Source: Candidatus Nomurabacteria bacterium (GTDB lineage Bacteria > Patescibacteriota > WWE3 > UBA101185 > UBA10185). Taken from it: a stretch of DNA of 64,000 nucleotides. A program made the translations under genes and the position numbers. The notes beneath the pieces are model-generated. The model was not told the origin of the DNA. It saw only the letters and a list, made by a program, of their open reading frames with translations, and did not search any database. The stretch spans positions 295,601 through 359,600 of the forward strand of contig JACKGU010000001.1 of NCBI GenBank assembly GCA_020631855.1, read 5' to 3'. Below are positions 1-64,000 of the stretch, piece after piece; within the stretch, counting starts at the first letter, position 1, and each line of letters starts with the position of its first letter.

Positions 1-209
1 TTCTCACTTAAATCGAGATTGTGTCTGGCATTAGCAACTGCGGAATCAAGCACTTTTAGTATTAAAGTCGAAGCATTTGTTCGATTAAACATTAGTACTC
101 TTTTTGCCTCAGCTACGTTTTTGCCCCTTATCAGTGCTAAGACGGGATTCACCTTCTTAACAGATGACTTAGCGTATTTATGTTTTGCATAGACTATTGC
201 GTTACTCAT
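1..209 (-). CDS. rplV: 50S ribosomal protein L22, 5' portion (3' end lies beyond the window start)
   Basis: RC of 1-209 translates MSNAIVYAKHKYAKSSVKKVNPVLALIRGKNVAEAKRVLMFNRTNASTLILKVLDSAVANARHNLDL..., matching the L22 N-terminus pattern (..HRHARSS..K.R.V.DLIRGK.V..A..IL...). ATG at 207-209 lies 2 nt from the rpsS stop. Absent from the ORF track because it is truncated. Confidence 0.8.
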   Translation of the reverse strand, partial: MSNAIVYAKHKYAKSSVKKVNPVLALIRGKNVAEAKRVLMFNRTNASTLILKVLDSAVANARHNLDLSE

Positions 210-211
210 TT

Positions 212-481
212 TTATTTCTTCTTCTTAGAGGAATGCCCTCTAAATGTCCTTGTAGGCGAAAATTCGCCCAACTTATGCCCCACCATTGCTTCCGAAATGG
301 ACACTTCAATGTGCTTTTTGCCATTGTGTACTGCTATAACCATGCCTACCATCTCAGGTGTTATAGTTGACGCTCGTGCCCATGTAATTATAGGGCCCTT
401 TTTACCGGCCGCTTTTATTTTAGCGACTTTTTCCATTAGTTTTTGGTCAACGTAAGGACCTTTTTTAAGCGATCTTGACAT
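212..481 (-). CDS. rpsS: 30S ribosomal protein S19
   Basis: 89 aa, [15 protein letters not shown]...HNGKKHIEV...[16 protein letters not shown], typical S19. Sits between rplB and rplV as in the S10 operon. Confidence 0.95.
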
Positions 482-1314
482 TATTTACCCTTTCTCTTTC
501 TTGGTCGAGCTGTTACTACAAACTTATTAGTGTGTGTACGGCTACGTGTCTTAAACCCTCTTGTAGGTTTTCCCCAAGGAGTCTTTGGATGACCTGTACC
601 GTTATCTCTGTAAGAACCTGCATGTGGGTGGTCTTTTGGATTCGACATAGCGACACCTCGTACATGTGGTCTTCTACCCAAATGTCTCATTTTACCTGCT
701 TTTCCTAGTCTTGCAAGTCTATGGTCAGCATTCCCGAGGGTTCCTATTGTAGCATAGCATTTTGCAGCAACTTTTTTAACCTCTCCACTAGGGAGTTTAA
801 CGTTTACGAAATTTCCTTCTTTGGCCAAAACAACAGCGCTGTTACCTGCGCCCCTTACCATCTGTGCACCTTTTCCCGGGTTTAGCTCAATATTATGTAT
901 AGGCATACCTGCAGGAATGTTACTTAACGGTAAGCTATTTCCAACCTGAGCTTTTGCATCTTCCCCTACCTCAACGACCATCCCGACTTCTAAACCTTCG
1001 GGTGCCAAAATATAAGACTTCTCCCCATCTGCATAGTGTAAAAGGGCTAAATCGGGCCCTCGGTTCGGATCATATTCGATTGCGGCCACTTTTGCAGGAA
1101 TGCCGAATTTTATTCTTTTAAATTCTATTATTCTGTAATGCTTTTTTGCGCCTCTTTCTCTGAAGCGACTTGTAACAGTGCCTTTACTACGTCCAACATG
1201 GCCTTTTATTGATTTCGTTAATCTTTTTTCAGGCTTTGATTTAGTTATATTACTCTTTACGAGTGTTTTTCTTGTCCTAATTCCCGGACTTGTAGGCTTA
1301 TATTTTTTTAGCAT
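481..1314 (-). CDS. rplB: 50S ribosomal protein L2
   Basis: 277 aa, conserved L2 motifs (GRNxxGxITxRHRGGGHKR-like '[21 protein letters not shown]', '[16 protein letters not shown]...WGKPTRG'). Stop overlaps the rpsS start by 1 nt. Confidence 0.95.
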
Positions 1315-1315
1315 T

Positions 1316-1609
1316 TTACTTCGTCTCCTCCGTCAGTTTTATCTTTTGCCCTTTTTTAATCTCGATTACCGCTTTCTTCCACTTTGGGGTTTTGGTAAAT
1401 CTTCTGGATTTCAGTATTCTTCTCTTTTTTCCGGGCATAATATATGTTTTTACATCCAAAACTTCAACACCAAACATTTTTGCCGCCACTTCAGCAATTG
1501 CACCTTTGGAGGCTTTCACACCCACTTCGAAAGTGTATTTGTTCTGCCCCTCGGCTTGTACAGACTTTTCGGTTATTATCGGTTTTTTAATTATTTCGTT
1601 TAACTTCAT
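1316..1609 (-). CDS. rplW: 50S ribosomal protein L23
   Basis: 97 aa, basic; position between rplD and rplB; L23-like 'ITEKS...KYTFEV...A.K..I'. Confidence 0.9.
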   Translation of the reverse strand: MKLNEIIKKPIITEKSVQAEGQNKYTFEVGVKASKGAIAEVAAKMFGVEVLDVKTYIMPGKKRRILKSRRFTKTPKWKKAVIEIKKGQKIKLTEETK

Positions 1610-2259
1610 TATTTAAATCTCCCTTTGTATTTTGTCTGTATTATATCAACGGCCTTTTTTGTAAAAATAACTTTGTGGGCATTCATAAGTTCATAAGCAT
1701 TAACATTTTGTACCAAAGCAGTATGAACCCAAGGAATATTGGCGACACTCTTTCTCACATTCATATCATTATCATCTAGTATTATTAAGGATCTTCTTGA
1801 GTCTAAACCGGCAGCCTTCATCATTGCTGCAAATTTAGAAGTACTTGGCTCTGCTGCCTTTAGCGTATCCACAACAAAAACGTTATCCTTAGACACCTTC
1901 AAAGATAGTGCGCTTAGAAGTGCTAAAGATTTCATCTTCTTTGTAAGTTTTAAGCTCCACGATTTTGGCTTAGGTCCGTGCACAATTCCACCTTTTCTCC
2001 ATAGAGGGCTTCTGATAGACCCGACTCTAGCGCGTCCCGTACCTTTTTGACGCCAAGGCTTTCGACCAGCCCCGGATACTTCAGCTCTGGTTTTAGTTGA
2101 TGAAGTTCCCTGTCGCATATTATGCAAAAAGACTCTTACATACTGTTTTAAAGTCTCTATACGAGGCTCAAGTTTAAACACAGAAGTATCAAGATCCATT
2201 TTCTCTAAAACTTCACCCTTTGTATTAATTACATTAATTTGCATTCTGTACCTCCTCAA
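1609..2259 (-). CDS. rplD: 50S ribosomal protein L4
   Basis: 216 aa, L4 signature 'RKPWRQKGTGRAR.GS.RSP.W..GG...GP'. The true start may be Met6 (about 2244). Overlaps the rplC 3' end by 11-26 nt. Confidence 0.9.
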   Translation of the reverse strand: MRRYRMQINVINTKGEVLEKMDLDTSVFKLEPRIETLKQYVRVFLHNMRQGTSSTKTRAEVSGAGRKPWRQKGTGRARVGSIRSPLWRKGGIVHGPKPKSWSLKLTKKMKSLALLSALSLKVSKDNVFVVDTLKAAEPSTSKFAAMMKAAGLDSRRSLIILDDNDMNVRKSVANIPWVHTALVQNVNAYELMNAHKVIFTKKAVDIIQTKYKGRFK

Positions 2260-2719
2260 CGACTGTTCCTTGTTGCGGTAAATCTATGTAAATCGTTATA
2301 TCTGCGTTTCTCGCTCCCGGAACCGGGCCCGTTAAAGCTATGATTTTGGTTTCATTATTAATATCAACAATTCGCAGGCCTTTCAAAGTAACCTGCTTGT
2401 TGCCTTGGTTTCCGGCCATCTTCTTACCCTTAAAAACCTTGCTTGGTGTCTGAGCTCCAATAGAGCCGCCGGATCTTGCCTTGTCTGACTGACCTCGGGT
2501 AGCCTGGGCACCTTTAAAATTCCATTTTTTCATAACTCCTGTAAATCCTTTACCTTTGGAGATGCTGGAAATTACAACTTCATTATTTAAAACCGAGCTG
2601 TCTAAAGCAGACTCCAACGAAACATACGTAACGGGAATAACTTTACCTTCAGGTGTAAATACCTGACTCATGTTAAGTTTCTTACCTTTTAATTTGTTCC
2701 AATTCTTATAGTCTTGCAT
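2234..2719 (-). CDS. rplC: 50S ribosomal protein L3 (short form)
   Basis: 161 aa; N-terminus 'KGKKLNMSQVFTPEGKVIPVTYVSL' matches the L3 consensus 'LGKKLGMTQIFTEDGKVIPVTVIEV'; 'GKGFTGVMKKWNFKG..ATRGQSDKARSGGSIGA' is conserved. Confidence 0.85.
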   Translation of the reverse strand: MQDYKNWNKLKGKKLNMSQVFTPEGKVIPVTYVSLESALDSSVLNNEVVISSISKGKGFTGVMKKWNFKGAQATRGQSDKARSGGSIGAQTPSKVFKGKKMAGNQGNKQVTLKGLRIVDINNETKIIALTGPVPGARNADITIYIDLPQQGTVVEEVQNAN

Positions 2720-2820
2720 TTTATCTCGCTAACTTCGCTTATTACTAAGCATTGGCTCTAAGCTCTATTTTAAACTTTTCAGTTTGTTTTTAGTAATAAA
2801 TGCCGAGCTAAAAGCATTTA

Positions 2821-2843
2821 TATTATTTAAATAAAAAAAGCCC
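2821..2843 (-). terminator. Intrinsic terminator between rpsJ and rplC (minus strand: AGCCC-UUUA-GGGCU followed by U7)
   Basis: Plus strand 2823-2829 A7, then GCCCTAAAGGGC at 2830-2841. On the transcribed (minus) strand this is a 5-6 bp GC stem followed by seven U. It lies in a 220-nt spacer inside what is normally a contiguous S10 operon. Confidence 0.6.
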
Positions 2844-2940
2844 TAAAGGGCTCCTAATACTTTATATTATTTGCCCTGTTATGTAAACCTTTTTATTAAA
2901 ATCAACATTTTTTATTTTGCGCAGTAGGCGCATTTGGCAG

Positions 2941-3264
2941 CTACATTTTAATAGAAATACCTACACCTGCCGGTAAGCTAAGGTTTGATAAGGTTTCTAT
3001 TGTTGCAGCTGTTGGATTGACTACATCCAACACTCTCTTGTGAGTTCTAAGTTCAAACTGCTCTCGAGACCTTTTATCTATGTGGGGGCCTCTTATTACA
3101 GTGTATCGTTCTGTTTTTGTTGGCAAAGGAACAGGTCCTACTATCGACGCTCCGGTTCGAACCGTTGCATCGGCAATTTTTTGGCAACTCAAATCAATGA
3201 TTCTGCTATCGTATGCCTTTAGTTTTATTCTAATTTTTATGTCTTTTTTTTCTGTTTTTGCCAT
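2941..3264 (-). CDS. rpsJ: 30S ribosomal protein S10
   Basis: 107 aa, 'IRIKLKAYD...LD.S...I......GA...GP.PLPT' is typical S10. Directly downstream of tuf. Confidence 0.95.
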
Positions 3265-3276
3265 TTTTTCTGGGGA

Positions 3277-3297
3277 GGGGCGCCTGAATGGCGCCCC
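3277..3297 (-). promoter_or_regulatory. GC-rich stem-loop (GGGGCGCC-ugaau-GGCGCCCC) between tuf and rpsJ
   Basis: Perfect 8-bp all-GC stem in an AT-rich spacer, with no adjacent U-tract. Likely an RNA processing, stability or partial-termination element. Confidence 0.4.
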
Positions 3298-3310
3298 TCA
3301 TTAAATAATC

Positions 3311-4489
3311 TTAAGCAAGCACCTTTGTAATAACTCCGGCTCCTACTGTGTGACCGCCTTCTCTAATTGCGAATTTTAGGCCTTCTTCTAATGCTACAGG
3401 TGTAATAAGCTTAACTTTTATGTTTGTGCTGTCACCCGGCATTATCATCTCAACACCTTCGGTTAAAGTGATTTCTCCGGTTACATCTGTTGTTCTAAGA
3501 TAAAATTGAGGCCTATATCCTGCAAAGAATGGCTTGTGTCTTCCGCCCTCTTCTTTTGACAGAACATATATTTCAGCTTCGAATTCGGTGTGAGGTGTAA
3601 CAGAACCTGCCTTGGCAAGTACTTGTCCTCTTTCTATATCTTCTCGACCAATACCTCTAAGAAGAATTCCGACGTTGTCTCCAGCCTGACCCTCCTGCAT
3701 TGATTTTTTGAACATTTCAACACCGGTTACTGTGGTCTTTCTAGTGTCTTTTATACCAACGATTTCGATTTCTTCTCCTACTTTAACGACACCTCTCTCG
3801 ATTCTTCCCGTTGAAACGGTACCTCTACCTGAAATAGAGAATACGTCTTCAACTGGCATCAAGAATGGCTTGTCAAGGTCTCTCTTAGGAGTTGGGATAT
3901 AACTGTCTACAGCGTCCATTAATTTAACAATTGACTCTGCGGCTTCAGCATCGCCTTCTAGAGCCTTTAATGCTGAACCTCTTATTACAGGGATCTCTTC
4001 TCCCGGGAAACCATACTTTGTTAGAAGCTCTCTAACTTCAAGTTCCACCAGATCTAAGAGCTCTGCGTCTTGAACCATGTCTGTTTTATTCATGAACACT
4101 ACTATTGCAGGAACGTTAACCTGTCTTGCAAGAAGTATGTGTTCTCTAGTTTGAGGCATCGGTCCATCAGGTGCAGAAACAACCAAAATAGCCCCGTCCA
4201 ACTGTGCAGCACCGGTAATCATGTTCTTGATGTAGTCGGCGTGACCCGGACAGTCAATATGAGCGTAGTGCCTTGCGGCGGTCTCGTACTCAACGTGGGT
4301 AATATTTATGGTAATACCTCTTGCTCTCTCTTCAGGAGCTTTGTCTATATCTTCAAATTTTTTAAAGTCTGCCATACCTTTGTCTGATAAGACTTTTGTA
4401 ATAGCAGCAGTAAGTGTTGTCTTTCCATGATCGACGTGACCGATGGTACCGACATTGGCATGTGGTTTATTTCTAATAAAATCTGCCAT
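3311..4489 (-). CDS. tuf: Elongation factor Tu
   Basis: 392 aa; [22 protein letters not shown] motifs. Confidence 0.97.
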
Positions 4490-4637
4490 TTTTGGCCTTT
4501 CTTTATATCTTCAACGGCTTGAACGTAATTTCAAACCCTAAAGACATAAACAATTCTATACTACTTGTTCTTAAAGCAACTAACAGTTAACCAAATAATC
4601 ACGAGAAAATCAAGCCTTTGGGCATAAAACAAAAAAC

Positions 4638-6728
4638 CTACCTATGACTTGAAATGTTTTCAGCAATGTTTGCGGGAACTTCTTCGTAGTGACTTGGCTC
4701 CATTGTAAAAGATGCTCGTCCTTGAGTCATGCCTCGAAGATCGGTCGCGTAACCAAACATTTCGGCAAGGGGAACCTTAGCTCTTACAACTGTTGCTTTT
4801 CCTCGTGTTTCAGTACCTTCTATCTTTCCTCGCTTTGAAGAAAGATTTCCTATGACATCGCCCATAAACTCATCGGGAGTGATTACTTCAACTTTCATGA
4901 TAGGCTCAAGAAGATAAGGCTTAGCCGCCCTCTGCGCCATTTTAAATGCTTCAGATGCCGCTATCTTGAAGGCTATTTCTGAAGAGTCAACTTCGTGGTA
5001 CGAACCATCAGTAAGTGTAACAGATACGTCTACAACCGGATAACCTGCAACTACCCCTGCCTCTGTAGCTTCTCTTATTCCCTTTTCTACAGCAGGAACG
5101 TATTCTTTGGGTATAGAACCTCCAACAATCTTATCGTGGAACTCTATGCCTTTTCCGGGTTCGAGAGGTGCCACAGTTATTACAACATGCCCGTACTGAC
5201 CGCGACCCCCTGACTGTCTTATATACTTGTTTTCTTTTTCAACTGTATCTTTAATAGATTCTCTGTATGCTACCTGTGGTCTGCCGGTGTTTACTTCAAC
5301 CTTAAATTCTCTTTTCATTCTATCTACAATAATTTCTAAATGAAGCTCGCCCATTCCATATAAAACTGTTTCACCGGTTTCAACGTCAGATTTCACCTTC
5401 AATGTAGGATCTTCTTCTAAGAATTTTTTAAGAGCTACGCCCATCTTATCTCGGTCGGTTTTTGTTTTTGGCTCTATCATGAGCCCTATAACAGGCTCTG
5501 CGAAATCAATTGATTCTAAAACAACAGGCCTGCCTTCGTCACAAAGAGTGTCTCCAGTGGTGGTCTCACTTAATCCCACTGCAGCTGCGATTTCTCCTGC
5601 AGAAATTTCTTTGATTTCTTCACGATGGTTTGCATGCATTAATAAAATTCGGCTTAATCTTTCTTTTTTGTCTTTTGTGGAGTTGTACAAATATGAGCCG
5701 GATGTTATTTTTCCAGAGTAAACTCTGAAGTAAGTGAGTCTTCCAACAAAAGGGTCGGTCTGAATCTTAAATGCAAGGGCTGTAAAAGGCTCATTCTCAT
5801 CTGTAAGTAATGTAACTTCTTGGTTATTTTTTGTGTTTACACAAACTATATCAGGAGTGTCTTGGGGAGAAGGTAAATATGCGGTTACACCATCTAAAAG
5901 CTTTTGAACCCCAACGTTTCCTAGCGCAGATCCGCAGAACACAGGATACAACTTAGCTTTTATTGTTAGTTTTCGAATGCCTGCCTTTATTTCTTCTGGT
6001 GTAAATTCATCTCCATTTAAGAACCTTTCAAGCATTGCATCGTCTGCCTCAGCAACCTTTTCAATTAACATGGCTCTAAACTCTTTTACTTTTTCTTTAT
6101 AATCTTCGGGAATCGGAATCTCAGAAACCTCTTCACCAAATTTTCCTGCAAAAGAATAGGCTTTCTGCTCTACTAAATCTATTACTGAGTGCATGTCATT
6201 TTCTATACCAATTGGAATCTGTACGGGAACTGCATCTTTTGACAAACGATCATGAATCGAGTTAAGAGACATGTAGAAATCGCCGCCAACTTTATCCAAT
6301 TTGTTAATGAAACATAAAAGAGGAACGTGATATTTTTCGGATTGTCGCCAAACTGTTTCACTTTGAGGTTCAACGCCCTGGGATCCGTCAAATACAACTA
6401 CTCCGCCATCCAAAACTCTTAATGATCTTTCAACTTCAGCAGTGAAATCTACGTGCCCCGGAGTATCAATAATATTAATTCTAAAATCACTCCAGAAACA
6501 AGTAGTAGCGGCAGATGTAATAGTTATGCCCCGCTCGCGCTCCTGCGCCATCCAGTCCATTTGTGCGGCGCCTTCGTGAACCTCGCCGATTTTGTGGGAT
6601 CTCCCTGTGTAGTAAAGAACACGCTCGGTTAGGGTTGTTTTACCGGCATCTACGTGGGCAATAATACCTATGTTTCTAATTTTATCTAGGGTATATTTTT
6701 TATCGGCATTTGCTTTGGACATAAACAA
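4638..6728 (-). CDS. fusA: Elongation factor G
   Basis: 696 aa; [21 protein letters not shown] motifs; domain IV/V conserved. Confidence 0.97.
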
Positions 6729-7193
6729 TTAGAACCTAAAATGCGCAAAAGCTCTATTTGCTTCAGCCATTTTATGAGTGTCATCTCTCTTTTTAACAGA
6801 ATCACCTATACCCTCGTAAGCGTTCTTAATTTCTACATATAATTTTTCTTCCATGGGCTTACCGTGCTTGGTTCTTGCAGATCTTACAATCCAGCGTAAA
6901 GCTAAAGCTTCAGCCCTTGTATGTTTAACGGGCATAGGAACCTGGTATGTCGCCCCACCTATTCTTCGAGATCTAACCTCTTGTTTTGGCATTACTACCT
7001 TAACGGCTTCTTCAAACATTGCGAGCCCTTCTTTTCGATCTTCAGCTAACTTTTCCAATGCTCCATAAACAACCTTTTCGGCGGTGGACTTTTCACCATC
7101 TAACATAACAATATTAATAAAACGTGCAACGACTCTTGATTTGTATAAAGGATCTGGGGTTGTTATTCTTTTTTTTGCTTTTTTAGATCTCAT
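6729..7193 (-). CDS. rpsG: 30S ribosomal protein S7
   Basis: 154 aa, S7-like 'MRSKKAKKRITTPDPLYKSRVVARFIN'. Abuts the fusA start. Confidence 0.95.
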   Translation of the reverse strand: MRSKKAKKRITTPDPLYKSRVVARFINIVMLDGEKSTAEKVVYGALEKLAEDRKEGLAMFEEAVKVVMPKQEVRSRRIGGATYQVPMPVKHTRAEALALRWIVRSARTKHGKPMEEKLYVEIKNAYEGIGDSVKKRDDTHKMAEANRAFAHFRF

Positions 7194-7207
7194 TAACTAT
7201 ATTCTCC

Positions 7208-7624
7208 TTAGTTAGCCTTTGGCTTTTTAGTACCGTAAATTGACCTTGATGATTTTCGCTTTTGAACTCCCTGTAAATCGTATTTTCCTCTCACAATTGT
7301 GTATTTAATACCGGGCAAGTCTTTAACTCTTCCGCCTCTAACTAACACAACAGAGTGTTCCTGCAAATTATGACCTTCTCCTGGAATATAAGCAGTTATT
7401 TCCTTTTTATTTGTGAGTCTTACCCTAGCAACTTTTCTCAAAGCCGAGTTTGGCTTTCTTGGTGTTTGCGTTTTAACTTGAATACAAACTCCTCGTTTAA
7501 AAGGGCCATTTAAATTTTTGAAGACTCTCTTTTTCGTGTTAAACATCAAAGACAAAGCAGGTGTACTGGCTTTTCTAACAGCCGTCTTTCTACCTTTTCT
7601 TACTAATTGATTAATTGTTGGCAT
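7208..7624 (-). CDS. rpsL: 30S ribosomal protein S12
   Basis: 138 aa, '[13 protein letters not shown]...[41 protein letters not shown]' is classical S12. Confidence 0.95.
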
Positions 7625-7660
7625 AACTTTCTTTCTTTATTCCATCTATCATAAACTCAA

Positions 7661-10600
7661 TTACTCTATCTCCGCCCGTTCGCCGGTTGGGATTAATCTA
7701 CCAATAATAACATTTTCTTTCAATCCCTGGAGCATATCGACTTTACCAGACGAGGCGGCATCGGTCAACACTTGGCTTGTCTGAATAAAAGCCGCGGCAG
7801 ATAAGAAACTGTCTGTATTGAGAGAGGCTTTTGTAATACCAAGAAGTGTGACTCTTGCAGTAGCAGGAGTTCCGCCCTCAGCTATAACCCTTTCGTTCTC
7901 CTCAATAAAGGTATCTTTTGTTGCTATATCGGTCGGCAAAAATGAAGTATCTCCCGCATCCTCAACCTTAACGTGGCCAAACATCTGCTTAACTATAACT
8001 TCAATATGCTTATCGTTCAAAGGCACTCCCTGACTTGCATAAACATTTTGAATTTCACTTAAGATATATTCTTTTGTCTTTGCTACACCCACAGTACTTA
8101 ACAAGTCCGCTAGATCAAGATGACCTTCGGTAAGCTTGTCGCCCTTGGCGACAAGCTGCCCATCCTCAACTATGATTGTTGCAATAGGATCGACAACATA
8201 CTCAACCATCTTTTGTTCCTCAGACGGATCACTTGCTTTAACAAGTATTTTTCTCTCATCTCCGGATTCAATAATAGTAACAGACCCTGTAATATCGCTC
8301 ATAACCGACAAGAATTTAGGAGCCCTGGCTTCAACTAATTCCTCTATTCTCGGCAAACCTTGAGTAATGTCTTTACCAACAACACCTCCGGTGTGGAATG
8401 TTCTCATTGTAAGCTGAGTTCCCGGCTCACCTATTGCTTGGGCTGCTGAAACTCCAACGGCCACGCCCATATCTACCAACGATTGGGTCATTATGTCGGC
8501 GCCATAACATTGTGCACAAATACCTCTGCGGGTTTCACAAGAAAGCGGCGATCTAATAACTACTGTATCTACTTTTTCGTCTTGCAATAAACGTAAATCC
8601 TCAGCTGTTAACATATGCCCACGCTCCAATAGCTTTTTATTGCCTTTCTTCACTTCTTCAGCTAAAATTCTTCCTTTAAATCTTTCCTCAAAGGAATTTA
8701 AGAGAGTCTTTTCTCCCACACGAATTGTTCTACCTGAGGTAGTTCCACAGTCATCTTGTCTAACAATAACCTCCTGGGCTACATCAACCAATTTTCTGGT
8801 CAAGTATCCTGCATCAGCAGTCTTAAGAGATTTATCAACTAGACCTTTACGAGCGCCTCTTGCACCTACGAAGTATTCCAAGGCTGACAATCCAAGCTTA
8901 TAGTTACCGAGCAAAGGCATGGTAACAATGTTTCCTGAAGCATCAAATACTAAACCTCTAATACCGGCCAATTGTGAAACTTGAGTTCTCGAAGCTCTTG
9001 TTGCTTTTGAGTTTATTAGTAATTTCAATGGGTTGCTGTCAGTCAAGTTGCCCCAGATTTTGTCATCTATCTCGGATCTTACGCCTTCCCATAAGTCTTC
9101 CGTATGTCTGTGTTTTTCACGTTCAGTAATGTATCCCATATTAAAGTTTTTATTTACCTCAAAAACTTTAGCTTTTCCTGCTTCAATTAAGGTTTCTCTT
9201 TCGGCTGGAATCGCGACATCGTCAAGTGAAACAGACTGGCCTGCCGATGTTCCGTATTTAAGACCAAAGTCTTTAAGATTGTCGATTAAATCTGCTATAT
9301 CTTGATTTGGGAGCTCATCAAAAACTTTTACTAAAATTTCTTCTACTTTACTCTTATCTACCGCCTCGTTCACAAATGCATAGTTTTCAGGCAAATACTC
9401 ATTAAATCTCAGTCTTCCCAGTGTAGTTTCAACTATTTTTCCGTTTATTCTTACCTTAATTAACTGTCTTTCGGAAATAATTGATAGAGCATCAAAGGCA
9501 TATCTTGCCTCTGCAGCAGAAGCGAATACTTTTTCGTAAAGCTCTGTACTATTATCAAGAGATGTAATGTAGTAAATACCAAACAAAACGATCTTTGCGG
9601 GAATTGAGAAAGGTTTACCGTCGGAAGGGCGTCTTAAATTAGCTATTGAAATCATCTTAGTTTTTGCTTCCTCAACTGATTGCTTTGATAAAGGAACCAA
9701 AACAGCCATTTGGTCTCCGTCAAAGTCAGCGTTATAGCCCGGGCATACGCACAAATGTAATCTAATAGCATTGCCTTCAATTAGCTTGGGATAAAATGCT
9801 TGAATACCTAACCTCCAAAGAGTTGGTTGTCTGTTCAGAAGCACTGGGTGATCTTTAACTACTTCCTCTAAGATGTCCCAGACTTCTGATACTCTTGATT
9901 CTAATACATACTTTGCACTTTTAACATTTGGGGCAATGCCTCGAGATAATAATTCTCTTAACACAAAAGGTTTAAAAAGTTCCAATGCCATTTCCTTTGG
10001 AATTCCACACTCATCCAATCTCAAAGTAGGGCCATTAACAATAACCCCTCTACCGGAGTAATCAACTCTCTTACCTAATAAGTTTTGTCTGAAACGACCC
10101 TGCTTACCTTTTAACTGGTCAGCTAAAGATTTTAAGGTCTTCTTTCCTCTTGAGGATCTCGCCTTATTTCGTTGCTTTGAAGAATCCAACAAAGCATCAA
10201 CCGATTCCTGAAGCATTCTTTTTTCATTTCTAATTATTACTTCCGGGGCTCCTAGATCCAACAATTTTTTCAATCGGTTATTTCTATTTATAACTCTTCT
10301 ATATAGATCGTTTGCGTCTGAAGTTGCGAAACGTCCGCCATCAAGCTGTACCATAGGTCTTAGTTCCGGCGGTATTACGGGCAAAACATCAATAACCATG
10401 CGCGCGGGCTGTATGCCGGCTCTTCTGAAACCCTCAACTACTTTTAATCTTTTCGATAGCTTTACTGCTTTTTGTCCCTTAGATCTCTCTAACTCAGACC
10501 TTAATGATTCGGAAAGATCGTTTAAATCAAGCTCTTCCAAAATATACTTTATGGCATCAGCTCCAATCGCAACTTCACAGAAAAGATCAATGTAATCTGC

Positions 10601-11332
10601 AAGATTAAGATATTCCATGTCTGAAAGAATTGAATGTAGCTGCAATCCTTCGATTTTCTTTTGAACTAGTGAAAAATGGCTTTCAAGATCTTTTATCGAA
10701 TCGTCGTGTTTTTCTTTAAGGACTTGCTGTTTTTGCTTAATCTTAAGTTCCGTTTCTTGTTTCGCCAAATCATTTCCCTTTTGGACACTCTTCAATTCGT
10801 CCTCAACGTCTTTTAGTGCCGAAGTTAGAGTCTTCTCTAAATAAGCTTTTTGCGCTTCTAAATCTTCTGAAATTTTTGAAATAGCCTCTGCTTTTTGATT
10901 CTTATCAATTTCAGTAATTATAAAAGATGAAAAATATATAACAGACTCAAGGCTTCTAGGAGATATATTCAACAATGTTGCCATTTTTGAAGGAATTCCC
11001 TTAAAGAACCAGACATGAACTACAGGGGAGGCCAAAGTAATATGCCCCATACGTTCTCGTCGAACTCTCGATAGAGTTACTTCTACTCCGCACTTATCGC
11101 AAATCACGCCTTTGTATCGGTAACCCTTATACTTACCGCAATAACAATGAAAATCTCGAACCGGTCCAAATATTCTTTCATCAAATAGGCCGTCGCGCTC
11201 AGGCCTAAAAGTTCTATAGTTTATAGTTTCCGGTTTGGTAATCTCGCCGTAAGACCATTCAAGAATATTTTCTTTTGATGCCAGCTCAATTTTTAATGCT
11301 TCAAAATCTTTAAGTTTGGTTAAATCTTTCAT
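7661..11332 (-). CDS. rpoC: DNA-directed RNA polymerase subunit beta'
   Basis: 1223 aa; Zn-finger 'CYCGKYKG...CDKCG', catalytic 'NADFDGDQM'. Starts 2 nt after the rpoB stop. Confidence 0.97.
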   Translation of the reverse strand: MKDLTKLKDFEALKIELASKENILEWSYGEITKPETINYRTFRPERDGLFDERIFGPVRDFHCYCGKYKGYRYKGVICDKCGVEVTLSRVRRERMGHITLASPVVHVWFFKGIPSKMATLLNISPRSLESVIYFSSFIITEIDKNQKAEAISKISEDLEAQKAYLEKTLTSALKDVEDELKSVQKGNDLAKQETELKIKQKQQVLKEKHDDSIKDLESHFSLVQKKIEGLQLHSILSDMEYLNLADYIDLFCEVAIGADAIKYILEELDLNDLSESLRSELERSKGQKAVKLSKRLKVVEGFRRAGIQPARMVIDVLPVIPPELRPMVQLDGGRFATSDANDLYRRVINRNNRLKKLLDLGAPEVIIRNEKRMLQESVDALLDSSKQRNKARSSRGKKTLKSLADQLKGKQGRFRQNLLGKRVDYSGRGVIVNGPTLRLDECGIPKEMALELFKPFVLRELLSRGIAPNVKSAKYVLESRVSEVWDILEEVVKDHPVLLNRQPTLWRLGIQAFYPKLIEGNAIRLHLCVCPGYNADFDGDQMAVLVPLSKQSVEEAKTKMISIANLRRPSDGKPFSIPAKIVLFGIYYITSLDNSTELYEKVFASAAEARYAFDALSIISERQLIKVRINGKIVETTLGRLRFNEYLPENYAFVNEAVDKSKVEEILVKVFDELPNQDIADLIDNLKDFGLKYGTSAGQSVSLDDVAIPAERETLIEAGKAKVFEVNKNFNMGYITEREKHRHTEDLWEGVRSEIDDKIWGNLTDSNPLKLLINSKATRASRTQVSQLAGIRGLVFDASGNIVTMPLLGNYKLGLSALEYFVGARGARKGLVDKSLKTADAGYLTRKLVDVAQEVIVRQDDCGTTSGRTIRVGEKTLLNSFEERFKGRILAEEVKKGNKKLLERGHMLTAEDLRLLQDEKVDTVVIRSPLSCETRRGICAQCYGADIMTQSLVDMGVAVGVSAAQAIGEPGTQLTMRTFHTGGVVGKDITQGLPRIEELVEARAPKFLSVMSDITGSVTIIESGDERKILVKASDPSEEQKMVEYVVDPIATIIVEDGQLVAKGDKLTEGHLDLADLLSTVGVAKTKEYILSEIQNVYASQGVPLNDKHIEVIVKQMFGHVKVEDAGDTSFLPTDIATKDTFIEENERVIAEGGTPATARVTLLGITKASLNTDSFLSAAAFIQTSQVLTDAASSGKVDMLQGLKENVIIGRLIPTGERAEIE

Positions 11333-11334
11333 AC

Positions 11335-14300
11335 TTACTCCTGATCTTCAGAAATTTCTACCTGTTCAATTTCGAGATCGTCCACAATCTCTTCATCTGA
11401 ATCAACAACAGTCATACCGTCATCCTCGTCCGAGTCATCGAGTAAAACTGCGTTCTTTAAATCGTCGGCGTCTATTGCGCTCTTTGCGGCATCAAATTTA
11501 TCTTGAATCTCGTCTTCTACCTCATCTTCCGAATCAGTACCAACCGATCCCGAAGGAGATATATTCAAGCACAATCCATTCAGCTCTCTTATTAAAAGCT
11601 TAAATGATTCAGGCACGTTAGATTCCGGAATTGGCTGGCCTTGTAATATAGCTTTATAAGCCTGCGTTCTTCCTAACCAGTCGTCCGACTTAATTGTGAG
11701 CATTTCTTTCAAAATATGGGCTGCCCCGTAAGCTTCAAGTGCCCACACTTCCATTTCTCCGAATCTTTGTCCGCCCATCTGAGACTTACCGCCCAAAGGT
11801 TGTTGGGTAATCAAGGAGTATGGTCCGGTAGATCTTGCGTGCATCTTGAGGCTACTCATGTGAACCAGCTTCAAAATGTATGTGCTTCCTACAACCACCT
11901 CGTTATCAAAATACTCTCCGGTTCTTCCGTCAATAAGCTTCATTTTTCCTGACAACGGAATGCCGGCTTCTTGAAGCTCTTTATCAATTTCTACGTGGGG
12001 AACCTCTTCAAAATTAGGCACAATATACTTTCGTCCTAATCTTTCTCCTGCCATGCTTAATGGGGTCTCTAAGAGCTGTCCCATATTCATTCTTTTAATG
12101 ATGGCCTCCGAAGAAAAAATAACGTCAATTATGGTTCCGTCTTCTAGATGAGGCATGTCCGATGCAGGCAAGATAGCTGAAATGACTCCTTTATTTCCGT
12201 GTCGACTTGAGAGCTTGTCTCCGACTTGTATTTTCTTTTGAGTTGCGACATAGACTGTAATTTCTTCAATAACTCCGGTCGGAAGATTGGAGTTTTCCTT
12301 CTTGCTCACTCTTTTAACCCCTATCACCACACCTTTTTTACCGTGAGGAAGTATAAGTGAGGTATCTCTAACTTCTTTTGCTTTCTCTCCGAATATAGCT
12401 CGTAGAAGCCTTTCCTCTGCAGAAAGCTCAACTTCACCTTTTGGAGCAACTTTACCTACCAAAATATCTCCTGCCTTCACTTTTGCGCCTATGGATATTA
12501 TTCCGTCTTCATTTAGATTCCTTAGAGCTTCTTCGGAAATATTAGGTATATCGAAGGTTAGCTCTTCAGGTCCAAGCTTTGTTTCGAGAACTGCAATCTT
12601 ATAATTTTCTATATGGACCGAGGTTAAAACATCTTCAGTAACAAGCCTATCTGACAAAATAATTCCGTCTTCAAACTCATAACCCTCAAAAATCATATAG
12701 CAAGCATTTAAATTTGCTCCTAAAGCAATCTCACCATCCTGCGAAGCCGGACCTTCTAATATAATGTCGCCTTTTTTAATTTTCTGGCCTGTAGATACCT
12801 TTACTCTCTGGTTTAAGGATGTGTCGGAGTTTGATTTAACAAACTTTTTAGCTAAATATTCGGCCGTACCTGCTTTTTCATATTTTACTTTTACTTTTGT
12901 GGAGTCTGCGTATAAAACCTCTCCTTTATCTTCTGCAACTATGACTATTCCCGAGTTACGGGCAATATCGCTCTCCAAACCTGTAGCTATAATCGGGGAT
13001 TCTACTTTCACTAAAGGTACTGCCTGAGACATTTGCTGAGTACCCATTAAAGCTCTGGAAATATCATCATTTGCCAAAAAAGGAATCTGGCTTGCCATAA
13101 TTCCAACCGCCTGTCCGGGAACAAGCTCCATATACTGAGCTTTTGCAGTAGATCCTAAAGTAAAGTCATTTCCTTTTCGCAAAGGAATTTGCTCCTGTGT
13201 TATAAAACCCTTTTCATCTATACTAACTGTGCTATCTGTTATGTAATAGAGCTCTTCGTCGTAGGCCGCCAAGTAAACCACCTCATCGGTTATTCTTACT
13301 TTGCCGTTCTTTTCTTCCAGCTTTACATATGGTGTCTCTAAAAAACCATACTCATTTACCCTAGCGTACGAAGCTATGTAGTTAATAAGACCGATGTTGG
13401 GGCCTTCGGGAGTTCTAACAGGACAGATCTTGCCGAATGAAGAATAATGAACGTCTCGTACAGACATGCTTGCTCTTTCTTTTGTAAGTCCTCCCGGACC
13501 GGTAACCGAAAGTCTGCGCAAATGATCCAGTGCCGTAACCGGATTTTGTTGGTCATGATGCTGTGAAAGCTGACCGGTAGCAAAAAAGCTGTGAATCGCT
13601 GAGGCTACTGTTCTGGAAGAAATGAGTAAAGATGGTTCAGGCATTTCTTCTCGAGGCTGCAAACTCATTCTTTCTTTTATGTTCCTCTCCATTCGAAGGA
13701 AACCGATTCTAATTTCATCTTGAAGTAATTCCCCCACAGAGCGCACTCTTCTGTTTGACAAGTGATCCAGGTCACTCTCCGATTCAATACCGTTGTTTAT
13801 ATTTATTACCTTTTTTAAAGCAGCTACAAGATCATCTTTGTGAAGTAAATAATGTTCCGGCTCATTAGGGAAATTTAAACCTAACACCTGATTCATTTTA
13901 AATCTACCGACTTTTCCTAGGCTATATCTTCTTCTATTAAAGAAGGTTCCTTGCACTAAAGAACGGGCATTCTCAAGCACTAAAGGCTCGCCCGGTCTCA
14001 TTTTTTTGTATATTTCAAGAATTGCTTCGTTATAGGAAGAGCTCGGATCCTTAGAAAGTGTGCTTTCAATAAAACTAATTTCGGGATTTGAATCAACATC
14101 TTCAAAGGCAGCTCTTATATCGTCATTGGTCTCCAGTCCAAAAATTCTAAGCAATACAGAAACAGGAATTTTTCGGCGTCTGTCTATTTTTACGCTCATC
14201 AAACCGGTCTTTGTTGTATCAACCTCTAACCAAGCCCCATTTTTCGGAAGAATCTTACATCCGCCTAAAATGGCCCCTGTGCTGGGGTGAATCTCTTTTG

Positions 14301-14709
14301 TGAAGAGCACACCTTCTGACCTTTTTAACTGACTAACAACTATTCTTTCAACACCATTAATAATAAAGGTCCCGGTAGGTGTCATTAACGGGATATCTCC
14401 CATATATATTTTTTGCTTCTTTTTCTTATTGTTTATCGGGTCTCGCATTTCAGCATTTAAATACCAAGGAGCGTCGTAGGTACGACCTTTGTATAAAGCT
14501 TCGTCCATTGATATGTTCGGCTTGTCAAAAGACGGATCTGAGAGTTCTAAAACCCATCCGCGACCTGAGAAGTCCTCAACGGGACCAATCTCATCTAAAA
14601 CCTCGGCTATGCCGTTTTTCAAGAGGTCGTTATAGGAGTTGATTTGAATTTCTATTAAATTTGGTACGATTTGGTTATTTTTTCTTTTTGAAAAATCGTG
14701 TCTTTTCAT
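11335..14709 (-). CDS. rpoB: DNA-directed RNA polymerase subunit beta, with about 75-aa acidic C-terminal tail
   Basis: 1124 aa; conserved rpoB blocks (e.g. 'GEMEVWALEAYGAA'). C-terminus is D/E-rich (DSEDEVEDEIQD...DDSDEDDG...ISEDQE). Confidence 0.97.
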   Translation of the reverse strand: MKRHDFSKRKNNQIVPNLIEIQINSYNDLLKNGIAEVLDEIGPVEDFSGRGWVLELSDPSFDKPNISMDEALYKGRTYDAPWYLNAEMRDPINNKKKKQKIYMGDIPLMTPTGTFIINGVERIVVSQLKRSEGVLFTKEIHPSTGAILGGCKILPKNGAWLEVDTTKTGLMSVKIDRRRKIPVSVLLRIFGLETNDDIRAAFEDVDSNPEISFIESTLSKDPSSSYNEAILEIYKKMRPGEPLVLENARSLVQGTFFNRRRYSLGKVGRFKMNQVLGLNFPNEPEHYLLHKDDLVAALKKVININNGIESESDLDHLSNRRVRSVGELLQDEIRIGFLRMERNIKERMSLQPREEMPEPSLLISSRTVASAIHSFFATGQLSQHHDQQNPVTALDHLRRLSVTGPGGLTKERASMSVRDVHYSSFGKICPVRTPEGPNIGLINYIASYARVNEYGFLETPYVKLEEKNGKVRITDEVVYLAAYDEELYYITDSTVSIDEKGFITQEQIPLRKGNDFTLGSTAKAQYMELVPGQAVGIMASQIPFLANDDISRALMGTQQMSQAVPLVKVESPIIATGLESDIARNSGIVIVAEDKGEVLYADSTKVKVKYEKAGTAEYLAKKFVKSNSDTSLNQRVKVSTGQKIKKGDIILEGPASQDGEIALGANLNACYMIFEGYEFEDGIILSDRLVTEDVLTSVHIENYKIAVLETKLGPEELTFDIPNISEEALRNLNEDGIISIGAKVKAGDILVGKVAPKGEVELSAEERLLRAIFGEKAKEVRDTSLILPHGKKGVVIGVKRVSKKENSNLPTGVIEEITVYVATQKKIQVGDKLSSRHGNKGVISAILPASDMPHLEDGTIIDVIFSSEAIIKRMNMGQLLETPLSMAGERLGRKYIVPNFEEVPHVEIDKELQEAGIPLSGKMKLIDGRTGEYFDNEVVVGSTYILKLVHMSSLKMHARSTGPYSLITQQPLGGKSQMGGQRFGEMEVWALEAYGAAHILKEMLTIKSDDWLGRTQAYKAILQGQPIPESNVPESFKLLIRELNGLCLNISPSGSVGTDSEDEVEDEIQDKFDAAKSAIDADDLKNAVLLDDSDEDDGMTVVDSDEEIVDDLEIEQVEISEDQE

Positions 14710-14801
14710 TAAAAAATTCTACTTAAAATTTTGATAAACTAAGAAGCCAATAGACAAAGCGAAAGTTACCATTTTAACAGCATCCTGTCAATAGTTTCGC
14801 A

Positions 14802-15404
14802 CTAAAAAAACATGATATCACTAATCGGCCAAAAACGAAACACAACTTTTCCAACAATGGCTTCTGATTGCACTATACCAAAAATCCTTGAATCTTGGGA
14901 AACATCTCGATTATCCCCCAATACAAAAAATTCATTTTCCTCAAGATGCAACGACCTTCCATCTCTAAATCTTGTACCTGAGGTTGTACACTGATCCGTA
15001 AATAAATACTTTTCCTCTAACTCAAACTTGCCATCGGAGTTAGATACATAGACCTTACAATTGAAAATTTTTATATCTTCTCCAGGTAAAGCTACGATTC
15101 TTTTTACATATTCTTTCTGCTCATGCCCCGGGGGATGCAACACAACTATGTCTCCGCGCCTATAAGGTTTAAAGTGCTTTGAAACTTTTTCGACTAAAAC
15201 CCTCTCTTTGTCGTATAAAGTAGGCTCCATGCTTGCCCCGTCAACTTTTTCTGGCACAGCAATAAGAGTAAAAATTAACAGCAGAACAATAAAAGACATG
15301 GAAACTGTTTCAATTATTTCCGCCAACAAGGCTTTGAAGGGTGTTTTTTTAAGCTCCTCATTCGAATCGCTCACTTGCTGTGAAGGCCTGCTGATTTTCT
15401 TCAT
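14802..15404 (-). CDS. lepB: Signal peptidase I
   Basis: 200 aa, N-terminal TM, box B 'GASMEPTL', 'VLGDNRDVSQDSR' (box E). Confidence 0.85.
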   Translation of the reverse strand: MKKISRPSQQVSDSNEELKKTPFKALLAEIIETVSMSFIVLLLIFTLIAVPEKVDGASMEPTLYDKERVLVEKVSKHFKPYRRGDIVVLHPPGHEQKEYVKRIVALPGEDIKIFNCKVYVSNSDGKFELEEKYLFTDQCTTSGTRFRDGRSLHLEENEFFVLGDNRDVSQDSRIFGIVQSEAIVGKVVFRFWPISDIMFF

Positions 15405-15408
15405 CTAA

Positions 15409-16041
15409 TTACCGTCCTTCCAAAATTACGTTCTTAAGTTGTTCCGGAGTATCAACAAGAAACTTGGGTGATTTTTTTGCTAAAGTTGCTGAGTCATTAA
15501 AGCCCCAAGTCACCGAGGCAATATCAATTCCTGCTTTTTCGCAAGCTACGATATCCCTAATCTCATCGCCAACATAGAGCGTTTCCTTTTTTCGTAAGTG
15601 CTTTTTTCGAAGCATTTTTTTTATTAATCTATGCTTTTTAAACAATTTACGCCCTGAATAAATGTCTAAAATGCCTGATATTTTGTGCATTTTAAGATAT
15701 GCCGTAACTATTCTCCTGTCATTGCTTGTAAGAATGTAAATTTTATAGCCATGCGACTGCAGCCCTGAAATTATCTCTGCCATTCCTTCAATGAGGGCTA
15801 AGTCGGAAAGATTATTTCGCATCTCTTCGCGAAGCATTTTTACAAAACGAGGTATTTTAAAAACATTTATATTAAATTCGCGGAAGATGTATCGCATAGA
15901 CAAACTCCTCAACTTAGGAATTTCGTTAGCATCAATACCGTCTATACCGTATTTTGAGGGATTAGAATTTACTACCTTTAATAAAAAGTTAAATGAATCG
16001 GCTATAGTACCGTCAAAATCAAAGATTATGTTTTTATACAC
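15409..16041 (-). CDS. HAD-superfamily hydrolase (phosphatase-like)
   Basis: 210 aa, motif I 'IIFDFDGTIADS', motif IV 'VGDEIRDI'. Confidence 0.7.
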   Translation of the reverse strand: MYKNIIFDFDGTIADSFNFLLKVVNSNPSKYGIDGIDANEIPKLRSLSMRYIFREFNINVFKIPRFVKMLREEMRNNLSDLALIEGMAEIISGLQSHGYKIYILTSNDRRIVTAYLKMHKISGILDIYSGRKLFKKHRLIKKMLRKKHLRKKETLYVGDEIRDIVACEKAGIDIASVTWGFNDSATLAKKSPKFLVDTPEQLKNVILEGR

Positions 16042-16080
16042 TTTAAAAATTCTCCAATAATATCATCAAAACTACCAATC

Positions 16081-16190
16081 ACCGCCAGCTTACGCAGGTG
16101 TTTTGCTGTAATTTCTTTTTGTTGCAAAGCCCAACATGCTGGGTAAGCTACCTCTACTAGCTTACGCAAGCAGCTATAAGTAACAAAATT
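16081..16190 (+). repeat. Copy A of a ~115-nt structured intergenic repeat family
   Basis: CACCGCCAGCTTACGCAGGTG...TTGCAAAGCCCAACATGCTGGGTAAGCTAC...CTAGCTTACGCAAGCAG... About 85-90% identical to the copies at 30264-30380 and 32801-32920. Lies between the secA stop and the HAD gene start. Confidence 0.85.
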
Positions 16191-16196
16191 ATAAAA

Positions 16197-18755
16197 TTAA
16201 GCGTCTTTGCCGTGGCATTTCTTGTATTTTTTACCGCTCCCGCAAGGACAAGGATCATTTCTACCAATCTTATCTACAGATTTAGTAGTTGGGGCTTTTG
16301 TACTTTTATTTTTTAACTTTGCTTCGTCTTCGACACCGCTATTTAGCTCTCCCTGCTCATAAACGGCCGACTGCAACTCACTCTTTAGTTTGCTTTCTAA
16401 TCTATTTTCTACGCTACGAACTTGCTCAGGAGCTCTTTTTATTTCTTTTAACCTCAGCAGTCTCTCGCTAATACCCGAGTATATACTATCAACCAGCATA
16501 TCAAATCTGGTGTGACCTTCTCGTTTATATTCAACAATAGGATCTTTTTGCGCGTAACCTCTGAGCCCAATTCCATCTCGTAAGTTGTCCATATCTACCA
16601 AATGCTCCATCCATAGCATATCAACAACTTCCACACTCAGCTGTGCAACAACCTGGGCCCATATTTCTTCACCTAGCTCTTTGCTATAATAATCCCAACG
16701 CTCCGAAACCTCAGAAGAAAGTTTTTCCAAAAACCAATCTTTGTGTGTCAAATCTTTGGACCCAATTTCAAGAATTCTACGCCTCAGTTTATACACTACT
16801 TCCCTATGCACATTCATAACATCGTCCATTTCAACGACCTGTTTTCGTCTGTCGAAGTTAAAGTTTTCAACTTTCTTTTGCGCGTTTTCGATAGCCTTAG
16901 ACACTATACCGGCTTCTAAAGGAACCGAATCATCTATGCCAAAGCGGTTCATCAACCTTTCTACCTGGGCGCCTCCGAAAACGCGCATCAGGTCATCCTG
17001 CAACGAAACATAAAACCTCGAAGAGCCGGGGTCGCCCTGTCGACCGGAGCGACCTCTCAACTGATTATCAATTCTTCTAGACTCATGTCTTTCGGTTCCA
17101 ATAACATGCAGGCCTCCAAGCTCCCTGATTTCAGCTTGTTCTTCTTCAGTCGACGGATCTCCACCTAATATAATGTCCACACCTCGGCCCGCCATATTAG
17201 TTGAAATAGTTACAGCACCTTTTTTACCCGCTTGAGCAACAATTAATGCCTCACGTTCGTGATTCTTTGCGTTTAATATCTCGTGTGGAATTTTTCTTCG
17301 TTGTAAGAAATTATGTAGAAGTTCGCTTTTTTCAACCGTTGTTGTACCAACAAGAACCGGCTGACCTTTTTCATGTAGTTTTGCTATTTCATCGGCCACG
17401 GCCTTAAATTTTCCTGCCTCTGTTTTGTACACCACATCGTTATAGTCAATTCTAGCTACAGGCATGTGGGTAGGAATTACAACTACTTCAAGTTTATAGA
17501 TTTTAAACAACTCCTCGGCCTCAGTCACCGCAGTACCGGTCATGCCGGCCAGCTTTGAATACATTCTAAAATAATTTTGATAAGAAATCTCAGCTACTGT
17601 TTTGCTTTCTTGCTGTATTTGAACATTTTCTTTAGCTTCAATTGCCTGATGCAATCCTTGAGAGAATCTATTCGAGGGCAAAAGTCTGCCGGTAAATTGA
17701 TCTACAATTACAACCTGGCCGTCTTTCACAACATAATCTCTGTCTTTCTCATACAAGGCGTGTGCGCTCAAAGACTGCTCTATCAAATGAACCATCTCGA
17801 AATCTTGTTCATAAAGATTATCTATTTTTAGTAAATTCTCAACTCTCCTTATACCAAAATCTGTTAGCGAGGCGTTTCTAAATTTTTCTTCTACTTCATA
17901 GTCAGTATTTTTTTCTAGCTGATCTATAATTCTGTTCGCCTGCATGTAACGTTCAGTGGGTTGAGCTGAAGAAGTGGAAATTATTAAAGGCGTTCTAGCT
18001 ACATCAATTAAAATTGAATCTACTTCATCAACAATAGCAAAATTATGGCTCCCCCAATCACCGTTTGGATTGGTCTGTACGGTTTGATCAAGTGTAAGTA
18101 CCATGTTATCTCTTAAGTAATCGAAGCCGAATTCGTGGTTAGTACCATAAGTTATATCTGCACGGTAGGCATCAGCCTTGCTGATCTCGCGCAGATGCTT
18201 TGTATACTCATCTTGAAACTCGGAACTAACAAACTCAGGATCGAAAATAAACGCTCGTTGCTGCATAATTACACCCGTCTTCAGTCCAAGATAATCGTAC
18301 ACTCCGCCCATCCATCCGGCCCCGTGTTTTGAAAGATAATCGTTAGGCGTTACGAGATGAGCACCCTTACCTGTTAGTGCATTAAGATACAAGGGTAAAA
18401 CGGCCGTAAGAGTCTTACCTTCGCCGGTCTTCTGTTCCGCTACCTTGCCTTGGTGCAAAGCAATGCCGGCCAACATTTGCACATCATGAATTCTGATTGT
18501 CTTATTCTCATCGCTCAAAACCCTTCTTGCCGCCTCTCTTACTAATGCGAAAGCTTCCGGCAAAATTGAATCCATATACCTTGAGGCTTCCTTGTCATCC
18601 ATTTTGGATAGAGCCTCTTTCCAAAAAGCCGTCTTTTGTAAAAAAGCAGGTCGGTCTAACCTCTCGAATTCAGGTTCAAAAGAACTGATCTTACTCAGTA
18701 TGGGGGCTTGCTTGGCAAGCAATTTTGAATTTGTATCGAAAAATTTTTTAAACAT
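16197..18755 (-). CDS. secA: Preprotein translocase ATPase SecA
   Basis: 852 aa; DEAD-like motor, C-terminal Zn-binding '[14 protein letters not shown]'. Confidence 0.97.
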
Positions 18756-18818
18756 GCTGAATGATTATAGCACTATAGAAAAGTTGAAGTGTAAATTCTT
18801 TATTTATATAATTTTCTC

Positions 18819-19322
18819 ATGGGATATATACTCGACCTTGATACCGTTGTTTATATCTCACAAGACCTTAGAAGAAGAAAAAAGAAAATAATATACACCC
18901 ACGGAAGCTTCGATCTATTTCATTCCGGACACTCATACCTATTTAATAAAGCAAAAAAACTGGGCGACGTATTAATAGTAGGCGTAGATTCTGACGAAAA
19001 AGTAAGGAAATTTAAAGGGGAGAGAAGACCGGTAAATCAGCACTCGCTTAGAGCTGAGATGGTAAACAACCATAAAGATGTTGATATAGTCTTTTCAATA
19101 GAAGGGTTAGCAGAAAACGAGGAAGATTACTATGTTGGACTATATAAAAAGCTATCTCCGCACATCGTCGTTGTAGGAAACTCTTTTGGGTTTCGGAACA
19201 ATTTCAGAAAGAAACTTGCAAACACTGAGTTCGTTTTAATAGATCTTTTACCCGAACACCAGATCTCTACCACCGACATAATTCAAAAAGTATTAGATAC
19301 GCACGTAGAAAAGTCCGAGTAG
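18819..19322 (+). CDS. Cytidylyl/adenylyl-transferase of the TagD/RfaE-domain-II family
   Basis: 167 aa; (H/T)xGH nucleotidyltransferase motif 'HGSFDLFHSGH'; 'LIVGVDSDEKVRKFKGERRPV' resembles glycerol-3-phosphate cytidylyltransferase and heptose-1-P adenylyltransferase. Confidence 0.65.
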   Translation: MGYILDLDTVVYISQDLRRRKKKIIYTHGSFDLFHSGHSYLFNKAKKLGDVLIVGVDSDEKVRKFKGERRPVNQHSLRAEMVNNHKDVDIVFSIEGLAENEEDYYVGLYKKLSPHIVVVGNSFGFRNNFRKKLANTEFVLIDLLPEHQISTTDIIQKVLDTHVEKSE

Positions 19323-20114
19323 AACCAAAACAATAAGAATCCTATAGACTATAAAGGTTGTTAAAGAATTGTTACGCAAAAATTTCATTAAAAAGCTTAT
19401 TGCTAAAATTCCGGTTATAAAGCTCGATAGAAAACCAACAACTACAAGCAGGCCGCCCAATTGCTGAAGACTTTCAAAAGAGGAATAGATTTTATACAAA
19501 GCGGCGCCGAGTATAGTGGGAATAGCCATAATAAAAGAGAATCTTGCCGCTTCTTTTCTGCTTAAACCAACGATCATGCCTCCGGAGATTGTGGATCCTG
19601 ATCTGGAGAAACCTGGCAACAAGGCGAGCATCTCAAAAAGTCCTATTGCGATTGATTTTTTTAAGGTAAGTTCTGACTTAGTTTCGATACGAGCAAATCT
19701 TTTTTCAGCCACGTACATTAAAATCGTGCCTAAAAGCAAAAAGAGCTCGACCCACAAAGCACTTCTAAAAACTTGTTCGAGAGTAGCATCTAATACAATA
19801 CCGGCGATACCTGCAGGAATAACTGCAACCAGAGCAAATAAGCCGTACTTTCCAGATCGGGAATATTCTTGCAACTTGTTTCTTTTTTGAGCAATGTTGA
19901 AAAATAAAGCCTTGGCAATATCCAAAAGATCGCGAAAAAAATACACTATAAGAGCAACCGAGGTTCCCACATGCAGGACCAAATCAAATGCCAAAGACTG
20001 CTCATTCCAGCGTAGAAGATAGGGTAAAAGAATGAGATGTCCTGAGGACGAAATAGGTAGAAACTCGCTAAGACCCTGAATAGTTCCTAAAACCAGTGCT
20101 TGAAAAATTGTCAT
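19293..20114 (-). CDS. uppP: Undecaprenyl-diphosphatase (BacA/UppP)
   Basis: 273 aa, polytopic; 'GLSEFLPISSSGHLIL' and 'PGFSRSGSTISGG' UppP motifs. The 3' end overlaps the convergent cytidylyltransferase gene by 30 nt. Confidence 0.85.
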   Translation of the reverse strand: MTIFQALVLGTIQGLSEFLPISSSGHLILLPYLLRWNEQSLAFDLVLHVGTSVALIVYFFRDLLDIAKALFFNIAQKRNKLQEYSRSGKYGLFALVAVIPAGIAGIVLDATLEQVFRSALWVELFLLLGTILMYVAEKRFARIETKSELTLKKSIAIGLFEMLALLPGFSRSGSTISGGMIVGLSRKEAARFSFIMAIPTILGAALYKIYSSFESLQQLGGLLVVVGFLSSFITGILAISFLMKFLRNNSLTTFIVYRILIVLVLLGLFYVRI

Positions 20115-20116
20115 AA

Positions 20117-20827
20117 CTAAGCTCGGCCAAAAATTAAAATATTATCGGCATTGCTTTTACCGGGAATGATTTCAGTCTCAACGTTTGTAAAAAAATCTTT
20201 TACATTATCCAAAAACATATGGGCCTCATCCTGGTGGTCATCGGTTTTATAGTATCTGTGAAACACAACTAAGCCCCCAGGGTGAGTCATGCTTTTTAAA
20301 AGTGAAAAAAAGTTTCCGGAATTCCCTAAATCTGGGTATACATCACCAATAAAAATATCAACAACAACAGCACTAAAAGATTGTTTACGCAGTCCGTACT
20401 TTTCAGGCGATACAACCACCGCACAAGCATCGGCAACTATAATCGAGTGGTTTGGAATCTCGTCCGCACGGAAATGTGTCCTTGCTATATCAACTACAAC
20501 CGGGTCAATTTCCACACTAACAATATGTACACCGGGATACGCTTTTGCAAGGAGATGCTGGAAAGTCGCGCCTCCCAGACCCATTACAAGAACACTCTGC
20601 AGTTCGGGCTCTTGCTCTTTAATGACCTGTACCATATTTCCCCACACCAATGCCTCAGCAGATTTGGAATCATGCGCTACAGAGTGAATCACACCATTAT
20701 TAATAAGTTTTTTTGTAGTTCCAACTTTTACGACCTTCAAAGATTTACTGAAATCCGATGATGTAGATAATATAACCTCAGGCTCCTTGATATTACTAAA
20801 TACGGAATACATATTTTGATAATACAA
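20117..20827 (-). CDS. Spermidine-synthase-like class I methyltransferase-fold protein
   Basis: 236 aa; Rossmann 'VLVMGLGGATFQ...HIVSVEIDPVVVDIAR', acidic loop 'VVDIFIGD'. Assignment by motif only. Confidence 0.45.
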   Translation of the reverse strand: MYYQNMYSVFSNIKEPEVILSTSSDFSKSLKVVKVGTTKKLINNGVIHSVAHDSKSAEALVWGNMVQVIKEQEPELQSVLVMGLGGATFQHLLAKAYPGVHIVSVEIDPVVVDIARTHFRADEIPNHSIIVADACAVVVSPEKYGLRKQSFSAVVVDIFIGDVYPDLGNSGNFFSLLKSMTHPGGLVVFHRYYKTDDHQDEAHMFLDNVKDFFTNVETEIIPGKSNADNILIFGRA

Positions 20828-20862
20828 TAAAATTTAATCTAAACATATACTGTACTCCATGC

Positions 20863-22164
20863 TCACTGAGGTCTGGGCTTATCTCTCAAAGAAATTGGTC
20901 TAATAACCTCCAAGCCATTCATGTAGGGCTTTAAAACTTCCGGTATTAAAACAGAGCCGTCTGCTTGCTGGTAATTTTCCAATATAGCGATAATTGTTCT
21001 TGACGTTGCAACTGCAGTTCCGTTTAACATGTGAACATACTCAGTGCCGCCTGTGTCTAATTTATACTTAATATTTAAATTTCTCGCTTGGTAATCTGTA
21101 CAATTTGAAGTGGATGTCACTTCCCCATAGTCTTTTCTACCAGGCATCCAAGCCTCTATATCATATTTTCTTGCTGCCATCGCACCTAAGTCTCCGGTGC
21201 ATTGCTTTAGAACCCTATAAGAAATGCCCAGGCCTTGGTAAATTGATTCTTCCATCTCCAGCAGATAATCATGCATCTGCATTGATTCTTCAGGCTTACA
21301 ATAAATAAACATTTCCACTTTTGTAAATTGGTGAACTCTATATAGCCCTTTTGAATACTTTCCATAAGCGCCGGCCTCTTTTCTAAAACAGTGAGAATAG
21401 CCAACATATTTTAAGGGTAAATTTTCCAGAAGTAGAACCTCGTCAGCATGCTTACCGGCAAGAGTTACTTCAGCAGTTGCAATTAAACCCAAATCCTCAC
21501 CTTCGATTGTATAAGTTTGGGCCTCATCTCCTCTAGGGGCATAGCCTGTTCCAAGATAATAACGGGACTTTGCTAAATCAGGCGTCAAGGTCGGAGTAAA
21601 ACCAGCTTTACTAAGCTTTTCAAACGCGTATTGCACAAGCGCAAGCTCCATTAAGACACCGGCACCATATAGAAAATAAAATTGAGAACCTGAAACTTTG
21701 GCACCGTCTTCAAAACTTATAATTCCGAGGGATTCTCCCAATTCAACGTGATCTTTTGGTTCAAAATCAAGCTTTGGAATGTCACCCACATGCTTTAATA
21801 TTTCATTTCCTGATTCATCTCTTCCTACAGGAACGTCTGCCGAAGGTATATTTGGAACAGCCATAACCATAGCGTCCAATTCGTTTTTTAAAACCAACAG
21901 TTTATCTTCCAACCCCTTTAGTTCCTCTTTCGTGTCACTAGCTTGTGTGATTAATTTTTCACGAGCATCGCCAGATACTTTTGAAATGTCTTGAGAGAGC
22001 TCGTTGCGAATTGCTCTAAGCTCTTCTACTTTCTTAAGTAAATTTCTATACTCAACGTCAACTTGTAGAAGCCTATCTATGTCCACAACGCCATTCATGT
22101 TTTTGTCTTCTATTGCTTTTTTTACAACCTCAGGGTTTTCTCTTATTATTTTTATGTCCAACAT
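20863..22164 (-). CDS. serS: Seryl-tRNA synthetase
   Basis: 433 aa; N-terminal coiled-coil arm, class II motifs ('FRKEAGAYGKYSKGLYRVHQFTKVE', 'GTAVATSRTIIAILENYQ'). Confidence 0.95.
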   Translation of the reverse strand: MLDIKIIRENPEVVKKAIEDKNMNGVVDIDRLLQVDVEYRNLLKKVEELRAIRNELSQDISKVSGDAREKLITQASDTKEELKGLEDKLLVLKNELDAMVMAVPNIPSADVPVGRDESGNEILKHVGDIPKLDFEPKDHVELGESLGIISFEDGAKVSGSQFYFLYGAGVLMELALVQYAFEKLSKAGFTPTLTPDLAKSRYYLGTGYAPRGDEAQTYTIEGEDLGLIATAEVTLAGKHADEVLLLENLPLKYVGYSHCFRKEAGAYGKYSKGLYRVHQFTKVEMFIYCKPEESMQMHDYLLEMEESIYQGLGISYRVLKQCTGDLGAMAARKYDIEAWMPGRKDYGEVTSTSNCTDYQARNLNIKYKLDTGGTEYVHMLNGTAVATSRTIIAILENYQQADGSVLIPEVLKPYMNGLEVIRPISLRDKPRPQ

Positions 22165-22578
22165 AATTTATTCCTAAAATATAAATAACTACTAACCGGG
22201 GATTGAGAATAAAAAACCCCCTGGTTTTACCCAAGAGGCTCAATACTAATGTATTGAAGGTGCCAGCCTTCTTCATACTTATTAACAGCTATAACGGGCA
22301 TTCCCGACTTGGCATTTCCTCCAAGCAGCTCCGTGATTGGAAAATTCACATCAAAGCTTTTTTAGTTTTTTTATACAAACAAACTCAATTATTTGTTAGT
22401 CTGTGTTCGTAAATATAACAATTAAGTGGTCGAGATTCAACCAGTAAATACTTTTTTTAGCAACGATTGATTGCTTTACAGGTCTGCAATCAACACTAAG
22501 AAATGATCCGGACGAAAAACCTGTTCAAACGGTAAGAGCTGGGGAAGAAGCGCAGAAACTTAAATGTTTAATCCCTAT

Positions 22579-24696
22579 CTATTTGGCTTGATTTTTGTAA
22601 ACATTGATCAAAAACTCTACATGTGCATCAAAACCCTCACCTAGTTGTTCAACACCATATAAAATCTCTTCACGATCAATTTTAGCCGCAAAAGCCCTAT
22701 CTTTAAATTTCTTCTTTACTGACGATACTTTCATGCCGTCGTAACCTTCGGGGCGCATCAATGCGTACGCATATAGAAATCCGGCCATCTCATCCACGGC
22801 AATAAGCGCAGAGGCCAGCCTGGTCTGAGGTTTTACATTGGTTCTCATGTGAGCATGAGCTGCAACTGCATGAATTAAACTCTCAGGATAGTTTCTCTCT
22901 TTAAACCATTCTAATGATTTTGCAGGATGCTCATCAGGGTATTCAAAATAATCAAGGTCATGTAATAAACCTGTGATATACCAGAGTTCGCGATCTTCAT
23001 TGAATTTTTCAGCATATGCTTCAAGACCGCGGGCGATCATAAGAGCATGCTGTATTTGATAGCTGTCCTTGACATGGTCCCGTAAAAGCGCCTCCGCCTC
23101 CTTTCTAGAAGGTAGAAATCCCTCGGAGCTAATGTATAAACTCTCGTTTAAATCAGTTTTACTTAGAGAGTCTTCTACTAGAGGATCGCTCTTGGATAAC
23201 CCGTAGATTTCAGCGTTTGCATCGTCGTAAACATGCTTCAATTGAGGAAATGGAACTCCTTCCCTTGCTGTAACATCCTCTAAAAACCAAAAAACTCTTT
23301 CTGAATGACCATAACCAAATGTCGGCGGCATGCCGTATTCAAGCATTTCAACATAATCAATATCGAGCCACTGCGCTTCCGAATCACCGGAATCTCTCAT
23401 TGACTGCTGTTCCGAAAATCGTTCAAACTGATCCAAGCCACTATTTATTTCCGACCAGCCATTTCCGAGTTCGGAGCCGGCAATAATTGGCTGGAAACGC
23501 TCTGTTATTCTGGTATCTTTTGGGTTCGCCTTTGCTAACGGCGACAAATACTTAGGGTGATTAATTAAAAAGGCAGGCCCCCCAATAGTTCTACGTATTT
23601 CTTTCCAAAGAGCGTCCACTAATCGTGGCCGATTCTCTGTCTCTGCCTTTATTCCGGCTTTTTCGCAAGCTAGCTTTAAATCTTCAATACTTGAATTGTG
23701 TACGTCTACTCCATATCTCTGCTTCATGATGTCAGAGAAATCAATCCTTTCCCACTCTTTTTTGGAGAAATCAACTTCAAAACCCCTAATACTGAACTTC
23801 TTCTTATCTCCGTAAAGAGATTCAATCACGTAATTAAAAAGGTCTTGAATAAAATCCATACCTGATTGCCAATCAGCGTAAGCCCAATAAACCTCCATCG
23901 CCATGTGTTCGGGAAGATGCTCGTCGGATAAACCCTCATTTCTGAATCTTGGGCCTATTTCATAAACTTTTTCATAGCCCCCTCCAATTAATCTTTTCAA
24001 AAAAAGTTCATGGGAAATTCTAAGATAAAGAGTCTCATCGATGGAGTCCATATGAGTCACAAAAGGATTCGCGTCTGCCCCTCCGGGCACTGCTTCTAAA
24101 ACAGGAATATTAATCTCATAGAAACCCCTTTTTTCAAAAAACTCGCGATGAGCAGCCCAAAACTTAGAACGTCTAATGTATCTATCACGAACATCATCAT
24201 TTATCCTTGTATCTAGATATCTTTTACGCATTCTGGTCTCTCTGTCTTTAAGCCCATCGTGCTTGTCGGGCAATGGTCTAAGGGATTTGGCCAATATTCT
24301 TATGCTGTGGGGCTCTATAGACTGCTCGCCGCTATTTGTTATTACTAAAGCTCCCTTGCACTCTATATAATCTCCAATATCTAATAAATCCAGCTCAGAG
24401 TAGGATATTTCACTATTTTTGTGTTCAACTTTTTCAAGATTTTGTTCCTTAATATATACCTGAATTGTGCCTGAAAAATCTTTTATATCAAAAAATGTCA
24501 GCTTTCCATGTCTTCTCAACGACATGATCCAACCGGCTAAAATTACTTCCTTTCCCCCAAGTTTGCCAAAGCTGCTTATAACTTCAGAGATTAGGTGGGT
24601 CCTAAAAGACGTTGCCGGATAAGGATCAACGCCTAGATCTTGAAGATTTTTAAGTTTTTGTAATCTTACATCCCTTAGCTCTTTTAAAGTGGCCAT
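22579..24696 (-). CDS. lysS: Lysyl-tRNA synthetase (class II) fused to a C-terminal HD-domain (YqeK-like) phosphohydrolase module
   Basis: Start taken at the 'MATLKELRDVRLQKL' Met (ATG 24694-24696; the ORF extends to 24762). Residues about 1-510 are LysRS (OB anticodon domain, class II motifs 'FRNEGLSDEHLPEHMAMEVY', 'GSELGNGWSEI'). Residues about 525-705 carry H...LLHDLDY...HAVAAHAH...D, the HD-superfamily metal-ligand order. Confidence 0.9.
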   Translation of the reverse strand: MATLKELRDVRLQKLKNLQDLGVDPYPATSFRTHLISEVISSFGKLGGKEVILAGWIMSLRRHGKLTFFDIKDFSGTIQVYIKEQNLEKVEHKNSEISYSELDLLDIGDYIECKGALVITNSGEQSIEPHSIRILAKSLRPLPDKHDGLKDRETRMRKRYLDTRINDDVRDRYIRRSKFWAAHREFFEKRGFYEINIPVLEAVPGGADANPFVTHMDSIDETLYLRISHELFLKRLIGGGYEKVYEIGPRFRNEGLSDEHLPEHMAMEVYWAYADWQSGMDFIQDLFNYVIESLYGDKKKFSIRGFEVDFSKKEWERIDFSDIMKQRYGVDVHNSSIEDLKLACEKAGIKAETENRPRLVDALWKEIRRTIGGPAFLINHPKYLSPLAKANPKDTRITERFQPIIAGSELGNGWSEINSGLDQFERFSEQQSMRDSGDSEAQWLDIDYVEMLEYGMPPTFGYGHSERVFWFLEDVTAREGVPFPQLKHVYDDANAEIYGLSKSDPLVEDSLSKTDLNESLYISSEGFLPSRKEAEALLRDHVKDSYQIQHALMIARGLEAYAEKFNEDRELWYITGLLHDLDYFEYPDEHPAKSLEWFKERNYPESLIHAVAAHAHMRTNVKPQTRLASALIAVDEMAGFLYAYALMRPEGYDGMKVSSVKKKFKDRAFAAKIDREEILYGVEQLGEGFDAHVEFLINVYKNQAK

Positions 24697-24907
24697 TATT
24701 TTATTTCCTAAACTGAATACGTACTTCGCAATTATAACAGAAAAGGGGCAGGTACAAAGCACCCAAAAATAGTGCTAAAACATTTTTACGGCCTAAATTT
24801 TTTTATTTGCTTTTATATTGCTAACCCGAACAAAATTCTTTTAGTACATGGCCTAACCTGCTTATACTAGCCACAAACAACAAAGAACTGTAAAATATCT
24901 GCAGAGT

Positions 24908-25873
24908 ATGAAAAAAATAACTGAAGCTACGATCGCTCAAGGCACTAGGGTTTTTGTGAGTACAGATATAGATGTACCTATAGATAATGGGCATATTAGA
25001 AATACTTTTAGACTCGACCGTGGCTTAGAAACTCTTAAGTACATAGTAGATAAAGGAGCAATCCCAGTAATTGGGGGCCATATAAAAAATCCTCAAGGAA
25101 AATACGATCCCCAGCTTAGTACAGCACCTCTTAAAAAGTATTATAATGAAAAATTAGGGGAGGGTTCTTACGAACTATTAGAAAATCTGCGTTTTGACAT
25201 TAGAGAAGATCAGAATGAGGATACCTACGCACAGGAACTGGCAAATAAAACAGAGGTCTTTGTAAACGAGAATTTTGCAACCTCACATCGAACAAATGCT
25301 TCTTTAGTTGCTATTACTAAATACTTACCTTCATTCGCGGGACTTAATTTGAGCAGAGAAATCGAAGCTTTGGATAAAATACTTATCGACTACAAAAAGC
25401 CTTTTACTGCAGTTATTGGCGGAGCGAAAGTTGAAAGCAAGGCACCTGTTATTGATTCGCTTTGCAACATAGCTGACAATATCCTGCTTGGTGGGAAAAT
25501 AGGCTTAAACTATTCTACGGATAATGCTAGGGTGAGCTCTCCGGCCGACTACGCAGACGGTAATCAAGATATCGGCCCGAAAACAATCCTAAACTATACA
25601 GGATACATACTGTCAGCCCAAACACTTTTATGGGCCGGGCCTATGGGAGCTTATGAAAAAGACGAATTCTGTATTGGTACAAATCTAATCGCAGATGCGA
25701 TAGTGGAAGCAACAAAAGGCGGCGCTTATAGCATAATAGGAGGCGGAGATACGATTACAGCTTATAGCAAGAACCACGCATTGGGAGAAGTAAGTTTTGT
25801 TTCAACAGGAGGAGGGGCCATGCTGACATATCTGGCGCATAAGAATATGCCCGGCATTGAGGCTTTAGGATAA
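24908..25873 (+). CDS. pgk: Phosphoglycerate kinase (compact, 321 aa)
   Basis: 'RVFVSTDIDVPIDNGHIRNTFRLDRG', 'LENLRFDIRE', 'VIGGAKVESKAPVIDSL', 'GGGDT...STGGGAML' PGK blocks. About 70 aa shorter than typical PGK. Confidence 0.9.
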   Translation: MKKITEATIAQGTRVFVSTDIDVPIDNGHIRNTFRLDRGLETLKYIVDKGAIPVIGGHIKNPQGKYDPQLSTAPLKKYYNEKLGEGSYELLENLRFDIREDQNEDTYAQELANKTEVFVNENFATSHRTNASLVAITKYLPSFAGLNLSREIEALDKILIDYKKPFTAVIGGAKVESKAPVIDSLCNIADNILLGGKIGLNYSTDNARVSSPADYADGNQDIGPKTILNYTGYILSAQTLLWAGPMGAYEKDEFCIGTNLIADAIVEATKGGAYSIIGGGDTITAYSKNHALGEVSFVSTGGGAMLTYLAHKNMPGIEALG

Positions 25874-25876
25874 ATT

Positions 25877-26179
25877 ATGGCAAAAAGTTTAAAAGTTCAG
25901 TTTCCGGAACGTTGCATAGGCTGCGAACTGTGCATCATGGAAATACAAAGACAGCTTAAAAAACACGGCCTCGAAGGTTCTCTGATTAGAGTTTTTAAAA
26001 GTGCCAAAGAAGGAAAAGAAATATGCGAGACTCTGGAATACTCAATAGATCTAGACCCGAGCATAAATTCATACGACATTGAACAAATTAGGAAAATTTG
26101 CCCAAAAAGTGTTTTTGTTGTGGCCGACATGACAGAAGAAGAGAACTACGAAGACGCTCTGCTGGAACAGAAAGATTAA
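25877..26179 (+). CDS. Small ferredoxin-like Cys-cluster protein
   Basis: 100 aa; 'CIGCELC' (C-x2-C-x2-C) plus a distal 'ICP' Cys-Pro could ligate one [4Fe-4S]. Starts 4 nt after the pgk stop. Confidence 0.5.
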   Translation: MAKSLKVQFPERCIGCELCIMEIQRQLKKHGLEGSLIRVFKSAKEGKEICETLEYSIDLDPSINSYDIEQIRKICPKSVFVVADMTEEENYEDALLEQKD

Positions 26180-26181
26180 AT

Positions 26182-27015
26182 ATGCATAAATCAGTCTTAT
26201 TTGTTAATTTAAAAAATAAAACATACGAGGTTAAAAAATTTGACGAACTCGCAAAATACATAGGAGGAGTTGCTGTTGGATTTAAACTTCTTCTTGATAA
26301 TATAGAGCACGATCCAATTATATTTTCTATCGGACCTTTGAACGGCGTGTTTCCTTTCGCATCAAAAACTTCTATCGTTCTGCATAACAATGGCGTAGTC
26401 GAAGACTTATATATCGGGGGTTCCCTAAGCTCCAGAATGGCCTTTTCCGGGGTTGACTCCATAGTATTTATAGAATCCGCAGAAGAGCCCACATACGTTG
26501 AAATAACGAATGAGGAAGTGTTCTTTAAACCAATAACAACTGATATAGATTCTTTAGGATTACCGGGGAAAAGATCAGTTTTAAAACCAATTAAAAATAA
26601 ATACTTTTTAGATGATTATTTTTTAACTCCGGAGTTATTTTTTGAAGAAAAGCTTGCAAAGAAAAATGTAGGAGGAATAGTGTTAACAGGAACAAAAACA
26701 CGTGAAATAAAAAATCCTGAAAAATATAAGGAACTTTTACACGAAATATTAGGTAAAAAGTCTTTAATGGAAATAGATGAGGGAGATAGCCCCTCTTGCA
26801 CATTTTGTCCAATGGGGTGCTCAAAGTCTCGTACCGGAGAAATTGGAGGAAACATATTGGTACACAGCATGGTGGGATGCAAGCTTAGCCAAAAAATATA
26901 CAGCGACGTGGGAACAATTTTTTCTTGCTTGAGTGTGTTGGGCTATTCCTACACACACGAAGATATTGAAGACCTGCCTCTTCTGGTAAAAGAGGTACTG
27001 GAAAAATTAAATTAA
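26182..27015 (+). CDS. Truncated aldehyde:ferredoxin oxidoreductase (AOR) N-domain-like Fe-S protein
   Basis: 278 aa (start taken at 26182, not the upstream out-of-context ATG at 26098). 'VLFVNLKNKTYEVKKFDEL...GGVAVGFKLLLD...PIIFSIGPLNGVFPFASKTSIV...DLYIGGSLSSRMAFSGVDSIVFIESAEEPTYVEI' parallels the AOR N-domain ('IRVNLSTG.I...LGGRGL...LL..E....DPL.P.N.L..A.GPLTGT.AP...R..V..KSPLTG......GG..G.ELK.AG.D.IVV.G.AEKPVY'). 'CTFCPMGC' matches the AOR C-x2-C-x3-C cluster motif. There is no pterin-binding C-terminal half. Stop overlaps the tpiA start (TAATG). Confidence 0.55.
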   Translation: MHKSVLFVNLKNKTYEVKKFDELAKYIGGVAVGFKLLLDNIEHDPIIFSIGPLNGVFPFASKTSIVLHNNGVVEDLYIGGSLSSRMAFSGVDSIVFIESAEEPTYVEITNEEVFFKPITTDIDSLGLPGKRSVLKPIKNKYFLDDYFLTPELFFEEKLAKKNVGGIVLTGTKTREIKNPEKYKELLHEILGKKSLMEIDEGDSPSCTFCPMGCSKSRTGEIGGNILVHSMVGCKLSQKIYSDVGTIFSCLSVLGYSYTHEDIEDLPLLVKEVLEKLN

Positions 27016-27671
27016 TGAAATATTTAGTAGCAAACTGGAAATCTAATATGACAGTCTCCGAGGTTATTGTCTGGCTAAAAGCTTGGGATAAACTAATAAA
27101 AAGCGCAGAGAGTAATGATGCGGTAAGAGTTTTAGTAGCCCCTTGTTTTATACATCTTCCATTATTTACCGGTCTGGAAAATATTTATTCTTGCGGGCAG
27201 GATGTCTCGGAGAACAGCGTAGGGCCTTATACCGGATACGTGAATGCTACACAGCTAAGGGAATTCGCTGATTACAGCATAGTCGGGCACAGCGAAAGAA
27301 ATGAAGACTCTGAAACAGTTGTCAAAAAGATTAATCAGTGTAGAAATAACGGAATTGAGGCCATTGCTTGTTTCACTCACACTGAAAATGCAACAGAGTA
27401 TTCAAAATTCACAAAGATCTTAGCTTGGGAGGACCCTGAAAATATATCAAAACAAGGAAAGTATGCAGAATTAAGGTATGGTGAAATAAATCACTCTATT
27501 GAAAAAATTTACTCTAATATTGAACCCGATACTGTGTTATTATACGGAGGCTCTGTTAACTCGAATAATATTAGCGAATTAACTAGAATTAAGAGTATAT
27601 CGGGGTTTTTAGTAGGAAACGCAAGTCTGGACGTGGCTCACTTTTATAAGCTATACTGCTCCATGATCTAG
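27015..27671 (+). CDS. tpiA: Triosephosphate isomerase (compact, 218 aa)
   Basis: 'VANWKSN', 'GHSERN', 'YGGSVN', 'GFLVGNASL' TIM motifs. Confidence 0.9.
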   Translation: MKYLVANWKSNMTVSEVIVWLKAWDKLIKSAESNDAVRVLVAPCFIHLPLFTGLENIYSCGQDVSENSVGPYTGYVNATQLREFADYSIVGHSERNEDSETVVKKINQCRNNGIEAIACFTHTENATEYSKFTKILAWEDPENISKQGKYAELRYGEINHSIEKIYSNIEPDTVLLYGGSVNSNNISELTRIKSISGFLVGNASLDVAHFYKLYCSMI

Positions 27672-27750
27672 TACAATAAAGTGTAAGAAGTTAAAATTAA
27701 CTTTCTAAAGAAGTCTTTTTAATAGTAGAGAGCTAAGAGAAAAATTTAAA

Positions 27751-28815
27751 ATGAAATACATTGATGCGCATAAAAAAATAAATACAATTACTAAACCTGT
27801 AGCTAAAAAAAACTCAAAAGGAAGCTTCAAGGGTATTGCTACACTGGCACTTATACTTCTAATCTTCGTTGCCGTCGGGGGAACAGTTTTACTTTTTAAA
27901 AGCAAGCTGAACCCCGTTTCAATTGTTGCAAGCGCAACAAAGGCAAATATCAAAGAAACTGACGGGAGAACAAACATTCTAGTTCTCGGAAGCGACAAGA
28001 GAGATAACGGCAATGCTGTCACGTCAGTATTGACCGACACCATACTGCTAGTCTCAATAGGAAGGGTCGAGCACGACGTACTACTACTTTCCATGCCCAG
28101 AGATCTGTATGTTGAAAATTCAAAGGGATACAGTACAAAAATTAACGCTGTGTATACTTTAGAGGGGCCGGAGGAACTCCAGTCTGTAGTTGAAGACGTT
28201 CTTGGTGTTCCAATTCATTACTATGCCGTAGTTGACTTTAATTTGTTTGTAAATGCCATAAACGTACTTGGCGGCATTGATGTTAATGTTCAAAATGCGT
28301 TCACAGACTACCAGTATCCTATTGAGGGTAAGGAGAACGCGCCTATTGAGGAAAGATACGAAACAATATCTTTTGCGGCCGGAAAACAACACATGGACGG
28401 AGAGACAGCATTGAAATTCGCGAGATCAAGAAAAGGCGACAATAACGAAGGTACTGATTTCGCAAGAGCAGCAAGACAACAGTTGGTGATTGAGGCAATT
28501 AAGGAAAAGGCCCTATCCTTAAAAACAGTTACAAACGCTTCAAAGATTAAAGAGTTATACGACCTATACGCAGAAGGAATAGATACAAACCTGGGGTTTG
28601 CTGACGTCCAGGGCTTCTACCTATTGTCACAACAAATCAACTTTGACAGCATCAGATCTATTGTTCTCGACGACAGGAGCGAGGCAGATAAAGGTGGTCT
28701 ACTTTATGCTCCAATCGATACGGCCCTTTACGGCAATCAATATGTTCTCATTCCGCAGTCCGGAGACTATAGCCAAATACATGCATATGTTCAAAGATAT
28801 CTCTTTGGAGAATAA
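27751..28815 (+). CDS. LytR-CpsA-Psr (LCP) family cell-wall glycopolymer ligase
   Basis: 354 aa; N-terminal TM then 'TNILVLGSDKRDNGN...TDTILLVSI...LLLSMPRDLYV...INAVY...VPIHYYAVVDF', the LCP domain signature. Confidence 0.85.
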   Translation: MKYIDAHKKINTITKPVAKKNSKGSFKGIATLALILLIFVAVGGTVLLFKSKLNPVSIVASATKANIKETDGRTNILVLGSDKRDNGNAVTSVLTDTILLVSIGRVEHDVLLLSMPRDLYVENSKGYSTKINAVYTLEGPEELQSVVEDVLGVPIHYYAVVDFNLFVNAINVLGGIDVNVQNAFTDYQYPIEGKENAPIEERYETISFAAGKQHMDGETALKFARSRKGDNNEGTDFARAARQQLVIEAIKEKALSLKTVTNASKIKELYDLYAEGIDTNLGFADVQGFYLLSQQINFDSIRSIVLDDRSEADKGGLLYAPIDTALYGNQYVLIPQSGDYSQIHAYVQRYLFGE

Positions 28816-28817
28816 AA

Positions 28818-29456
28818 ATGATCGTTTTAGTTCACGGTAATAACTCTGTAAACAAAGCCGATGTAGTTTTTAAACTTAGTGAAAAAATCTCAACCCCAAG
28901 AAAATATCTTTCAATTGACGAGAATTCACCAACAGATGTTCTAACTGCAACAGCGACTAATAATATGTTTACCGGTGCACCAATTGTAATTCTGGATCTG
29001 GGTTCAAATACAAAAAGCGATGCAAAGAGTTTCCTAGATATTTTCCCGCGAGTACCTGCAAAAAGTTTGCTAATTTTATTGGCACAAAAAGAACTTCCTA
29101 AGTCAAATCAATTCCTTCAGCACGCACAGCAACAAGGCTATAAAATAATACTTAGCAACACTACTCCCACAGCAAACATTTTTTCTTTTGTCAGCTCCCT
29201 ATACTCAAAAAATAGAAAGAAAACATATAGAGAATACGAGACTTTAATAGCAGAAGGTGCTGATCCTTTTTACATTCTTTCTATGGTAATGTTCGGCGCG
29301 AGAAAGCAAGCAAAAGCTGTGAATGGGGATAAAATAGATGAAAAAACACTATCTTTATATAAATATATCTTCGAGACCGACCTAAAAACAAAAACCGGCA
29401 AAATTCCTGTTGACGTTGCTCTTCCTTTGATCATAGAAAAAGTGCTAACATCTTAG
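28818..29456 (+). CDS. Hypothetical protein (weak resemblance to the DNA pol III delta-subunit N-terminal fold)
   Basis: 212 aa, starts 3 nt after the LCP stop and ends 4 nt before the sortase gene, implying an LCP-X-sortase operon. No diagnostic motif. Confidence 0.3.
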   Translation: MIVLVHGNNSVNKADVVFKLSEKISTPRKYLSIDENSPTDVLTATATNNMFTGAPIVILDLGSNTKSDAKSFLDIFPRVPAKSLLILLAQKELPKSNQFLQHAQQQGYKIILSNTTPTANIFSFVSSLYSKNRKKTYREYETLIAEGADPFYILSMVMFGARKQAKAVNGDKIDEKTLSLYKYIFETDLKTKTGKIPVDVALPLIIEKVLTS

Positions 29457-29459
29457 TGC

Positions 29460-30215
29460 ATGGGAAAATTTAAAAAGAAGGTTTACCACAAAAAATATAC
29501 TAATGATCAGATCTATAACAACGTAAATCTGGGATTTACCTTAAAAAGCTCTGCGGTCCCACTTGTACTTACAGTTACGGCATGCGCCATATTTGCAACC
29601 CAAGTACTTTACCCGCTTATAAATTTTACGACCCAAGATCTTACGTCCGTCGCCGCTCAACACACAGCTTTAGCAAAAATATCAGGTTTTCGCGAGTTTC
29701 AATACTCAGAGTTACAAAGAAATGTACTAGGCTCAACAAATAATAGCGAACAGGTACAGGAGAAGTTTTATATTTCGATTCCAAAACTTAATATTGAAAA
29801 CGCTGAGGTAGAGACAAACTCTTCGAACCTAAATCCTGAAACCGCTCTTGGCCATTATCTGGGCTCAGCCTTACCGGGGCAAAATGGCACAGCGTTTGTG
29901 TACGGACACTCTGTGCTGCCTTTCTTTTACAACCCAAAAAACTATAAAACTATATTTTCAACCCTGGGAGATCTAGAAAAAGGAGATTTGATATATGTCA
30001 TATACGGCAATAGATCTTATACATACGAGGTAGAAGGGCAGAGAGAGCTTAAACCGGAAGAGGTTAATCCTATTGAGAACATAAAACCTGAATATCTACG
30101 AAAATCGTCCTTAGTTCTTATGACCTGCTCACCGCCGGGAACAAAGCTTAAAAGGCTACTTATAGACTCTGTTCTAATAAACACATCGATAATACAACAG
30201 AATTCAATAGAATAG
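29460..30215 (+). CDS. Sortase-family transpeptidase
   Basis: 251 aa; N-terminal TM; His 'FVYGHSVLPFF', catalytic Cys in 'LVLMTCSPPGT' (TLxTC-like), Arg in 'KLKRLLIDSV'. Confidence 0.8.
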   Translation: MGKFKKKVYHKKYTNDQIYNNVNLGFTLKSSAVPLVLTVTACAIFATQVLYPLINFTTQDLTSVAAQHTALAKISGFREFQYSELQRNVLGSTNNSEQVQEKFYISIPKLNIENAEVETNSSNLNPETALGHYLGSALPGQNGTAFVYGHSVLPFFYNPKNYKTIFSTLGDLEKGDLIYVIYGNRSYTYEVEGQRELKPEEVNPIENIKPEYLRKSSLVLMTCSPPGTKLKRLLIDSVLINTSIIQQNSIE

Positions 30216-30263
30216 TGTTATTTACTGACAATAGCAGATTTAATGAGCCAGGTCTTAAAATCA

Positions 30264-30380
30264 TCCGCCACCAGCTTACGCGGGTGGTTTGCTGTAATTT
30301 CTTTGCGTTGCAAACCCAACATGTTGGGTAAACTATACCTACTAGCTTAAGCAAGTAGTTTTAAGTAATGAGATTATAAA
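30264..30380 (+). repeat. Copy B of the ~115-nt structured repeat family
   Basis: CCGCCACCAGCTTACGCGGGTGGTTTGCTGTAATTTCTTTGCGTTGCAAACCCAACATGTTGGGTAAACTATACCTACTAGCTTAAGCAAGTAGTTTTAAGTAATGAGATTATA. Sits in the convergent spacer between the sortase gene and the putative substrate gene. Confidence 0.85.
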
Positions 30381-30391
30381 CAAGAATACAG

Positions 30392-30412
30392 AAATACGCC
30401 TCATGGGCGTAT
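30392..30412. terminator. 8-bp hairpin AATACGCC-ucaug-GGCGTATT in a convergent intergenic region (possible bidirectional terminator)
   Basis: Perfect inverted repeat between the 3' ends of the sortase gene (+) and the ORF 30460-31074 (-). No strong U-tract on either side. Confidence 0.35.
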
Positions 30413-30459
30413 TCCTAAAATGTTCTATAATTATAGTGCTCTGGGCTCAACGCAGATAC

Positions 30460-31074
30460 CTAATCTCTTAGAATCTTCTTTTCAAATCTAGTTTTAATAT
30501 AGCTCTTTGGGTTCATGAAGAAGTTGTAAAAGACAAACGTAAACAATGTTAACGAAATTAGCAAACCCAAAGTTACGCTAGTAGAGCCAGTTACAGGAAC
30601 TGGTGCGGTAGTTTGAGTTGTTTGAATTACTCCCCCGCCACCTCCTGCTGCAGCAGCTAAGACTGCAGGTGTATTTACTCCTCCTACCGACTCGGAATCA
30701 CCAGCACCGGTTACTAAAGATGCAAAAACACTTGGCTCTTCCATTGCCCCATCGGTTGCCTGAGTCACGGAAGTTGTTGTAGGTTCAGCAGAACCTGTTT
30801 CTTTTATTGAATAAATTCCCATAACGGCCTCATTGTCGCCTGGAGTCTTTTTCTGAGCATTTTTAGAGGAAATTGAAGAATCGGAAATTGAAACCGAATC
30901 AACGGAAGTCTCAGAAACCATAAAATACAGCGCACTGAAAACCAAAACTGATATCGAAAAAGTTATTATAAATGTTTTTAAGCCATTCTTAGCTTGACTG
31001 TTAGTATTCATAGGCAGGAATCCTAATACTATCAATATACTGAATGTCGAGATCTCCCTTAAACGGCACAGCAT
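30460..31074 (-). CDS. Secreted Thr/Gly-rich protein with C-terminal sorting-signal-like tail (candidate sortase substrate)
   Basis: N-terminal hydrophobic segment (FIITFSISVLVFSALYFMV), low-complexity T/S/G/A-rich middle (AAAAGGGGGVIQTTQTTA). C-terminus 'PVPVTGSTS' + hydrophobic 'VTLGLLISLTLFTFVFYNFF' + basic 'KSYIKTRFEKKILRD', which is the tripartite architecture of LPXTG-type cell-wall sorting signals. True start uncertain. Adjacent to the sortase gene. Confidence 0.4.
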   Translation of the reverse strand: MLCRLREISTFSILIVLGFLPMNTNSQAKNGLKTFIITFSISVLVFSALYFMVSETSVDSVSISDSSISSKNAQKKTPGDNEAVMGIYSIKETGSAEPTTTSVTQATDGAMEEPSVFASLVTGAGDSESVGGVNTPAVLAAAAGGGGGVIQTTQTTAPVPVTGSTSVTLGLLISLTLFTFVFYNFFMNPKSYIKTRFEKKILRD

Positions 31075-31246
31075 TTATTCTAGCTTGTTCCGAAATTTCA
31101 AAGGATCTTGAGATCTCTTCTCTTCCTTTTGAAAGTACTATAAAAAGTATAAAGATACTTGAGCAAAAAATCAACAAGAACCATTTCATATTATTATTTT
31201 ATATCTTTCTACAAACAAATACTTCATAAAAATGCAAAGCTTAGTA

Positions 31247-31828
31247 TCAATTAATATAGTAAATAGCAAATGTAACTATAAGAGTATCCTTTCCGGAATT
31301 GGGATTGGAATCTACATCCGCCCGTGCACTAACCACTGCGTATACTCTTTTTGAGACACTCAGGTCCTGCAGAAATTTAGGCAAAGCAGAAATATCTCCT
31401 GTTAACTTAGCAGAATAGAGCTCAGAGTATTCAACATAATCCGACTTCGTCACACTGGAATCATTGGAGGATGTCCCCTTGACTTCATCAAGCGACAGTC
31501 CGTTAATCCTTGCTATCTGTGATAGTTCAAAAATCATACCATCGTAGTCCTTTTCAACGGGAACTCCATTCATAATAATTTCAGTTTTTAAATTTCTTAC
31601 TAAATAAGGCTCGAGCAGAGCTACACGATTTATATTGTTTTTTATAATAGTTCCTTGCTCCGAAAACTCTTTAACGAGATCTTTCTTATATTTATAGGCG
31701 GAATAACCCCTAACGGCACCGAAATATCCCACAACAACTACATTAAAAGCTAAAAAGCACAGAAACAAAACAAAATTTCTGTAAGGTCGGCTTTGTATTT
31801 CTCGATCATAATAATTATTCAACTTCAT
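31247..31828 (-). CDS. PilO-like bitopic membrane protein (putative type IV pilus alignment component)
   Basis: 193 aa; single N-terminal TM (FVLFLCFLAFNVVVVGYFGA); 'MIFELSQIARINGLSLDEV' resembles the conserved PilO segment. 4-nt overlap with the upstream PilN-like gene. Confidence 0.35.
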   Translation of the reverse strand: MKLNNYYDREIQSRPYRNFVLFLCFLAFNVVVVGYFGAVRGYSAYKYKKDLVKEFSEQGTIIKNNINRVALLEPYLVRNLKTEIIMNGVPVEKDYDGMIFELSQIARINGLSLDEVKGTSSNDSSVTKSDYVEYSELYSAKLTGDISALPKFLQDLSVSKRVYAVVSARADVDSNPNSGKDTLIVTFAIYYIN

Positions 31829-32466
31829 TTGTATGTAACCTCTATCGAAATATCATACGAGCCCCCGCGATTTAAGCCTGCGTACAATAAACTGATTGAT
31901 TCTATATCTTTGTTTGAAAAAAGATTAGACATATAGATAGAAGCGTTTATCGGCTCGGAAACAACAATGTTTAGGTTTGCTTTATCAGTATCAAATGACG
32001 TGCTAGAGTAAAAACCCTTCGGCACATCCGTATTCATTACTTCTGCGTGTCTGCTGATCAGACTTCTTTTTGACTCTATAGATTTGTAAGTAGCTATACG
32101 ATCATTTACTTTAGTAACATCGGCAATAATATCTTTTCTGCTGCTGAAAGTATCTGACAAGTCTTCGACTTCTATTACAAGCTGCTCAAGCTGTCGGTTA
32201 ACTGAAAAGTTAAGCAGAAGGATAATCAAATATATTACCTGAATAAAAATGATTAAATAAACTATTATCCTCGGGGTAGAGTCGGGAATACTAATACTTT
32301 TTTCTTGAAATAAGTTTGGGGTATAAATAGGCTCAGTTGCCTCTAGCGGCTCATTTAGTGGCTGGTTTAGTCTTTGCTTTAGATTTTGAAGCTTTTTCTT
32401 TGCTGGCAGTAGAAACTTTAGTTTCTTTTTCAGCTGTATTTTTTTCTTTTTCTGGACCTTGGGCAT
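31825..32466 (-). CDS. PilN-like bitopic membrane protein (start uncertain; ORF overlaps rpsT 3' end)
   Basis: 213 aa ORF; K-rich N-terminus, TM (IIVYLIIFIQVIYLIILLLNFSV), coiled-coil 'NRQLEQLVIEVEDLSD', then an alpha/beta region. The first 39 codons overlap rpsT in another frame. Confidence 0.35.
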   Translation of the reverse strand: MPKVQKKKKIQLKKKLKFLLPAKKKLQNLKQRLNQPLNEPLEATEPIYTPNLFQEKSISIPDSTPRIIVYLIIFIQVIYLIILLLNFSVNRQLEQLVIEVEDLSDTFSSRKDIIADVTKVNDRIATYKSIESKRSLISRHAEVMNTDVPKGFYSSTSFDTDKANLNIVVSEPINASIYMSNLFSNKDIESISLLYAGLNRGGSYDISIEVTYK

Positions 32467-32728
32467 TGGCAGATACTTTCTTTGAAATCTTTGATTTTAT
32501 TCTGGCAGCCTTGTTCTTATGAATAACGTTATTTTTTGCAGCTTTATCTACTACTTTATACAATACTCTTTCCTGCTCTTTGATTATATCAAGTTCTTTT
32601 GTATTTGTAGAAAGCAATTTTTCTATTGCCTTCACAGAAGCCTTAATCTTGGTTTTCCAGAATATGTTATGAAGTCTTTTCTTCGCAGAAGATCTGACGG
32701 CTTTTTTTGCTGACTGTGTATTTGCCAT
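32351..32728 (-). CDS. rpsT: 30S ribosomal protein S20 with Lys-rich C-terminal extension
   Basis: Start at 'MANTQSAKKAVRSSAKKRLHN' (ATG 32726-32728; the longer ORF to 32767 is rejected). 'NVIHKNKAARIKSKI' matches the S20 'GLIHKNKAARHKANL' block. About 30 extra K/E/T/A-rich residues at the C-terminus. Confidence 0.85.
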   Translation of the reverse strand: MANTQSAKKAVRSSAKKRLHNIFWKTKIKASVKAIEKLLSTNTKELDIIKEQERVLYKVVDKAAKNNVIHKNKAARIKSKISKKVSANAQGPEKEKNTAEKETKVSTASKEKASKSKAKTKPATK

Positions 32729-32800
32729 ACTGCGGTAGTATGATAACACAGTAGCACAATTTGACAATACTTTGTTATACTAGGACCCCATAACTGATCA

Positions 32801-32920
32801 ACCACCACCAGCTGACGCAGGTGATTTGCTGTAATTTCTTTGCGCTGTAAAGCCCAACATGTTGGGCAAACTACATTTACTAGCTTACGCAAGTAGTTTT
32901 AAGTAACGAAATTATATAAG
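32801..32920 (+). repeat. Copy C of the ~115-nt structured repeat family
   Basis: ACCACCACCAGCTGACGCAGGTGATTTGCTGTAATTTCTTTGCGCTGTAAAGCCCAACATGTTGGGCAAACTACATTTACTAGCTTACGCAAGTAGTTTTAAGTAACGAAATTATA. Sits in the divergent spacer between rpsT and murJ. Confidence 0.85.
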
Positions 32921-32976
32921 ATAGCAAAAATTAAGACGGTGCTTAAATAATCGGCTGTGTACACAGGCCGTAATTT

Positions 32977-34671
32977 TTGCTAAAAAGAAACATACATAGA
33001 TACAAAAAAATGAAAAAGTTTTACAAAAACATAACCAATAAAATAAAAATTCGCGGAAGATGGAGCTTTATAGCCAAGGCGCAAAAAACTATACTTTCGG
33101 CAGCATTCGTGATCGCACTCTTTGCAGGCCTTTCTTCCATACTGGGCTTTGTCAAAGGGAGAATGCTAATTAACTTTTTCGGAGTTAGCGACGAGCTGGG
33201 TATCTTTTACGCCGCAGACAGAGTGCCCAACATGGTGTACTCAATAATAGTTGCCGGAGCTATATCCACTATATTCATTCCTGTATTCACCGATTTATTA
33301 AAAAAAGACAAAAAGGAGGCGTGGAAAACAGCCTCGAACGTCATTAACATTACACTGATTTCTTTCCTTTTTTTAGGGGGATTTCTGGTAATTTTTGCTT
33401 ATCCTGTCATGAATCTTTTATCCCTGGGCGAATTAACGCCGGAACAACTTAAGCTAGGGGCGGGCTTAATGAGAATAATGGTAGGATCACAGTTAATTTT
33501 AATTTTGAGCAGCCTGCTCTCAAGTATTCTCCAATCACATAAGTTCTTTTTAGTCCCAGCTGCAGCTCCAGTACTTTACAATGTGGGCATGATCGTCGGC
33601 TTGATTGCTCTATCCGGAAAATATGGGATATATGCTCCGGCGCTGGGCACAGTAGTTGGAGCCGCACTCCATTTGCTAATTCAGATACCTTTATTAAAAA
33701 AGACAAGCTTCTCCTATGTTGTAAGTAAAACATTGCTAAACAAAGAGACACGAAAAATTTTTTCACTTGTACCGCCTAGAATTGCGAGTGTGGTTCTAAC
33801 ACAGCTCTCCATTGTGGTCAACAACTCTCTTGCCATACTTATATCTCCTGCCTCGGTAGTTATCTTAAAATCCGCAAGCCAAGTTCAGTTTTTACCTGTA
33901 AACATTTTTGGGGCTTCTATGGCTTTAGCCTCGCTCCCCGTTCTTGCGGAACATGCGGATACAAGCGAGCACGACAAGTTTAAACGAATTTTTATAACCA
34001 CCTTACACCAAACCGCATACCTAGTACTTCCTTTTAGCGCCCTGATGCTTGTTCTAAGAGTTCCCATAGTGAGGATTGTTTATGGGGTTGCCAACTTTCC
34101 GTGGGAGGCCACGATAGAGACAGCCTTAACGCTTGGATTTTTCAGCTTATCAATATTTTCTCAAAGCGTAGTGTACCTGTTTACCAGAGCTTTTTATGCT
34201 CTAAAAGACACTACCACTCCTGTCACAGTGAGTTTGCTCACCATTATTATAAATACAACTCTTTCAGTATTTTTTGTACATTTTTTAAGATTGGGGGTGT
34301 GGTCTCTCGCAATGTCTTACACAATTACCAGCCTTCTGGACTCTATCTTACTTTTCTACAAACTGGATAGAAAATTAAACGGATTTATATTATCCGAGGT
34401 TTTAGTTCCTTTAATAAAGATATCGACCGCCTCCGCTATGATGGGTGTTTTCGTTTACGTGCCAATGAAAATACTTGATCTGTACGTTCTTGATACGTCC
34501 AGAACAATTCAACTTATCATAACCACAGGCACGTCTGCAGCGTCAGGGCTAGGGATCTACCTACTTCTTACTAAACTACTAAAAGTAGAGGAAGTGAATC
34601 TATTCTATAAACTGATACTCAAAATTAAACCGAAAAAAACTTTTCAAGAAGTAGTTTCAGAAGAACAGTAA
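32977..34671 (+). CDS. murJ: Lipid II flippase MurJ (MviN)
   Basis: 564 aa, about 14 TM; N-terminal 'FGVSDELGIFYAADRVPNMVYSIIVAGAISTIFIPVF' matches the MurJ consensus. Confidence 0.85.
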   Translation: MLKRNIHRYKKMKKFYKNITNKIKIRGRWSFIAKAQKTILSAAFVIALFAGLSSILGFVKGRMLINFFGVSDELGIFYAADRVPNMVYSIIVAGAISTIFIPVFTDLLKKDKKEAWKTASNVINITLISFLFLGGFLVIFAYPVMNLLSLGELTPEQLKLGAGLMRIMVGSQLILILSSLLSSILQSHKFFLVPAAAPVLYNVGMIVGLIALSGKYGIYAPALGTVVGAALHLLIQIPLLKKTSFSYVVSKTLLNKETRKIFSLVPPRIASVVLTQLSIVVNNSLAILISPASVVILKSASQVQFLPVNIFGASMALASLPVLAEHADTSEHDKFKRIFITTLHQTAYLVLPFSALMLVLRVPIVRIVYGVANFPWEATIETALTLGFFSLSIFSQSVVYLFTRAFYALKDTTTPVTVSLLTIIINTTLSVFFVHFLRLGVWSLAMSYTITSLLDSILLFYKLDRKLNGFILSEVLVPLIKISTASAMMGVFVYVPMKILDLYVLDTSRTIQLIITTGTSAASGLGIYLLLTKLLKVEEVNLFYKLILKIKPKKTFQEVVSEEQ

Positions 34672-34730
34672 TTATCTTTTCAATACAGAGAGGGGTTGTA
34701 GTTTTAGATCAAGAATTATAAAGTACTTTT

Positions 34731-36542
34731 GTGAACCATACAGCCAATATTAGAAATTTTAGTATTATTGCCCACATTGATCACGGCAAGTCTACCTTGG
34801 CGGATCGCTTGCTGGATATAACCGGCACTATAGAAAAAAGACAACTCAAAGATCAAACGTTAGACAGCATGGAGCTTGAAAGAGAAAAGGGTATAACAAT
34901 AAAGCTAAAGGCCGTTCGCATGAACTATACCCTCGATTCAATTGAATATCAGCTTAATCTCATTGATACGCCCGGACATGTGGACTTTTCCTATGAAGTT
35001 TCACGCTCTCTGGCTGCTTGTGAGGGCGCTGTTTTAGTTGTAGATGCTACACAAGGAATTCAGGCACAAACCGTTTCAAATGTTTATAAAGCTATAGATG
35101 CTAACCTAACAATCATTCCGGTCATAAATAAGGTAGATTTGGCAGGAAGTAATGTGGAAAAAACGGCCCAAGATTTAGTGGATACTTTTGGTTTTAAACA
35201 CGATGAAATTTTGCAAATCTCGGCAAAAACCGGCCTCGGGATTGAACGGCTACTTTCCGAAATTATTAAGAGAGTTCCTGCACCAAAAGATACCTATGAC
35301 AAGAATTTTCGAGGATTAATATTTGATACATATTACGATGAGTTCTTGGGCGTCATCGCGCTTATTAAGGTCGAGGACGGAAAAATTGAACTCCAGGATG
35401 TGAAAAACCATAGAAAAATATACTTAATGGCAACCAAAGCAGAGTCTGATCCTGAAAGTATAGGAATAATGGTTCCCCACCGCAAAGAAGTGGGATCTTT
35501 ATCTGCGGGGGAGGTTGGCTTCATCTCGACAGGCGTCAAAGATATAAAAACGGTCCGAGTAGGCGACACGGTTACTTTTAAAGATATCGCCTCCGCAACA
35601 CAGCAACTGGAGGGATACAAAGAAGTTAAACCCTTCGTATTCATGTCCATCTACCCAATTGAAAACGATAAATACCCTGAATTAAAAGACGCTTTAGAGA
35701 AGCTGTCTTTATCAGATTCTGCCCTTCAATACACCGCCGAAAGTAACTCCGCTCTAGGATTCGGATATCGTTGCGGTTTTTTAGGACTTCTTCACGCTGA
35801 CATAGTGCAGGAAAGGCTTGAAAGAGAATACAATCTGGAACTGATATCGACTACCCCTAGCGTAGAATATACCGCAACACTAACCACAGGGGAAACCGTA
35901 AAAGTGAAAAACCCATCAGAAATGCCCGAGCCCACTAGAATACAGAGTGTGCAAGAGCCGTGGATTATTTTACATATTTTTTCGCCGGCAACATACACAG
36001 GAGGGATAATTACCCTATGTGAAAGTCGGAGGGGCATTATGAGAAAAATGGAATACCCTACACAAGACACGATTATGTTTGAATACGAACTGCCTCTATC
36101 TGAACTTGTAAATAATTTTTTCGATGAACTCAAAACAATATCTTCCGGATATGCATCAATTGATTACGACTTTCTGGAATACAGAAATGTAAAAGTAATA
36201 AAAATGGACATTCTGGTACACGGAGCTGAGGTTGAGCCTTTGGCACAAATAGTTCTAAAAGATAACGCCCAAGCAATCGGCAAAAAAATAATAAACAGAC
36301 TAAAAGATGTAATACCACGACAACAGTTTGCAGTCGCTGTTCAAGCCGCCATAGGCGGAAAAATCATAGCTCGCGAGACCATACCGGCCATGAGAAAAGA
36401 TGTTCTATCGGGCATATATGGAGGCCACAGAGAAAGAAAAGATAAGTTATTAGAAAGACAAAAAAAAGGTAAAAAAAGAATGAAGAGACTAGGAAAAGTT
36501 GATATTCCGCAAGAAGCCTTTAGACAAGTTCTAAGTAATTGA
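34731..36542 (+). CDS. lepA: Elongation factor 4 (LepA)
   Basis: 603 aa; 'IRNFSIIAHIDHGKSTLADRLL', 'DTPGHVDF', 'NKVD', LepA C-terminal domain. Confidence 0.95.
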   Translation: MNHTANIRNFSIIAHIDHGKSTLADRLLDITGTIEKRQLKDQTLDSMELEREKGITIKLKAVRMNYTLDSIEYQLNLIDTPGHVDFSYEVSRSLAACEGAVLVVDATQGIQAQTVSNVYKAIDANLTIIPVINKVDLAGSNVEKTAQDLVDTFGFKHDEILQISAKTGLGIERLLSEIIKRVPAPKDTYDKNFRGLIFDTYYDEFLGVIALIKVEDGKIELQDVKNHRKIYLMATKAESDPESIGIMVPHRKEVGSLSAGEVGFISTGVKDIKTVRVGDTVTFKDIASATQQLEGYKEVKPFVFMSIYPIENDKYPELKDALEKLSLSDSALQYTAESNSALGFGYRCGFLGLLHADIVQERLEREYNLELISTTPSVEYTATLTTGETVKVKNPSEMPEPTRIQSVQEPWIILHIFSPATYTGGIITLCESRRGIMRKMEYPTQDTIMFEYELPLSELVNNFFDELKTISSGYASIDYDFLEYRNVKVIKMDILVHGAEVEPLAQIVLKDNAQAIGKKIINRLKDVIPRQQFAVAVQAAIGGKIIARETIPAMRKDVLSGIYGGHRERKDKLLERQKKGKKRMKRLGKVDIPQEAFRQVLSN

Positions 36543-37445
36543 CGAGATATAGGACTTCAATTTTTTCAGCTTAATTACATCTTCTAGCCTTCTGGTGCCG
36601 GCCTTTATCTCCATATAATATTCAAAAATATTAGTCACATCGTTGAGAAACTTCTTTGTTGAAACAACATACCCGGCTATTAGAACGAGCTCGGAGATTT
36701 GTTTAGTACCCATAAATACATCGCGCACAACAAGTAGCAAAATACTAAGTTTAAAAAAAGACACTAATGATTGAAGGCTGAACCAGGAAATAAAACGAAA
36801 AGACTGAACATCACCATACTTACCCCAAACTTTCTCAGCATAACTTTTTACGCGATCATTAACCAAAAGCCGTGAGTAATATTTCTCTCTAACCTGATCG
36901 AATTTTTCGTATAAAACCTCATAGTGTCTTGAAAGAAAATAAGAAGAGATAATATAGAAAGATATCGCAGAAACCTCTAAATAAAAGACTCGTACATCAA
37001 TCAACAATAAGATGAAAGGGATTAAAATAAACTCAACAATTCCCTGAAAACCATCGTCAATCATATGAGTTACAAACCGTCTAATGGCATGAGTTAAATT
37101 ACGAACTGCCTGCACTACCTCCATACGGTCTTTTTCTTTCGGAGAAAACGTTATTAAAAAGTCTGTTTGAACTTCAACAAGCTTTTTTTCTGTCGTAAAA
37201 GAAATCAAAGATTTTGATCCGACACGAACAAGGTGCTCAATAATTTCTGTAACTAGAATAAGGGCAAGGGGCAAAACGATTTCGCTAAGGGACATTCTTT
37301 GCTCTATACGATAAATGCCTAATGAAAATAGAAAAGTTACTAAAAGAGGCCCTAAGGTGCAAATAAGACGCAACAAAATATACAGGTTATACTCTCGCGT
37401 GAAAAAAAATTTAATTAAGTAGTTTCTTATAAGACGGGCAGTCAT
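36531..37445 (-). CDS. Polytopic membrane protein resembling an ABC-exporter transmembrane domain with no ATPase domain
   Basis: 304 aa, about 6 predicted TM helices with long cytoplasmic helical extensions; no Walker motifs. 12-nt convergent overlap with lepA. Confidence 0.35.
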   Translation of the reverse strand: MTARLIRNYLIKFFFTREYNLYILLRLICTLGPLLVTFLFSLGIYRIEQRMSLSEIVLPLALILVTEIIEHLVRVGSKSLISFTTEKKLVEVQTDFLITFSPKEKDRMEVVQAVRNLTHAIRRFVTHMIDDGFQGIVEFILIPFILLLIDVRVFYLEVSAISFYIISSYFLSRHYEVLYEKFDQVREKYYSRLLVNDRVKSYAEKVWGKYGDVQSFRFISWFSLQSLVSFFKLSILLLVVRDVFMGTKQISELVLIAGYVVSTKKFLNDVTNIFEYYMEIKAGTRRLEDVIKLKKLKSYISSIT

Positions 37446-37540
37446 GAATCAATTATACACAGCTAGACACTAGTTTAAACAAATTTTGCATTATAGGTTT
37501 TGTAAGAATTTCAAAGATTAATACAAGCAAACCATACTGC

Positions 37541-37576
37541 TTGACACTCTTAGCACTCATGATAATATAGTGACAA
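37541..37576 (+). promoter_or_regulatory. Sigma-70-like promoter (TTGACA-N16-TAATAT) overlapping a CIRCE-like inverted repeat, immediately upstream of hrcA
   Basis: TTGACA at 37541-46, TAATAT at 37563-68. The CIRCE-like element is at 37550-37576: TTAGCACTC-N9-TAGTGACAA. The left arm is a perfect CIRCE half-site; the right arm matches GAGTGCTAA at 6 of 9 positions with the canonical 9-nt spacer. Confidence 0.5.
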
Positions 37577-37577
37577 T

Positions 37578-38309
37578 ATGTTGTTAACAGAAAGACAGAT
37601 AAACCTACTAAAAGCTATCATAGAAGAGTATTTAGATACTGCTCAACCTGTTGGGTCCTCTCTTATTGTCGAGAAATACAACGTTAAATGCTCCCCTGCC
37701 ACAGTTAGAAACGAAATGGCAAGATTGCTCAGCGAAGGTTTTTTGCAGATGGAGCATACATCTTCGGGAAGAATTCCAACTTCTTCGGCTTATAAGTTCT
37801 TTTTGGAGGAATTGATGGAAGAAGAAGAGCTGGATGTCCTGCAGGAAGTTGCGATGAAACAGAAACTTTGGGCTAACAGATATGAATTTGAAAAACTTCT
37901 AAGACAAGCGGTACTCGCGTTATCTGAAATAACGCAAGAATTGGCCCTAGCTACAACCGATGACGGATACGTAATTCATGCAGGATCGGTTAACCTTTTG
38001 GATCACAAGGAGTTCACTGATGAAAATACAATAAAAAGCATACTACATATGCTGGACAGACACGAGGCGCTAGCAAAAATATTTGAAAAAATAAGCTTAG
38101 TAGATGACGGAGAAGTAAAATGTCTGATAGGCGCAGATTTGGAGCACCCGAACTTAGAAGGTTGCAGCGCAATTGTCGCAAAATACAGCGTGGGGAAAAG
38201 AAAAGGTTATATAGCGGTATTAGGTCCCTCAAGACTTCAGTATCAAAGAATAATCCCTTCACTTAGGTACACTAAAAATTTAGTAGAAGAACTTGGCGGT
38301 TCTTGGTAA
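37578..38309 (+). CDS. hrcA: Heat-inducible transcription repressor HrcA (short, 243 aa)
   Basis: 'LTERQINLLKAIIEEYLDTAQPVGSSLIVEKYNVKCSPATVRNEMARL' is the HrcA winged-helix N-terminus; operon with grpE-dnaK-dnaJ. Confidence 0.85.
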   Translation: MLLTERQINLLKAIIEEYLDTAQPVGSSLIVEKYNVKCSPATVRNEMARLLSEGFLQMEHTSSGRIPTSSAYKFFLEELMEEEELDVLQEVAMKQKLWANRYEFEKLLRQAVLALSEITQELALATTDDGYVIHAGSVNLLDHKEFTDENTIKSILHMLDRHEALAKIFEKISLVDDGEVKCLIGADLEHPNLEGCSAIVAKYSVGKRKGYIAVLGPSRLQYQRIIPSLRYTKNLVEELGGSW

Positions 38310-38776
38310 TCAAAATGACAAGTAAAAAAAGCACAACAAAAGTAGTCGAAGAACTACAGAAAAAAATTGAAGAATACGAAGAAAATTGGAAACGAGCTCT
38401 AGCGGACTATAAAAATCTTCAAAAAAGGGTTGAGGAAGAAAGGGCTGAGATATTCGGGTACGCAAATAAAAACCTAATTCAAAGATTTATACCTGTTCTG
38501 GACAACCTGGAAACTATGGCAAAGCACTTTGAAGACCAAGGAATAAAATTAATTTTAAAACAATTGATACAAATTCTTGAAGAAGAGGGTGTAGCAGAGA
38601 TAGAGTCCGATAAGAAAACGTTTGATCCACATGAAATGGAAGCAGTTGAGCATGTAGAAACCGGAGGCGATCTAGACAACAAAGTTATTGAGACTACTCA
38701 AAAAGGATACAAGATGGGAAACAAAGTTATCAGGCCTGCTAGAGTAAAAGTAGGCAAAACAAAAGGAGAAAAATAG
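38303..38776 (+). CDS. grpE: Nucleotide exchange factor GrpE
   Basis: 157 aa; '[19 protein letters not shown]', '[13 protein letters not shown]', '[19 protein letters not shown]' GrpE blocks. 7-nt overlap with hrcA. Confidence 0.85.
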
Positions 38777-38777
38777 T

Positions 38778-40658
38778 ATGGGTAAAATAATAGGCATAGA
38801 CCTAGGTACAACAAACAGTGCGATGGCCGTAATGGAAAGTGGCCAACCAAAAATAATTCCAAACTCTGAGGGTATGAATACAACTCCCTCGATAGTAAAC
38901 CCTACTGCAAACTTGGTAGGCGTAGCTGCAAAGAGACAGCAGGTGGTAAATCCAAAAAACACCATTTTCAGCATCAAAAGGCTGATAGGTATGAAGTTCA
39001 ACGATCCTGAGATTGACACACTCAAAAAAAACTATCCCTACACTATAGTGGAAGGTAAAAATGGAATGGCTGCAGTAGAGGTAGACGGGAAAACCTTCAC
39101 GCCACAAGAAATATCAGCCATGATTTTAAGAAAACTTAAAGCTGATGCTGAAAAATATTTGGGGCAAGAAGTAACAGAGGCGGTAATTACCGTCCCTGCC
39201 TACTTTAATGACGCGCAAAGATCAGCAACTAAAGAAGCCGGACAAATAGCAGGCTTAGAGGTTAAAAGAATAATTAACGAGCCTACTGCAGCTTCTCTAG
39301 CCTATGGCTTGGATAAGAAATCAAATGAAAAGATAGTGGTTTATGACTTAGGTGGAGGAACCTTTGATGTTTCTGTACTTGAGGTGGGAGACGGAGTTTT
39401 TGAGGTTAAATCAACGAACGGAGATACACATTTAGGGGGAGATGACTTTGACGTATGTTTAATAAATTGGCTGCTTGAGGAGTTTAAGAAAGAAACAGGC
39501 ATAGAACTAACTCAAGACAAGCAAGCAATGCAAAGACTAAAAGATGCAGCGGAAAAAGCCAAAATAGAGCTATCAAGTACTCTTGAAACAGAAGTAAATA
39601 TACCTTTCATCACTGCAGATGCAAATGGCCCAAAACACATGAATATTAAACTCACTCGATCTAAATACGAACAACTAGTCGAGGAGTTGATTAATAAAAC
39701 ACTCAAGCCAATAGAAAACGCACTAAAAGATGCGTCCTTAGATAAAGGGCAGATAGACGAAATTGTGATGGTCGGAGGTATGACTAGAACTCCAAAAGTG
39801 AACGAGGTTGTTAAAAAATCTTTCGGAAAAGAGCCGCATAAAGGAGTTAACCCCGATGAAGTTGTTGCAATTGGGGCCGCTATACAAGGGGGCGTACTAG
39901 GTGGGGACGTAAAAGATGTTCTACTACTCGATGTCACACCCCTAACCTTGGGGATCGAAACACTAGGCGGAATTATGACTCCTTTAATTAAACGGAACAC
40001 AACAGTGCCGACTGCAGCAAATCAAATATTCAGCACTGCTGCCGATAGCCAAACTAGCGTGGAAATAAACATTCTTCAAGGAGAACGCGAAATGGCAATA
40101 GATAACAAGAGTCTTGGCCGCTTTATATTAGACGGAATACCGCCGGCCCCAAGAGGCGTTCCTCAGATAGAAGTTACATTTGACTTAGATGCCAGCGGCA
40201 TAATACACGTTAGCGCCAAAGACAAGACCTCAGGCAAAGAACAAAAAATAAAGATTGAAGGTGGAACAGGCCTTAGTCAAGAAGAAATAGATAAAATGGT
40301 AAAAGACGCCCAACTTCATGCTGAAGAAGATAAAAAGAAAAAAGAACAAATAGAGGCCAGGAATATAGCTGATAACATGTGCCATGCCGCAGAGAAAGCC
40401 TTAAAGGATTCCGAAGGTAAGCTGACAGAGGAAATTGTTTCTGATATTACAGCTAAGGTGAAGGGTGTCAGAGATGTTCTGTCCACAGCTTCCACAGAAG
40501 AACTCAAGCAAAAAACCGAAGAGTTAAGTAGCGCTATGCAGAAAATAGGAGAGCACCTTGCAAAGCAATCACAAACCGGCACGGAAGAGCAAGGAAATGA
40601 CCCTAAAAGAGAAGGTCCGGAGGATGAAGTAACAGAAGGGGAAGTGGTGCAAGAGTAG
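38778..40658 (+). CDS. dnaK: Chaperone DnaK (Hsp70)
   Basis: 626 aa; '[10 protein letters not shown]', 'DLGGGTFD', 'VGGMTRTP' Hsp70 signatures. Confidence 0.97.
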
Positions 40659-40688
40659 AGTTTACGGACAGATTCTGAGTGTCTTTTG

Positions 40689-40714
40689 GTGTGCGGGCCG
40701 TAAGGCCCGCACAC
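40689..40714 (+). promoter_or_regulatory. 11-bp GC-rich hairpin (GTGTGCGGGCC-guaa-GGCCCGCACAC) between dnaK and dnaJ
   Basis: Perfect stem with a GNRA-type tetraloop and no U-tract. Likely a partial terminator or mRNA-stability element setting the dnaK:dnaJ ratio. Confidence 0.5.
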
Positions 40715-40746
40715 TACGTTAAAACTAAGAGAAAGAAAAGAACAAT

Positions 40747-41661
40747 ATGGAAAAAAGAGATTACTATGAAATACTAGGCATTTCTAAAAGCGCCTCTCCG
40801 GAAGAAATAAAAAGCGCTTACAGAAAACTTGCCAGAGAGCACCATCCGGATATGGTAAAAGATGGGGACAAGGCAGCTGCTGAGAAAAGATTTAAAGAAA
40901 TAAATGAAGCTTATCAAATATTAAGCGAGCCCGATAAAAGAAAAATGTACGATCAATTCGGCCACGAAGGCGCTAAATATCGAAATACCGGACAAGGTTT
41001 TAGCGGGGGAGGCGCCGGAGGTCCTTTCAGCTATACCTACACAACGGGAGGCGCGGGCTTTGACGGAATAGATCCTTTTGATATATTCGAACAATTTTTC
41101 GGGTTTCGCGGCTTCGGGGGAAGAAGGCAAAACAAAGGAAAGAATCTTTACTACGAACTACATGTTGCATTTGAAGACGCAGTGCATGGTGCAAAAAAAG
41201 ATATAACCACAGAAGCCGGCAAAATAACAATAAAAATCCCGCAAGGAGCCAGAGACGGTATAGAGCTAAGATTCGCGGGCAAGGGAATGCCGGGTCCGGC
41301 AAAAGACATACCTAACGGAGATTTATTTATAACATTAAGGATCGCAACACCGAAGATTTTTCAAAGAGCCGGAGATAATCTTGGGACACTACTAAAAATT
41401 GACTTCATTCAGGCTATATTGGGTGACGAGGTGCCTGTAGATGTAATAGATACATCAGAGAAAACAGGCATGGGCCACGTGAAACTTAAAATACCAGCGG
41501 GTACTCAAAACGGGGCCCAATTCAGGCTTAAAAACCGAGGTATGCCGAAACTTCAAGGAACAGGACAAGGAGATTTAATAGTTCAAGTTGAGGTAATAAC
41601 ACCAAAAAAAGTTTCAAAGAAACAGAAACAGCTACTTGAAGAATACCGTAAAAACTCATAA
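40747..41661 (+). CDS. dnaJ: DnaJ-family co-chaperone lacking the Cys-rich zinc-finger domain
   Basis: 304 aa; J-domain '[31 protein letters not shown]', G/F-rich linker, C-terminal substrate-binding domains; no CxxCxGxG repeats. Confidence 0.85.
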
Positions 41662-41797
41662 AACAGGCATGGTAAGGGGGCGACTTTAGTACAACGCCGG
41701 TCTTAAAATAACATAATCATCAATGCACTATTTTAAGTTGCTAGATTTTCCTGTACACTTTCATACACACAAACTTAACATGGGAAGTTAAAGAATC

Positions 41798-42469
41798 ATG
41801 ACAACTATTTATCTAGTTAGACACGGAGAAAACCTAGCAAACATTACCAGAGAACTTTCTTATAAACACATAGACTATGAGCTGACGAACAAAGGACATT
41901 TTCAAGCAGCTCAAACTGCTACAGCCTTTGATAATATAACCATAGATGCAATCTACTCTTCTCCTCTTAAAAGAGCGATGCAAACGGCAGAATATATAGC
42001 TAAAAGAAAGAAACTAATACCAAAAATTTTAGAAAACTTCAGAGAAATAAATATGGGAAAGGTCGAAGGGATGAAGCCAAATGAAGAAAGTTGGAAACAA
42101 TATTTTTTAATCACACATAAATGGTATATGGGCGAAGAAGACATAAGCTTTCCTGAAGGAGAAAACTACTCTCAGCTAGTTAACCGCTTTGCAACGGGCC
42201 TACTAGAAGCAATCAAAAAAACTCTGCACGGTAATATTGCAGTTATTGGGCATGCAGGCATCTTTGCAGCCGGAGTGATCCATCTTTGTAAAATAGAAAA
42301 TAAAAAAGAGTTTTCTGCTATACAAAACCATAACTGCTCAATAAGCGAGCTGTCGGTCACACAAAACAATCAAAACCTATCTTACTCCTTAGTCAAGTGG
42401 GCCGACAGCTCGCACTTAACGGGCAGCGCCGCGAAACTAGTTAAAGGCATGCCCGAATCGTCATCCTGA
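41798..42469 (+). CDS. Histidine phosphatase family protein (phosphoglycerate-mutase-like)
   Basis: 223 aa; 'IYLVRHGEN' RHG catalytic motif, downstream 'GHAG' His. Confidence 0.75.
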   Translation: MTTIYLVRHGENLANITRELSYKHIDYELTNKGHFQAAQTATAFDNITIDAIYSSPLKRAMQTAEYIAKRKKLIPKILENFREINMGKVEGMKPNEESWKQYFLITHKWYMGEEDISFPEGENYSQLVNRFATGLLEAIKKTLHGNIAVIGHAGIFAAGVIHLCKIENKKEFSAIQNHNCSISELSVTQNNQNLSYSLVKWADSSHLTGSAAKLVKGMPESSS

Positions 42470-42609
42470 GGCCAAGCTTGACCAACACACTTAATGTGTG
42501 GTAATTTACCTAGTGGACTTAAAAGGTGCTTAAAAACACCTATTAGCAAAAAACCATTATTCTTAGCCCAAGCTTAGGCTTGGAAAGATTAACTATAAAA
42601 ACAAAATGA

Positions 42610-42632
42610 GGTGGGAAGTTCCCGCCTTTTTT
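42610..42632 (+). terminator. Intrinsic terminator (GGUGGG-aaguu-CCCGCC followed by U6) 47 nt upstream of the nusA start
   Basis: Stem 42610-42626 then TTTTTT at 42627-42632. Preceded by three more hairpins in the 209-nt spacer (CACAC-uuaa-GUGUG; GGUG-cuuaaaaa-CACC; CCAAGC-uuag-GCUUGG). Confidence 0.6.
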
Positions 42633-42678
42633 GATAGAATTATACTGTTAGTAAAGGTTAATTGCTAAAGTAATAAAT

Positions 42679-43815
42679 TTGGATAAAAAAATGGCAACAA
42701 CAGAATTTAAAGCAGCATTAATACAGGTGGCAACTGAAAGAGGAATATCGGCCGAAGATGTTATAGAGTCTATTAAAAGTGCGCTGATTTCGGCATACAA
42801 AAAAGATTATGGGGCTGATCTCACTGAAGAGCAAATAGAGGAAATTACTGTAATTGTTGATCCTGACACCGGAGAAGCTAAAATAATTAAAGACAAGAAA
42901 GACGTTACGCCTCCGGGATTTGGCCGCATTGCAGCTCAGACGGCAAAACAGGTTATTTTGCAAAAAATACGCGAAAGCGAGAAAAAGGTCTTATTCGACG
43001 AATTTAAAGATAAGATAGGAATCTTAATTACAGGACAAATTTTTAGAATTGAGAACGGTCTTATTATATTGGACATCGGAAAAGCACAGGGCGTACTACC
43101 TCAGTCGGAACAAGTTGAGAATGAGCATTACAGAATTAATCAAAGACTAAAAGTTTACGTAAAAGACGTTAGAACAGGCCCTAGAGGCACAGAAGTAATT
43201 TTAAGCAGGAGCGACGCTGAATTAGTAAGAAGGCTTTTTGAACAGGAAGTTCCTGAAGTGTCCTCCGGGGTCGTAGAAATAAAAGCTATAGCTAGAGAAG
43301 CCGGCTCACGAACAAAAATAGCGGTTTCATCAAACGACGCAAAAATAGATCCGGTGGGCAGCTGTGTGGGCCAAAAGGGTGTAAGAGTACAGGCTATAAT
43401 CTCAGAGCTATTCGGGGAAAAAATAGATATAATCCCCTTTTCTGCTAGTATTGAAAAGTACATAGCAGCAGCGCTATCGCCAGCTAGAGTTACGGGAGTA
43501 GAAATAATCGAAGATGAAAATAGGGCCGTAGTATCGGTTCCGGAAGATCAGCAGAGCCTTGCTATAGGACGCGAAGGACAAAACGCCCGCCTAGCAAATA
43601 AACTAACTAAATGGAAAATAGATATAAAGGGCACAAAAGGGGTATTCGACACAACCGAAGACACATCTTCACAGTCAACTGAAAATAGGGATGTGGTAGG
43701 AGTATGGGACGCTGCTATTGAAAAAGTAAACAAGCAGTTAGAGGACTCTGCCAAAACAACAGAAGAAAAAATACAAGAAAACACTGAGAGCGAAAAAACA
43801 GAATCTACCCAATAG
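42679..43815 (+). CDS. nusA: Transcription termination/antitermination factor NusA
   Basis: 378 aa; N-terminal RNAP-binding domain, S1 region, KH motifs 'GSRTKIAVSSNDAKIDPVGSCVGQKGVRVQAI' and 'LAIGREGQNARLA'. Confidence 0.9.
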   Translation: MDKKMATTEFKAALIQVATERGISAEDVIESIKSALISAYKKDYGADLTEEQIEEITVIVDPDTGEAKIIKDKKDVTPPGFGRIAAQTAKQVILQKIRESEKKVLFDEFKDKIGILITGQIFRIENGLIILDIGKAQGVLPQSEQVENEHYRINQRLKVYVKDVRTGPRGTEVILSRSDAELVRRLFEQEVPEVSSGVVEIKAIAREAGSRTKIAVSSNDAKIDPVGSCVGQKGVRVQAIISELFGEKIDIIPFSASIEKYIAAALSPARVTGVEIIEDENRAVVSVPEDQQSLAIGREGQNARLANKLTKWKIDIKGTKGVFDTTEDTSSQSTENRDVVGVWDAAIEKVNKQLEDSAKTTEEKIQENTESEKTESTQ

Positions 43816-43937
43816 TAAGACCTAAACAAGAAGCATTAGAGTGTGAGGAAAAAAATAAAAGGGCTTTTTAAATCCTTCCCGTGCTAAAATATTGCGTTAG
43901 ATTTACACATAATTAAAAGATCGGTGTATAGTAAAAG

Positions 43938-45440
43938 GTGAACATGAGTACAACAAATAAAACAAATACTAAATCAAATAAAGCTGTGAGACCTCCTATT
44001 GTAACAATAATGGGACATGTGGACCACGGTAAAACGAGCATACTGGATTACATTAGAAAAACAAAAATCCAAGAACGAGAGTACGGCGGAATAACTCAGC
44101 ACATAGGCGCATACCAAATAAGTCATAAATCTAAATTGATAACATTTATCGATACACCGGGGCACGCAGCCTTTTCTCAAATGCGTTCCAGAGGGGGCAA
44201 AGCTGCCGATTTGGTGGTTTTAGTTGTAGCCGCTGAAGAAGGCGTAAAGCCGCAAACAAAAGAAGCGATTCTACACGCTAAAGCGGCTGGGGTACCAATT
44301 ATTGTTGCAATAAACAAAATAGATAAACCCGGCGCGGATTCTCAAAAAGTAAAACAAGAGCTTGCCCAAGCCAATATAATGGTCGAGGATTGGGGCGGAG
44401 ACATAGTATGTGTAGAAACCTCAGCAATCTCCGGAAAAGGCATATCTGAGCTTTTAGACGCCATTTTAGCTGTAGCCGAGATGGAGAATTTAGTAGCAGA
44501 CAGCAATGCGGAACTTGAAGCAATAATCATTGAATCAAAACTTGACCCTAAAAGAGGTGTGGTTGTAAGTTGCATAGTTAAAAGCGGCTCCTTGAAAGTC
44601 GGCTCTGAAGTTACGGGCAGCGGCATAGAGGCAAAAGTAAAATCAATGGTAAATCCTTATGGTATAAGCATTGATATCGCAGGCCCTTCTACCCCTGTTG
44701 AAATACTGGGTTTTAAAACCACGCCGCACATAGGCGATTTGATTGTCGAAAAAGGAAGCGAACTTGCTGAGTTAAGCATTGTTGATGATCACAACGAAGT
44801 TATAGGGGCTAACACAAAACGTACTGTAGGAATTATTATTAGAGCCGACACGCAAGGCACACTCGAAGCAGTTAAACAGAGCCTAGCCAACCTCATTACC
44901 GAATCGGTGGGCTTAGACTTTTCTATAAAATTTGTACACACTGCAACGGGAGATATTACAGACTCAGACGTACTTCTGGCTTCAACAACCGACAGCGTTA
45001 TCGTGGGCTTTAATGTTAAAGAGGGAAAATCGGTTACTGAGCTCGCATCAGAACTAAAAGTAACAGCAAAAACATATAAAACTATATACGACCTCATAGA
45101 TGAAATAAAGGATCTTTTAGAAGGTACTGCGATTAAAGAGGAGCAAAAAATAAAAGGTCGTGCTCAGGTTATAAAAAAGTTTAAACTTCCATCCGGAGAC
45201 GTAATTTTGGGCAGTAAAATTTTGGCAGGAAAAGTAAAAGAAAACGACAGGGTCGGCATATTTCTAATCAATCCATCAGAGGCCACCGAGCAAGATACGC
45301 CTCTATATTACTCTAAAATTAAGAAAATCAAGGTTCAAAAAAACGAAGTAAAAGAAATAAAAAAAGGTCTTGAATGCGGCCTACTGTTAAAACCTCAAAT
45401 AGACGAAATCGAGCCCGGCATGTACATAGAAGTTCTTTAG
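43938..45440 (+). CDS. infB: Translation initiation factor IF-2 (short, 500 aa; G-domain onward)
   Basis: '[18 protein letters not shown]', 'DTPGHAAF', 'NKIDK' and the C-terminal beta-barrel domains. Confidence 0.9.
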
Positions 45441-45507
45441 AAACTGCAGTTCGCAAGCAAATAAGGCCAATACATTGACACTATAGGACATTTATTGTAT
45501 ACTCTAC

Positions 45508-46191
45508 GTGTTCCAGCCCATACAGATTAATATGCAGATAGAAAACTACGACAATAATCAAATAGCCGAGCTTTTGCGTGATGCAAAAAGCGTTGGCATA
45601 ATAGCCTCAAGACTAAATCAACCGGATACTTTCTGTGCCGCTTCTGGACTCTACTTGATGCTCAAAAATACGTTCGAAGACAAAGAAATTAAACTTATTT
45701 ACAAAGGCGACATCCCCACAGAATGCAGCAATTTAATAAATAGCGAAGACGTTCACGCCAATGTCGATGAGAGAGACTTGGTAGTGACTGTGAACTACAA
45801 AGGGACAAGCGCATCAAAGGTACAATATAGCACTGAAGACGGAGTATTTCAGTTCAGGCTCGGCCCTGTGCCGAAATATTTTGATTTGGGCAACATTCAA
45901 AGCGTACTTTCAGGATTCGACTTCGATGTTGTGGTTACCATAGGTATTCCTGACCTCGAGGTAACAGGGAGTCTATACAGTAGCCTGAAGCACGAACTTA
46001 GCAGCGCAAAAATTGTAAACATAGACAATACAGGACTAAATAAAAGGTTTGGGAGCGTCAATGTAATTGATACGCAAGCAAGCTCACTTAGTACACTGGT
46101 CTTTAATTTAGCGGCAGAATGGAAACTCAAACCAACTGCAAAATCTGCAAAAATGCTGTTAGTAGGGGTTTCATCTACAAGCATAGACTAG
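45508..46191 (+). CDS. Hypothetical protein with possible degenerate DHH-phosphoesterase (NrnA-like) layout
   Basis: 227 aa; 'IIASRLNQPDTFCAASGLYLML' vs NrnA '[23 protein letters not shown]'; 'KIVNIDNTGLNKRFGSV' vs 'KLMKIDHHPNEDPYGDL' (DHH replaced by DNT). Sits between infB and rpsO, where rbfA/truB or a DHH nanoRNase sit in other bacteria. Confidence 0.3.
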   Translation: MFQPIQINMQIENYDNNQIAELLRDAKSVGIIASRLNQPDTFCAASGLYLMLKNTFEDKEIKLIYKGDIPTECSNLINSEDVHANVDERDLVVTVNYKGTSASKVQYSTEDGVFQFRLGPVPKYFDLGNIQSVLSGFDFDVVVTIGIPDLEVTGSLYSSLKHELSSAKIVNIDNTGLNKRFGSVNVIDTQASSLSTLVFNLAAEWKLKPTAKSAKMLLVGVSSTSID

Positions 46192-46230
46192 TTGAAATAA
46201 GTATTTAATATTGTTACAATGTTTTAGCAT

Positions 46231-46491
46231 ATGGCATTAGATAAAAAGAATAAAACACAATTAATACAAGGTAGCAGACTTCACGATACCGACACAGGTT
46301 CCCCAGAGGTTCAAATAACTATATTGTCAAAAAGAATAGCCGAACTTTCTGAACACCTAAAAAAACACAAAAAAGACAACCACTCACGAAGAGGTCTTTT
46401 GCAAATGGTAAATAAACGAAGAAGGCTCCTTGCATTTTTGAAGAAAAAAGATCCTGAAAGATTCGAGAAATACGTAGAAAAACACGAGTAA
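46231..46491 (+). CDS. rpsO: 30S ribosomal protein S15
   Basis: 86 aa; '[54 protein letters not shown]' is canonical S15. Confidence 0.95.
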
Positions 46492-46506
46492 TGGCTTTTC
46501 CATATA

Positions 46507-46540
46507 TCGGGGTATAGCGCCCGAAACTTTTTCAGTTTTT
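46507..46540 (+). terminator. rpsO terminator / pnp leader hairpin (UCGGG...CCCGA + U-rich)
   Basis: Hairpin 46507-46524 followed by AACTTTTTCAGTTTTT. Two further hairpins in the 273-nt rpsO-pnp spacer (GTGCT-ucaa-AGCAC; ATACGC-aca-GCGTAT). Confidence 0.45.
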
Positions 46541-46764
46541 CCATATTTATAGAGTATCTTGAGGCCAAGCCTGGGATCCATGTGCTTCAAAGCACTTAGG
46601 CAGATTTGCCAAATATACGCACAGCGTATAAAGTATATAGTTGAAAGTATAAAAATTAAGGCGGAAGCTTTGTGATTAGGGTCAGACATAATGTACATAA
46701 TGTTTTAAATATTATGGATAGTATCTCTCATCTTAGTCACACAACAGCACTCCGAATAAAATAA

Positions 46765-48999
46765 ATGAAACAAGTCAAAAAAGAAATAGACTTTAACGGT
46801 AAAAAAATTACGCTTGAAACAGGCAAATTAGCCCCTCAAGCAAATGTATCAATCAAGGCCACATACGGCGAAACGGTCATCTTGGTGACCGCAGTGTCAG
46901 GCGGGCAGAATCCAGACCTGGATTACTTCCCTCTTCAGATGTCTTACGAAGAGAAACTTTATGCAAGCGGAACAATAAAAACTTCCAGATTTGTAAAAAG
47001 AGACGGAAGACCCACTGACGATGCAACAGTCACACGAAGACTCATAGATAGAGCTATTAGACCTCTTTTTCCGGATGACTTTTCGGATGAAATACAAATA
47101 ATCATGACAGTATTATCCTTGGACGAAGATTCCGATCCTGCATTTCTAGCGGGCTTGGCGGCTTCTGCTGCGCTGCAAGCCTCAAATATTCCATTTGAAG
47201 GCCCCATGATTCCTGTAAAAGTAGGCTATGCGGATCAAAAATATATTCTCATACCGACCAGAAAACAAACCGAAGAAGATTCCGATCTTAATATGATGGT
47301 CTCTTTTTCAGGAACAGATAGAAAATTTTTATCAATTGATGCCAGCGCCAATATCTTGCCAGAAAAAGTAATTTTAGGAGCAATAGAATTTGCAAGAGAT
47401 AACGCGGAACCATTGTTAAACCTAGTTATGGATTTCGCTAAGGAATATAATCCAGATGGTACGAAATATACTTATATTTCATCAAAACCTTCGGATGAAG
47501 TCATTAACTCCGTAAAAGCAATTGTAAAAGACGAGCTCGCAACGTTAATAAAGGGAAACTACAAGTACAACGAAGCTTTAAATAATCAAAAGAGCATGCT
47601 TGTAGAAAAAGTCTTTACAGAACTTGAAGGCAAGTTTAAGAAATCCGAAATGGTTAAAGCGCTGGAGAAAATAGAGAAAAACATAGCTCGAGCTCTCATA
47701 ATGGAATCAGGAAAAAGAATTGACGGTCGTTCAGAGAGCGACCTTAGACCGATTTCAGGAGAAGTCGGGCTATTGCCACGAACACACGGCAGCGGATTAT
47801 TTAACAGAGGGCTGACTCAAGCTCTAACAGTTGCTACATTAGGAAATCCTTCTTTAGAGCTGCTTATTCAAGACATGTATGGAGAAAAAACAAAACGATA
47901 CCTCCATTACTATAACTTCCCTCCTTTTGCTACAGGCGAAGTAGGACGAATAGGCGGAGCCAATCCAAGAGAAATTGGCCATGGGATGTTAGCTGAAAAA
48001 GCACTTGTCCCTGTAATACCAAGCAAAGAAGAGTTTCCATATACAATTTTACTTATGACCGAAACTTTATCTTCAAACGGCTCCAGCTCGATGGCCGCGA
48101 CATGTGGCTCTACCCTGGCTCTGATGGATGCTGGCGTACCAATTAAAGGCGCTGTAGGAGGAGTTGCAATGGGACTTATGGCAAACGAAGATCAATCAGA
48201 ATTTATGATTCTTAACGATCTTAGCGGCTATGAAGACTCTGTTGGCTACATGGACTTTAAAATGACAGGAACAAAAGAAGGAATAACCGCTATACAAGTC
48301 GACATCAAACTAAAAGGCTTACCAATGGACTTGATTCCGAGAATAATTGAGAAATCGAGAGAAGCTCGACTGGAAATTATTGAAAAAATAGAAGAGATTA
48401 TCTCCTCACCAAGAGATAGTTTGAGTAAATACGCGCCGAAAATGTGTGTAGTCAAGATTGATCCTACAAAAATCGGAATGGTTATAGGCAGCGGAGGCAA
48501 AACCATCAAGGAAATTCAGGAGCAGACTAATACTGAGCTTGGCATCGATGATGATGGGACAGTATTTATCTCAGGAGAATCCGAAGAAGATGTTGCACGC
48601 GCTCAAGGAATGGTTGAGGGCCTGACCAAGGATATTGAGGTTGGAGAAGTGTACGAAGGAACTGTAAAAGAAATAGTAGACTTTGGTGCTTTCGTAGAAA
48701 TTCTTCCTAATAAACAAGGGTTACTTCATATAAGCGAGATTACAGATGATTACGTAGAAAAGGCTTCAGATCACCTAAAAGAAGGTCAAGTGGTTACCGT
48801 AAAGGTAATAGAAACAGGCCCTAATGGAAAAGTCTCTCTATCGATGAGAGCCATGAATCCCGGGTATGAGCCCAAACCAAGGCACAGCGACAGAGGAGGA
48901 AGATCTTCAAGTGGCGGACACAGCGGGCGCGATAGAAACTCACACAATTCCGGAGGCGGAAGAGATAGAGGCGGAAGGAACTTCAGAGATAGAAGATAG
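46765..48999 (+). CDS. pnp: Polyribonucleotide nucleotidyltransferase (PNPase) with RGG/RDR-rich C-terminal tail
   Basis: 744 aa; two RNase PH domains, KH ('IGMVIGSGGKTIKEI'), S1 ('GEVYEGTVKEIVDFGAFVEIL'). Tail 'GGHSGRDRNSHNSGGGRDRGGRNFRDRR'. Confidence 0.97.
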   Translation: MKQVKKEIDFNGKKITLETGKLAPQANVSIKATYGETVILVTAVSGGQNPDLDYFPLQMSYEEKLYASGTIKTSRFVKRDGRPTDDATVTRRLIDRAIRPLFPDDFSDEIQIIMTVLSLDEDSDPAFLAGLAASAALQASNIPFEGPMIPVKVGYADQKYILIPTRKQTEEDSDLNMMVSFSGTDRKFLSIDASANILPEKVILGAIEFARDNAEPLLNLVMDFAKEYNPDGTKYTYISSKPSDEVINSVKAIVKDELATLIKGNYKYNEALNNQKSMLVEKVFTELEGKFKKSEMVKALEKIEKNIARALIMESGKRIDGRSESDLRPISGEVGLLPRTHGSGLFNRGLTQALTVATLGNPSLELLIQDMYGEKTKRYLHYYNFPPFATGEVGRIGGANPREIGHGMLAEKALVPVIPSKEEFPYTILLMTETLSSNGSSSMAATCGSTLALMDAGVPIKGAVGGVAMGLMANEDQSEFMILNDLSGYEDSVGYMDFKMTGTKEGITAIQVDIKLKGLPMDLIPRIIEKSREARLEIIEKIEEIISSPRDSLSKYAPKMCVVKIDPTKIGMVIGSGGKTIKEIQEQTNTELGIDDDGTVFISGESEEDVARAQGMVEGLTKDIEVGEVYEGTVKEIVDFGAFVEILPNKQGLLHISEITDDYVEKASDHLKEGQVVTVKVIETGPNGKVSLSMRAMNPGYEPKPRHSDRGGRSSSGGHSGRDRNSHNSGGGRDRGGRNFRDRR

Positions 49000-49012
49000 C
49001 TTGAATTTTGTA

Positions 49013-49039
49013 TGCGGCACATTACCAATGTGCCGCATA
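49013..49039 (+). terminator. 11-bp hairpin (ATGCGGCACAT-uacca-ATGTGCCGCAT) downstream of pnp
   Basis: Perfect inverted repeat 13 nt after the pnp stop. Weak U-tract (ATCTGATAGAATTT). Confidence 0.45.
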
Positions 49040-49056
49040 TCTGATAGAATTTAAAC

Positions 49057-50157
49057 ATGCCCGACAAAAACTTTAGCATTGCAGACACCCCCAATCTTTC
49101 AGCCGCAGACTACGCATTTGCGGAACTCAGAACACTTTCGTCACTGGTTAATGACACCAGAGATATTCCTGAAGACCTTAAAGATAGGCTGAACCAGATG
49201 CTCGATCGTCTTGATAGAATGGCTAAGCTTGGTCACTATGCCCAAGAGTTCGATACCCTTTCCAGATATATCGAGACTATTGCAGAAATACCTTGGGGAG
49301 AAAAAACAAAAGACAATCTTGATCTAACAGAAACAAAAAATATTTTGGATAAGAATCACTATGGAATGGAGTGGGTCAAAGAGAGAATACTTGAATACCT
49401 AGCAACTATAAAACTTTTAAAAGACAGACAAAAAGAAGGGGTTGGAAAATCTCCGGTTTTGTTATTAGTGGGCTTACAGGGCATTGGAAAAACCACACTT
49501 GCAATGTCAGTAGCTGAAGCCTTGGGCAGAAAATTTATTAGAATATCCATGGGAGGTATAGGGAGTACTCTAGAATTAAGAGGAAGAAGCAAAGCCTACC
49601 CTGAAGCTGAGCCCGGGCAAATAATTAAAGCGTTGATCAAAACTGGCGTTAAAAACCCGGTAATCTTACTTGATGAAATTGAAAAAGCAAGCGGAGAGTC
49701 GGGGCTTAGATCGGATATCATGGCGATACTTCTGGAAATACTTGATCCGAGCCAAAATAACAGCTTTAGAGACCATTATATTGACTATCCGATAGATTTA
49801 TCCGACGTATTGTTCATTTGCTCAGCAAACAACACCGGCACAATAACAACTGCACTTATGGATAGGTTGGAAATAATCAAAATGCCTTCCTACACGGATG
49901 CGGAAAAAGCTACTATAGCCAAAGACTACTTATTACCTAAAGTTATCGAACTAAGTGGACTAAAGCCGGAAGAATTAGAAATTGATCCGGCTCTTTGGCC
50001 TAGCATTGTGCGTCCTTTTGGTTTTGATAGTGGTATTAGAAGCCTAAGTAGAACTTTAGAGGCTATTTGCAGAAAAGTAGCCAAAGAAATAGTTGAAGGA
50101 AAAACTAAAAAAGTAAGGGTAGACGAATCAAATTTAAAATACTACCTTCCCAGCTAA
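49057..50157 (+). CDS. Lon-type AAA+ ATPase module lacking both the N-terminal LON domain and the C-terminal Ser-Lys protease domain
   Basis: 366 aa; aligns along its length to the E. coli Lon region of about residues 240-585: 'NHYGMEWVKERILEYLA' vs 'DHYGLERVKDRILEYLA'; Walker A 'GLQGIGKTTLAMSVAEALGRKFIRISMGG'; 'KNPVILLDEIEKA' Walker B; 'LDPSQNNSFRDHYIDYPIDLSDVLFICSANN'; 'ALMDRLEIIKMPSYTDAEK'. ORF stops right after the AAA+ lid. The next gene is a UDG, not a protease domain. Confidence 0.75.
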   Translation: MPDKNFSIADTPNLSAADYAFAELRTLSSLVNDTRDIPEDLKDRLNQMLDRLDRMAKLGHYAQEFDTLSRYIETIAEIPWGEKTKDNLDLTETKNILDKNHYGMEWVKERILEYLATIKLLKDRQKEGVGKSPVLLLVGLQGIGKTTLAMSVAEALGRKFIRISMGGIGSTLELRGRSKAYPEAEPGQIIKALIKTGVKNPVILLDEIEKASGESGLRSDIMAILLEILDPSQNNSFRDHYIDYPIDLSDVLFICSANNTGTITTALMDRLEIIKMPSYTDAEKATIAKDYLLPKVIELSGLKPEELEIDPALWPSIVRPFGFDSGIRSLSRTLEAICRKVAKEIVEGKTKKVRVDESNLKYYLPS

Positions 50158-50192
50158 CACGAACGGGATAAACAGGTGTAAGCAAGAAAAAA

Positions 50193-50804
50193 ATGAGCCA
50201 AAATACAGAAAAACTACAAATTATAGAAAGAGAAATACGCAAGTGCGAAAAGTGTTCTCTGTGCAAAACTGCCCTACAGGCAGTACCCGGAGAAGGTTCA
50301 AGCACGGCAAAAGTAGTTTTTATCGGCGAAGCTCCGGGAGCAACAGAAGATAAAACAGGCCGACCATTTGTAGGAAGAGCCGGAAATCTACTGGAAAAGC
50401 TTCTTGAAAAAATAAACCTGTCGAGGGAGGAAGTTTGGATAGGAAATATTATCAAACACAGGCCCCCTAAGAACCGCGACCCTCTGCCTGAAGAAATTAA
50501 AGCTTGCAGAGGGTATCTTGAAAACCAATTGGCAGTAATAAAGCCATCCCTGATAGTGACTTTGGGGAGATTCGCAATGAACCACTTCTATCCCGAAGGA
50601 AAAATTACAAAAGATCACGGCAAACTAATCAAACTGCACAATTTCAATGTTTTTCCTGTTTATCATCCTGCCGCGGCTTTAAGAAACAGATCATTTGCTG
50701 AAGCTTTAGCAAAAGATTTTTTAAATATTCCGAACGTACTTACGGAACTTAGTAAAAATGAGAAGAGTACAAATAACACAATGATGGCGAAGCCGTTATT
50801 GTAA
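50193..50804 (+). CDS. Uracil-DNA glycosylase, family 4 (Fe-S type)
   Basis: 203 aa; 'CEKCSLC', 'VVFIGEAPGATED', 'GRPFVGRAGNLL', 'FPVYHPAAALRN' family-4 UDG motifs. Confidence 0.8.
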   Translation: MSQNTEKLQIIEREIRKCEKCSLCKTALQAVPGEGSSTAKVVFIGEAPGATEDKTGRPFVGRAGNLLEKLLEKINLSREEVWIGNIIKHRPPKNRDPLPEEIKACRGYLENQLAVIKPSLIVTLGRFAMNHFYPEGKITKDHGKLIKLHNFNVFPVYHPAAALRNRSFAEALAKDFLNIPNVLTELSKNEKSTNNTMMAKPLL

Positions 50805-50841
50805 ATAACTAATTCACAATAGAAAGGATTTTTAGTTAATA

Positions 50842-52551
50842 ATGAATACAAATAATTTTAATAGCGTCAATTCAATTCAACCTGAATTACGAATAATAGG
50901 TTTTAGCGGCGCCGAAGGCGCCACAAAAAACATGACAGTATATGAGTCCGGAACCGATATCATAATCGTAGACTGTGGTATAGGCTTTCCCGACGACGAA
51001 CTAAGAGGGGTCGACGTAGTAATACCTGATTTCACGTATATTCTGGAAAATATCGAGAAAGTAAGAGGGCTCTTTGTAACACACGGGCACGAGGACCATC
51101 TTGGTGCCATACCATATCTCCTGAAAGAAGCGAATATCAAGATCTTCACAACCCCGATTGTTCAAGGATTTATAAGGTCTAGGCTTTTAGACAGAGGGTC
51201 TCAGAAAATACACGATGATGTGAGTTTTTATACAATGGTGCCCGGAGGAGAAGCAGTAACATTAGGAAATTTCTCTGTTTCAGCTTTTCATGTTAATCAT
51301 TCCGTACCCGATTCAGTAGGGCTTGCAATAAAAACTCCGCAAGGCACAGTATTGCATATGGCGGACTATAAAATTGACCTTGCACCGGTAATTGATAAGC
51401 CCATGGATTTTGCAGCAATATCAAACTTCGGTAAAGAGGGAGTGCTGTGCCTGCTTTCGGACTGTCTAGGAGCCAATAAAGAAGGCCATTCTAAATACGA
51501 GCAATCGATGAAGGGCGTTTTTACAGATCTCTACGAAAAGGGCGAAGGTAAGCAAATAATCATTACTACGATATCTTCAAATATATCCAGAATGTATCAG
51601 ATAATGGACGCCGCTACTAAATCAGGGAGAAAGGTTGTTTTATTAGGCAGATCAATAAATAACAGTGTTGAGATTGCAAGAGGTTTAGATATGTTGCCTT
51701 TTTCAGATGAACTTTTTGTCAGCCATAGAGACTCCATGAAACATAGTCAGTCGGAGCTGGTTTACATTGCGGCCGGATGTTTCGGCCAGCAAGGTTCCGC
51801 TCTCGATAGAATAAGTAGAGGAGAACACAGAGATGTTACGCTTGAAGAAGATGCGTTAGTGATTTTCTCGGCAGATCCTGCACCTCCGGGAACAAGAATA
51901 CCTGTCGAAAGATTAATGGACCAACTAACCTTAAAAGGTGCTGAGGTTATATACACAAAGATTCAGGACAATCTGCACGTCTCGGGGCACGGCCCAAAGG
52001 GAGATCTCGAACTTGTAGCCTCAATGGTAAATCCAAAATATTTCATACCGATTGGCGGAAGCGTAACTCAAATGAGAGCTTACACGAGCATGGTAAAAGG
52101 TTTGGGATATTCAACAGATCAGGTTTTTGAAATGCTTGAGGGGGAAATATTGGAATTTACTGAAAATGGAGCTTTGATGTTGGACGAGAAAATAGACGTA
52201 AAACAGGTCTATGTTGACGGCACAGATGTAGGAGAAATAGGCGAAGTAGTAATAAAAGACAGAGAAATCCTCGCAAATGAAGGTGTCTTTGTAGTTGTAG
52301 TTCCTTACTCAAAAACAGACAAACAGGTGAAGGGCAATTCTGACGTCATAACCAGGGGCTTTGTATATGTTAAAAACTCAAAACAACTCATGGGGACTGC
52401 TAAAGACTTAGTAAACAAAATTATCGATAAGTCATCAACGGACGAGCCTTGGACAAAGCTACAAGCTAAAATTGAACAAGAAGTCTCAAAACTACTGAAA
52501 AAAGAGACCGGAAGAGATCCGATGGTAATAGTCCATGCATTATACGTGTAA
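50842..52551 (+). CDS. rnj: Ribonuclease J
   Basis: 569 aa; metallo-beta-lactamase 'THGHEDHLGAIPYLL', beta-CASP and C-terminal domains. Confidence 0.9.
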   Translation: MNTNNFNSVNSIQPELRIIGFSGAEGATKNMTVYESGTDIIIVDCGIGFPDDELRGVDVVIPDFTYILENIEKVRGLFVTHGHEDHLGAIPYLLKEANIKIFTTPIVQGFIRSRLLDRGSQKIHDDVSFYTMVPGGEAVTLGNFSVSAFHVNHSVPDSVGLAIKTPQGTVLHMADYKIDLAPVIDKPMDFAAISNFGKEGVLCLLSDCLGANKEGHSKYEQSMKGVFTDLYEKGEGKQIIITTISSNISRMYQIMDAATKSGRKVVLLGRSINNSVEIARGLDMLPFSDELFVSHRDSMKHSQSELVYIAAGCFGQQGSALDRISRGEHRDVTLEEDALVIFSADPAPPGTRIPVERLMDQLTLKGAEVIYTKIQDNLHVSGHGPKGDLELVASMVNPKYFIPIGGSVTQMRAYTSMVKGLGYSTDQVFEMLEGEILEFTENGALMLDEKIDVKQVYVDGTDVGEIGEVVIKDREILANEGVFVVVVPYSKTDKQVKGNSDVITRGFVYVKNSKQLMGTAKDLVNKIIDKSSTDEPWTKLQAKIEQEVSKLLKKETGRDPMVIVHALYV

Positions 52552-52570
52552 TTTTGTTATTATCTAAGCA

Positions 52571-54832
52571 ATGTCCGCAAGAAGAGGCCGTAAAAAAAAG
52601 TTTAAGCTGAAGTTTAATATACGTGGGGAAACTGTACGATCAATTGCAGCGTTATTACTAATATTGCTGGCTGGGGTCGTGCTAGTGTCCTTTGCTGCAG
52701 GAGTAGTCTCAGTTGACTCATCTATTCAAAGAGTTCTAAAAATTCTATTTGGATACGCGCACCTTGCTCTAGTGCCGATTTTCCTTATCACCGGACTACT
52801 CTTAATAGACAGTATTGATTGGAGATTTGTAGAGGGCCGGGTCTTAGCCGGCTTCAGTATACTACTTTTCGGAGCATCGGGATTACTTCACGCATTCTAT
52901 CTCGGAGACGGCTACGAGGCAGCAAAAGCAGGAAAAGGCGGGGGAATAGTAGGATACAAGATTTTTTCTGTACTAAGTTCTAATACCAGCTCTCTTGGGG
53001 CAATTCTTGTTCTGCTTACCCTGGTTATAATCTCTATCCTTCTTATCTGGGATAAGCCTATCGAAGAACTTGCAGCAAAACTTTCTGCATTAGGTCTACC
53101 CTTCTCTAAACTCAAGGCGGCGGGACTTGAAAGAAAATCAAAGAACGCTAGCACACACCAGAAAGAGGATATTCACATTACTTCAGGACTCAATCTAAAC
53201 TTCAGCGATAACACAGGTTACAACGAAAGCATAGAGAGTTCTCCGGAAGAAGATGCAACAAATTATCACGACGAAGATTCTGCAGCCGAGGAGATAGAAA
53301 TAATTCCTTCTCTAGCCGAGCCTAAATCTAAGAATTCTCACGAATTCAAAACAAATCCAAAAGTAACAGATACTTTGGCCCCGGCACCCCTTCCCTATTC
53401 GGATAGGGTGTGGGAAAATCCCCCCTTGGATATCTTAAACGATCCTCCGAATACTCCCGTAGATCGAGGAGACATCAATCAGAGATCGGCAATTATTGTT
53501 AACGCCTTAGCTTCTTTCGGCATAAATGTTGTGGTTAAAGACGTGCGTTTTGGTCCCTCTGTAACCCAGTATGCGCTAGAAACGGAGCCGGGAACCAAAA
53601 TTACTAAAATTTTAAGCCACCAATACGACTTAGCCCTAGCTTTGGCTTCGCCCACAGGTTCGGTTAGAATAGAAGCTCCAATCCCCGGAAAAAGTTTAAT
53701 CGGTGTGGAAGTACCAAATAACACGAGGGTCGTAGTTCATTTCAAAGAACTCTTACTGTCTGAGCAGATGAAAAACATGAAATCAAAAATCGGCATGGTT
53801 CTGGGGCTTGATGTTGGGGGGCAGCCGAAAGTTTATAATATCGCAAAAATGCCACACTTACTTATCGCAGGAGCTACAAACTCAGGTAAATCGGTACTCA
53901 TTCACAACATAATGTTCTCAATACTTTTTAGGGCAAGTCCGGAAGAAGTAAAGTTCATACTCATAGATCCCAAGCGCGTTGAACTAATGTACTACAACGA
54001 CATACCGCACTTGCTAACCCCTGTAATCACAGAGACAGAAAAAGCTCCTGCAGCTTTTAAATGGTTGGTGGGCGAAATGACCAGGAGATACAACCTTCTG
54101 GAATCGGCGCACGTAAGAAATATAGAATCTTACAACGAAAAGTCGGGCTTTCAAGCAATGCCATACATAGTAATGATAGTCGACGAGCTGGGGGAAATAA
54201 TGGTAACCGATCCTGCAGCAGTAGAAAAAAGTATTATAAGACTAGCTCAATTAGCAAGGGCTACCGGAATACACTTGGTGTTAGCGCTGCAAAGGCCTTC
54301 CGCAAATGTAGTTACAGGACTTATTAAAGCCAACGTGCCTTGTAGGATCGCGTTTAATGTTACCAGCCAGGTAGATTCCAGGGTAATTATCGACCAGCCG
54401 GGGGCGGAAAAATTGCTAGGAAAAGGAGACATGCTTTTTATTCCTCCAGACGACTCCAAACCCACCAGAATTCAAGGCTCTTATATTGCCGATAACGAAA
54501 TCAATGCCCTGGTATCATATCTTAAAAGCACAGGCGTAAAACCCGACTATAAAGAAGAGATTCTCTCCACACACGAGCCGGAAAAAAGCGTCTCTCTAGG
54601 AGGAGATAATGTCGATGAATATTATGACGAAGCTATGCGAACTGTAATTTCGGAAGGCAGGGCTTCCGCATCCTTATTGCAGAGACGACTGCAGATAGGT
54701 TATTCACGAGCAGCAAGAATTCTGGACGAGCTTGAGGCAAACGGTGTTATAGGTCCGGCGAGAGGTGCAAAACCCAGAGAAATTCTAAACAACTCCATTG
54801 CCGATCTTGAAGACGAAGAAGATGTGATATAA
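52571..54832 (+). CDS. ftsK: DNA translocase FtsK/SpoIIIE
   Basis: 753 aa; N-terminal TM helices, linker, motor domain 'HLLIAGATNSGKSV', 'MIVDELGEIM', and a gamma winged-helix at the C-terminus ('SASLLQRRLQIGYSRAARILDELEANGVI'). Confidence 0.9.
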   Translation: MSARRGRKKKFKLKFNIRGETVRSIAALLLILLAGVVLVSFAAGVVSVDSSIQRVLKILFGYAHLALVPIFLITGLLLIDSIDWRFVEGRVLAGFSILLFGASGLLHAFYLGDGYEAAKAGKGGGIVGYKIFSVLSSNTSSLGAILVLLTLVIISILLIWDKPIEELAAKLSALGLPFSKLKAAGLERKSKNASTHQKEDIHITSGLNLNFSDNTGYNESIESSPEEDATNYHDEDSAAEEIEIIPSLAEPKSKNSHEFKTNPKVTDTLAPAPLPYSDRVWENPPLDILNDPPNTPVDRGDINQRSAIIVNALASFGINVVVKDVRFGPSVTQYALETEPGTKITKILSHQYDLALALASPTGSVRIEAPIPGKSLIGVEVPNNTRVVVHFKELLLSEQMKNMKSKIGMVLGLDVGGQPKVYNIAKMPHLLIAGATNSGKSVLIHNIMFSILFRASPEEVKFILIDPKRVELMYYNDIPHLLTPVITETEKAPAAFKWLVGEMTRRYNLLESAHVRNIESYNEKSGFQAMPYIVMIVDELGEIMVTDPAAVEKSIIRLAQLARATGIHLVLALQRPSANVVTGLIKANVPCRIAFNVTSQVDSRVIIDQPGAEKLLGKGDMLFIPPDDSKPTRIQGSYIADNEINALVSYLKSTGVKPDYKEEILSTHEPEKSVSLGGDNVDEYYDEAMRTVISEGRASASLLQRRLQIGYSRAARILDELEANGVIGPARGAKPREILNNSIADLEDEEDVI

Positions 54833-54878
54833 TTTTTTCATATACTGCATGTATCAGTAATCTAAAAATAAACTGCCT

Positions 54879-55166
54879 ATGGAATTACAAACATTTTTAA
54901 TAATTACCTTAATATTCATCACTTTAAGTATAGTTGCAGTTTCTGTTTACATAATACTAATACTTAGAGAGTTTAAATCCACGGTACAAAAAGTTAATGG
55001 TGTCCTCTCTGTTACCGAGACACTATCGACTAAGCTCGCTAATACGAGCATAACCTTTGGAAATATTGTAAATGCCGTAATGGGTGCTGTGAAAACTGTC
55101 AAAACAATAAGATCCATAGCTGATTTTGGAGATGAGGAGAATAAAGATGCCAAAAGCAAAAGGTAA
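54879..55166 (+). CDS. Small membrane-anchored coiled-coil protein (DUF948/YtxG-like)
   Basis: 95 aa; N-terminal TM (FLIITLIFITLSIVAVSVYIILIL) then a helical segment. It directly precedes a YtxH-like gene, as ytxG-ytxH pair in Firmicutes. Confidence 0.35.
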   Translation: MELQTFLIITLIFITLSIVAVSVYIILILREFKSTVQKVNGVLSVTETLSTKLANTSITFGNIVNAVMGAVKTVKTIRSIADFGDEENKDAKSKR

Positions 55167-55446
55167 ATTCATAAAAGGTTTGTTTCTTGGTGCTGCTATT
55201 GGAACCGTGCTCGGGCTTCTTAACGCACCGGCAAAAGGCTCTGAAACAAAAAAAAGCCTTAAAAGCAAGTCAGAAAACTTTAAAAAGAAAATCAATGCTT
55301 TAGAACAAGAAGATATTGAGCAGCTCAAAAAAAGAGTAAATAAAGATGTGAAAAGCTCTATAAGCAAAAGTCTTAAAATACTAGCTTCAAAAATAGAAAA
55401 AGAAAACGAAAAATCTAACAAGGATAAAACAGATCGTATTGCATAG
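55147..55446 (+). CDS. YtxH-like small membrane/stress protein
   Basis: Start taken at 'MPKAKGKFIKGLFLGAAIGTVLGLLNAPAKGSETKKSL' (the Gly-rich amphipathic N-terminus typical of the YtxH family); coiled-coil C-terminus. The ORF track start at 55126 adds 7 aa. Confidence 0.4.
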   Translation: MPKAKGKFIKGLFLGAAIGTVLGLLNAPAKGSETKKSLKSKSENFKKKINALEQEDIEQLKKRVNKDVKSSISKSLKILASKIEKENEKSNKDKTDRIA

Positions 55447-55475
55447 TACTCCCGGAATAATGATACAATTACAGT

Positions 55476-56285
55476 ATGGACCTTAATGCTGCTCAAAACA
55501 CCAATAATCAACAGCTAAACTCGCACCCAGACGATGCTCAGAAAAATAAGCTCAATACGATTTTACCGGGCACCAATTCTCAAAGCTTGGGAGGGAATTC
55601 TCCGATTACAAGCATTGCAGGGGTGTCGGACGACGATCTTCAAAACAAAAGCATAAATCTAGACACGCAAGATACCCTAAGTACAGAAAATAAGACCAAC
55701 ACAAACAAAGAAATAGAAAAAGCAAAAGGCTACAAAGATGACATAAGTAAAATTGTATATGACTTTCTAGAAAAAAACGGAGAGAGCCTAGACAGTATGG
55801 AAGAGGTTCCATCAGACATAGGACCCTCAATAAATAACCATCCCGCAACACTTGGCCCCGGAAAAGGAAGAAGGGAGATTTTTACAAGCCCTGTAATAGG
55901 AACTATTAGTGAAAATGCGCCTATAAGCCATCGCGAAACCTTCCAAACTGAAATAGACCCGGCTTCTCAAACAGAGCAGATTTCTGTAGCTAAGGCAGAA
56001 ACATCCGCTCAAGAAGAAAAAAATTCTTCGGAAATTCAAAGTATACAGGAAGTATTACAAAACCCACAACCAGATTCCGAGAATTACGATAAAATATCAA
56101 CATTGATTCCAGAAACCGAACCTATACCGCAGCCGGATAGTGATTTGAACGTTGTTGACCTGAGAACAGGCCATGAAAATTTGCAACAAATTGCCGATCC
56201 AATAGATAAATTAACTGAAGAAGCAGATGAGAAAGAGGCAGACTTTATAACAAAAGTGGAGGATACACATGCTGTCGCTAACTGA
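55476..56285 (+). CDS. Acidic, low-complexity (predicted disordered) protein
   Basis: 269 aa; D/E/Q/S/T/N-rich, no TM. 3' end overlaps the start of the downstream ATPase gene by 17 nt, implying co-translation. Confidence 0.4.
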   Translation: MDLNAAQNTNNQQLNSHPDDAQKNKLNTILPGTNSQSLGGNSPITSIAGVSDDDLQNKSINLDTQDTLSTENKTNTNKEIEKAKGYKDDISKIVYDFLEKNGESLDSMEEVPSDIGPSINNHPATLGPGKGRREIFTSPVIGTISENAPISHRETFQTEIDPASQTEQISVAKAETSAQEEKNSSEIQSIQEVLQNPQPDSENYDKISTLIPETEPIPQPDSDLNVVDLRTGHENLQQIADPIDKLTEEADEKEADFITKVEDTHAVAN

Positions 56286-58677
56286 TATAGCCTACAACAT
56301 CTTCTGGATACTCTTTTACATTATTTTCTTGGCGAGCACTATATTAGGAATATTTTATATGCTTGCCAAAACCAAAAGACAAAGATTTCTAAAAAACAAA
56401 CAATATAATTTGACCTTCTTCCATGTTAAAGTACCACAACAAAACGAATTCGAAATAGATGCGGCAGAACAACTTTTTGCAGGCGTGGCAGGTTTGAGAA
56501 GATCAACTCTGGAAGGACTTTTGAAAGGCCAATACCAAGTCTCATTTGAGATCTTGGCCAAACACGGGCAAATAGGCTTCTATATAGTAATGCCTGACGA
56601 ATTGGTGGAATTTATGGAAAAGCAGATTAACGGGGCCTATCCTACTGCCGAAATAGACATTATTGATCCAAACGAAGTTTGGGACAGAGGGCACTTCACA
56701 GCTATCGCAGAGCTAAAACTTAAAGGACCGGCATTCTACCCTATTAGAACGATAAAAGAGAAAGAAGGTGACCCGCTAAGCACTCTCACCTCGGTACTAA
56801 CAAAGCTGAAAAAAGACGAGGTTATAGCTATTCAGCTTGTAACCTCACCTGCCAGTAACTGGTGGAGGGCTGCAGGAAATGCTTTTATCGGACATGTCAA
56901 ACACGGCGGAAATCCCGAAAAGAAAAGTGCCCCAGACAACTCCATGCTGGAAGGTGTTGAGAAAAAAATAGGAAAAAGCGGGCTTGATGTCGTTGTGAGA
57001 GTTGTCTCAATAGCTGAAACCAAACACATAGCGGAAAGCCACATAATGAACGTTGTAACCGCCTTCGAGCAGTATACTGATGTTAAATACAATAAATTCA
57101 AAAAAAGCAGAGTTTTATTTAAAACAAAATTTGTAAATGATTTCATTTACAGAAACATAACGCCTCTAAATATATACATCCCGATTTTATATAACACACT
57201 TTATAGCAGAACCTCGGTACTGAATATTACTGAGATGGCAAACATCTTCCACATGCCTAACAAAAACATACAAACTCCAAACATTCTGTGGCTAATTGCA
57301 AGAAAGGCGTCAGCCCCGTCAAACATACCTCACGAAGGCCTGTATTTAGGAATCAATCAGTTTAGAGGCTCACAGAGAGGTATCTATATGAAAGAGAAAG
57401 ATCGTACACGACATATGTATATTATAGGGCAAACGGGCACAGGTAAATCCGAGTTTATGAAGACACTGGTACTACAAGATATTGCCGCGGGAAAAGGTTT
57501 GGCTCTAATTGATCCTCACGGAAGCGATATAGACGATATCTTAGAAAAAATCCCGGAAAGCAGAATAGACGACGTAATACTTTTTGATGTTTCAGATATA
57601 GAACGCCCGATGGGATTAAACATGCTTGAAGCTGAAACCGAGGAAGAGAAACACATGATTATTAACTCATTTATTGCCTTGTTATATAAGCTATACGACC
57701 CAAACAGACAAGGTATCATGGGCCCTCAACTTGAAAGGGCTATAAGAAACGTTATGCTAACCGCAATGGTAGATAAAGAATCAACCATGGTAGATGTTCT
57801 AAGGCTATTGATCGACAACAAATATGTAGAAACTTTTATACCAAGAATTCAAGATCCACTAGTTAAACGGTACTGGACTGATGAAATGGCCAACACAAGC
57901 GACTACCATAAAGGCGAGAAAATGGGCTATTTTGTATCAAAATTTGATAGGTTCGTAACAGAGAGGACCATGAGAAATATACTAGGGCAACCAAAAAGTG
58001 CATTTAATTTTAACAAGATTATGGCAGAAAAAAAGATACTGCTCGTAGACCTGTCTAAAGGTAAGATTGGAGAAGAGAATTCAAACTTTATCGGCCTGCT
58101 TCTGGTTCCACGAATACTTGCTGCAGCTCTATCCAGAGCTTCCCTTTTAGGTAAAGAGGATTTCCCTGATTTTTATCTTTATGTAGATGAGTTTCAAAAC
58201 TTTGCCACACCTGACTTTGCTACTATACTGTCGGAAGCCAGAAAATATAAACTAAATTTGGTTGTCGCGCACCAATTTGTGGCACAGTTAACCGACGACA
58301 TTAAAGAAGCCGTGTTTGGTAACGTAGGAACAACTTGTGTTTACAGGGTTGGTCCGGACGATGCCGAATATCTTGAAAAACAGTTTGACCCTTATTTCAC
58401 AAAGTCAGATTTATTAAACTTGCCAATTGGAAACGCTTACATGAGGCTGCTTGTCGACGGCCACCCAACAACGCCTTTTTCCCTTGCTGTAGATTGGGAC
58501 ATGGTTAATAAAACTAAAAAAGATCCTTCTGTGGCAAAGAGAATAAGAGAAAACTCAAGCATGAAATACGGAACACCAGTAAATGAGGTTGAGGAATACA
58601 TAAATAAAAGGGCAGGGCTGAATAAACAAGGCGAGGATAGCCAACTACTTGAAAAAAGAAGTTTAATACCTTTTTAA
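56269..58677 (+). CDS. VirD4/TraD/TraG-like type-IV coupling-protein-family ATPase with N-terminal membrane anchor
   Basis: 802 aa; N-terminal TM (IFWILFYIIFLASTILGIFYMLA), about 300-aa domain of unknown function, then Walker A 'IIGQTGTGKSEFMKTL', coupling-protein-like Walker B 'YLYVDEFQNFATP' (xxDEFxN), C-terminal 'LNLVVAHQFVAQL'. The FtsK/HerA superfamily is certain; T4CP subfamily is probable. Confidence 0.6.
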   Translation: MLSLTDIAYNIFWILFYIIFLASTILGIFYMLAKTKRQRFLKNKQYNLTFFHVKVPQQNEFEIDAAEQLFAGVAGLRRSTLEGLLKGQYQVSFEILAKHGQIGFYIVMPDELVEFMEKQINGAYPTAEIDIIDPNEVWDRGHFTAIAELKLKGPAFYPIRTIKEKEGDPLSTLTSVLTKLKKDEVIAIQLVTSPASNWWRAAGNAFIGHVKHGGNPEKKSAPDNSMLEGVEKKIGKSGLDVVVRVVSIAETKHIAESHIMNVVTAFEQYTDVKYNKFKKSRVLFKTKFVNDFIYRNITPLNIYIPILYNTLYSRTSVLNITEMANIFHMPNKNIQTPNILWLIARKASAPSNIPHEGLYLGINQFRGSQRGIYMKEKDRTRHMYIIGQTGTGKSEFMKTLVLQDIAAGKGLALIDPHGSDIDDILEKIPESRIDDVILFDVSDIERPMGLNMLEAETEEEKHMIINSFIALLYKLYDPNRQGIMGPQLERAIRNVMLTAMVDKESTMVDVLRLLIDNKYVETFIPRIQDPLVKRYWTDEMANTSDYHKGEKMGYFVSKFDRFVTERTMRNILGQPKSAFNFNKIMAEKKILLVDLSKGKIGEENSNFIGLLLVPRILAAALSRASLLGKEDFPDFYLYVDEFQNFATPDFATILSEARKYKLNLVVAHQFVAQLTDDIKEAVFGNVGTTCVYRVGPDDAEYLEKQFDPYFTKSDLLNLPIGNAYMRLLVDGHPTTPFSLAVDWDMVNKTKKDPSVAKRIRENSSMKYGTPVNEVEEYINKRAGLNKQGEDSQLLEKRSLIPF

Positions 58678-58687
58678 GAAAGACGCT

Positions 58688-60565
58688 ATGGTAGAAACAG
58701 CAACCGCCGCAAATGACGCTTTAACAGCATTAAAGGGAAGGAGCGAAACAAAAGTTTCGCCTCTTGAAGAATTTTGGACAAATATAAATGCGCTTACTGC
58801 GGCTTCGCGACAACTGCTGACTAAAATAGAAACCAGCCCCCAGAGCGGACTGAATCAACGCAGAGCCGCACAGCTAGCTAGACAGGCTTTGGCTAGCTAT
58901 GAGATGACGACTAGCCTGACAGAAAATCCCACTAATAGAGAGGAAATTAATGCCCTTTCCAGGTTAGGCGCTGCGACAAACATCGACCCAACAAATCTAT
59001 ACAGAGAGACAATATTACTACAGCCGGAAGTACACTCGTATGAATATTCGGTCAAGCTGTTATTCTCCCACATAGTGTCTATGACCACTGAGGACAGAAG
59101 CAACACCACAAAAAACTTAGCATTGGTTTTAGCCGGGAATTGCTTAGACGGGAGTAAGGTTGATGTAAGAAAAATTCAAAACGAGCTCAGAGAATTAAAT
59201 TTTCCGAACCACCACTTATCAGAAGCAGCAGAGGCCATCGCTGCTATAATCCGGCATACGCCTTACAATCTAACAGATCATCAAGAAAAATTGGGGGTAA
59301 CAGGATACCCGGAAGTCTTGGCTAAAGCTTATAAGAGACTCTACGATCTAGCAACCAAACTTGATCCGGATACACCGCCTACAAAAGCGGAAGAAAGGTC
59401 ACAGCACCAACCCTATGCCAATTGGGAAGCCAGGGCCAAAGAAAGAGAATCGATACACTACAACAGTAATCCTAGAGAACACAAAATATTTTCACGTAAA
59501 GGAGAGATTTTGACTGCCAAGGGTTCGGAGAATAAAACAGCCCAAGTCTTAATTCCAACTGCCATACTTACCAGAACCGTACCTTTGGCGGACTTTGCAG
59601 GCAATGACAGGGCTTTCAATAAAGGATACGTAAAACTACAGCAGGTATTTACCTGCACAACATTTCAAGAAGTCGAAGCTACCCTTGAAATGCTAAACGC
59701 AGCATCTATTGCAGAAGAAGAAAAAACAGCACAGGTACCCATATATGTTCCTAAAACCGTGGTTCAAAATGGAAAAACAACAATTGAATATGAGATAACC
59801 TACATGGAGATGCCGATTGGAACCTATAATAGCTGGCGTAAAGCTTTAATGGAGGCTCGCAAATCCTACCTTAGAGCAGGATTTTCTATTCAAAACCAAG
59901 ATATAACTGCTGGAGTACGCTTAGCAACAGAGCAAGAGAATGCCTATGCAGAACAGACAATGTTGAATAGATATCAAGAGCTTTTGTCTGGACCTAGCCA
60001 TATCAAAGATTCTCTAGACGCATGGATGAGTCAAAGTCATTCAAGGGACAGATTTTACATTAAAGAATTGATGCAAAATACAATGGAACTAGTAAATGAG
60101 TTGACTGAAGAGCTTAATTTGACCCGAAACCCTCGCAATATAACATTAGAGGCTATGAAAACTCTTTATGAAGAAGGGCATGAGCAGCACCCACTGACGA
60201 TGGAAAAAGAAATAACACAGATGTTCGACAACAGAATGGCCGAGCGCTCTAACTATTATGTTGCAATGAAGGTAGCTTTGACAACTCTTGAAAATGTAAA
60301 TGCTTTACCGCCGCCAAGAGATCGCAAAGAAGCAAAAGAACAGATTAGAATGATTATAAATGTTCAAACACAAATAAAACAAATAATGCTTTTCTTGGCA
60401 CTTCAAGAAAAGGGCGTCTCCGAGAGCCGTGCCTCACAAGTCGCGCTGGAAAACTTCCCGGAACACTCAGTGATTAAAGCTCAAGTACCTTATAGGGCTA
60501 GAAATAGTCAAGCCAGAAGGGTTGCAGGAAAGAGACAAGCTGTTAGCAACCAAGGCTCTAGTTGA
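58688..60565 (+). CDS. Hypothetical 625-aa soluble protein immediately downstream of the coupling-protein-like ATPase
   Basis: No TM, no recognisable catalytic motif; mostly helical. Starts 11 nt after the ATPase gene stop. Confidence 0.4.
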   Translation: MVETATAANDALTALKGRSETKVSPLEEFWTNINALTAASRQLLTKIETSPQSGLNQRRAAQLARQALASYEMTTSLTENPTNREEINALSRLGAATNIDPTNLYRETILLQPEVHSYEYSVKLLFSHIVSMTTEDRSNTTKNLALVLAGNCLDGSKVDVRKIQNELRELNFPNHHLSEAAEAIAAIIRHTPYNLTDHQEKLGVTGYPEVLAKAYKRLYDLATKLDPDTPPTKAEERSQHQPYANWEARAKERESIHYNSNPREHKIFSRKGEILTAKGSENKTAQVLIPTAILTRTVPLADFAGNDRAFNKGYVKLQQVFTCTTFQEVEATLEMLNAASIAEEEKTAQVPIYVPKTVVQNGKTTIEYEITYMEMPIGTYNSWRKALMEARKSYLRAGFSIQNQDITAGVRLATEQENAYAEQTMLNRYQELLSGPSHIKDSLDAWMSQSHSRDRFYIKELMQNTMELVNELTEELNLTRNPRNITLEAMKTLYEEGHEQHPLTMEKEITQMFDNRMAERSNYYVAMKVALTTLENVNALPPPRDRKEAKEQIRMIINVQTQIKQIMLFLALQEKGVSESRASQVALENFPEHSVIKAQVPYRARNSQARRVAGKRQAVSNQGSS

Positions 60566-60628
60566 AAAATATCGAGGGCCTGTTTTTCAAATATACTACA
60601 AAAGCCCATTTATAGTATAATCAAGTAA

Positions 60629-61834
60629 ATGTTTAAACTGCCATTTAAAATAAATTTCAATAAAAAATCAAAAACGGATACTTTTTTAACAATAGACATA
60701 GGATCAAGCACAGTCAAAACACTAGCTTTTTATAATGACAGCGAAAGCAGATTAAAAGTAATCGGGCTGGGGAAGGAATTTTTACCCGAGGGTGCGGTAC
60801 GAGCCGGATATATAACTGATTTAAAAAGTGTCATAGAAGCAGTGGACGAAACAATTTATCAGGCCCTTGCTAATACGGAACACAGAATTACAGATGCGAT
60901 AATAGGAATATCCGAAAACCTGTGCTATTCGCAAGTTACAACCGGCCGGCTAAACAGAACTACGCCGGGAGAACTGGTTACAGAGAAAGAGCTGGATAAT
61001 TTGAAATACAAAATAATTGATGCTGCGTACAACACGGCCCTAGATGATTTTGTCTATAAAACCGGCGATCTTTCAACAGAGCTTATTCATATAAGCTCTA
61101 TTCCGGCCCATACAAAACTTGATTCAAAGATTGTTGACGACCCAACCGACTTGCCGGGAGCAAAAGTTGAGCTGGCAATTTACAATGCCTATTCCCCCGA
61201 ATATCATACAAAGCAACTGCAAAAAATTGCTGACACGCTAAAACTTTCAGTTTTAGCTATGGTTCCCAACATGTTCTCGTTAGGGGAAGCCCTAAAAAAA
61301 CTCACAAAGGACAATGAGTTGGATTGTATCATTTTAGATATCGGGGGAGAAACAACAGATGTAGGAATTATGTTTGGAGGGGGCCTTATAACTACAAAAA
61401 GCTTACCTATAGGAGGAAGGCACTATACAGAACAGCTATCTTTACAGAGCGGCCTTACTTGGGCAGAATCTGAAAAAAAGAAGAATCAGTACTATTTCGG
61501 ACAAACAGCAGATACAGAAACATCTTTCATCGAAACAGTAATGACTGAAACAACCGACCTGTGGCTCAGCGGGCTGGAAACCCTGTTTAATGAATTTAAT
61601 GGGGTCAGGACCTTTGCATCTGATATATTTGTAGTTGGGGGAGGAAGCTTGCTACCCGATATAATGGCAGCTCTAGAGTCCAGGCCATGGACAAAATCCA
61701 TACCTTTTAGAGAGCCGCCAAGAATAAAACGGGTCAGCATTTCTGAGCTGGATTTTGCTAGAGATACAACCGGCAAACTAAATGAATTGGATTATATTCA
61801 AGCCCTGTCTTTAGGTTTGATGGGAGAATATTAA
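60629..61834 (+). CDS. Actin-fold ATPase of the PilM/FtsA family
   Basis: 401 aa; 'FLTIDIGSSTVKTLAF...LKVIGLGKEFLPEGAVRAGYITD' (phosphate-1/adenosine motifs) and 'ILDIGGETTDVGIMFGG' (phosphate-2). No ftsZ follows, which favours PilM-like over FtsA. Confidence 0.55.
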   Translation: MFKLPFKINFNKKSKTDTFLTIDIGSSTVKTLAFYNDSESRLKVIGLGKEFLPEGAVRAGYITDLKSVIEAVDETIYQALANTEHRITDAIIGISENLCYSQVTTGRLNRTTPGELVTEKELDNLKYKIIDAAYNTALDDFVYKTGDLSTELIHISSIPAHTKLDSKIVDDPTDLPGAKVELAIYNAYSPEYHTKQLQKIADTLKLSVLAMVPNMFSLGEALKKLTKDNELDCIILDIGGETTDVGIMFGGGLITTKSLPIGGRHYTEQLSLQSGLTWAESEKKKNQYYFGQTADTETSFIETVMTETTDLWLSGLETLFNEFNGVRTFASDIFVVGGGSLLPDIMAALESRPWTKSIPFREPPRIKRVSISELDFARDTTGKLNELDYIQALSLGLMGEY

Positions 61835-63364
61835 ATGACAAAATTTGAAATTGAAATACACGACGATTTAATAAATGTGCTTGGAAAACTACAAACAATA
61901 AATGACGACGGAATTGAGCTCATTATTCCTGAAGGTTCAGTAATTTTTGAAAACATTTTAAATCTTAGAATTATTCAAAAAGAACTTGAAAAATCTGGAA
62001 AAACAATACATTTCGAGACGTCGGATGAAAACGGAAAAAGACTTATAGAAAATCTTGAAAATGACTCCTCCGGCCTTTCTTCCGAGCTGGATTTTACAGA
62101 AGCTGAAGCAACTGAAATAAACCCAAAAACACACAGAAAAAAACAACGCACGGTCTCGCTTGCATTACCTAAATTTAAATTTTCAGGGGGTACAAAATTT
62201 AAAATAGCAGGTTTAATAGGAGTTGTGACCGCCGTAATCATAGGAAGTTTATACCTATTGATTTGGAAACAGCATAAGGCAATCGTAAATTTAGTCGTGG
62301 AGGCACAGCCTCTGGTTAAGAGCGTACAGATTAGAGTGGCAACAAACAGCGAAACAAATACCGAACAAAAAACTCTAAAAGGCTCACAAGTAAGTACAAG
62401 CACCGTCCAGACCGCGAGCGTGCCAACAACAGGGGAAAAACTGGTAGGTAACCAAGCCTCAGGAACTGTAAAAATTTACAACAAAACAACAAATGGTAAA
62501 ACCTTTAAAAAAGGTACGGTTCTTGTCTATAAAAAAGACGATAAAACCCTAAAATATACACTTGACGAAGAAGTAGAAGTACCTGAAAGAACGGAAGATA
62601 TCTTGCAGGATCCGCCATTAATAACTTGGGGTGAAAAAGAAGTTGATGTTACAGCAGAGGAAATAGGAAATTCTTATAATATTGACTCGGGCGAAAGTTT
62701 GGATTTTGATGATTTCGACAAGGACGATTACACTGCAAAGAGCACGACAAAAATCAACGGGGGCAGCAGCGAGACACTTAAAATTGTGGCCCAAGAAGAT
62801 ATAGACAACCTACTTATCGAGCTGGAAAAAAGTGACGATAAAACTAAAACCGAGCTACAGCAAAAAACTTCGACAGGACGAAAATTAATTCCCGGGTCAA
62901 TCAGCCTTCAGACAACAAAAGATTCCTTTAGCGCCGAACTAGGAGACGAGGCGGAAAATCTAGAGCTTGTCAGAGAAGCGACGGCCACAGGGCTAACTTA
63001 TTCCGAAAATGAACTGGAAGTTCTACTAGACAGACTCGTAGATGATTTCGTCCCGGAAGGCTTTGAGCTATCGACAAAAGACAAGGAGATAAAAGCAGAG
63101 GTCTTAGGTGCAACGGAAACTACGACACTTTCAAGCGAACAGGCCGATTTACAGGTAACCATTAAGGCTTACGTGATACCAAAAATTGATGAGATCGAGC
63201 TAAGGGAGAATTTGGCAGGGGCCCCGTTGTCGAAAGCAGAAGAAATATTAAATGCTATTTCTAATGTTGCAACCTATTCTTTAGATGTAAAACCAAATAT
63301 TCCGCTGCTTAATTCCCTTCCCCATAATCCGGAAAATATAGAGATAACAGTAACTAAAAGGTAA
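61835..63364 (+). CDS. Bitopic membrane protein (about 115-aa cytoplasmic N-terminus, 1 TM, about 370-aa extracytoplasmic domain), hypothetical
   Basis: 509 aa; TM 'IAGLIGVVTAVIIGSLYLLIW'; T/S/E/K-rich external domain. Starts 1 nt after the PilM/FtsA-like gene. Confidence 0.4.
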   Translation: MTKFEIEIHDDLINVLGKLQTINDDGIELIIPEGSVIFENILNLRIIQKELEKSGKTIHFETSDENGKRLIENLENDSSGLSSELDFTEAEATEINPKTHRKKQRTVSLALPKFKFSGGTKFKIAGLIGVVTAVIIGSLYLLIWKQHKAIVNLVVEAQPLVKSVQIRVATNSETNTEQKTLKGSQVSTSTVQTASVPTTGEKLVGNQASGTVKIYNKTTNGKTFKKGTVLVYKKDDKTLKYTLDEEVEVPERTEDILQDPPLITWGEKEVDVTAEEIGNSYNIDSGESLDFDDFDKDDYTAKSTTKINGGSSETLKIVAQEDIDNLLIELEKSDDKTKTELQQKTSTGRKLIPGSISLQTTKDSFSAELGDEAENLELVREATATGLTYSENELEVLLDRLVDDFVPEGFELSTKDKEIKAEVLGATETTTLSSEQADLQVTIKAYVIPKIDEIELRENLAGAPLSKAEEILNAISNVATYSLDVKPNIPLLNSLPHNPENIEITVTKR

Positions 63365-63366
63365 AA

Positions 63367-63804
63367 ATGAAAAATAAAAATACTCCCTCAAAAAACACTA
63401 CCTATCTTGGGGTAGATTATGGAAAAAAGAGAACCGGCCTTGCGTTAGGAAGAAACGGACTCACTGCAATACTCACAGCAATAGACTCAAAAGACACGAT
63501 TTATGCATTAAATGAGTTGGCAAAGATTATTGCCCTAAATAAAGTGGATGTCATAGTTTTTGGACTTCCGCTCGATGCCGAGGGTAAAGACACTGCAATG
63601 TCTATAGAAGTTCGAACATTTGCAAACAGCCTAAAAAGAAAAATTAAAAAGAATATTCAATATGTAAACGAATTCCAGTCATCGGTGGAAGCAACAGAAG
63701 ATGCAATAAGCTCGGGTTTATCAAAAAAAGGTCGAAAATCTGTTGACAGTATATCTGCCGGAATTATTTTGAAAAGGTATTTCGAAAATCTTGATACAGA
63801 GTAA
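63367..63804 (+). CDS. ruvX: Holliday-junction resolvase-like RNase H-fold protein RuvX/YqgF
   Basis: 145 aa; 'YLGVDYGKKRTGLALG' N-terminal Asp motif, 'VIVFGLPLDAEGK'. Confidence 0.85.
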   Translation: MKNKNTPSKNTTYLGVDYGKKRTGLALGRNGLTAILTAIDSKDTIYALNELAKIIALNKVDVIVFGLPLDAEGKDTAMSIEVRTFANSLKRKIKKNIQYVNEFQSSVEATEDAISSGLSKKGRKSVDSISAGIILKRYFENLDTE

Positions 63805-63832
63805 AGGCAGGGATCCCGTAGCGAATATGAGC

Positions 63833-64000
63833 TACCTCTTTTCCTCCATTACAACATCCTTTGAGCCGCACTTCATACATTCGAAATTTTCACCCGGCTT
63901 CAAACAAGCAGGGCAAATGTATAAACCGTCCTTATATATTAACTCGGACCTTTCGCATCTATTACATAAAAAAATAACATCGTCCTGTGAAACATCTCCA
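63833..64000 (-). CDS. Partial ORF (3' end) encoding a C-terminal zinc-ribbon (FmdB-like) tail
   Basis: RC reads ...DDVIFLCNRCERSELIYKDGLYICPACLKPGENFECMKCGSKDVVMEEKR*. Three CxxC pairs. The 5' end lies beyond the window, so identity is unknown. Confidence 0.3.

Follow-up and report, generated by a model that had tools for sequence, protein, structure and literature searches.

A family of short intergenic repeats in an uncultured Patescibacteria genome that probably represents decaying PATEs of the IS200/IS605 type

Introduction

Palindrome-associated transposable elements (PATEs) are transposase-less derivatives of IS200/IS605-type insertion sequences that were first catalogued in Haloquadratum walsbyi (PMC3119063) and have also been noted in Halanaerobium and Geobacillus (PMC7290912, PMC10055086). 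By their published definition, these elements have no terminal inverted repeats, carry similar near-terminal palindromes, and are too short to code (PMC3119063). The ends of IS608, a member of the IS200/IS605 family, provide a detailed reference for comparison. Left cleavage of IS608 occurs at a TTAC located outside the element and right cleavage at a TCAA located inside it, and a guide of 4 nt lies directly 5' of the foot of each of its two hairpins (PMC3201880, PMC3597680). The left guide (GL, AAAG) is matched with the left cleavage site (CL, TTAC) and the right guide (GR, GAAT) with the right cleavage site (CR, TCAA), such that position 1 of the cleavage site pairs with position 2 of the guide and position 2 with position 1; the pairs stated for this element are C-3 with G-35 and T-4 with A-34 (PMC3201880, PMC3597680). 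The linkers are of different lengths, with 19 nt from left cleavage to hairpin foot and 10 nt from foot to right cleavage (PMC3201880, PMC3597680). The IS200/IS605 family has also been reported to have its active strand on the lagging-strand template (PMC5027513).

The DNA analysed here (hereafter the window) is a stretch of 64 kb from an uncultured member of the Patescibacteria (CPR) that carries the NCBI label Candidatus Nomurabacteria and has a G+C content of about 40%. Genomes of this group have undergone extreme streamlining, and mobile DNA is usually said to be scarce in them. The nearest relatives of the SecA and GlgA proteins of this organism are WWE3-like and only 58-69% identical, and metagenomes of anaerobic digesters and wastewater have repeatedly yielded assemblies of the same species (GCA_020427845.1 and GCA_020631805.1 among them). 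A first-pass annotation, made from the letters of the window, described a repeat in three intergenic spacers and offered three readings for it: a mobile repeat similar to a MITE or REP, a family of small RNA genes, or a site for protein binding or recombination. The analysis below favors the first of these in a specific form, namely that the repeats are, on balance, probably decaying and non-autonomous PATEs of the IS200/IS605 type that spread in this lineage.

Results

Copies of the repeat

Three copies of the repeat (A, B, and C; Table 1) are present in the window. A profile search with nhmmer returned exactly three matches (E <= 1e-42, with the next best at E = 0.09), a 27-nt core pattern matched three times as against none expected from shuffled sequences, and a general repeat search found copies A-C to be the sole long direct-repeat family of the window. 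The profile, the core pattern, and the alignment thus bear out the placement of three copies on a single strand, the plus strand, in the first-pass annotation. The contexts are also as it described: copy A follows the secA stop codon, copy B lies in a convergent spacer, and copy C lies in a divergent one. The extent and the identity given for the repeat need small corrections. The conserved block measures 116-117 nt instead of about 115 nt, with copy A starting at 16074 and not at 16081, and the copies in the window are 82-88% identical among themselves where 85-90% had been given. Similarity drops off sharply on both sides of an alignment of about 120 nt. CRISPR arrays and tRNAs had been excluded as explanations, in both cases correctly.

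Table 1. Coordinates of the repeat copies, their parts, and their neighbors in the window
Feature	Position	Strand	Remarks
Copy A	16074-16190	-	117 nt; most decayed of the window copies
Copy A, right-end hairpin	16082-16101	-	ACACC-TGCGTAAGCT-GGCGG; guide-like CAAA before it
Copy A, central palindrome	16130-16143	.	CCCAACATGTTGGG, 14 nt, with one mismatch
Copy A, left-end hairpin	16154-16173	-	CTGCT-TGCGTAAGCT-AGTAG
Copy A, left-outside tetranucleotide	16191-16194	-	TTAT; putative target and left cleavage site
HAD-hydrolase start	16041		Flanks copy A
secA stop	16197-16199		Flanks copy A
Copy B	30260-30375	-	116 nt; best preserved of all copies
Copy B, right-end hairpin	30268-30287	-	CCACC-CGCGTAAGCT-GGTGG, then 8-nt tail CGGATGAT ending in TGAT
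Copy B, central palindrome	30315-30328	.	CCCAACATGTTGGG, 14 nt
Copy B, left-end hairpin	30339-30358	-	CTACT-TGCTTAAGCT-AGTAG; guide-like AAAA before it
Copy B, left-outside tetranucleotide	30376-30379	-	TTAT
Sortase gene	29460-30215	+	Neighbor of copy B; convergent spacer
Terminator hairpin of the gene at 30460-31074	30389-30417	-	Copy B lies just after it on the minus strand
Gene	30460-31074	-	Neighbor of copy B; convergent spacer
Copy C	32797-32913	-	117 nt
Copy C, right-end hairpin	32805-32824	-	TCACC-TGCGTCAGCT-GGTGG, then tail TGGTTGAT
Copy C, central palindrome	32853-32866	.	CCCAACATGTTGGG, 14 nt
Copy C, left-end hairpin	32877-32896	-	CTACT-TGCGTAAGCT-AGTAA
Copy C, left-outside tetranucleotide	32914-32917	-	ATAT; one base off TTAT
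rpsT	ATG at 32728	-	Neighbor of copy C; divergent spacer
murJ		+	Neighbor of copy C; divergent spacer

A pattern scan of metagenomes yielded a fourth copy (D). The product of the glgA gene next to copy D has a 100% identical counterpart in the species represented by the window, and this match led to a locus (L128) from another assembly of that species, where a fifth copy (E) is located beside copy D and both adjoin glgA. A count of three is therefore correct for the window, and the family as a whole comprises at least five copies in five unrelated intergenic spacers of one species, within about 125 kb sampled. Copies B and C are paired around a segment of about 2.5 kb that holds the rpsT island, and copies D and E around a segment of similar size that holds glgA-galT.

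Pairwise identity among the five copies is 81-89% over 119 nt in a star-like pattern, and their divergence from the consensus is 8.6%. Substitutions are distributed over the element with little unevenness (permutation p = 0.10), which fits neutral decay. Reading frames differ between copies, with the small ORFs of B and C in different frames, because copy B carries a 1-nt indel, and a unit of 116-117 nt is in any event too short to hold a transposase gene. Several short-read contigs terminate within copies, as is expected for sequences that are dispersed in a genome.

Searches beyond these loci gave no additional members. No further copy is located within 10 kb on either side of the window, and none is found in about 60 kb from three relatives (loci L134, L146, and L147). 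The exact-pattern scan of GTDB representative genomes gave no copy and one chance match inside an archaeal gene, and the scan of metagenomes gave only copy D, which belongs to the same species. Scans of viral contigs produced 110 matches to a 17-mer core and 47 matches to a hairpin core, none of which is a copy as judged by nhmmer; all appear to be chance matches, and the best two for the hairpin core lie in coding sequence. A blastn search of plasmids and phages gave nothing below E = 1, and no sequence similarity to the ends of catalogued insertion sequences was found. Because the pattern scans require near-exact matches, and because some contigs of this species are evidently missing from the collections, the repeat can be called species-restricted only as far as these scans can see.

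Anatomy of the repeat

The repeat is best described on the minus strand of the window, where each copy has two homologous modules of about 30 nt (29-30 nt) that are arranged in direct orientation and lie 72 nt apart. The left module reads RTTAC-TT-AAAA followed by the hairpin CTACT T GC GTAA GC T AGTAG, and the right module reads ATTAC-AG-CAAA followed by the hairpin CCACC T GC GTAA GC T GGTGG, so that both share the pattern RTTAC-N-AAA plus hairpin. Reading along this strand, an outside TTAT is followed by a 17-nt linker that ends in AAAA, the left hairpin, and an interior of about 49 nt with the 14-nt palindrome; the interior is then followed by the guide-like CAAA, the right hairpin, and an 8-nt tail that ends in TGAT. 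The parts listed in the first-pass annotation can all be recognized in this arrangement. They include the 5' hairpin CACC...GGTG, the palindrome CCCAACATGTTGGG with its single mismatch in copy A, the internal repeat AGCTTACGCA that is present twice in each copy, and the AT-rich tail. The sequence AGCTTACGCA constitutes the hairpin core and is found solely within the 117-nt units, always as a direct pair. An inverted-repeat search of each copy with its flanks revealed only the internal hairpins and the palindrome, and no terminal inverted repeat that would pair the two ends.

The ten hairpins of the five copies can be aligned without gaps, and 90% of the cells in this alignment pair. Left and right hairpins are identical at the top and differ by two fully compensated pairs (CG in five and UA in five at one pair, CG in four and UA in four at the other). 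These compensated pairs imply that the hairpin shape was selected when the element arose, although the differences between left and right hairpins represent no more than one or two evolutionary events. On the minus strand the loop is GUAA in both hairpins, and five of seven single stem substitutions result in G-U (or G-T) on the minus sense instead of a mismatch. These features are weak hints in favor of the minus strand. In copy D, GC(GUAA)GC has changed to GU(GCAA)GC, after which the loop is still of the GNRA type and a wobble pair remains.

Boundaries and guide sequences

Conservation between copies starts at TTAT/AATTT, where the tetranucleotide outside the element is TTAT in four of the five copies and ATAT in copy C. 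It stops after the 8-nt tail, whose last four letters are TGAT in copies B and C, TTAT in copies D and E, and TGGT in copy A. When the IS608 pairing rule is applied, the consensus guides AAAA and CAAA predict the cleavage sites TTAT and TGAT, which are the tetranucleotides observed, and where the left and right guides differ by A versus C, the sites differ correspondingly by T versus G. The third position is an A in both guides and in both cleavage sites. Barabas et al., writing in 2008, are said to have found that the fourth base of the guide pairs with the last base of the cleavage site, and this pairing fits the published IS608 sequences. The linkers measure 17 and 8 nt, compared to 19 and 10 nt in IS608.

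The boundaries and the match between guides and cleavage sites were worked out after the fact, and shuffling of the AT-rich flanks places both TTAT and TGAT within permissive ranges of distance in 3-6% of cases. The coincidence of these tetranucleotides with the boundaries of conservation lowers this chance further, by no clean figure. One independent check of the proposed boundaries is provided by copy D, where the TAA stop codon of a GH57 gene spans the left junction, its T being the final base of TTAT and its AA the first two bases of the element. If copy D is cut out at these boundaries, an in-frame TAG is formed at the same GH57 codon.

The same flanks can be read differently. The presence of TTAT at both ends of copies D and E leaves room for a 4-bp target duplication, and copy B, with TTAT on one side and TGAT on the other, is only one mismatch away from the same arrangement. 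The family could accordingly be a small mobile repeat moved by some enzyme other than an HUH transposase that duplicates a TTAT target, in which case the hairpins would be incidental or would be recognized in another mode. About one mismatch per element between the flanking tetranucleotides is compatible with a decay of about 9% per site, and the roughly 125 kb sampled hold no transposase that would anchor an assignment to IS200/IS605. Elements that duplicate their targets normally have terminal inverted repeats, however, and these are absent here. Moreover, copies A, B, and C share a G in the right tetranucleotide even though their left tetranucleotides are TTAT or ATAT, which suggests that the right tetranucleotide was inherited with the element and was not made at each insertion. 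The correspondence between guides and cleavage sites, as well as the hairpins in direct repeat, would also be left unexplained. A mobile repeat of this other kind is therefore rather unlikely, with a small but appreciable chance of being correct.

Genomic context and strand

Copies are bordered by housekeeping genes in the window, in its flanks, and at locus L128, and no integrase is encoded among the genes of these regions. Removal of copy A would leave a spacer of 38 nt between secA and the HAD-hydrolase gene. An integron attC site was considered and rejected: the motifs RYYYAAC and GTTRRRY are found here only as an adjoining pair that makes up the central palindrome, the two ends are repeated in direct and not in inverted orientation, and the neighbors are housekeeping genes with no integrase.

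Local GC skew on the plus strand of the window is -0.14 to -0.22 at copy A and weakly negative at copies B and C. Copies D and E lie on the minus strand of locus L128, where the plus-strand skew is positive at D and near zero at E. With the sign of the local skew as a proxy, the hairpin-bearing strand is the G-rich strand, and thus the lagging-strand template, in all five copies. The two-sided probability of such uniformity is about 0.06, and strand is confounded with gene orientation. The uniformity is suggestive and is as expected for IS200/IS605 elements.

Uniform orientation relative to GC skew is also what might be seen if the copies were sites used by the host at the DNA level, either as a target for a dimeric protein that binds the palindrome of 14-16 nt or as oriented signals for single-strand priming or structuring near the origin. 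The palindrome is perfect and is the least substituted block of the element (2 of 70 cells changed), and three copies are near a switch in skew and gene strand. However, the deficit of substitutions in the palindrome does not reach significance, copies D and E are located on another contig in a region of steady skew, and the element is missing from the 60 kb or so of relatives. As a rule, such host sites are short and are retained among related species. The palindrome is also not known to match the parS or DnaA-box consensus. A role as a host site is thus very unlikely.

Insertion and the search for a transposase

Suggestive evidence for insertion comes from a relative (locus L147) that shares the gene order around copies D and E, with a GT5 gene, two GH57 genes, glgA, and galT, followed by convergent rplL-rplJ. 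The GH57-glgA and galT-rplL spacers of this relative measure 50 and 73 nt and contain no element, and the same spacers in the species studied here measure 171 nt (with copy D) and 268 nt (with copy E). The shortfall in the relative is about one element length at the site of copy D and more than that at the site of copy E. Within the species, no polymorphism between filled and empty sites was seen, as every contig is filled. These contigs are more than 99.9% identical, so that mobility can be deduced only from a distant relative. Likewise, no strain that lacks a copy was seen, although in a clonal population this says little. A divergent contig end of 51 nt in L136 and L137 was rejected as a variant junction and is a fold-back assembly artefact.

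The possibility that the copies are remnants of segmental duplications or recombination scars, with no mobility involved, is extremely unlikely. The pairing of B with C and of D with E around segments of about 2.5 kb would fit such an origin, but all five copies lose similarity sharply at the same pair of boundaries, their flanks have nothing in common, and the five loci are unrelated. The shorter syntenic spacers of the relative also speak against it.

If the repeats are PATEs, the enzyme that moved them would have been supplied in trans. No gene in the roughly 125 kb sampled encodes a Y1 transposase, a TnpB, or a protein with a Y1_Tnp or OrfB domain, and no parent insertion sequence is present there.

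Folding, promoters, and possible RNA products

The first-pass annotation had called the repeat highly structured and had suggested a comparison with Rfam and a test for covariation, and none of these lines has given support for a structured RNA. The z-scores of the minimum free energy reach no further than -0.6 to -1.8 when either strand is folded as RNA, and for folding as DNA they range from 0 (one copy) to -1.9; they are not significant. RNAalifold found no compensatory change between copies on either strand, and the supposedly compensatory C-G pair in copy B is a change on one side only. A long-range helix between TGTAATTTC and GAAATTATA that RNAalifold proposed was rejected, as two of its pairs are broken in copy E and no covariation supports it. 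Rfam gave no match in the window at the gathering score and no credible match over copies B, C, and D at E values up to 10. A weak overlap of the TD-1 family with part of copy B (30331-30425) has E = 2.3 and scores 21 bits versus a gathering score of 64.5.

The left junction of the repeat nevertheless contains a sequence that resembles a promoter element. TATAAT is invariant at this position in all five copies, and each insertion would create it from the TTAT target and the first bases of the element, AAT. The copies might accordingly be genes for small RNAs, or cis-acting RNA elements, that are made from the minus strand with a start a few bases after TATAAT. Such RNAs, with a pair of GNRA-capped hairpins and a conserved AAAGAAAUUACAGCAAA left single-stranded, would work either by acting on mRNAs or by binding a protein. 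The GUAA loops, the loop change in copy D, and the frequent G-U outcomes of stem substitutions all agree with this proposal, and a gene in the same orientation follows 30-70 nt downstream of three of the copies (HAD hydrolase, rpsT, and glgA). Even so, an RNA function is unlikely. Only the -10-like TATAAT is present; no -35 element that would complete a sigma-70 promoter was found, nor was a conserved upstream region or an intrinsic terminator, and rpsT is served by a separate promoter that lies between copy C and the rpsT start codon. Copies B, C, D, and E have loops that do not conform to GNRA, decay has affected the element about equally over its length, and the element is absent at the syntenic sites of a relative. 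Given a TATAAT with no -35 element or terminator, and no compensatory pairs between copies, an independent sRNA gene was rejected.

A related proposal accepts that the repeats are PATEs and supposes that they have been put to use instead of being dead. The TATAAT at the junction would then drive an RNA of about 120 nt from the minus strand, through the right end and into the flank, which might be used as an omega-RNA-like guide by a TnpB that another part of this CPR genome encodes. Alternatively, the junction might act as a portable promoter or leader for the HAD hydrolase-lepB-rpoBC genes, rpsT, and glgA. Such use is quite improbable, and if it does occur it would be the first case of a Patescibacteria PATE with an RNA-guided or regulatory role.

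Discussion

Of the readings considered, the most suitable remains that of non-autonomous PATEs, and by analogy with IS608 a plausible course of events can be outlined. Each element would consist of only the two ends of an IS200/IS605-family insertion sequence, brought together in 116-117 nt, with the minus strand of the window as the active, or top, strand. A Y1 HUH transposase supplied in trans would bind both hairpins on single-stranded DNA, and the guides AAAA and CAAA would locate the cleavage sites by pairing with TTAT and TGAT, respectively. The top strand would be excised as a circle and inserted 3' of a TTAT on the lagging-strand template. If the comparison with IS608 holds, transposition would make no target duplication. 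The enzyme, its chemistry, and the exact positions of the cuts are all taken from this analogy. The copies are most likely relics of an old burst that have become fixed in a near-clonal population, with several hairpins already eroded.

The presence of a fixed repeat family in such a streamlined genome would mean that IS200/IS605-type elements were once active there. At least five copies in 125 kb suggests that there are perhaps tens per genome, and the family provides an explanation for the breaks in short-read assemblies at these sites. The repeats would also be a compact natural example of the IS608 pairing rule with other letters (AAAA with TTAT and CAAA with TGAT). If the genome has a TnpB, the elements would be candidate donors of guide RNAs; apart from that, they would be an ordinary relic of selfish DNA. 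As for the three readings of the first-pass annotation, that of a mobile repeat has been sustained in an IS200/IS605-type, PATE-like form and not as a classical MITE or REP, and that of small RNA genes has gained no positive support.

The repeats share some characteristics with several other groups of short bacterial repeats. Classical bacterial MITEs such as Correia, ERIC, RUP, and BOX are likewise about 100-150 nt in length, intergenic, and multicopy, with predicted hairpins. However, classical MITEs have terminal inverted repeats and target-site duplications, and the absence of terminal inverted repeats from the family described here indicates that it does not belong among them. REP and BIME sequences, which are associated with the Y1 enzymes known as RAYT or TnpA-REP, are also intergenic hairpin repeats, and GTAG and GTGG occur in the 3' halves of the stems described here. 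A REP is a single palindrome of 20-40 nt, and such units often form inverted pairs (BIMEs) and are present in hundreds of copies. In contrast, the hairpins here are in direct orientation within a fixed unit of 117 nt and never occur alone, and the family is thus not REP- or BIME-like.

A further resemblance is to IS608 of Helicobacter pylori, the reference element of the IS200/IS605 family, and the element appears from its sequence to reproduce the end logic of IS608. Both have subterminal imperfect hairpins at the two ends of one strand. The target outside the left end is TTAT here and TTAC in IS608, and the tetranucleotide inside the right end is TGAT here and TCAA in IS608. Guides are positioned directly 5' of the hairpin feet with A as the third base (AAAA and CAAA versus AAAG and GAAT), the linkers are asymmetric (17 and 8 nt versus 19 and 10 nt), and the pairing rule is satisfied at both ends. 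The two differ in that the element described here has no tnpA or tnpB, its hairpin sequence is unrelated, each linker is 2 nt shorter, and its cleavage sites are deduced.

Compared to the PATEs described so far, the repeats occur in a different kind of host, the ultra-small genome of a member of the Patescibacteria (CPR), and have no sequence similarity to them. At only 117 nt, and with a central perfect palindrome, this element also has a distinct form. Its parent insertion sequence and transposase are absent from the roughly 125 kb sampled, and no strain-specific insertions were seen among the near-identical contigs of the species. In other respects the likeness is extensive, including a non-coding length, a lack of terminal inverted repeats, two similar near-terminal palindromes on the same strand, a short conserved oligonucleotide at the boundary, and dispersed intergenic copies of moderate identity. 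Target duplication aside, for which the flanks can be read either way, the family has every feature of the published descriptive definition of PATEs (PMC3119063). Overall, it looks like a modest addition to a known class of mobile DNA rather than a new structured RNA.

Element copies and their surroundings

Coordinates of the features described below are collected in the table. At copy D, which is found beside glgA in another assembly of the species (locus L128), the stop codon of a GH57 glycoside hydrolase gene is formed by the element junction itself (T/AA), replacing an in-frame TAG that would stand in the reconstructed empty site. Downstream of a membrane-protein gene in the window, a strong intrinsic-terminator-like hairpin of 12 pairs is followed by a T-rich tail, and the putative TTAT target of copy B falls within the T-rich stretch directly downstream of this hairpin. 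Copies occur in two pairs in direct orientation, the members of each pair lying ~2.5-2.6 kb from one another. Each pair flanks a short block of genes read in the element's minus sense; this arrangement may be a coincidence.

The rpsT gene carries a good sigma-70-like promoter, consisting of TTGTCA and TATCAT separated by 16 nt, with TG upstream of the latter. The -10 hexamer ends just ~11 nt ahead of the ATG, and therefore the rpsT mRNA may be nearly leaderless.

Coordinates of features in the window and at related loci
Feature	Location	Strand or sense	Content
Copy D junction	L128:9824-9829		GH57 stop codon
Copy pair	window 30260-32913	element's minus sense	rpsT, three membrane proteins
Copy pair	L128:9828-12559	element's minus sense	glgA-galT
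Terminator-like hairpin	window 30389-30417	-	
Membrane-protein gene	window 30460-31074		
rpsT promoter	window 32740-32767	-	
rpsT ATG	window 32728		
aspS/pgk spacer	window 24762-24908		
GC skew minimum	window ~34000-38000		
Fused synthetase	window 22579-24762	-	705-727 aa
Separate genes, relative	L134:5215-7249		501 and 180 aa
AFOR_N protein	window 26098-27015	+	277-305 aa
Gene cluster	window 55476-63364	+	
Repeated contig ends	L136:5292-5342, L137:5292-5342		51 nt

Population structure and a possible origin

Contigs from many separate metagenome studies (loci L001-L005, L128-L133 and L135-L144) are 99.92-100% identical across several kb. The population of this species is globally near-clonal. 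The final 51 nt of two independent contigs exactly repeat the preceding sequence in inverted form, which is a fold-back assembly artefact rather than a biological variant. The species is named Candidatus Nomurabacteria at NCBI, in conflict with the WWE3/Katanobacteria-like character of its closest homologues.

The aspS/pgk spacer marks a switch of the coding strand from minus to plus, and this switch, together with the minimum of cumulative GC skew, indicates that the replication origin may lie inside or next to the window, even though the window contains neither dnaA nor dnaN.

Other genes of the window

Among the products of one cluster are an 802-aa DUF8128/DUF87/TraG-like ATPase, a PilM/FtsA-like protein, and two large proteins (625 and 509 aa) without any Pfam match; the cluster could be a module related to pili, secretion or DNA transfer. 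The aspartyl-tRNA synthetase has a fused C-terminal HD-domain module, and in the relative L134 the synthetase (501 aa) and the HD protein (180 aa) are encoded by separate neighbouring genes. A gene between pgk and tpiA, in the position that is usually occupied by gap, encodes a protein with a single Pfam match, to the aldehyde:ferredoxin oxidoreductase N-terminal domain (AFOR_N).

Follow-up and report, generated by a model that had tools for sequence, protein, structure and literature searches.

Positions 22579 to 24696 of the window (the whole 64,000-nucleotide stretch of DNA analysed here) carry one reading frame in which a class II lysyl-tRNA synthetase (LysRS) is followed by an HD domain. 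This raises the question whether both parts belong to a single protein, and what a putative phosphohydrolase would do at the end of a synthetase. The original prediction had proposed a fusion of LysRS to a YqeK-like domain that would hydrolyse Ap4A, and had described the architecture as uncharacterised. Indeed, no paper describing a LysRS-HD architecture was found in the literature searched. Present annotations of such genes go no further than 'lysine--tRNA ligase' or 'HD domain-containing protein'.

A LysRS-HD fusion gene and its occurrence in Patescibacteria

The fusion gene (22579..24696, minus strand) is complete, encodes 705 amino acids and ends with the stop codon at 22579-22581. On this strand a single uninterrupted ORF runs to the stop from either GTG 24762 or ATG 24696. 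The upstream GTG as alternative start would yield a product of 727 aa. ATG 24696 is the likely start, because it is preceded by an AGGA element 7 nt upstream, the orthologues start with MATLKELR and the version deposited at NCBI comprises 705 aa. The predicted ORF is thus confirmed both by its continuous frame and by an identical 705-aa protein in NCBI. The Shine-Dalgarno-like AGGA (24706..24709, minus strand) and a -10-like TTATAAT (24731-24737, minus strand) were both found by direct reading of the sequence; the latter is absent from the list of the consensus promoter scan. Promoter and terminator scans around the gene gave matches at chance level only, and an Rfam search in and around it revealed no match and therefore no T-box or other leader.

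Four parts make up the protein: the class II LysRS, its short and conserved tail, a disordered linker and an HD domain of 180 aa. In the 705-aa protein Pfam recovered tRNA_anti-codon (OB, PF01336, residues 51-135), tRNA-synt_2 (PF00152, residues 152-485, 2e-59) and HD (PF01966, residues 548-629, 34 bits with a cutoff of 22). The N-terminal helix and the OB-fold anticodon-binding domain (residues 1-150) are encoded at 24247..24696 and the class II catalytic core (residues 151-488) at 23233..24246, both on the minus strand. Mean identity across 110 fusion orthologues is 47% for residues 1-150, 64% for the core, 59% for the HD domain and only 7% for the linker; the HD domain is thus conserved to the same degree as the essential core of the synthetase. 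Residues 6-488 are matched by the lysine--tRNA ligase models of NCBIfam, which are by far the best matches for this region and whose cutoffs are missed by a fraction of a percent (TIGR00499, 427.2 versus 427.6 bits; PRK00484, 464.1 versus 468). The class II LysRS core residues are invariant across 72 orthologues, and the architecture typical of these enzymes, an N-terminal OB anticodon-binding domain and a class II (D/K/N) catalytic core, is present. The first part of the fusion is the housekeeping class II LysRS of the organism.

The core is followed by a short conserved tail (residues 489-500; 23197..23232, minus strand) with T494 in most orthologues (N here), I497 and an invariant Y498, and the same tail ends the unfused LysRS of WWE3, which comprise about 501-505 aa. 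The adjoining linker (residues 501-525; 23122..23196, minus strand) is variable, of low complexity and disordered, with a length variation of 50-103 aa among the orthologues. The AF2 model (pTM 0.70) shows two confident bodies, a stretch with pLDDT below 50 at residues 504-520 and no confident placement of the HD domain on the synthetase. The HD domain is thus tethered to LysRS through some 25 flexible residues.

A word-index search with the C-terminal domain alone returned only stand-alone proteins, and neither the protein of the window itself nor any other fusion, which suggested a one-off fusion or an artefact. That was overturned by the full-length search. The identical 705-aa protein is found on at least five contigs from independent sources, and more than 100 distinct 90%-identity clusters (690-740 aa) with the same three domains exist in Patescibacteria. 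Fusion orthologues share 48-66% identity, and the frame is uninterrupted in 22 GTDB species representatives. The fusion is therefore real and recurrent, and an assembly frameshift joining two genes, against which the original prediction had cautioned, is contradicted. That a lost stop or a frameshift united two adjacent genes would fit the separate, adjacent genes of WWE3 relatives and a linker as poorly conserved as a translated spacer, but the identical protein from several independent assemblies, the many diverged clusters and a linker in which no in-frame start or ribosome binding site for a separate HD gene was noticed (residues 489-552 contain no Met) leave this explanation with a practically negligible probability.

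Fusion is only one of the arrangements in which the two genes occur. Among 80 GTDB species loci of the HD family, 22 are fused, six have a class II lysS and two a class I LysRS gene just upstream, and 46, all titled as non-CPR taxa, contain a stand-alone HD gene with no lysS within 4 kb. In WWE3 genomes the HD gene lies directly downstream of lysS as a separate gene. The order there is greA-lysS (501-505 aa)-HD (181-183 aa)-serS with gaps of 4-85 nt, a synteny as in the window. The gene order of the window matches the conserved lysS-serS-secA of the WWE3 relatives; greA was not identified in the window. A 69-aa antisense ORF between lysS-HD and serS occupies the same position as a 69-aa ORF in one WWE3 locus (L002), to which it has no sequence similarity. 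The only nucleotidyltransferase-like gene nearby (18819-19322, 167 aa) was considered as NadD, the usual partner of YqeK, and was ruled out as it is RfaE-domain-II-like.

The HD domain is also found at the N-terminus of LysRS (HD-LysRS, cluster P0311, at least nine contigs), in a lineage whose LysRS is much nearer to the typical bacterial model (627 versus 464 bits). Furthermore, triple fusions of the types LysRS-NUDIX-HD (P0323), LysRS-HD-DUF2000, LysRS-DUF2000-HD and LysRS-tRNA_bind-HD were identified. At E<=1e-10 the HD family numbers about 1,800 representative clusters, and most of its members are small stand-alone proteins without an RNA-binding domain. In non-CPR taxa its members are separate proteins of about 185 aa, whose genes show no linkage to lysS and lie in diverse surroundings (redoxin, MlaD, DUF445, transporters). 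Therefore the ancestral role of the family is not LysRS-specific. In Patescibacteria LysRS has acquired the HD family as a partner several times, as an adjacent gene in the operon and as a fusion with either of the two in front. As the pairing recurs in several independent arrangements, the activities of LysRS and the HD hydrolase are probably coupled.

The HD domain and its relation to YqeK

The HD domain (residues 526-705; 22582..23121, minus strand) is predicted to be an HDIG-type binuclear phosphohydrolase of a sister family of YqeK. It scores above threshold with the models of the HD superfamily (PF01966, 34.4-37.6 bits versus 22; TIGR00277, HDIG, 30.3-33.2 versus 27.6); the family as such has no curated model. 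The codons of the six predicted metal ligands span 22792..23049 on the minus strand: H550 (23047-23049), H579 (22960-22962), D580 (22957-22959), H590 (22927-22929), H614 (22855-22857) and D635 (22792-22794). All six are invariant in 111 of 111 fusions, and in 76 diverse stand-alone proteins of the HD family they are invariant or nearly so. D582 and E636, whose codons lie inside the same span, are likewise invariant in the 111 fusions, and distant stand-alone relatives have conserved them too. The original prediction was right that the binuclear ligand set is complete, but it overlooked H590 in the motif 'DEHPAKS'. Of the histidines in its motif 'HAVAAHAH' only H614 is invariant, whereas H609 is found in 79 and H616 in 55 of the 111 fusions. 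Its match of the YqeK 'WH' to H609 was in the wrong register, since the profile alignment sets the third His of YqeK on H590. Judged from its conserved residues, the HD domain is presumably catalytically competent and enzymatically active. A family-specific conserved basic helix, 'SVKKKFKDRAFAAKIDR' (K662, K663, K665, F669, R675; 22672..22713, minus strand), which is not found in YqeK, is a candidate binding site for phosphate or the RNA backbone.

Searches of the PDB with the single sequence of the HD domain and with a CPR-only profile (A1) gave nothing significant; citrate synthase (E about 1) was a chance match, and the E-value of PgpH was 0.74. YqeK was revealed only by the broader family profile (A2). 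With the profile of 76 family members the first five matches in the PDB are all YqeK (E 8.6e-7 to 1.5e-3), and hhalign aligned the HD family with YqeK (97.8%, E 9.5e-13) including the six ligands. The YqeK proteins (COG1713, TIGR00488; PDB 2O08, 2OGI, 3CCG, 8WMY, 8JJA), symmetrical Ap4A/Ap4N hydrolases of Firmicutes and others that split Ap4A into 2 ADP, likewise have an HD fold of about 180-200 aa. The ligands correspond one-to-one, with H550/H579/D580/H590/H614/D635 here and H29/H58/D59/H91/H117/D135 in YqeK. Both are fused to or clustered with an adenylyl-transferring enzyme, the genomic partner being nadD for YqeK and lysS for the HD domain of the window.

The resemblance to YqeK noticed in the original prediction is therefore well founded in so far as YqeK is the nearest characterised family; membership in YqeK, however, was rejected. 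The curated model TIGR00488 (cutoff 70.15 bits) matches neither the window protein nor its C-terminal domain even at E<=10, and diverse family members reach only 16-21 bits. YqeK carries an Arg at position -3 from the first ligand His (R18 in Geobacillus, R26 in Streptococcus), which is invariant in the YqeK alignment (A5) and needed for phosphate recognition (PMC13627108, PMC8177086). Here this position is Q547, and the fusions contain Q (101 of 111) or L (10 of 111). The lysine of the YqeK motif HDxxK (K62 in S. pyogenes), whose exchange in the K62A mutant abolishes activity (PMC11857287), is missing in H579-D580-L-D582-Y583, the family having Y, W or F at the Lys position. In comparison to the HD domain of the window, YqeK contains an insert of about 22 residues between the HD dyad and the third His. 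Its C-terminal half of about 70 residues, with the nucleotide pocket (R133/F135/F163) and the motif ADYIExNRxF, could not be aligned; the family-specific K-K-x-K...F-A...R helix would take the place of that pocket. Based on these alignments the HD domain is assigned to a distant, uncharacterised sister family of YqeK with a shared, predicted metal-binding catalytic core and a C-terminal, presumably substrate-binding half of its own.

Possible roles of the tethered HD domain

The fusion as such, its repeated occurrence, the complete ligand set, the tether and the homology to the YqeK core are established, whereas enzymatic activity of the HD domain and its substrate are inferred. LysRS is the main producer of Ap4A and Ap4N (PMC13627108, PMC10148737). 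By analogy to the NadD-YqeK fusion of mycoplasmas, we tentatively favour a bifunctional enzyme in which the HD hydrolase would remove the side-products of LysRS (Ap4A/ApnN) at their source. The tethered domain would hydrolyse dinucleoside polyphosphates (Ap4A, Ap3A, Ap4N) that arise as side-products of adenylyl transfer, acting beside the main source of these compounds, and the fusion would serve as a device for metabolite-damage pre-emption in a minimal genome. Ap4A/ApnN are plausible substrates. In P0323 the fusion also contains NUDIX, the second classic fold of ApnA hydrolases, which we count in favour of such a clean-up. So we do with the range of YqeK, which was reported from Firmicutes, Thermotoga and Deinococcus-Thermus (PMC10148737) and does not extend to the phyla with this HD family.

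That the HD domain hydrolyses Ap4A is something we infer from association, and this argument loses a little of its force, since the HD gene is found behind class I LysRS as well and is unlinked to lysS outside CPR. Class I LysRS requires tRNA for lysine activation and is not known as a source of Ap4A; the literature searched for a link between this enzyme and Ap4A gave nothing informative. Further observations speak against the clean-up of side-products. By fold the HD domain is just as close to the HD domain of GlyRS-beta, to HD-GYP and to PgpH. The HD domain is devoid of residues which are essential for binding or hydrolysis of Ap4A in YqeK (R18, K62; R133/F135/F163 being unalignable) (PMC13627108, PMC11857287), and the co-fusions with DUF2000 and a tRNA-binding domain hint at functions at the level of tRNA.

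Such a function is the subject of the first alternative, according to which the HD domain acts on RNA, tRNA(Lys) or Lys-tRNA and not on free dinucleotides. As a 3'-end phosphoesterase or a 2',3'-cyclic phosphodiesterase it might make tRNA ends chargeable again, it might remove Np4 caps, or it might form a quality-control module with DUF2000. The linkage with both classes of LysRS fits this alternative, as what they have in common is tRNA(Lys), lysine and ATP and not the Ap4A chemistry of class II. So do the co-fusions with the tRNA-binding domain (PF01588) and, in several orders, with DUF2000, the weak matches of family relatives to the HD part of aTrm56-HD fusions (PRK12703) and to RNase Y, and the invariant basic residues K662, K665 and R675 of the helix that YqeK does not possess. 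Moreover, YqeK and LysRS are both linked to Np4A RNA caps (PMC10148737, PMC13627108). On the other hand, the family profiles reach YqeK ahead of any RNA-acting HD protein, and most family members do without an RNA-binding domain. The non-catalytic HD domain of GlyRS-beta has lost its HD dyad, while all ligands are invariant here; the tether is long, disordered and variable in length, and the AF2 model shows no confident placement of the domain on the synthetase. DUF2000, a presumably PTH2-like domain, is of little help here: its profile matched solely 2GAX, a protein of unknown function, which provides no functional clue, and a literature search for DUF2000 yielded no paper. An action on RNA is regarded as rather unlikely.

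Alternatively, the HD domain could be a general housekeeping hydrolase of the nucleotide pool, with NTP/dNTP, 8-oxo-GTP, NMP, (p)ppGpp-like compounds or pApA/cyclic dinucleotides as substrates. Co-expression and inherited gene order in streamlined genomes would in this case account for the linkage to lysS, and the fusion would have occurred by loss of a short spacer without any coupling at the substrate level. The 46 stand-alone loci with their unrelated neighbours agree with this, and the short gene gap in WWE3 makes fusion mechanically easy. The order greA-lysK-HD could be due to an in-situ displacement of lysS by the class I enzyme within an inherited operon. In addition, YqeK-type enzymes are promiscuous diphosphatases (PMC9426524), and c-di-AMP and c-di-GMP phosphodiesterases are among the fold neighbours of the HD domain. 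However, the fusion arose more than once and in both orientations, one case being that of the P0311 lineage with its more typical LysRS, the modules were shuffled (LysRS-DUF2000-HD versus LysRS-HD-DUF2000), and orthologues with as little as 48% identity have kept the fusion. An essential synthetase rarely retains a neutral fusion with an unrelated enzyme for so long, and a role in the nucleotide pool without coupling to LysRS is considered doubtful.

A wider and speculative reading, to which we assign a low probability, is that LysRS, HD and DUF2000 form a modular quality control of lysine charging in Patescibacteria, i.e. a new phosphohydrolase-based proofreading of aminoacyl-tRNA synthetases. 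HD would destroy aberrant adenylylated products (candidates being non-cognate aminoacyl-adenylates, Ap4N or Np4-capped RNA made by LysRS) and DUF2000 would act on the tRNA ester, while in Thermoleophilia, Opitutae and Chloroflexi the stand-alone family would provide the Ap4A-type hydrolase that is missing there. A non-catalytic accessory role, either structural and tRNA-binding as in GlyRS-beta or as an allosteric nucleotide sensor that regulates LysRS, has a precedent in the degenerate HD domain inside that synthetase (PMC8464048), which is also the top structural match, but was rejected as highly improbable in view of the invariant metal ligands together with D582 and E636, their conservation in distant stand-alone relatives and the existence of the domain as an independent protein in most lineages.

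Ap4A may be a regulated alarmone or chiefly a damage metabolite that aminoacyl-tRNA synthetases give rise to, a question of long standing. The repeated fusion of a YqeK-like domain to LysRS in either order, sometimes together with NUDIX, represents a natural experiment on that question in minimal genomes. If the HD domain degrades Ap4A/ApnN as favoured here, these organisms treat the by-products of LysRS as waste that is removed at its source, and the new, widespread family could provide Ap4A hydrolysis in phyla without YqeK and ApaH. If tRNA or an aminoacyl-adenylate is the substrate, the domain would add to the synthetase an editing or repair activity of a new type.

Comparison with known systems

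By fold the top match of the HD domain is the HD domain of GlyRS-beta. The PgpH and HD-GYP phosphodiesterases (PDB 4S1B, 4MCW) differ from the HD domain of the window, which has no HHE...GYP motif and no 7TM or receiver partner. The signature HHExxDGxGYP is absent from residues 526-705 by direct reading, Pfam revealed no membrane or receiver domain, and the profile E-values to HD-GYP/PgpH are only 0.1-0.74, far weaker than those to YqeK.

The HD domain of GlyRS-beta from the bacterial and plastid (alpha-beta)2 GlyRS (PDB 7EIV, 8IE2, 7XJY) has lost the His-Asp dyad, which is Ser-Lys (S393-K394) in E. coli. It does not bind nucleotides, is rigidly integrated and contacts the tRNA acceptor arm (PMC8464048). 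In contrast, the HD domain appended to LysRS has kept all ligands and is connected by a disordered tether.

LysX of mycobacteria (MprF-LysRS, NF002821) is also a class II LysRS fused to a second enzyme that is tied to the chemistry of the synthetase. However, its N-terminal membrane lysyl-phosphatidylglycerol synthase consumes Lys-tRNA, whereas the second part of the window protein is a C-terminal, soluble and predicted metal phosphohydrolase. The LysX model matches only the LysRS part of the window protein.

The NadD-YqeK fusion of mycoplasmas (JCVISYN3A_0380; PMC9426524) likewise occurs in a minimal-genome organism and likewise combines a nucleotidyl (adenylyl) transferase with a YqeK-type HD domain, which in that case hydrolyses the erroneous dinucleotide products of NadD (PMC9426524). 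It comprises a bona fide YqeK of demonstrated activity with NadD as partner, while the fusion in the window combines LysRS with a member of the sister family whose activity is predicted from sequence.

The fused gene and its domains

The gene studied (22579-24696) lies on the minus strand as one open reading frame, with a start at 24762 (GTG) or 24696 (ATG) and a stop at 22579-22581. The ATG is probably the one used, because AGGA lies 7 nt upstream, the beginning MATLKELR is common to the orthologues and the identical NCBI protein has 705 aa. Pfam assigns an OB anticodon-binding domain (residues 51-135), a class II D/K/N synthetase core (residues 152-485, E 2e-59) and an HD domain (residues 548-629, 34 bits versus a cutoff of 22). 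Residues 6-488 match the lysine--tRNA ligase models of NCBIfam at about the curated cutoffs, and at the C-terminus the generic HDIG model is the sole NCBIfam match. The original prediction of a lysyl-tRNA synthetase (LysRS) followed by an HD domain is therefore correct.

A full-length search shows that the fusion is no assembly artefact: besides the protein itself it returned over 100 other 90%-identity clusters of 690-740 aa, all built from these three domains. They are 48-66% identical to the window protein and come from many independent contigs (NCBI, JGI, ENA, Logan). In the GTDB species genomes scanned, at least 596 species carry the HD family, and 22 of the best 80 loci have an uninterrupted LysRS-HD frame. 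An artefact is thus unlikely. The identical 705-aa sequence is deposited under four NCBI accessions from WWE3 or Nomurabacteria MAGs, labelled merely 'HD domain-containing protein', and public annotation of LysRS-HD proteins is likewise generic. When the 182-aa C-terminal domain was used by itself as the query, a word-index search missed the window's own 100%-identical protein and every fusion; sub-domain queries taken from long proteins can in such homology searches mislead on architecture.

Conservation was expressed as mean identity to the window protein across an alignment of 111 fusions. It amounts to 64% for the synthetase core, 47% for the anticodon-binding domain and 59% for the HD domain (residues 526-700), so that the constraint on the latter appears about equal to that on the essential synthetase core. 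The tail behind the core (residues 489-500) is moderately conserved with an invariant Y498, and residues 501-525 show 7% identity in a spacer whose length varies by more than 50 residues. AlphaFold2 predicts the isolated HD domain with a pLDDT of 96.5; in the full-length model (pTM 0.70) two confidently predicted bodies are connected by a segment (504-520) with pLDDT below 50. The HD domain is probably flexibly tethered to LysRS and not rigidly docked.

Metal site and relation to YqeK

H550, H579, D580, D582, H590, H614, D635 and E636 do not vary in any of the 111 fusions. Among 76 diverse relatives that stand alone (30-66% identity) H550, H579, D580 and H590 are invariant as well, and H614, D635 and E636 are at least 90% conserved. 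As judged from these residues, the domain bears the six-ligand pattern H...HD...H...H...D that marks binuclear HD enzymes (review PMC8177086), and would act like a binuclear HD phosphohydrolase; a non-catalytic role is unlikely. A complete ligand set had been predicted and is present, but the predicted list missed H590 and counted the variable H609 and H616.

The predicted likeness to YqeK, the symmetrical Ap4A hydrolase, holds only in part. A profile of the broad HD family matched in the PDB sequences five YqeK structures at the top (E 8.6e-7 to 1.5e-3), and hhalign against a YqeK alignment (97.8% probability, E 9.5e-13) paired all six ligands one-to-one. However, only HD-domain residues 6-113 are included in this alignment, the C-terminal ~70 residues remain unaligned, and the domain lacks an extra segment of ~22 residues that YqeK has between its HD dyad and third His. 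The YqeK equivalog model TIGR00488 does not match the window protein and reaches 16-21 bits on relatives versus a cutoff of 70, no better than the weak matches of these relatives to the HD part of aTrm56-HD fusions, RNase Y or DVU_1551 transferases; curated models recognise only 'HD' and 'HDIG' in the domain. Ap4A binding and hydrolysis by YqeK need R18 and R133 (double mutant), F135 and F163 (double mutant) and the Lys of HDxxK (PMC13627108, PMC11857287). None of these is recognisable in the LysRS-HD domain, where Q547 (Q or L across the fusions) stands at the place of R18 and HDxxK reads HDLDY. What the family has instead is an invariant basic helix of its own (K662, K663, K665, F669, R675) plus R648. 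By these comparisons the domain would belong to a sister family with the catalytic core of YqeK and a different substrate-binding half, and is not a YqeK.

Genomic association with LysRS genes

The strongest evidence is that from comparative genomics. In WWE3 genomes lysS (501-505 aa) and the HD gene (181-183 aa) are separate, adjacent and co-oriented, 4-85 nt apart, in the order greA-lysS-HD...serS, and the window matches this gene order (lysS-HD, serS, methyltransferase, bacA, secA). In four species the HD gene directly follows a LysRS-DUF2000 fusion gene. In two further species (L035:2311-4528 on CAZZBW010000013.1; L039:89-2265 on CAYXMW010000057.1; both GTDB MAG contigs) a class I LysRS (PF01921, E 1e-80, 558 aa) lies 14 nt upstream of the HD gene, with greA before it, so the linkage spans both unrelated synthetase classes. 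In the cluster P0311 (715 aa, 8 members, at least 9 contigs) the order is reversed: the HD domain is N-terminal to a LysRS much nearer to the typical bacterial model (627 bits), which implies a separate fusion event in a different lineage.

Further fusions are LysRS-HD-DUF2000, LysRS-DUF2000-HD, LysRS-tRNA_bind-HD and LysRS-NUDIX-HD. The last is a singleton on a 6.7-kb Logan contig (P0323, 935 aa), whose NUDIX part weakly matches the NudC, YtkD and RppH models. DUF2000 (PF09391), also found in LysRS-DUF2000 with a separate HD gene, is a third recurrent module (loci L008:2026-4531, L016:153-1978, L020:75-2074 and L033:1217-4546; proteins P0188, P0179, P0240 and P0242). Its profile matches in the PDB 2GAX alone (Atu0240, a protein of unknown function), and we take its fold to be PTH2-like. 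The LysRS-HD association has formed or been reshaped several times over, and this speaks for functional coupling. The family is mostly stand-alone (~185 aa; 207 representative clusters at E<=1e-30, 1,774 at E<=1e-10), and in Opitutaceae, Thermoleophilaceae/Solirubrobacterales, Caldilineaceae, Rhodothermales and Saprospiraceae no lysS was found within 4 kb of the HD gene, whose neighbours in these non-CPR groups are heterogeneous. This speaks against an ancestral role specific to LysRS.

The genes of the window (ribosomal protein, SecA, serS, pgk, tpi, GrpE etc.) are those of a typical core region of Patescibacteria; EF-Tu/EF-G and RNAP beta/beta' were assigned by ORF size alone. Neither tRNA nor tmRNA genes were found in the 64 kb, and the window ORFs scanned included no NUDIX, HIT, ApaH or NadD gene. 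A 167-aa ORF at 18819-19322 (+), which lies between secA and bacA in the opposite orientation and overlaps the bacA 3' end by ~30 nt, was rejected as NadD and is an RfaE-domain-II-like adenylyltransferase. The 415-nt non-coding gap from the lysS-HD stop to the serS start (22165-22578) has no Rfam match; it contains a terminator-like hairpin (22214-22241, minus strand) and a 69-aa antisense ORF (22203-22412), with a merely positional counterpart of 69 aa, without sequence similarity, in the WWE3 locus L002. In the stretch 24908-27671 (+) an unusually short pgk (321 aa), whose match to the PGK part of PRK13962 is split into three, precedes a Cys-rich ORF of 100 aa without family (25877-26179), a 305-aa ORF whose only domain is the N-terminal one of aldehyde:ferredoxin oxidoreductase (26098-27015), and a short tpi (218 aa). 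Near 24-26 kb the GC skew changes sign, coinciding with a flip of gene orientation from mostly minus to mostly plus. Two adjacent ORFs of 193 and 213 aa (31247-32466, minus strand) match no family at all, and the sole match of a 227-aa ORF at 45508-46191 (+) is a sub-threshold one to the DHH family.

Possible function of the tethered domain

We tentatively favour a clean-up hydrolase, in which the tethered HD domain would clear dinucleoside polyphosphates or other adenylylated LysRS by-products. Ap4A/Ap4N come mainly from LysRS, which can also cap RNA with Np4A in vitro (PMC13627108, PMC10148737), NadD-YqeK offers a precedent, and in the single LysRS-NUDIX-HD protein the scaffold also bears the other classical ApnA-hydrolase fold. 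A phosphoesterase directed at RNA or tRNA(Lys) is the main rival and rather less probable; the linkage to class I LysRS, the co-fusions with DUF2000 and a tRNA-binding domain, the basic helix and a structural match to GlyRS-beta, whose domain contacts the acceptor arm (PMC8464048), speak for it. Somewhat less probable again is a general nucleotide-pool enzyme linked to lysS by co-expression only, which fits the unlinked stand-alone genes outside the CPR.

The architecture had been described as not known to be characterised, and the literature searched indeed makes no mention of a LysRS-HD fusion. The HD family, its repeated recruitment to both LysRS classes and the shuffling of LysRS, HD and DUF2000 modules appear undescribed, while aminoacyl-tRNA synthetases with an appended enzyme and YqeK-like HD hydrolases are already familiar. 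For joining an adenylyltransferase to a YqeK-type HD domain, a direct precedent comes from the minimal genome of mycoplasma, where the HD domain of NadD-YqeK hydrolyses erroneous dinucleotides produced by NadD (PMC9426524).

Follow-up and report, generated by a model that had tools for sequence, protein, structure and literature searches.

In a bacterium of the WWE3 lineage (Candidatus Nomurabacteria), a ferredoxin-like protein (ORFA) and an internally deleted relative of the aldehyde:ferredoxin oxidoreductases (AOR), ORFB, are encoded between the genes for phosphoglycerate kinase (pgk) and triosephosphate isomerase (tpiA). The best explanation for the pair, to which we assign a probability of roughly 0.55, is a pterin-less two-cluster Fe-S module, composed of a pseudo-AOR and a ferredoxin, that is co-expressed with lower glycolysis. 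The window, i.e. the whole 64-kb stretch of DNA analysed, carries the genes on the + strand in the order pgk, ORFA, ORFB, tpiA with tight packing. The features of the locus are as follows.

24868..24896, + strand: sigma-70-like promoter match just 5' of pgk (TAGCCA-17-TAAAAT, 9/12 matches)
24908-25873, + strand: pgk, short phosphoglycerate kinase of 321 aa (PF00162, 259 bits)
25877-26179, + strand: ORFA, 100 aa, single-cluster [4Fe-4S] ferredoxin-like protein (C13/C16/C19...C75-P76)
26182-27015, + strand: ORFB, 277 aa, internally deleted AOR-family protein ("mini-AOR"; AFOR_N, 72.1 bits)
26191..26757, + strand: AOR domain 1 of ORFB, residues 4-192 (BLAST to domain 1 of long-form and canonical AORs)
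26797..26820, + strand: C206-x2-C209-x3-C213 of ORFB, three predicted AOR-type [4Fe-4S] ligands (HMMER alignment to 1aor)
26863..26973, + strand: ORFB residues 228-264, HSxVxC233...C249...YTH259EDIE, AOR domain-3 segment (BLAST and MAFFT)
27015-27671, + strand: tpiA, short triosephosphate isomerase of 218 aa (PF00121, 128 bits)

The start of tpiA overlaps the stop of ORFB (TAATG) and ORFA and ORFB are separated by 2 nt, both as originally predicted; the gap between pgk and ORFA is 3 nt and not the 4 nt given earlier. The short or overlapping junctions bear out the tight coupling of the pair to pgk and tpiA. The encoded PGK is about 50 C-domain residues short in comparison with T. maritima PGK (PDB alignment). 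The promoter match before pgk is a possible operon start, but weak evidence of one, since shuffling the region would be expected to yield at least as many sites of this kind. From pgk to tpiA, the + strand showed no terminator-like sites, in a scan whose counts likewise did not exceed those expected after shuffling. A search for RNA features in the window gave 0 hits with Rfam and 0 tRNAs with ARAGORN.

ORFB matches Pfam AFOR_N (PF02730) over residues 4-118 with 72.1 bits (cutoff 29.8, E 6.6e-20), and no match to AFOR_C (PF01314) was obtained at E<=1. When the predicted model of ORFB was compared using Foldseek, the significant matches were AOR-family chains only, namely AOR, FOR, WOR5, BamB and AorB (E 1e-13 to 3e-10). 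Homology to the AOR N-terminal domain, proposed at the outset, is thus upheld by both profile and fold, although it had been limited to about 130 residues and domain 1 runs to about residue 190. The pLDDT of the model is mostly >85 in domain 1 and <50 at residues 197-241, and this unreliable part is exactly the cluster region. There, CTFCPMGC at residues 206-213 is paired by HMMER with C-Y-A-C-P-I-G-C of 1aor (chain residues 286-298). The resemblance of this motif to the AOR ligands was therefore correctly recognised, and C233, carried by the domain-3 segment after the Cys motif, is added to it as the fourth ligand. The protein is 277 aa long instead of the 278 aa first counted, and its motif is followed not by about 45 residues but by 64, which are no random tail and constitute the domain-3 segment. 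In BLAST, residues 225-263 align to residues ~455-492 of the long forms and ~490-523 of the canonical AOR P0178. The predicted loss of domains 2 and 3 agrees with the missing AFOR_C match, but a segment of domain 3 has been kept. As judged from these alignments, ORFB retains all four cysteines of the AOR [4Fe-4S] cluster, and cluster binding is predicted.

In the MAFFT alignment with canonical AORs, ORFB is deleted for three stretches of about 60, 190 and 55 residues. The first DxxGL(C/D) motif and the YDYE, GYHTG and RHSH regions lie inside these deletions, the position of the second DxxGL(C/D) motif reads H-S-x-V-x-C, and the stretch that HMMER aligns to E-Y-E-S of P. furiosus AOR is deleted. 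The P. furiosus AOR structure reportedly has pterin-binding DxxGL(C/D) motifs and a catalytic Glu/His. The first DxxGLD is a pterin motif and E-Y-E-S holds the catalytic Glu; the deleted motifs include those that make up the tungstopterin-binding pocket and the region around the catalytic Glu and His. In the solved AOR structure, domains 2 and 3 (AFOR_C) hold both pterins. On sequence grounds, ORFB is a genuine AOR relative that is internally deleted and not simply truncated. Since about 300 residues are gone and AFOR_C is not matched, tungstopterin binding and aldehyde oxidation are not expected of it.

The residues under constraint were identified in 78 distinct ORFB orthologues, which extend down to 30% identity and are 275-302 aa long. 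C206, C209, C213, C233, C249, K62 and H259 are invariant in 78/78, and 34 positions are at least 97% conserved. Homologues of about 276-296 aa fall into 312 clusters. C249 and H259 are lineage-specific and not conserved in canonical AORs, and the motifs GLPGKRS and GEIGGN are also conserved in a lineage-specific manner. H259 is retained in each aligned Patescibacteria form with the cluster motif and is gone from three cluster-less long forms. K62 shares its HMMER alignment column with an Arg of P. furiosus AOR, which we take to be R76, presumably in contact with a phosphate.

In ORFA, C13, C16, C19 and C75 are the sole invariant columns among 69 family members; P76 is conserved in at least 90% of them and Cys50 is not conserved. 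The pattern CxxCxxC...CP corresponds to one predicted [4Fe-4S] site in an acidic protein (pI 4.9). The window copy is below the Pfam threshold for Fer4 (16.0 bits, cutoff 21.1), 40 of the 69 members match Fer4 at E<0.01, and the relative at locus L089 matches Fer4_15 end to end (23.3 bits, cutoff 22.4). The ferredoxin-like character ascribed to ORFA is thus supported by the four invariant Cys and by a relative that passes Fer4_15. An AF2 model built from 10 sequences is of poor quality (pLDDT 57) and has a beta-alpha-beta-beta-alpha-beta topology; Foldseek against PDB gave no significant match for it, only generic folds of this topology (PII, CutA; E>0.01). The ORFA profile matches PDB chains weakly, among them the Fe-S subunits from WOR5, from AorAB and from the bifurcating AOR, none significant (E 0.02-0.9). 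At all loci examined, ORFA is accompanied by an AOR-derived partner and is never alone.

The arrangement of the genes was compared at related loci. ORFA, ORFB and tpiA are contiguous in 84/84 loci, with tpiA directly 3' of ORFB (gaps of -38 to +53 nt) and with ORFA/ORFB junctions of -32 to +67 nt that usually overlap. Where both genes were found, pgk is directly 5' of ORFA (66/68 loci). No copy with a frameshift or a stop within the frame was seen in the 84 loci, other than copies truncated at the end of a contig. With more than 300 protein clusters, the pair is, as its distribution indicates, an old and conserved unit of WWE3/Patescibacteria. The non-glycolytic LCP, holA and sortase genes also stay downstream and are equally syntenic. 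Synteny alone therefore says less about a glycolytic role than it might seem to, because gene order in the lineage is conserved in general.

Related systems in other lineages point to the ancestry of the pair. In a Firmicute relative (L093), a 578-aa AOR-like gene is immediately preceded by an overlapping gene for a 127-aa polyferredoxin; hhalign aligns the ORFA family with this polyferredoxin over the 12-column Cys motif only. Sister lineages carry, in the same neighbourhood, pgk, a 79-aa ferredoxin, an AOR-like gene of 538-554 aa and LCP, and others carry pgk, a ferredoxin and an "ultra-mini" of 215 aa, which is without C249 and half of domain 1. In the tree, all the Patescibacteria forms fall into one clade (bootstrap 100), as do the minis together with the ultra-minis (bootstrap 100). 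The sizes of about 580, about 540, 277 and 215 aa are best read as a reductive series of successive losses. Some long-form relatives are without CxxCxxxC, with all four Cys persisting in the small partner; the large-subunit cluster is thus not indispensable in every lineage.

The original prediction placed the pair in the position of gapA and considered it a GAPOR-like stand-in for GAPDH. Its statement that GAPDH is absent from the window is correct (tblastn, best E 2.9). In gap-pgk-tpi operons, gapA stands upstream of pgk, and in 57 fetched loci a canonical gapA is present at most about 3.6 kb upstream of the pair. The usual cluster in relatives is trx-gapA-pgk-ORFA-ORFB-tpiA, with the thioredoxin gene (trx) directly 5' of gapA in 52 of the 57 gapA-bearing loci. 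As gapA and the pair share a cluster in most relatives, the pair, between pgk and tpiA, neither occupies the place of gapA nor replaces it; from this gene content, ORFA and ORFB would supplement GAPDH. In the subclade to which the window belongs, trx-gapA does not lie close to the pair, and the closest relatives (L007, L008, L010, L011, L072) show no gapA over at least 8.7 kb of upstream sequence. When metagenomes were scanned with an alignment of WWE3 GAPDH, generic GAPDH patterns dominated; among the matches listed, the best identity was 59% and no contig was assignable to the window organism. Membership of the GAPOR subfamily was considered and rejected: ORFB gave no match to NCBIfam GAPOR_Arch (NF040818) and its long relatives reach no more than 18-30 bits where the cutoff is 1300. 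The nearest solved relative of these long forms is P. furiosus AOR.

From these features, cluster binding, complex formation and the partners of ORFA and ORFB are what we infer. The two would constitute an obligate two-protein Fe-S module derived from a bacterial two-subunit AOR, with its small Fe-S subunit and its AOR subunit. By analogy with AOR large subunits and their Fe-S partners, ORFA and ORFB would be made 1:1 and pair as a heterodimer whose two clusters are within electron-transfer distance. Without a pterin site, such a module would be unable to oxidise aldehydes, including glyceraldehyde-3-phosphate. It may serve as a low-potential two-cluster relay or redox-state module expressed alongside lower glycolysis, and it would most plausibly exchange electrons with the ferredoxin-dependent fermentation steps (PFOR, hydrogenase). 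In one WWE3 genome, PFOR is encoded together with ADP-forming acetyl-CoA synthetase and a 3b hydrogenase (PMC3812714). Of the options first put forward, the one that still reads best is a module for electron transfer or regulation linked to lower glycolysis.

A plain electron relay leaves the invariant C249/H259 and the clustered thioredoxin gene unexplained. The invariance of these residues and the presence of trx in the cluster fit better with a redox-regulatory or a new catalytic role than with a relay. A redox sensor or regulator, in which the pair, perhaps with thioredoxin, relays the redox state of the cell to lower-glycolysis enzymes, is a somewhat unlikely alternative. A ferredoxin route could keep the catalytic Cys of GAPDH or thioredoxin reduced, or cluster loss could switch the enzymes off. 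The conserved position of trx next to gapA, the additional invariant C249 and H259 beside the cluster segment, the way in which H259 tracks the cluster motif, and the translational coupling to pgk and tpiA all favour such a role. However, there is a single extra invariant Cys and no redox-active pair, direct reading of the sequence reveals no likeness to the FTR (CPC/CHC) or Hdr CCG motifs, and the subclade of the window is without trx-gapA near the pair. Conceivable, though unlikely, is a re-use of the AOR core, now without pterin, and of its ferredoxin as a new redox device that is linked to ferredoxin and works directly on lower glycolysis; the two forms of this idea, ferredoxin-dependent reduction of GAPDH or thioredoxin and a cofactor-free Fe-S triose-phosphate enzyme, are taken jointly in that estimate. 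Distinctly unlikely is an Fe-S enzyme that works without pterin and performs new chemistry with a triose phosphate or a phosphoglycerate as substrate; with an exposed [4Fe-4S] cluster and C249/H259 in the former pterin pocket, it would introduce an additional step into lower glycolysis or circumvent an existing one. The 34 highly conserved positions in 78 orthologues, the lineage-specific motifs and invariant C249 and H259, the invariable adjacency of tpiA, and K62 in the column of the Arg presumed to contact a phosphate could be attributed to such an activity. But since the cluster has four Cys ligands, there is no open aconitase-type iron site; moreover, the lineage has no known missing glycolytic step, and the ultra-mini relatives have dispensed with half of domain 1 and C249.

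The remaining explanations have less in their favour. A split enzyme, in which a pterin-binding half encoded elsewhere joins ORFB to make a functional AOR, is very unlikely. ORFB does retain the AOR parts around the cluster and the base under the pterins, and the constancy of its length is suggestive of a defined module, but what is missing was lost internally, in three separate pieces, and not by a clean break. Using the deleted middle of five long or canonical AORs in tblastn, nothing was found in the window or in the mini-bearing loci (about 80 related loci), which, for the regions covered, speaks against the suggestion of one half of a split enzyme; the sole AFOR_C-only match, P0319, is on a 1.6-kb contig and is fragment-like. 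That a GAPOR-like mini-enzyme with its ferredoxin replaces GAPDH in the window genome is highly improbable. The missing gapA in the window and upstream in the five closest relatives and the affiliation of GAPOR with the AOR family are in agreement with it. Against it stand the deletion of the pterin domains and of the E-Y-E-S-aligned stretch, the co-occurrence of the pair and canonical gapA within one cluster in the majority of lineages, and long relatives that are AOR-like and not GAPOR-like. In addition, GAPOR yields 3-phosphoglycerate directly and makes pgk dispensable in the glycolytic direction, yet pgk is kept next door. GAPDH is also reported to be nearly universal in CPR (PMC7304191). 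A functionless relic that persists only through the frozen gene order of the lineage can scarcely be credited either. The equal synteny of LCP, holA and sortase and the successive losses of length would be expected of a relic, and a degenerate remnant had been among the earlier suggestions; against it count reading frames that are intact and constant in length throughout more than 300 clusters, five Cys that stay invariant down to 30% identity among 78 distinct orthologues, and the 84 loci free of disrupted copies. Thus, the pterin-less Fe-S module co-expressed with lower glycolysis is the preferred reading.

AORs are known as tungstopterin catalysts of the 600-aa class. For AOR enzymology, the pair would represent a lineage that reduced an AOR to its Fe-S module and kept it with a ferredoxin partner under strong and very long selection; the cluster-bearing core of AOR thus seems able to exist as an independent module. 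Patescibacteria have very few redox proteins, and the pair is located inside TIM/GAPDH/PGK, the one metabolic module reported to be nearly universal in them. Its function, once established, would fill a gap in the electron balance of Patescibacteria fermentation, and the redox-device reading, if true, would amount to a previously unrecognised ferredoxin link to the GAPDH-PGK-TIM module. In the full-text literature searched on WWE3, Katanobacteria, CPR or Patescibacteria with AOR, no description of the pair was found, in keeping with the earlier remark that it was apparently undescribed. Several ORFB homologues are labelled "aldehyde:ferredoxin oxidoreductase" by JGI; metabolic reconstructions should count these genes neither as that enzyme nor as GAPOR.

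Among known systems, archaeal GAPOR shares with the pair the AOR family, and GAPOR itself uses ferredoxin and has a glycolytic role. It differs in being full-length (654 positions in the NCBIfam model, which ORFB does not match), and beside ORFA/ORFB pgk and, in relatives, gapA are retained. The tungsten AORs (P. furiosus 1aor, C. autoethanogenum 9g7j, FOR 1b25) have the domain 1 fold of ORFB, the motifs GGxGL, GPLxG and GGxxxxxxxFAGxD, and the CxxCxxxC loop with the distal "SLxxC" Cys followed by the "LGxDxTxEEL" helix, whereas their pre-cluster linker, nearly all of domains 2/3 and the C-terminal 55 residues (~300 in total) are absent from ORFB. Single-cluster [4Fe-4S] ferredoxins (Fer4_15/Fer4_13) resemble ORFA in CxxCxxC...CP, small size, acidity and predicted topology; ORFA is longer, with ~55 residues between the two motifs, and its window copy stays below the Pfam thresholds. 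The two-subunit AORs (WOR5 L/S 6x1o, AorAB 8c0z, bifurcating AOR 9mqx D/E, BamBC 4z3w) have a small Fe-S partner, as ORFB is proposed to have in ORFA. However, the small subunit of these enzymes has three or four clusters and ORFA one, and they are catalytic, whereas ORFB is predicted to be devoid of a catalytic centre.

Four genes follow one another head to tail on the + strand, with gaps of 3 nt and 2 nt and then a 1-nt TAATG overlap.

24908-25873, +, pgk, 321 aa (PF00162, 259 bits)
25877-26179, +, ORFA, ferredoxin-like gene, 100 aa
26182-27015, +, ORFB, 'mini-AOR' gene, 277 aa
27015-27671, +, tpiA, 218 aa (PF00121, 128 bits)
24868-24896, promoter-like site directly 5′ of pgk, from a sequence scan not above chance

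The original prediction had the last two junctions right, but gave 4 nt for the pgk/ORFA gap and one residue too many (278 aa) for ORFB. Up to the end of tpiA the scan showed no terminator-like site, but here too it did not exceed chance. The source is a member of the Patescibacteria of the WWE3 (Katanobacteria) type: identical copies of the locus are present on 17 metagenome contigs, and all named homologues carry a WWE3 or Patescibacteria label. Compared with T. maritima PGK, the window PGK lacks ~50 C-terminal-domain residues (around 222-292) and ~12 residues near position 90; its short length is kept throughout the lineage. The TIM is also short, and its loop-6 region reads AWEDPENISKQG against the bacterial AYEPVWAIGTG, in agreement with the remark that Katanobacteria TIMs group with archaeal TIMs (PMC7304191). 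Fifteen kb downstream, past hrcA-grpE-dnaK-dnaJ, a 223-aa His_Phos_1 protein (41798-42469) is probably cofactor-dependent phosphoglycerate mutase, a further lower-glycolysis gene in the window. Large ORFs without Pfam match (269, 625 and 509 aa) form a run at 55476-63364 around two recognisable genes, one for a DUF87/HerA-like ATPase (56269-58677), the other for an FtsA/PilM-like protein (60629-61834). The region is a possible pilus or secretion-type cluster. No tRNA, rRNA or other Rfam family reached threshold over the 64 kb (Rfam gathering scan, ARAGORN).

ORFB is a genuine relative of aldehyde:ferredoxin oxidoreductase (AOR). Residues 4-118 match AFOR_N, the Pfam model of AOR domain 1 (72 bits; cutoff 29.8), and the Pfam search gave no match to AFOR_C, the model of domains 2 and 3. 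An AlphaFold model with 31 homologues in the input had a pTM of 0.82, with pLDDT high at residues 1-196 and below 50 at residues 197-241. When this model was compared with the PDB using Foldseek, nine matches were significant (E 1e-13 to 3e-10, ~230 columns) and every one was of the AOR family (AOR, FOR, WOR5, BamB, AorB); the following match had an E of 0.014. Profile and fold thus both uphold the predicted AOR N-domain homology. Database labels for the family are 'AFOR_N domain-containing', 'hypothetical' or 'aldehyde:ferredoxin oxidoreductase', the last of which is wrong.

An exhaustive profile search for ORFB relatives yielded three size classes: ORFB-like minis of 270-300 aa (~40 representative clusters), long forms of 538-554 aa with AFOR_N and a weak AFOR_C, and two ultra-minis of 215-217 aa (P0197 and P0200; 8001-8648 of the related locus L090). 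All three were aligned with bacterial 580-600-aa AORs by BLAST and MAFFT. ORFB 4-192 corresponds to AOR domain 1, from which two short stretches are deleted. The ~60-residue linker preceding the cluster loop is absent, and the predicted C-x2-C-x3-C motif is retained (C206, C209, C213). Missing past C213 are ~190 residues that would hold the conserved YDYE, GLDxxS, GYHTG and RHSH motifs; HMMER pairs the first two with EYES and GLDTIS in P. furiosus AOR, which in that structure are the catalytic Glu and the first of the pterin-binding motifs. ORFB 225-263 then aligns to long-form residues ~455-492 and canonical AOR residues ~490-523, corresponding to the domain-3 'DSLGLC' stretch whose Cys is the fourth AOR cluster ligand (C494 in P. 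furiosus), so C233 completes a four-Cys site. The final ~55 residues of AOR are likewise missing. The alignments show ORFB to be internally deleted, with the domain-3 segment kept, and not simply truncated as in the earlier description.

The shortened protein is under strong constraint. Among 78 distinct orthologues, some only 30% identical to the window's ORFB, the length range is 275-302 aa and C206, C209, C213, C233, C249, K62 and H259 are invariant. This argues against a decaying remnant, one of the options first proposed. HMMER places K62 opposite an Arg in P. furiosus AOR, R76, which links the cluster to a phosphate of a pterin. Canonical AORs do not conserve C249 or H259; H259 is found in every aligned Patescibacteria form with the cluster motif and is missing from three motif-less long forms.

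The ferredoxin-like character of ORFA is also supported. Both the 79 homologues taken from the loci and an alignment of 69 sequences with long-form and ultra-mini partners included show exactly four invariant columns, C13, C16, C19 and C75 (Pro next), giving CxxCxxC...CP as in ferredoxins with a single [4Fe-4S] cluster; Cys50 of the window protein is not conserved. The window ORFA scores 16 bits against Pfam Fer4, under threshold; Fer4 matches at E<0.01 in 40/69 members, and the partner of one long form passes Fer4_15 across its full length. The ORFA structure model was poor and its fold search uninformative, so the label stands on the Cys motif and weak profile matches.

Gene order in relatives was compared by tblastn at 86 loci, drawn from a species-level scan with one genome each, which yielded 80, and from metagenomes. 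ORFA-ORFB-tpiA is contiguous in 84/84 loci with callable genes, with junctions that are mostly overlaps (-17 to +4 nt). Directly 5′ of ORFA lies pgk in 66 loci and, where pgk is absent, gapA in 10. Upstream, 57 loci have a callable canonical gapA; in 22 of the 44 that also have pgk, the two genes are no more than 60 nt apart, and in 52 of the 57 a thioredoxin gene directly precedes gapA, often overlapping it (e.g. L005 6469-7844, L016 7367-8723, L094 3257-4545). Thus trx-gapA behaves as a unit heading the glycolytic cluster, and the ancestral order is therefore trx-gapA-pgk-ORFA-ORFB-tpiA, then LCP, holA and sortase. Neither trx nor gapA is in the window: a search of the full 64 kb found no GAPDH gene, as predicted, and no trx-gapA was found over at least 8.7 kb upstream, either in the window or in its closest relatives (L007, L008, L010, L011 and L072). 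A divergent lysyl-tRNA synthetase gene takes its place there; in L008 pgk is lost as well and ORFA-ORFB-tpiA remain. The synthetase (window 22579-24762, -; tRNA_anti-codon and tRNA-synt_2, 705-727 aa) carries a C-terminal HD phosphohydrolase domain, a fusion also found in L008. The simplest reading is that trx-gapA was relocated as a unit in the window's subclade; GAPDH is reported to be nearly universal in CPR (PMC7304191).

With a canonical gapA upstream in 57 loci, ORFA/ORFB is not a general gapA replacement; the pair is an interesting AOR variant and not the proposed GAPDH substitute. GAPOR identity is ruled out by the lack of an ORFB match to NCBIfam GAPOR_Arch and by the AOR-like long relatives, which score 18-30 bits against that model (cutoff 1300) and are nearest to P. 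furiosus AOR (127 bits). Nor is there a visible sign of the suggested split enzyme: tblastn with the deleted AOR middle part found no match in the window or any mini-bearing locus.

The long forms and ultra-minis occupy similar surroundings. L087, L094 and L095 have the order pgk, 79-aa ferredoxin-like gene, long form (538/545 aa), LCP, holA; L089 has gapA...78-aa ferredoxin-like gene, 550-aa long form, LCP, holA, sortase; in L090 the ultra-mini lies 3′ of pgk and a 79-aa ferredoxin-like gene. The small partners of long forms and ultra-mini all retain four Cys. In the ultra-minis the second half of domain 1 is missing too, but the four cluster Cys and a YTHEE motif are kept. Three long forms of ~550 aa (P0174, P0177, P0181; e.g. 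L089 8001-9653) lack CxxCxxxC and the H259 equivalent, while the small L089 partner keeps its four Cys; this looks like a different decay route from that of the mini. A neighbour-joining tree built on 276 columns with 100 bootstraps places all Patescibacteria forms in a single clade (support 100) separate from the bacterial 580-600-aa AORs; minis and ultra-minis group together (100), sister to long forms with the cluster motif (61). Outside Patescibacteria the nearest relatives, at 29-34% identity, are AORs of ~580 aa from Firmicutes, Treponema and sulfate reducers. One is preceded by an overlapping 127-aa polyferredoxin gene, with no glycolysis genes nearby. Probably the ancestor acquired a two-subunit AOR that became established 3′ of pgk, lost its active-site motifs, and in the window's lineage was cut to a cluster module.

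Judged by sequence, ligand sets for two [4Fe-4S] clusters are present, one each in ORFA and ORFB, and ORFB has lost the conserved motifs corresponding to the pterin pocket. The pair is always adjacent, with overlapping junctions, and co-located with lower glycolysis genes. At a probability of roughly 55%, we consider it a heterodimeric two-cluster relay or redox-state module without aldehyde-oxidising activity, tied to the glycolytic core; the structural side of this reading is much firmer than the physiological side. The main rival, redox sensing or regulation linked to thioredoxin and GAPDH, is unlikely, though it would better account for the invariant C249 and H259 and for the presence of trx. 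Less likely still is a new catalytic activity without pterin. None of the full-text papers searched covers the ORFB family, how it is built or its operon; the 2013 description of the first complete WWE3 genome names, among electron carriers, only 'a ferredoxin oxidoreductase-like protein', which may or may not be ORFB.

As a low-potential relay or redox-state module expressed along with the glycolytic core, the pair would plausibly serve ferredoxin-dependent fermentation steps; a WWE3 genome encodes PFOR, ADP-forming acetyl-CoA synthetase and a 3b hydrogenase (PMC3812714). ORFA and ORFB would form a 1:1 heterodimer with the two clusters within contact distance, the arrangement known from AOR/Fe-S-subunit complexes.

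Follow-up and report, generated by a model that had tools for sequence, protein, structure and literature searches.

A stand-alone LonA-type AAA+ ATPase without a protease domain, belonging to a family conserved in WWE3 and Dojkabacteria

Results

The locus and its flanks

The ATPase gene described here lies at 49057-50157 of the window (the whole stretch of DNA that was analysed, 64 kb in length). On its 5' side the gene order is hrcA-grpE-dnaK-dnaJ (37578-41661), a histidine phosphatase gene, nusA, infB, a DHH-like gene, rpsO and pnp, and on its 3' side udg, rnj and ftsK are followed by a gene for a HerA/TraG-like ATPase. The features of the gene and of its upstream spacer are collected in Table 1. 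The PNPase gene ends at 48999, leaving a 57-nt spacer before the ATG, and the in-frame TAG within this spacer blocks any N-terminal extension of the ORF. The downstream neighbour (50193-50804) begins 36 nt past the ATPase stop codon and was assigned to the family-4 UDGs (TIGR00758, 189 bits against a cut-off of 125), as had been claimed in an earlier note on this DNA, where it was called unrelated to Lon. On either side the flanks are too short to hold a LON N-domain or an S16 domain.

The spacer after pnp folds into a stable RNA structure (49000-49060, -24.4 kcal/mol, z = -6.4, 0 of 200 shuffles equally stable), and the hairpin within it is probably the 3' terminator or a processing hairpin of pnp. 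A promoter-like site in the same spacer ends 6 nt 5' of the ATG, and the mRNA leader may be very short or missing altogether, with the count of promoter-like sites in the region not above that in shuffles by the same consensus scan. Heat-shock control of the ATPase gene was considered and set aside: a CIRCE-like element was found only 5' of hrcA (37550-37576) and none 5' of the ATPase gene.

Table 1. Positions of the ATPase gene, its domains and motifs, and the elements of the upstream spacer
Feature	Position	Strand	Basis or remark
Stable hairpin in post-pnp spacer, 11-bp stem and 3-nt loop	49013..49037	+	RNA fold
Promoter-like site TTACCA-17-TAGAAT, TG preceding the -10 hexamer	49022..49050	+	Consensus scan
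In-frame TAG, four codons 5' of the ATG	49045..49047	+	Sequence
Stand-alone LonA-type AAA+ ATPase gene	49057..50157	+	ORF list; 366 aa plus stop; ATG start
Variable N-terminal tail, residues 1-20	49057..49116	+	Mean consensus fraction 0.17; pLDDT <50 for residues 1-16
Helical region, residues 21-123	49117..49425	+	Aligns with B. subtilis Lon construct residues 9-106 and with PRK10787 from 247
AAA+ alpha/beta (large) subdomain, residues 124-278	49426..49890	+	Pfam AAA 135-274; strands and helices of the model
Walker A, GLQGIGKT	49471..49494	+	Residues 139-146; GLQG where LonA has GPPG
Pore loop 1 region, LRGRSKAYPEAEPGQII	49576..49626	+	Acidic, rewritten; LonA has IRGHRRTY[VI]GAMPGRII
Walker B, ILLDEIEK	49663..49686	+	Residues 203-210; D206 and E207 100% conserved
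Pore loop 2 region, IEKASGESGLRSDIMAILL	49678..49734	+	Family-specific 2-residue insertion
Sensor-1 asparagine N258	49828..49830	+	100% in the short family and in LonA
Arginine finger R270, in trans between subunits	49864..49866	+	100% in all groups
AAA+ lid (small alpha) subdomain, residues 279-366	49891..50154	+	Pfam Lon_lid 300-352; protein end ...NLKYYLPS
Sensor-2 arginine R328	50038..50040	+	100% conserved
TAA stop, at the LonA lid/protease boundary	50155..50157	+	Sequence; same place in 53 orthologues

Domain content and structure

The encoded protein consists of the LonA three-helix bundle, the AAA+ alpha/beta subdomain and the lid, and of nothing else. In a Pfam scan of its 366 residues only AAA (residues 135-274, E 6e-20) and Lon_lid (300-352, E 1e-12) were matched, and neither LON_substr_bdg (PF02190) nor Lon_C (PF05362) gave a match. 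The full-length Lon profiles TIGR00763 ("endopeptidase La", NCBIfam; positions 266-575 of 795, 353.1 bits against a cut-off of 608.05) and PRK10787 (E. coli-type Lon; positions 247-579 of 784, 267.6 bits against a cut-off of 891) were covered over their central third alone. The solved structure closest in sequence was that of B. subtilis Lon (3m6a, E 7e-84, query residues 23-364), after which came about thirty more Lon sequences, of LonA and of mitochondrial LONP1. These matches bear out the earlier note in its identification of the central ATPase module of LonA, starting about 240 residues into LonA and ending at the lid.

The AlphaFold model resolves into a bundle of helices, an alpha/beta core and a lid; its mean pLDDT is 70.6 (moderate confidence), with low values only in the N-terminal tail and around the pore loops. 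When it was compared with the PDB by Foldseek, each of the best 50 matches was a LonA, the isolated ATPase fragment of the E. coli enzyme (6n2i) among them. Most orthologues begin approximately 13-18 residues later than the window protein. Residues 21-123 correspond to the last helices of the inserted coiled-coil of LonA (the three-helix bundle) and to the helix that leads into the AAA+ core; in the model, helices are predicted at residues 22-33, 39-58, 62-77, 90-100 and 105-123.

ATPase motifs

Residues K145/T146, D206/E207, N258, R270 and R328 are invariant, both across 120 + 17 family members and across 53 species representatives, and all residues for ATP binding and hydrolysis are present as judged from the alignments. 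The family Walker A motif is GLQG[VI]GKT against GPPGVGKT in LonA; L140 and Q141 are found in 100% of the 120 WWE3-type members among the best matches, where LonA has P in 92% and 100%, respectively. An arginine finger works only between neighbouring subunits, and the retention of this trans-acting residue argues for an oligomeric, catalytically active ATPase.

Pore loops

Pore loop 1 reads GHRRTY[VI]G[AS]MPG in LonA versus G[RK]SKx[FY]PE[AS]EPG in the WWE3 type (RSKAYPEAEPG in the window copy). At the position of the pore aromatic the WWE3-type proteins have F (78%), Y (11%) or L (9%), followed by P-E (Y-P-E in the window copy), and in the deeper branches this residue is E, S, D, I, M or K, only E-P-G being invariant. 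The aromatic-hydrophobic-Gly motif that is canonical for translocases and unfoldases is thus missing from pore loop 1. In pore loop 2 the family sequence is EKASGExGLRSDIMA, in which positions 215-216 fall in gaps in 88-98% of LonA, and G213, G216, L217, D220 and M222 are 100% conserved within the WWE3 type. The consensus fractions of the two loops (0.86 for pore loop 1 and 0.88 for pore loop 2, with 0.78 for the whole protein) place them among residues as conserved as the catalytic core, which points to a channel that was re-specified under selection and is neither decaying nor abandoned. Since the loops are rewritten, we propose that the family differs from Lon in the clients it selects and possibly in how it grips them.

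Distribution, conservation and phylogeny

The best 120 database matches (68-76% identity) are proteins of 352-381 aa, except for one of 416 aa, and all of the named ones come from WWE3 or Patescibacteria. Scanning one genome per GTDB species yielded 54 loci, whose phylum-level labels, where present, were WWE3, Dojkabacteria, Patescibacteria or Saccharibacteria with a single exception (Gammaproteobacteria). The 53 complete genes among them encode 352-455 aa and end 0-7 residues past the lid, typically in ...NLKYYLP[KQS]; an intact ORF of 357 aa was recovered at locus L014. In some Dojkabacteria members the lid is followed by an acidic tail of 7 residues that ends in V-Y-S or V-Y-T, and the WWE3-type proteins, the window copy included, have no such tail. 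Members are named "Lon protease" or "AAA family ATPase" in the databases.

Among the 31 genomes that share the neighbourhood, median identity to the window copy is 70.7% for the ATPase, and for its neighbours 68.6% (S15), 61.0% (IF2), 59.0% (UDG), 55.6% (PNPase), 51.9% (FtsK) and 50.9% (RNase J). The Lon-type ATPase gene is therefore the most conserved gene of its neighbourhood.

In a neighbour-joining tree of the shared region all 50 of 50 bootstraps separated the short proteins, as one clade, from the 34 full-length LonAs included, and the distance within the short family (0.73) was about equal to that among LonAs from different phyla (0.76). On this tree the short family has a single ancient origin. 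When 1.84 billion cluster representatives were searched exhaustively, no full-length Lon exceeded approximately 46% identity; the search added more relatives that lack the protease, at 44-57% identity, two of them with Dojkabacteria NCBI names, and also showed that proteins with two or three tandem AAA modules and one Lon_C exist. Divergent members have extensions of 85-335 aa at the N-terminus and of 80-200 aa at the C-terminus; these were considered as remnants of Lon domains and rejected, being low-complexity sequence rich in Q, P, S, T and N. A full-text literature search turned up no account of a Lon ATPase without a protease, nor any paper dealing with Lon in WWE3 or CPR, and this strongly conserved family of WWE3 and Dojkabacteria is apparently undescribed.

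Search for the missing Lon domains

Searches by tblastn and HMM for the Lon N-domain and Lon_C found nothing else in the 64-kb window, and neither domain was found at 64 related loci (>50 genomes, within approximately 10 kb of the gene, approximately 1 Mb in total). No peptidase gene is consistently adjacent at the loci of WWE3, Dojkabacteria or the other divergent members. A crude Lon_C HMM, built from the last 225 residues of full-length Lons, scored approximately 29 bits on the family proteins themselves, and these scores probably reflect overlap of the source sequences with the lid end. That the protease domain is not simply split off, as had been proposed from the downstream gene, is true of the locus and of approximately 20 kb around 54 related loci.

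A recent truncation, a decaying pseudogene or an assembly or frameshift artefact would be suggested by the bare absence of two of the three LonA regions and by nothing more, and we consider any of these exceedingly improbable. A frameshift hiding a protease domain was rejected on the upstream TAG, the TAA at the lid, the UDG gene 36 nt further on and the empty Lon_C and Lon N-domain searches. The identical protein recurs, in a constant context, on 16 independent contigs whose assemblies and sequencing runs differ, which refutes the assembly error or sequencing frameshift that had been raised as a possibility. Comparison with relatives, proposed in the earlier note as a check, showed the same truncation in all 53 complete orthologues. 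The suggestion of a domain-loss pseudogene in progress is likewise refuted: architecture and stop position are constant in these orthologues, the catalytic residues of the ATPase are all invariant, conservation exceeds that of ribosomal protein S15, the family is monophyletic and deeply branching with its nearest full-length Lon at approximately 46% identity, and the flanks hold no coding remnant of either lost domain. Constant architecture, monophyly and conservation together indicate a truncation that is ancient, fixed and under strong purifying selection. The gene is intact, neither pseudogene nor artefact.

Synteny and the neighbouring gene X

The order pnp-ATPase-udg-rnj-ftsK, with or without a gene here called X between pnp and the ATPase gene, is kept through WWE3 down to approximately 45% identity. 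In Dojkabacteria this order is lost; there the ATPase gene often stands behind rplY/ctc, and its neighbours are unrelated housekeeping genes with no peptidase among them. Gene X (300-346 aa) abuts or overlaps the ATPase start (-23 to +19 nt) at 37 related loci, which are most of the WWE3-type ones. In its product a zinc ribbon at the N-terminus (CPxC...FCxxCG) is combined with a single transmembrane helix and a domain of approximately 230 aa that evolves fast; the copies are mutually 13-21% identical, no Pfam, NCBIfam or PHROG family was matched, and the AlphaFold model (pLDDT 44) is unusable. The idea that X is the split-off N-domain of Lon was rejected on this composition.

An HMM search found no X in the 64-kb window, and X is absent from 7 related loci as well. 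A database search with the X profile gave 15 matches, none of them on the 629,590-bp contig that carries the window, which is a weak test as X evolves fast. The X protein may be an anchor, an adaptor or a client of the ATPase, and its absence from the window means that the ATPase does not depend on it obligatorily.

Comparison with known systems

The family shares the bundle, the alpha/beta subdomain and the lid with LonA (E. coli Lon, B. subtilis LonA, human LONP1; MEROPS S16, TIGR00763) at 42-46% identity. The Walker A and B, sensor-1, arginine finger and sensor-2 residues are identical and the segment aligned to pre-sensor-1 is kept. LonA in addition has an N-terminal LON domain, a long coiled coil and a Ser-Lys protease domain, whereas the family protein has none of these, and where LonA has a GPPG Walker A and a TY[VI]GAMPG loop 1 the family has GLQG, x[FY]PE[AS]EPG and a pore loop 2 longer by 2 residues. 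Of four marks of the Lon protease family, the AAA+ module with bundle and lid is present, and the N-domain, the S16 domain and a score above the curated threshold are lacking. The deposited E. coli LonA fragment 6n2i (338 residues, "Lon protease AAA+ domain") has near-identical boundaries (query residues 33-364 to chain residues 19-339; Foldseek TM-score 0.68, normalised to the target), but it is an engineered piece of a protease, while the family protein is natural, evolves independently and has conserved pore loops of its own.

All Lons are said to hold both ATPase and protease domains (PMC9569914). LonC of Meiothermus taiwanensis is a Lon-like protease without ATP-powered unfolding (PMC3391209). 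Like the present family, LonC is a natural Lon derivative that has given up one of the two activities, and it is the mirror image: LonC has kept the protease and has a degenerate ATPase, and the family has intact ATPase motifs and no protease domain. LonB and LonBA resemble the family in having a Lon-type AAA+ module without the N-terminal region of LonA. Unlike it they retain the protease domain, and LonB also has a membrane anchor between Walker A and Walker B; in the window protein the distance from Walker A (139-146) to Walker B (203-210) is of LonA-like length, with no insertion, and no protease domain follows.

ClpB/Hsp104 and ClpP-independent ClpX are ring ATPases that remodel proteins without degrading them, and the mode of action proposed below is like that of these stand-alone AAA+ remodellers, which fall with the family in one broad clade. 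The likeness does not extend to sequence membership, the ClpA and ClpB models giving only weak generic AAA matches (38 bits or less), and the family proteins differ from them in containing one AAA+ module only and in lacking, family-wide, the canonical aromatic pore loop. Membership of an anti-phage defence system was rejected: PADLOC models gave only generic AAA matches (32 bits or less), and the surroundings are housekeeping genes.

Discussion

The preferred explanation, to which we assign a probability of roughly 55%, is that the gene belongs to a functional, monophyletic LonA-derived AAA+ family of putative ring-forming, protease-independent remodellers or chaperones, with predicted ATP-driven activity and presumed protein clients. 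In this family both terminal parts of LonA have been lost permanently, the substrate-recognition domain at the N-terminus and the Ser-Lys protease domain at the C-terminus. The remaining ATPase module would assemble into a Lon-like ring, probably a hexamer, in which cycles of ATP would cause clients to be gripped and remodelled via the central channel without degradation. The acidic, family-specific lining of the channel, formed by pore loops 1 and 2, would set a choice of clients unlike that of Lon.

A Lon-derived unfoldase or chaperone had been named in the earlier note as one of two options, and it is retained here as the favoured reading, but classical unfolding by threading is not assured in a protein whose pore loop 1 has lost the canonical motif, and the case for processive threading is weaker still where the deeper branches have no aromatic residue in this loop. 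Among the points made in PMC8244335 is that the protease ring and the N-terminal region of LonA add to the stability of its hexamer. The stability of LonA thus stems in part from regions that an ATPase-only protein does not have, so formation of a ring by such a protein is not guaranteed. Precedents for the favoured reading are yeast Lon (Pim1), which supports complex assembly and shows chaperone-like activity even when proteolytically inactive, ClpX of yeast mitochondria, which acts without ClpP, and ClpB/Hsp104.

The chief alternative is a split Lon, in which the ATPase would dock in trans on a separately encoded peptidase (Lon_C/S16 or another compartmental one) and feed it substrates. AAA+ unfoldases are often paired with separately encoded peptidases, as in ClpX/ClpP and HslU/HslV, and Lon AAA modules do recombine, as in the proteins with two or three tandem AAA modules and one Lon_C. 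Stand-alone Lon-like proteases without a working ATPase are also known (PMC3391209), and the acidic V-Y-S and V-Y-T tails of Dojkabacteria resemble the C-terminal docking tails of other unfoldases. The WWE3-type proteins, the window copy among them, end at the lid without such a tail, though, and no Lon_C was found in the 64-kb window or within approximately 10 kb of the gene at the 64 loci from >50 genomes. With no peptidase gene as a conserved neighbour in WWE3 or Dojkabacteria, and with a rewritten, partly non-aromatic pore loop 1 that is atypical of a translocase feeding a protease, we regard this arrangement as unlikely.

Alternatively, the protein might be an ATP switch or regulator that threads nothing, a ring or a monomer that would bind a partner or nucleic acid in a nucleotide-dependent manner without unfolding it; the zinc-ribbon membrane protein X or RNA- and DNA-processing enzymes could be such partners. 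The loss of the canonical pore loop 1 aromatic in the deeper branches would fit, yet both pore loops are conserved like the catalytic core, an argument for a channel that is being used. The switch also has in its favour that 6n2i, the ATPase fragment of LonA, was deposited as "DNA-binding ATP-dependent protease La" and that the synteny from pnp to udg-rnj-ftsK is kept across WWE3, but an acidic channel would repel nucleic acid, and the pnp...ftsK block is inherited whole and dissolves in Dojkabacteria. The close coupling of X to the ATPase gene at 37 related loci would supply a partner, but one that is missing from the window and from 7 related loci. On balance such a switch seems to us improbable, and the protease-independent remodeller remains the preferred explanation.

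As a more tentative extension of the remodeller reading, which we think possible but doubtful, WWE3 and Dojkabacteria may be without any Lon protease and have in its place an essential, ATPase-only and protease-independent machine with an acidic channel, coupled in most WWE3 to X, which would anchor it or pass clients to it. The family would then be a natural separation of the remodelling or chaperone activity of Lon from its proteolysis and a new subfamily beside LonA, LonB, LonC and LonBA.

Lon is the textbook fusion of an ATPase and a protease in one chain. The family offers a natural system for the long-debated protease-independent (chaperone-like) activity of Lon. It is also an example of how the chemistry of pore loops can be re-tuned, here to an acidic loop without the aromatic-hydrophobic-Gly motif. 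For annotation, the names "Lon protease" and "AAA family ATPase" on protease-less proteins are a problem. The motor alone has been kept lineage-wide in genomes of approximately 0.6-0.9 Mb, under constraint above that on a ribosomal protein, which indicates a valuable function for the Lon ATPase by itself; for Patescibacteria the finding adds to the view of how proteostasis is organised in minimal cells.

Genomic context of the Lon-type ATPase gene

The 57-nt spacer between pnp and the gene of the protease-less LonA-type ATPase contains a hairpin, and the 61 nt from 49000 to 49060 gave a folding energy of -24.4 kcal/mol (z = -6.4). The hairpin overlaps a promoter-like sequence, TTACCA-17-TAGAAT, the 3' end of which lies 6 nt before the ATPase ATG. 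In the PNPase encoded upstream, the S1 domain is followed by a C-terminal tail rich in Arg, Gly and Ser (...PRHSDRGGRSSSGGHSGRDRNSHNSGGGRDRGGRNFRDRR; window ~48862-48996). A CIRCE-like inverted repeat, TTAGCACTC-N9-TAGTGACAA, with 3 mismatches, was located directly 5' of hrcA, and no second CIRCE-like site was found elsewhere in the window.

In L019 (WWE3 RAAC2, CP006914.1; 9058-9984) and 36 other related loci, the gene directly 5' of the Lon-type ATPase encodes a zinc ribbon (CPxC...FCxxCG), a single transmembrane helix and a ~230-aa unknown domain, and its 3' end often extends 1-23 nt into the ATPase gene; this zinc-ribbon gene is absent from the window. Copies of the zinc-ribbon protein share only 13-21% identity, and searches of Pfam, NCBIfam and PHROG returned no match. 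At locus L039 the gene is divided between two ORFs.

Other features of the window

Near 24.8 kb the predominant gene orientation changes from minus to plus, and the cumulative GC skew reaches its minimum at ~24-37 kb; window ~24800-37000 is a possible replication origin region. Of the window ORFs scanned, none was identified as dnaA. The class II aminoacyl-tRNA synthetase has an HD phosphohydrolase domain fused to its C-terminus. The pgk-tpiA interval, the usual place of the gap gene, is filled here by an ORF that matches aldehyde:ferredoxin oxidoreductase in the N-terminal domain only. The HerA/TraG-like cluster (55476-63364) may encode a secretion or pilus-type apparatus.

Selected features of the window and an example tandem protein
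Feature	Position	Strand	Remark
Class II aminoacyl-tRNA synthetase	22579-24762	-	tRNA-synt_2, OB anticodon domain
305-aa ORF	26098-27015	+	Between pgk (24908-25873) and tpiA (27015-27671)
hrcA-grpE-dnaK-dnaJ	37550-41661		Heat-shock operon, including upstream CIRCE-like repeat
Hairpin	49013-49037		Perfect 11-bp stem, 3-nt loop
HerA/DUF87-TraG-like ATPase	56269-58677
Flanking large ORFs	55476-56285, 58688-60565, 61835-63364		No Pfam match
FtsA/PilM-like protein	60629-61834		HerA/TraG-like cluster
P0121			Tandem AAA+; MFC1854773.1, Candidatus Dependentiae

Related ATPases in other genomes

In some Dojkabacteria-type members (L053:9908-11158, L054, L057, L059 and L062) the lid is followed by 7 further residues, an acidic tail with V-Y-S or V-Y-T at its end. 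This tail is similar to the hydrophobic-Tyr-X tails by which proteasomal ATPases dock. No gene for a peptidase was found near these members. Many of the best-scoring database representatives (P0121-P0139 and others) showed 2-4 tandem Lon-type AAA+ matches. Two such proteins scanned with Pfam (1113 and 1075 aa) contained 3 and 2 AAA modules, respectively, followed by one Lon_C, and a crude motif scan indicated degenerate pore loops in some modules of the tandem proteins. Either a multi-ring form of Lon or fusions introduced by gene calling could account for the tandem proteins.
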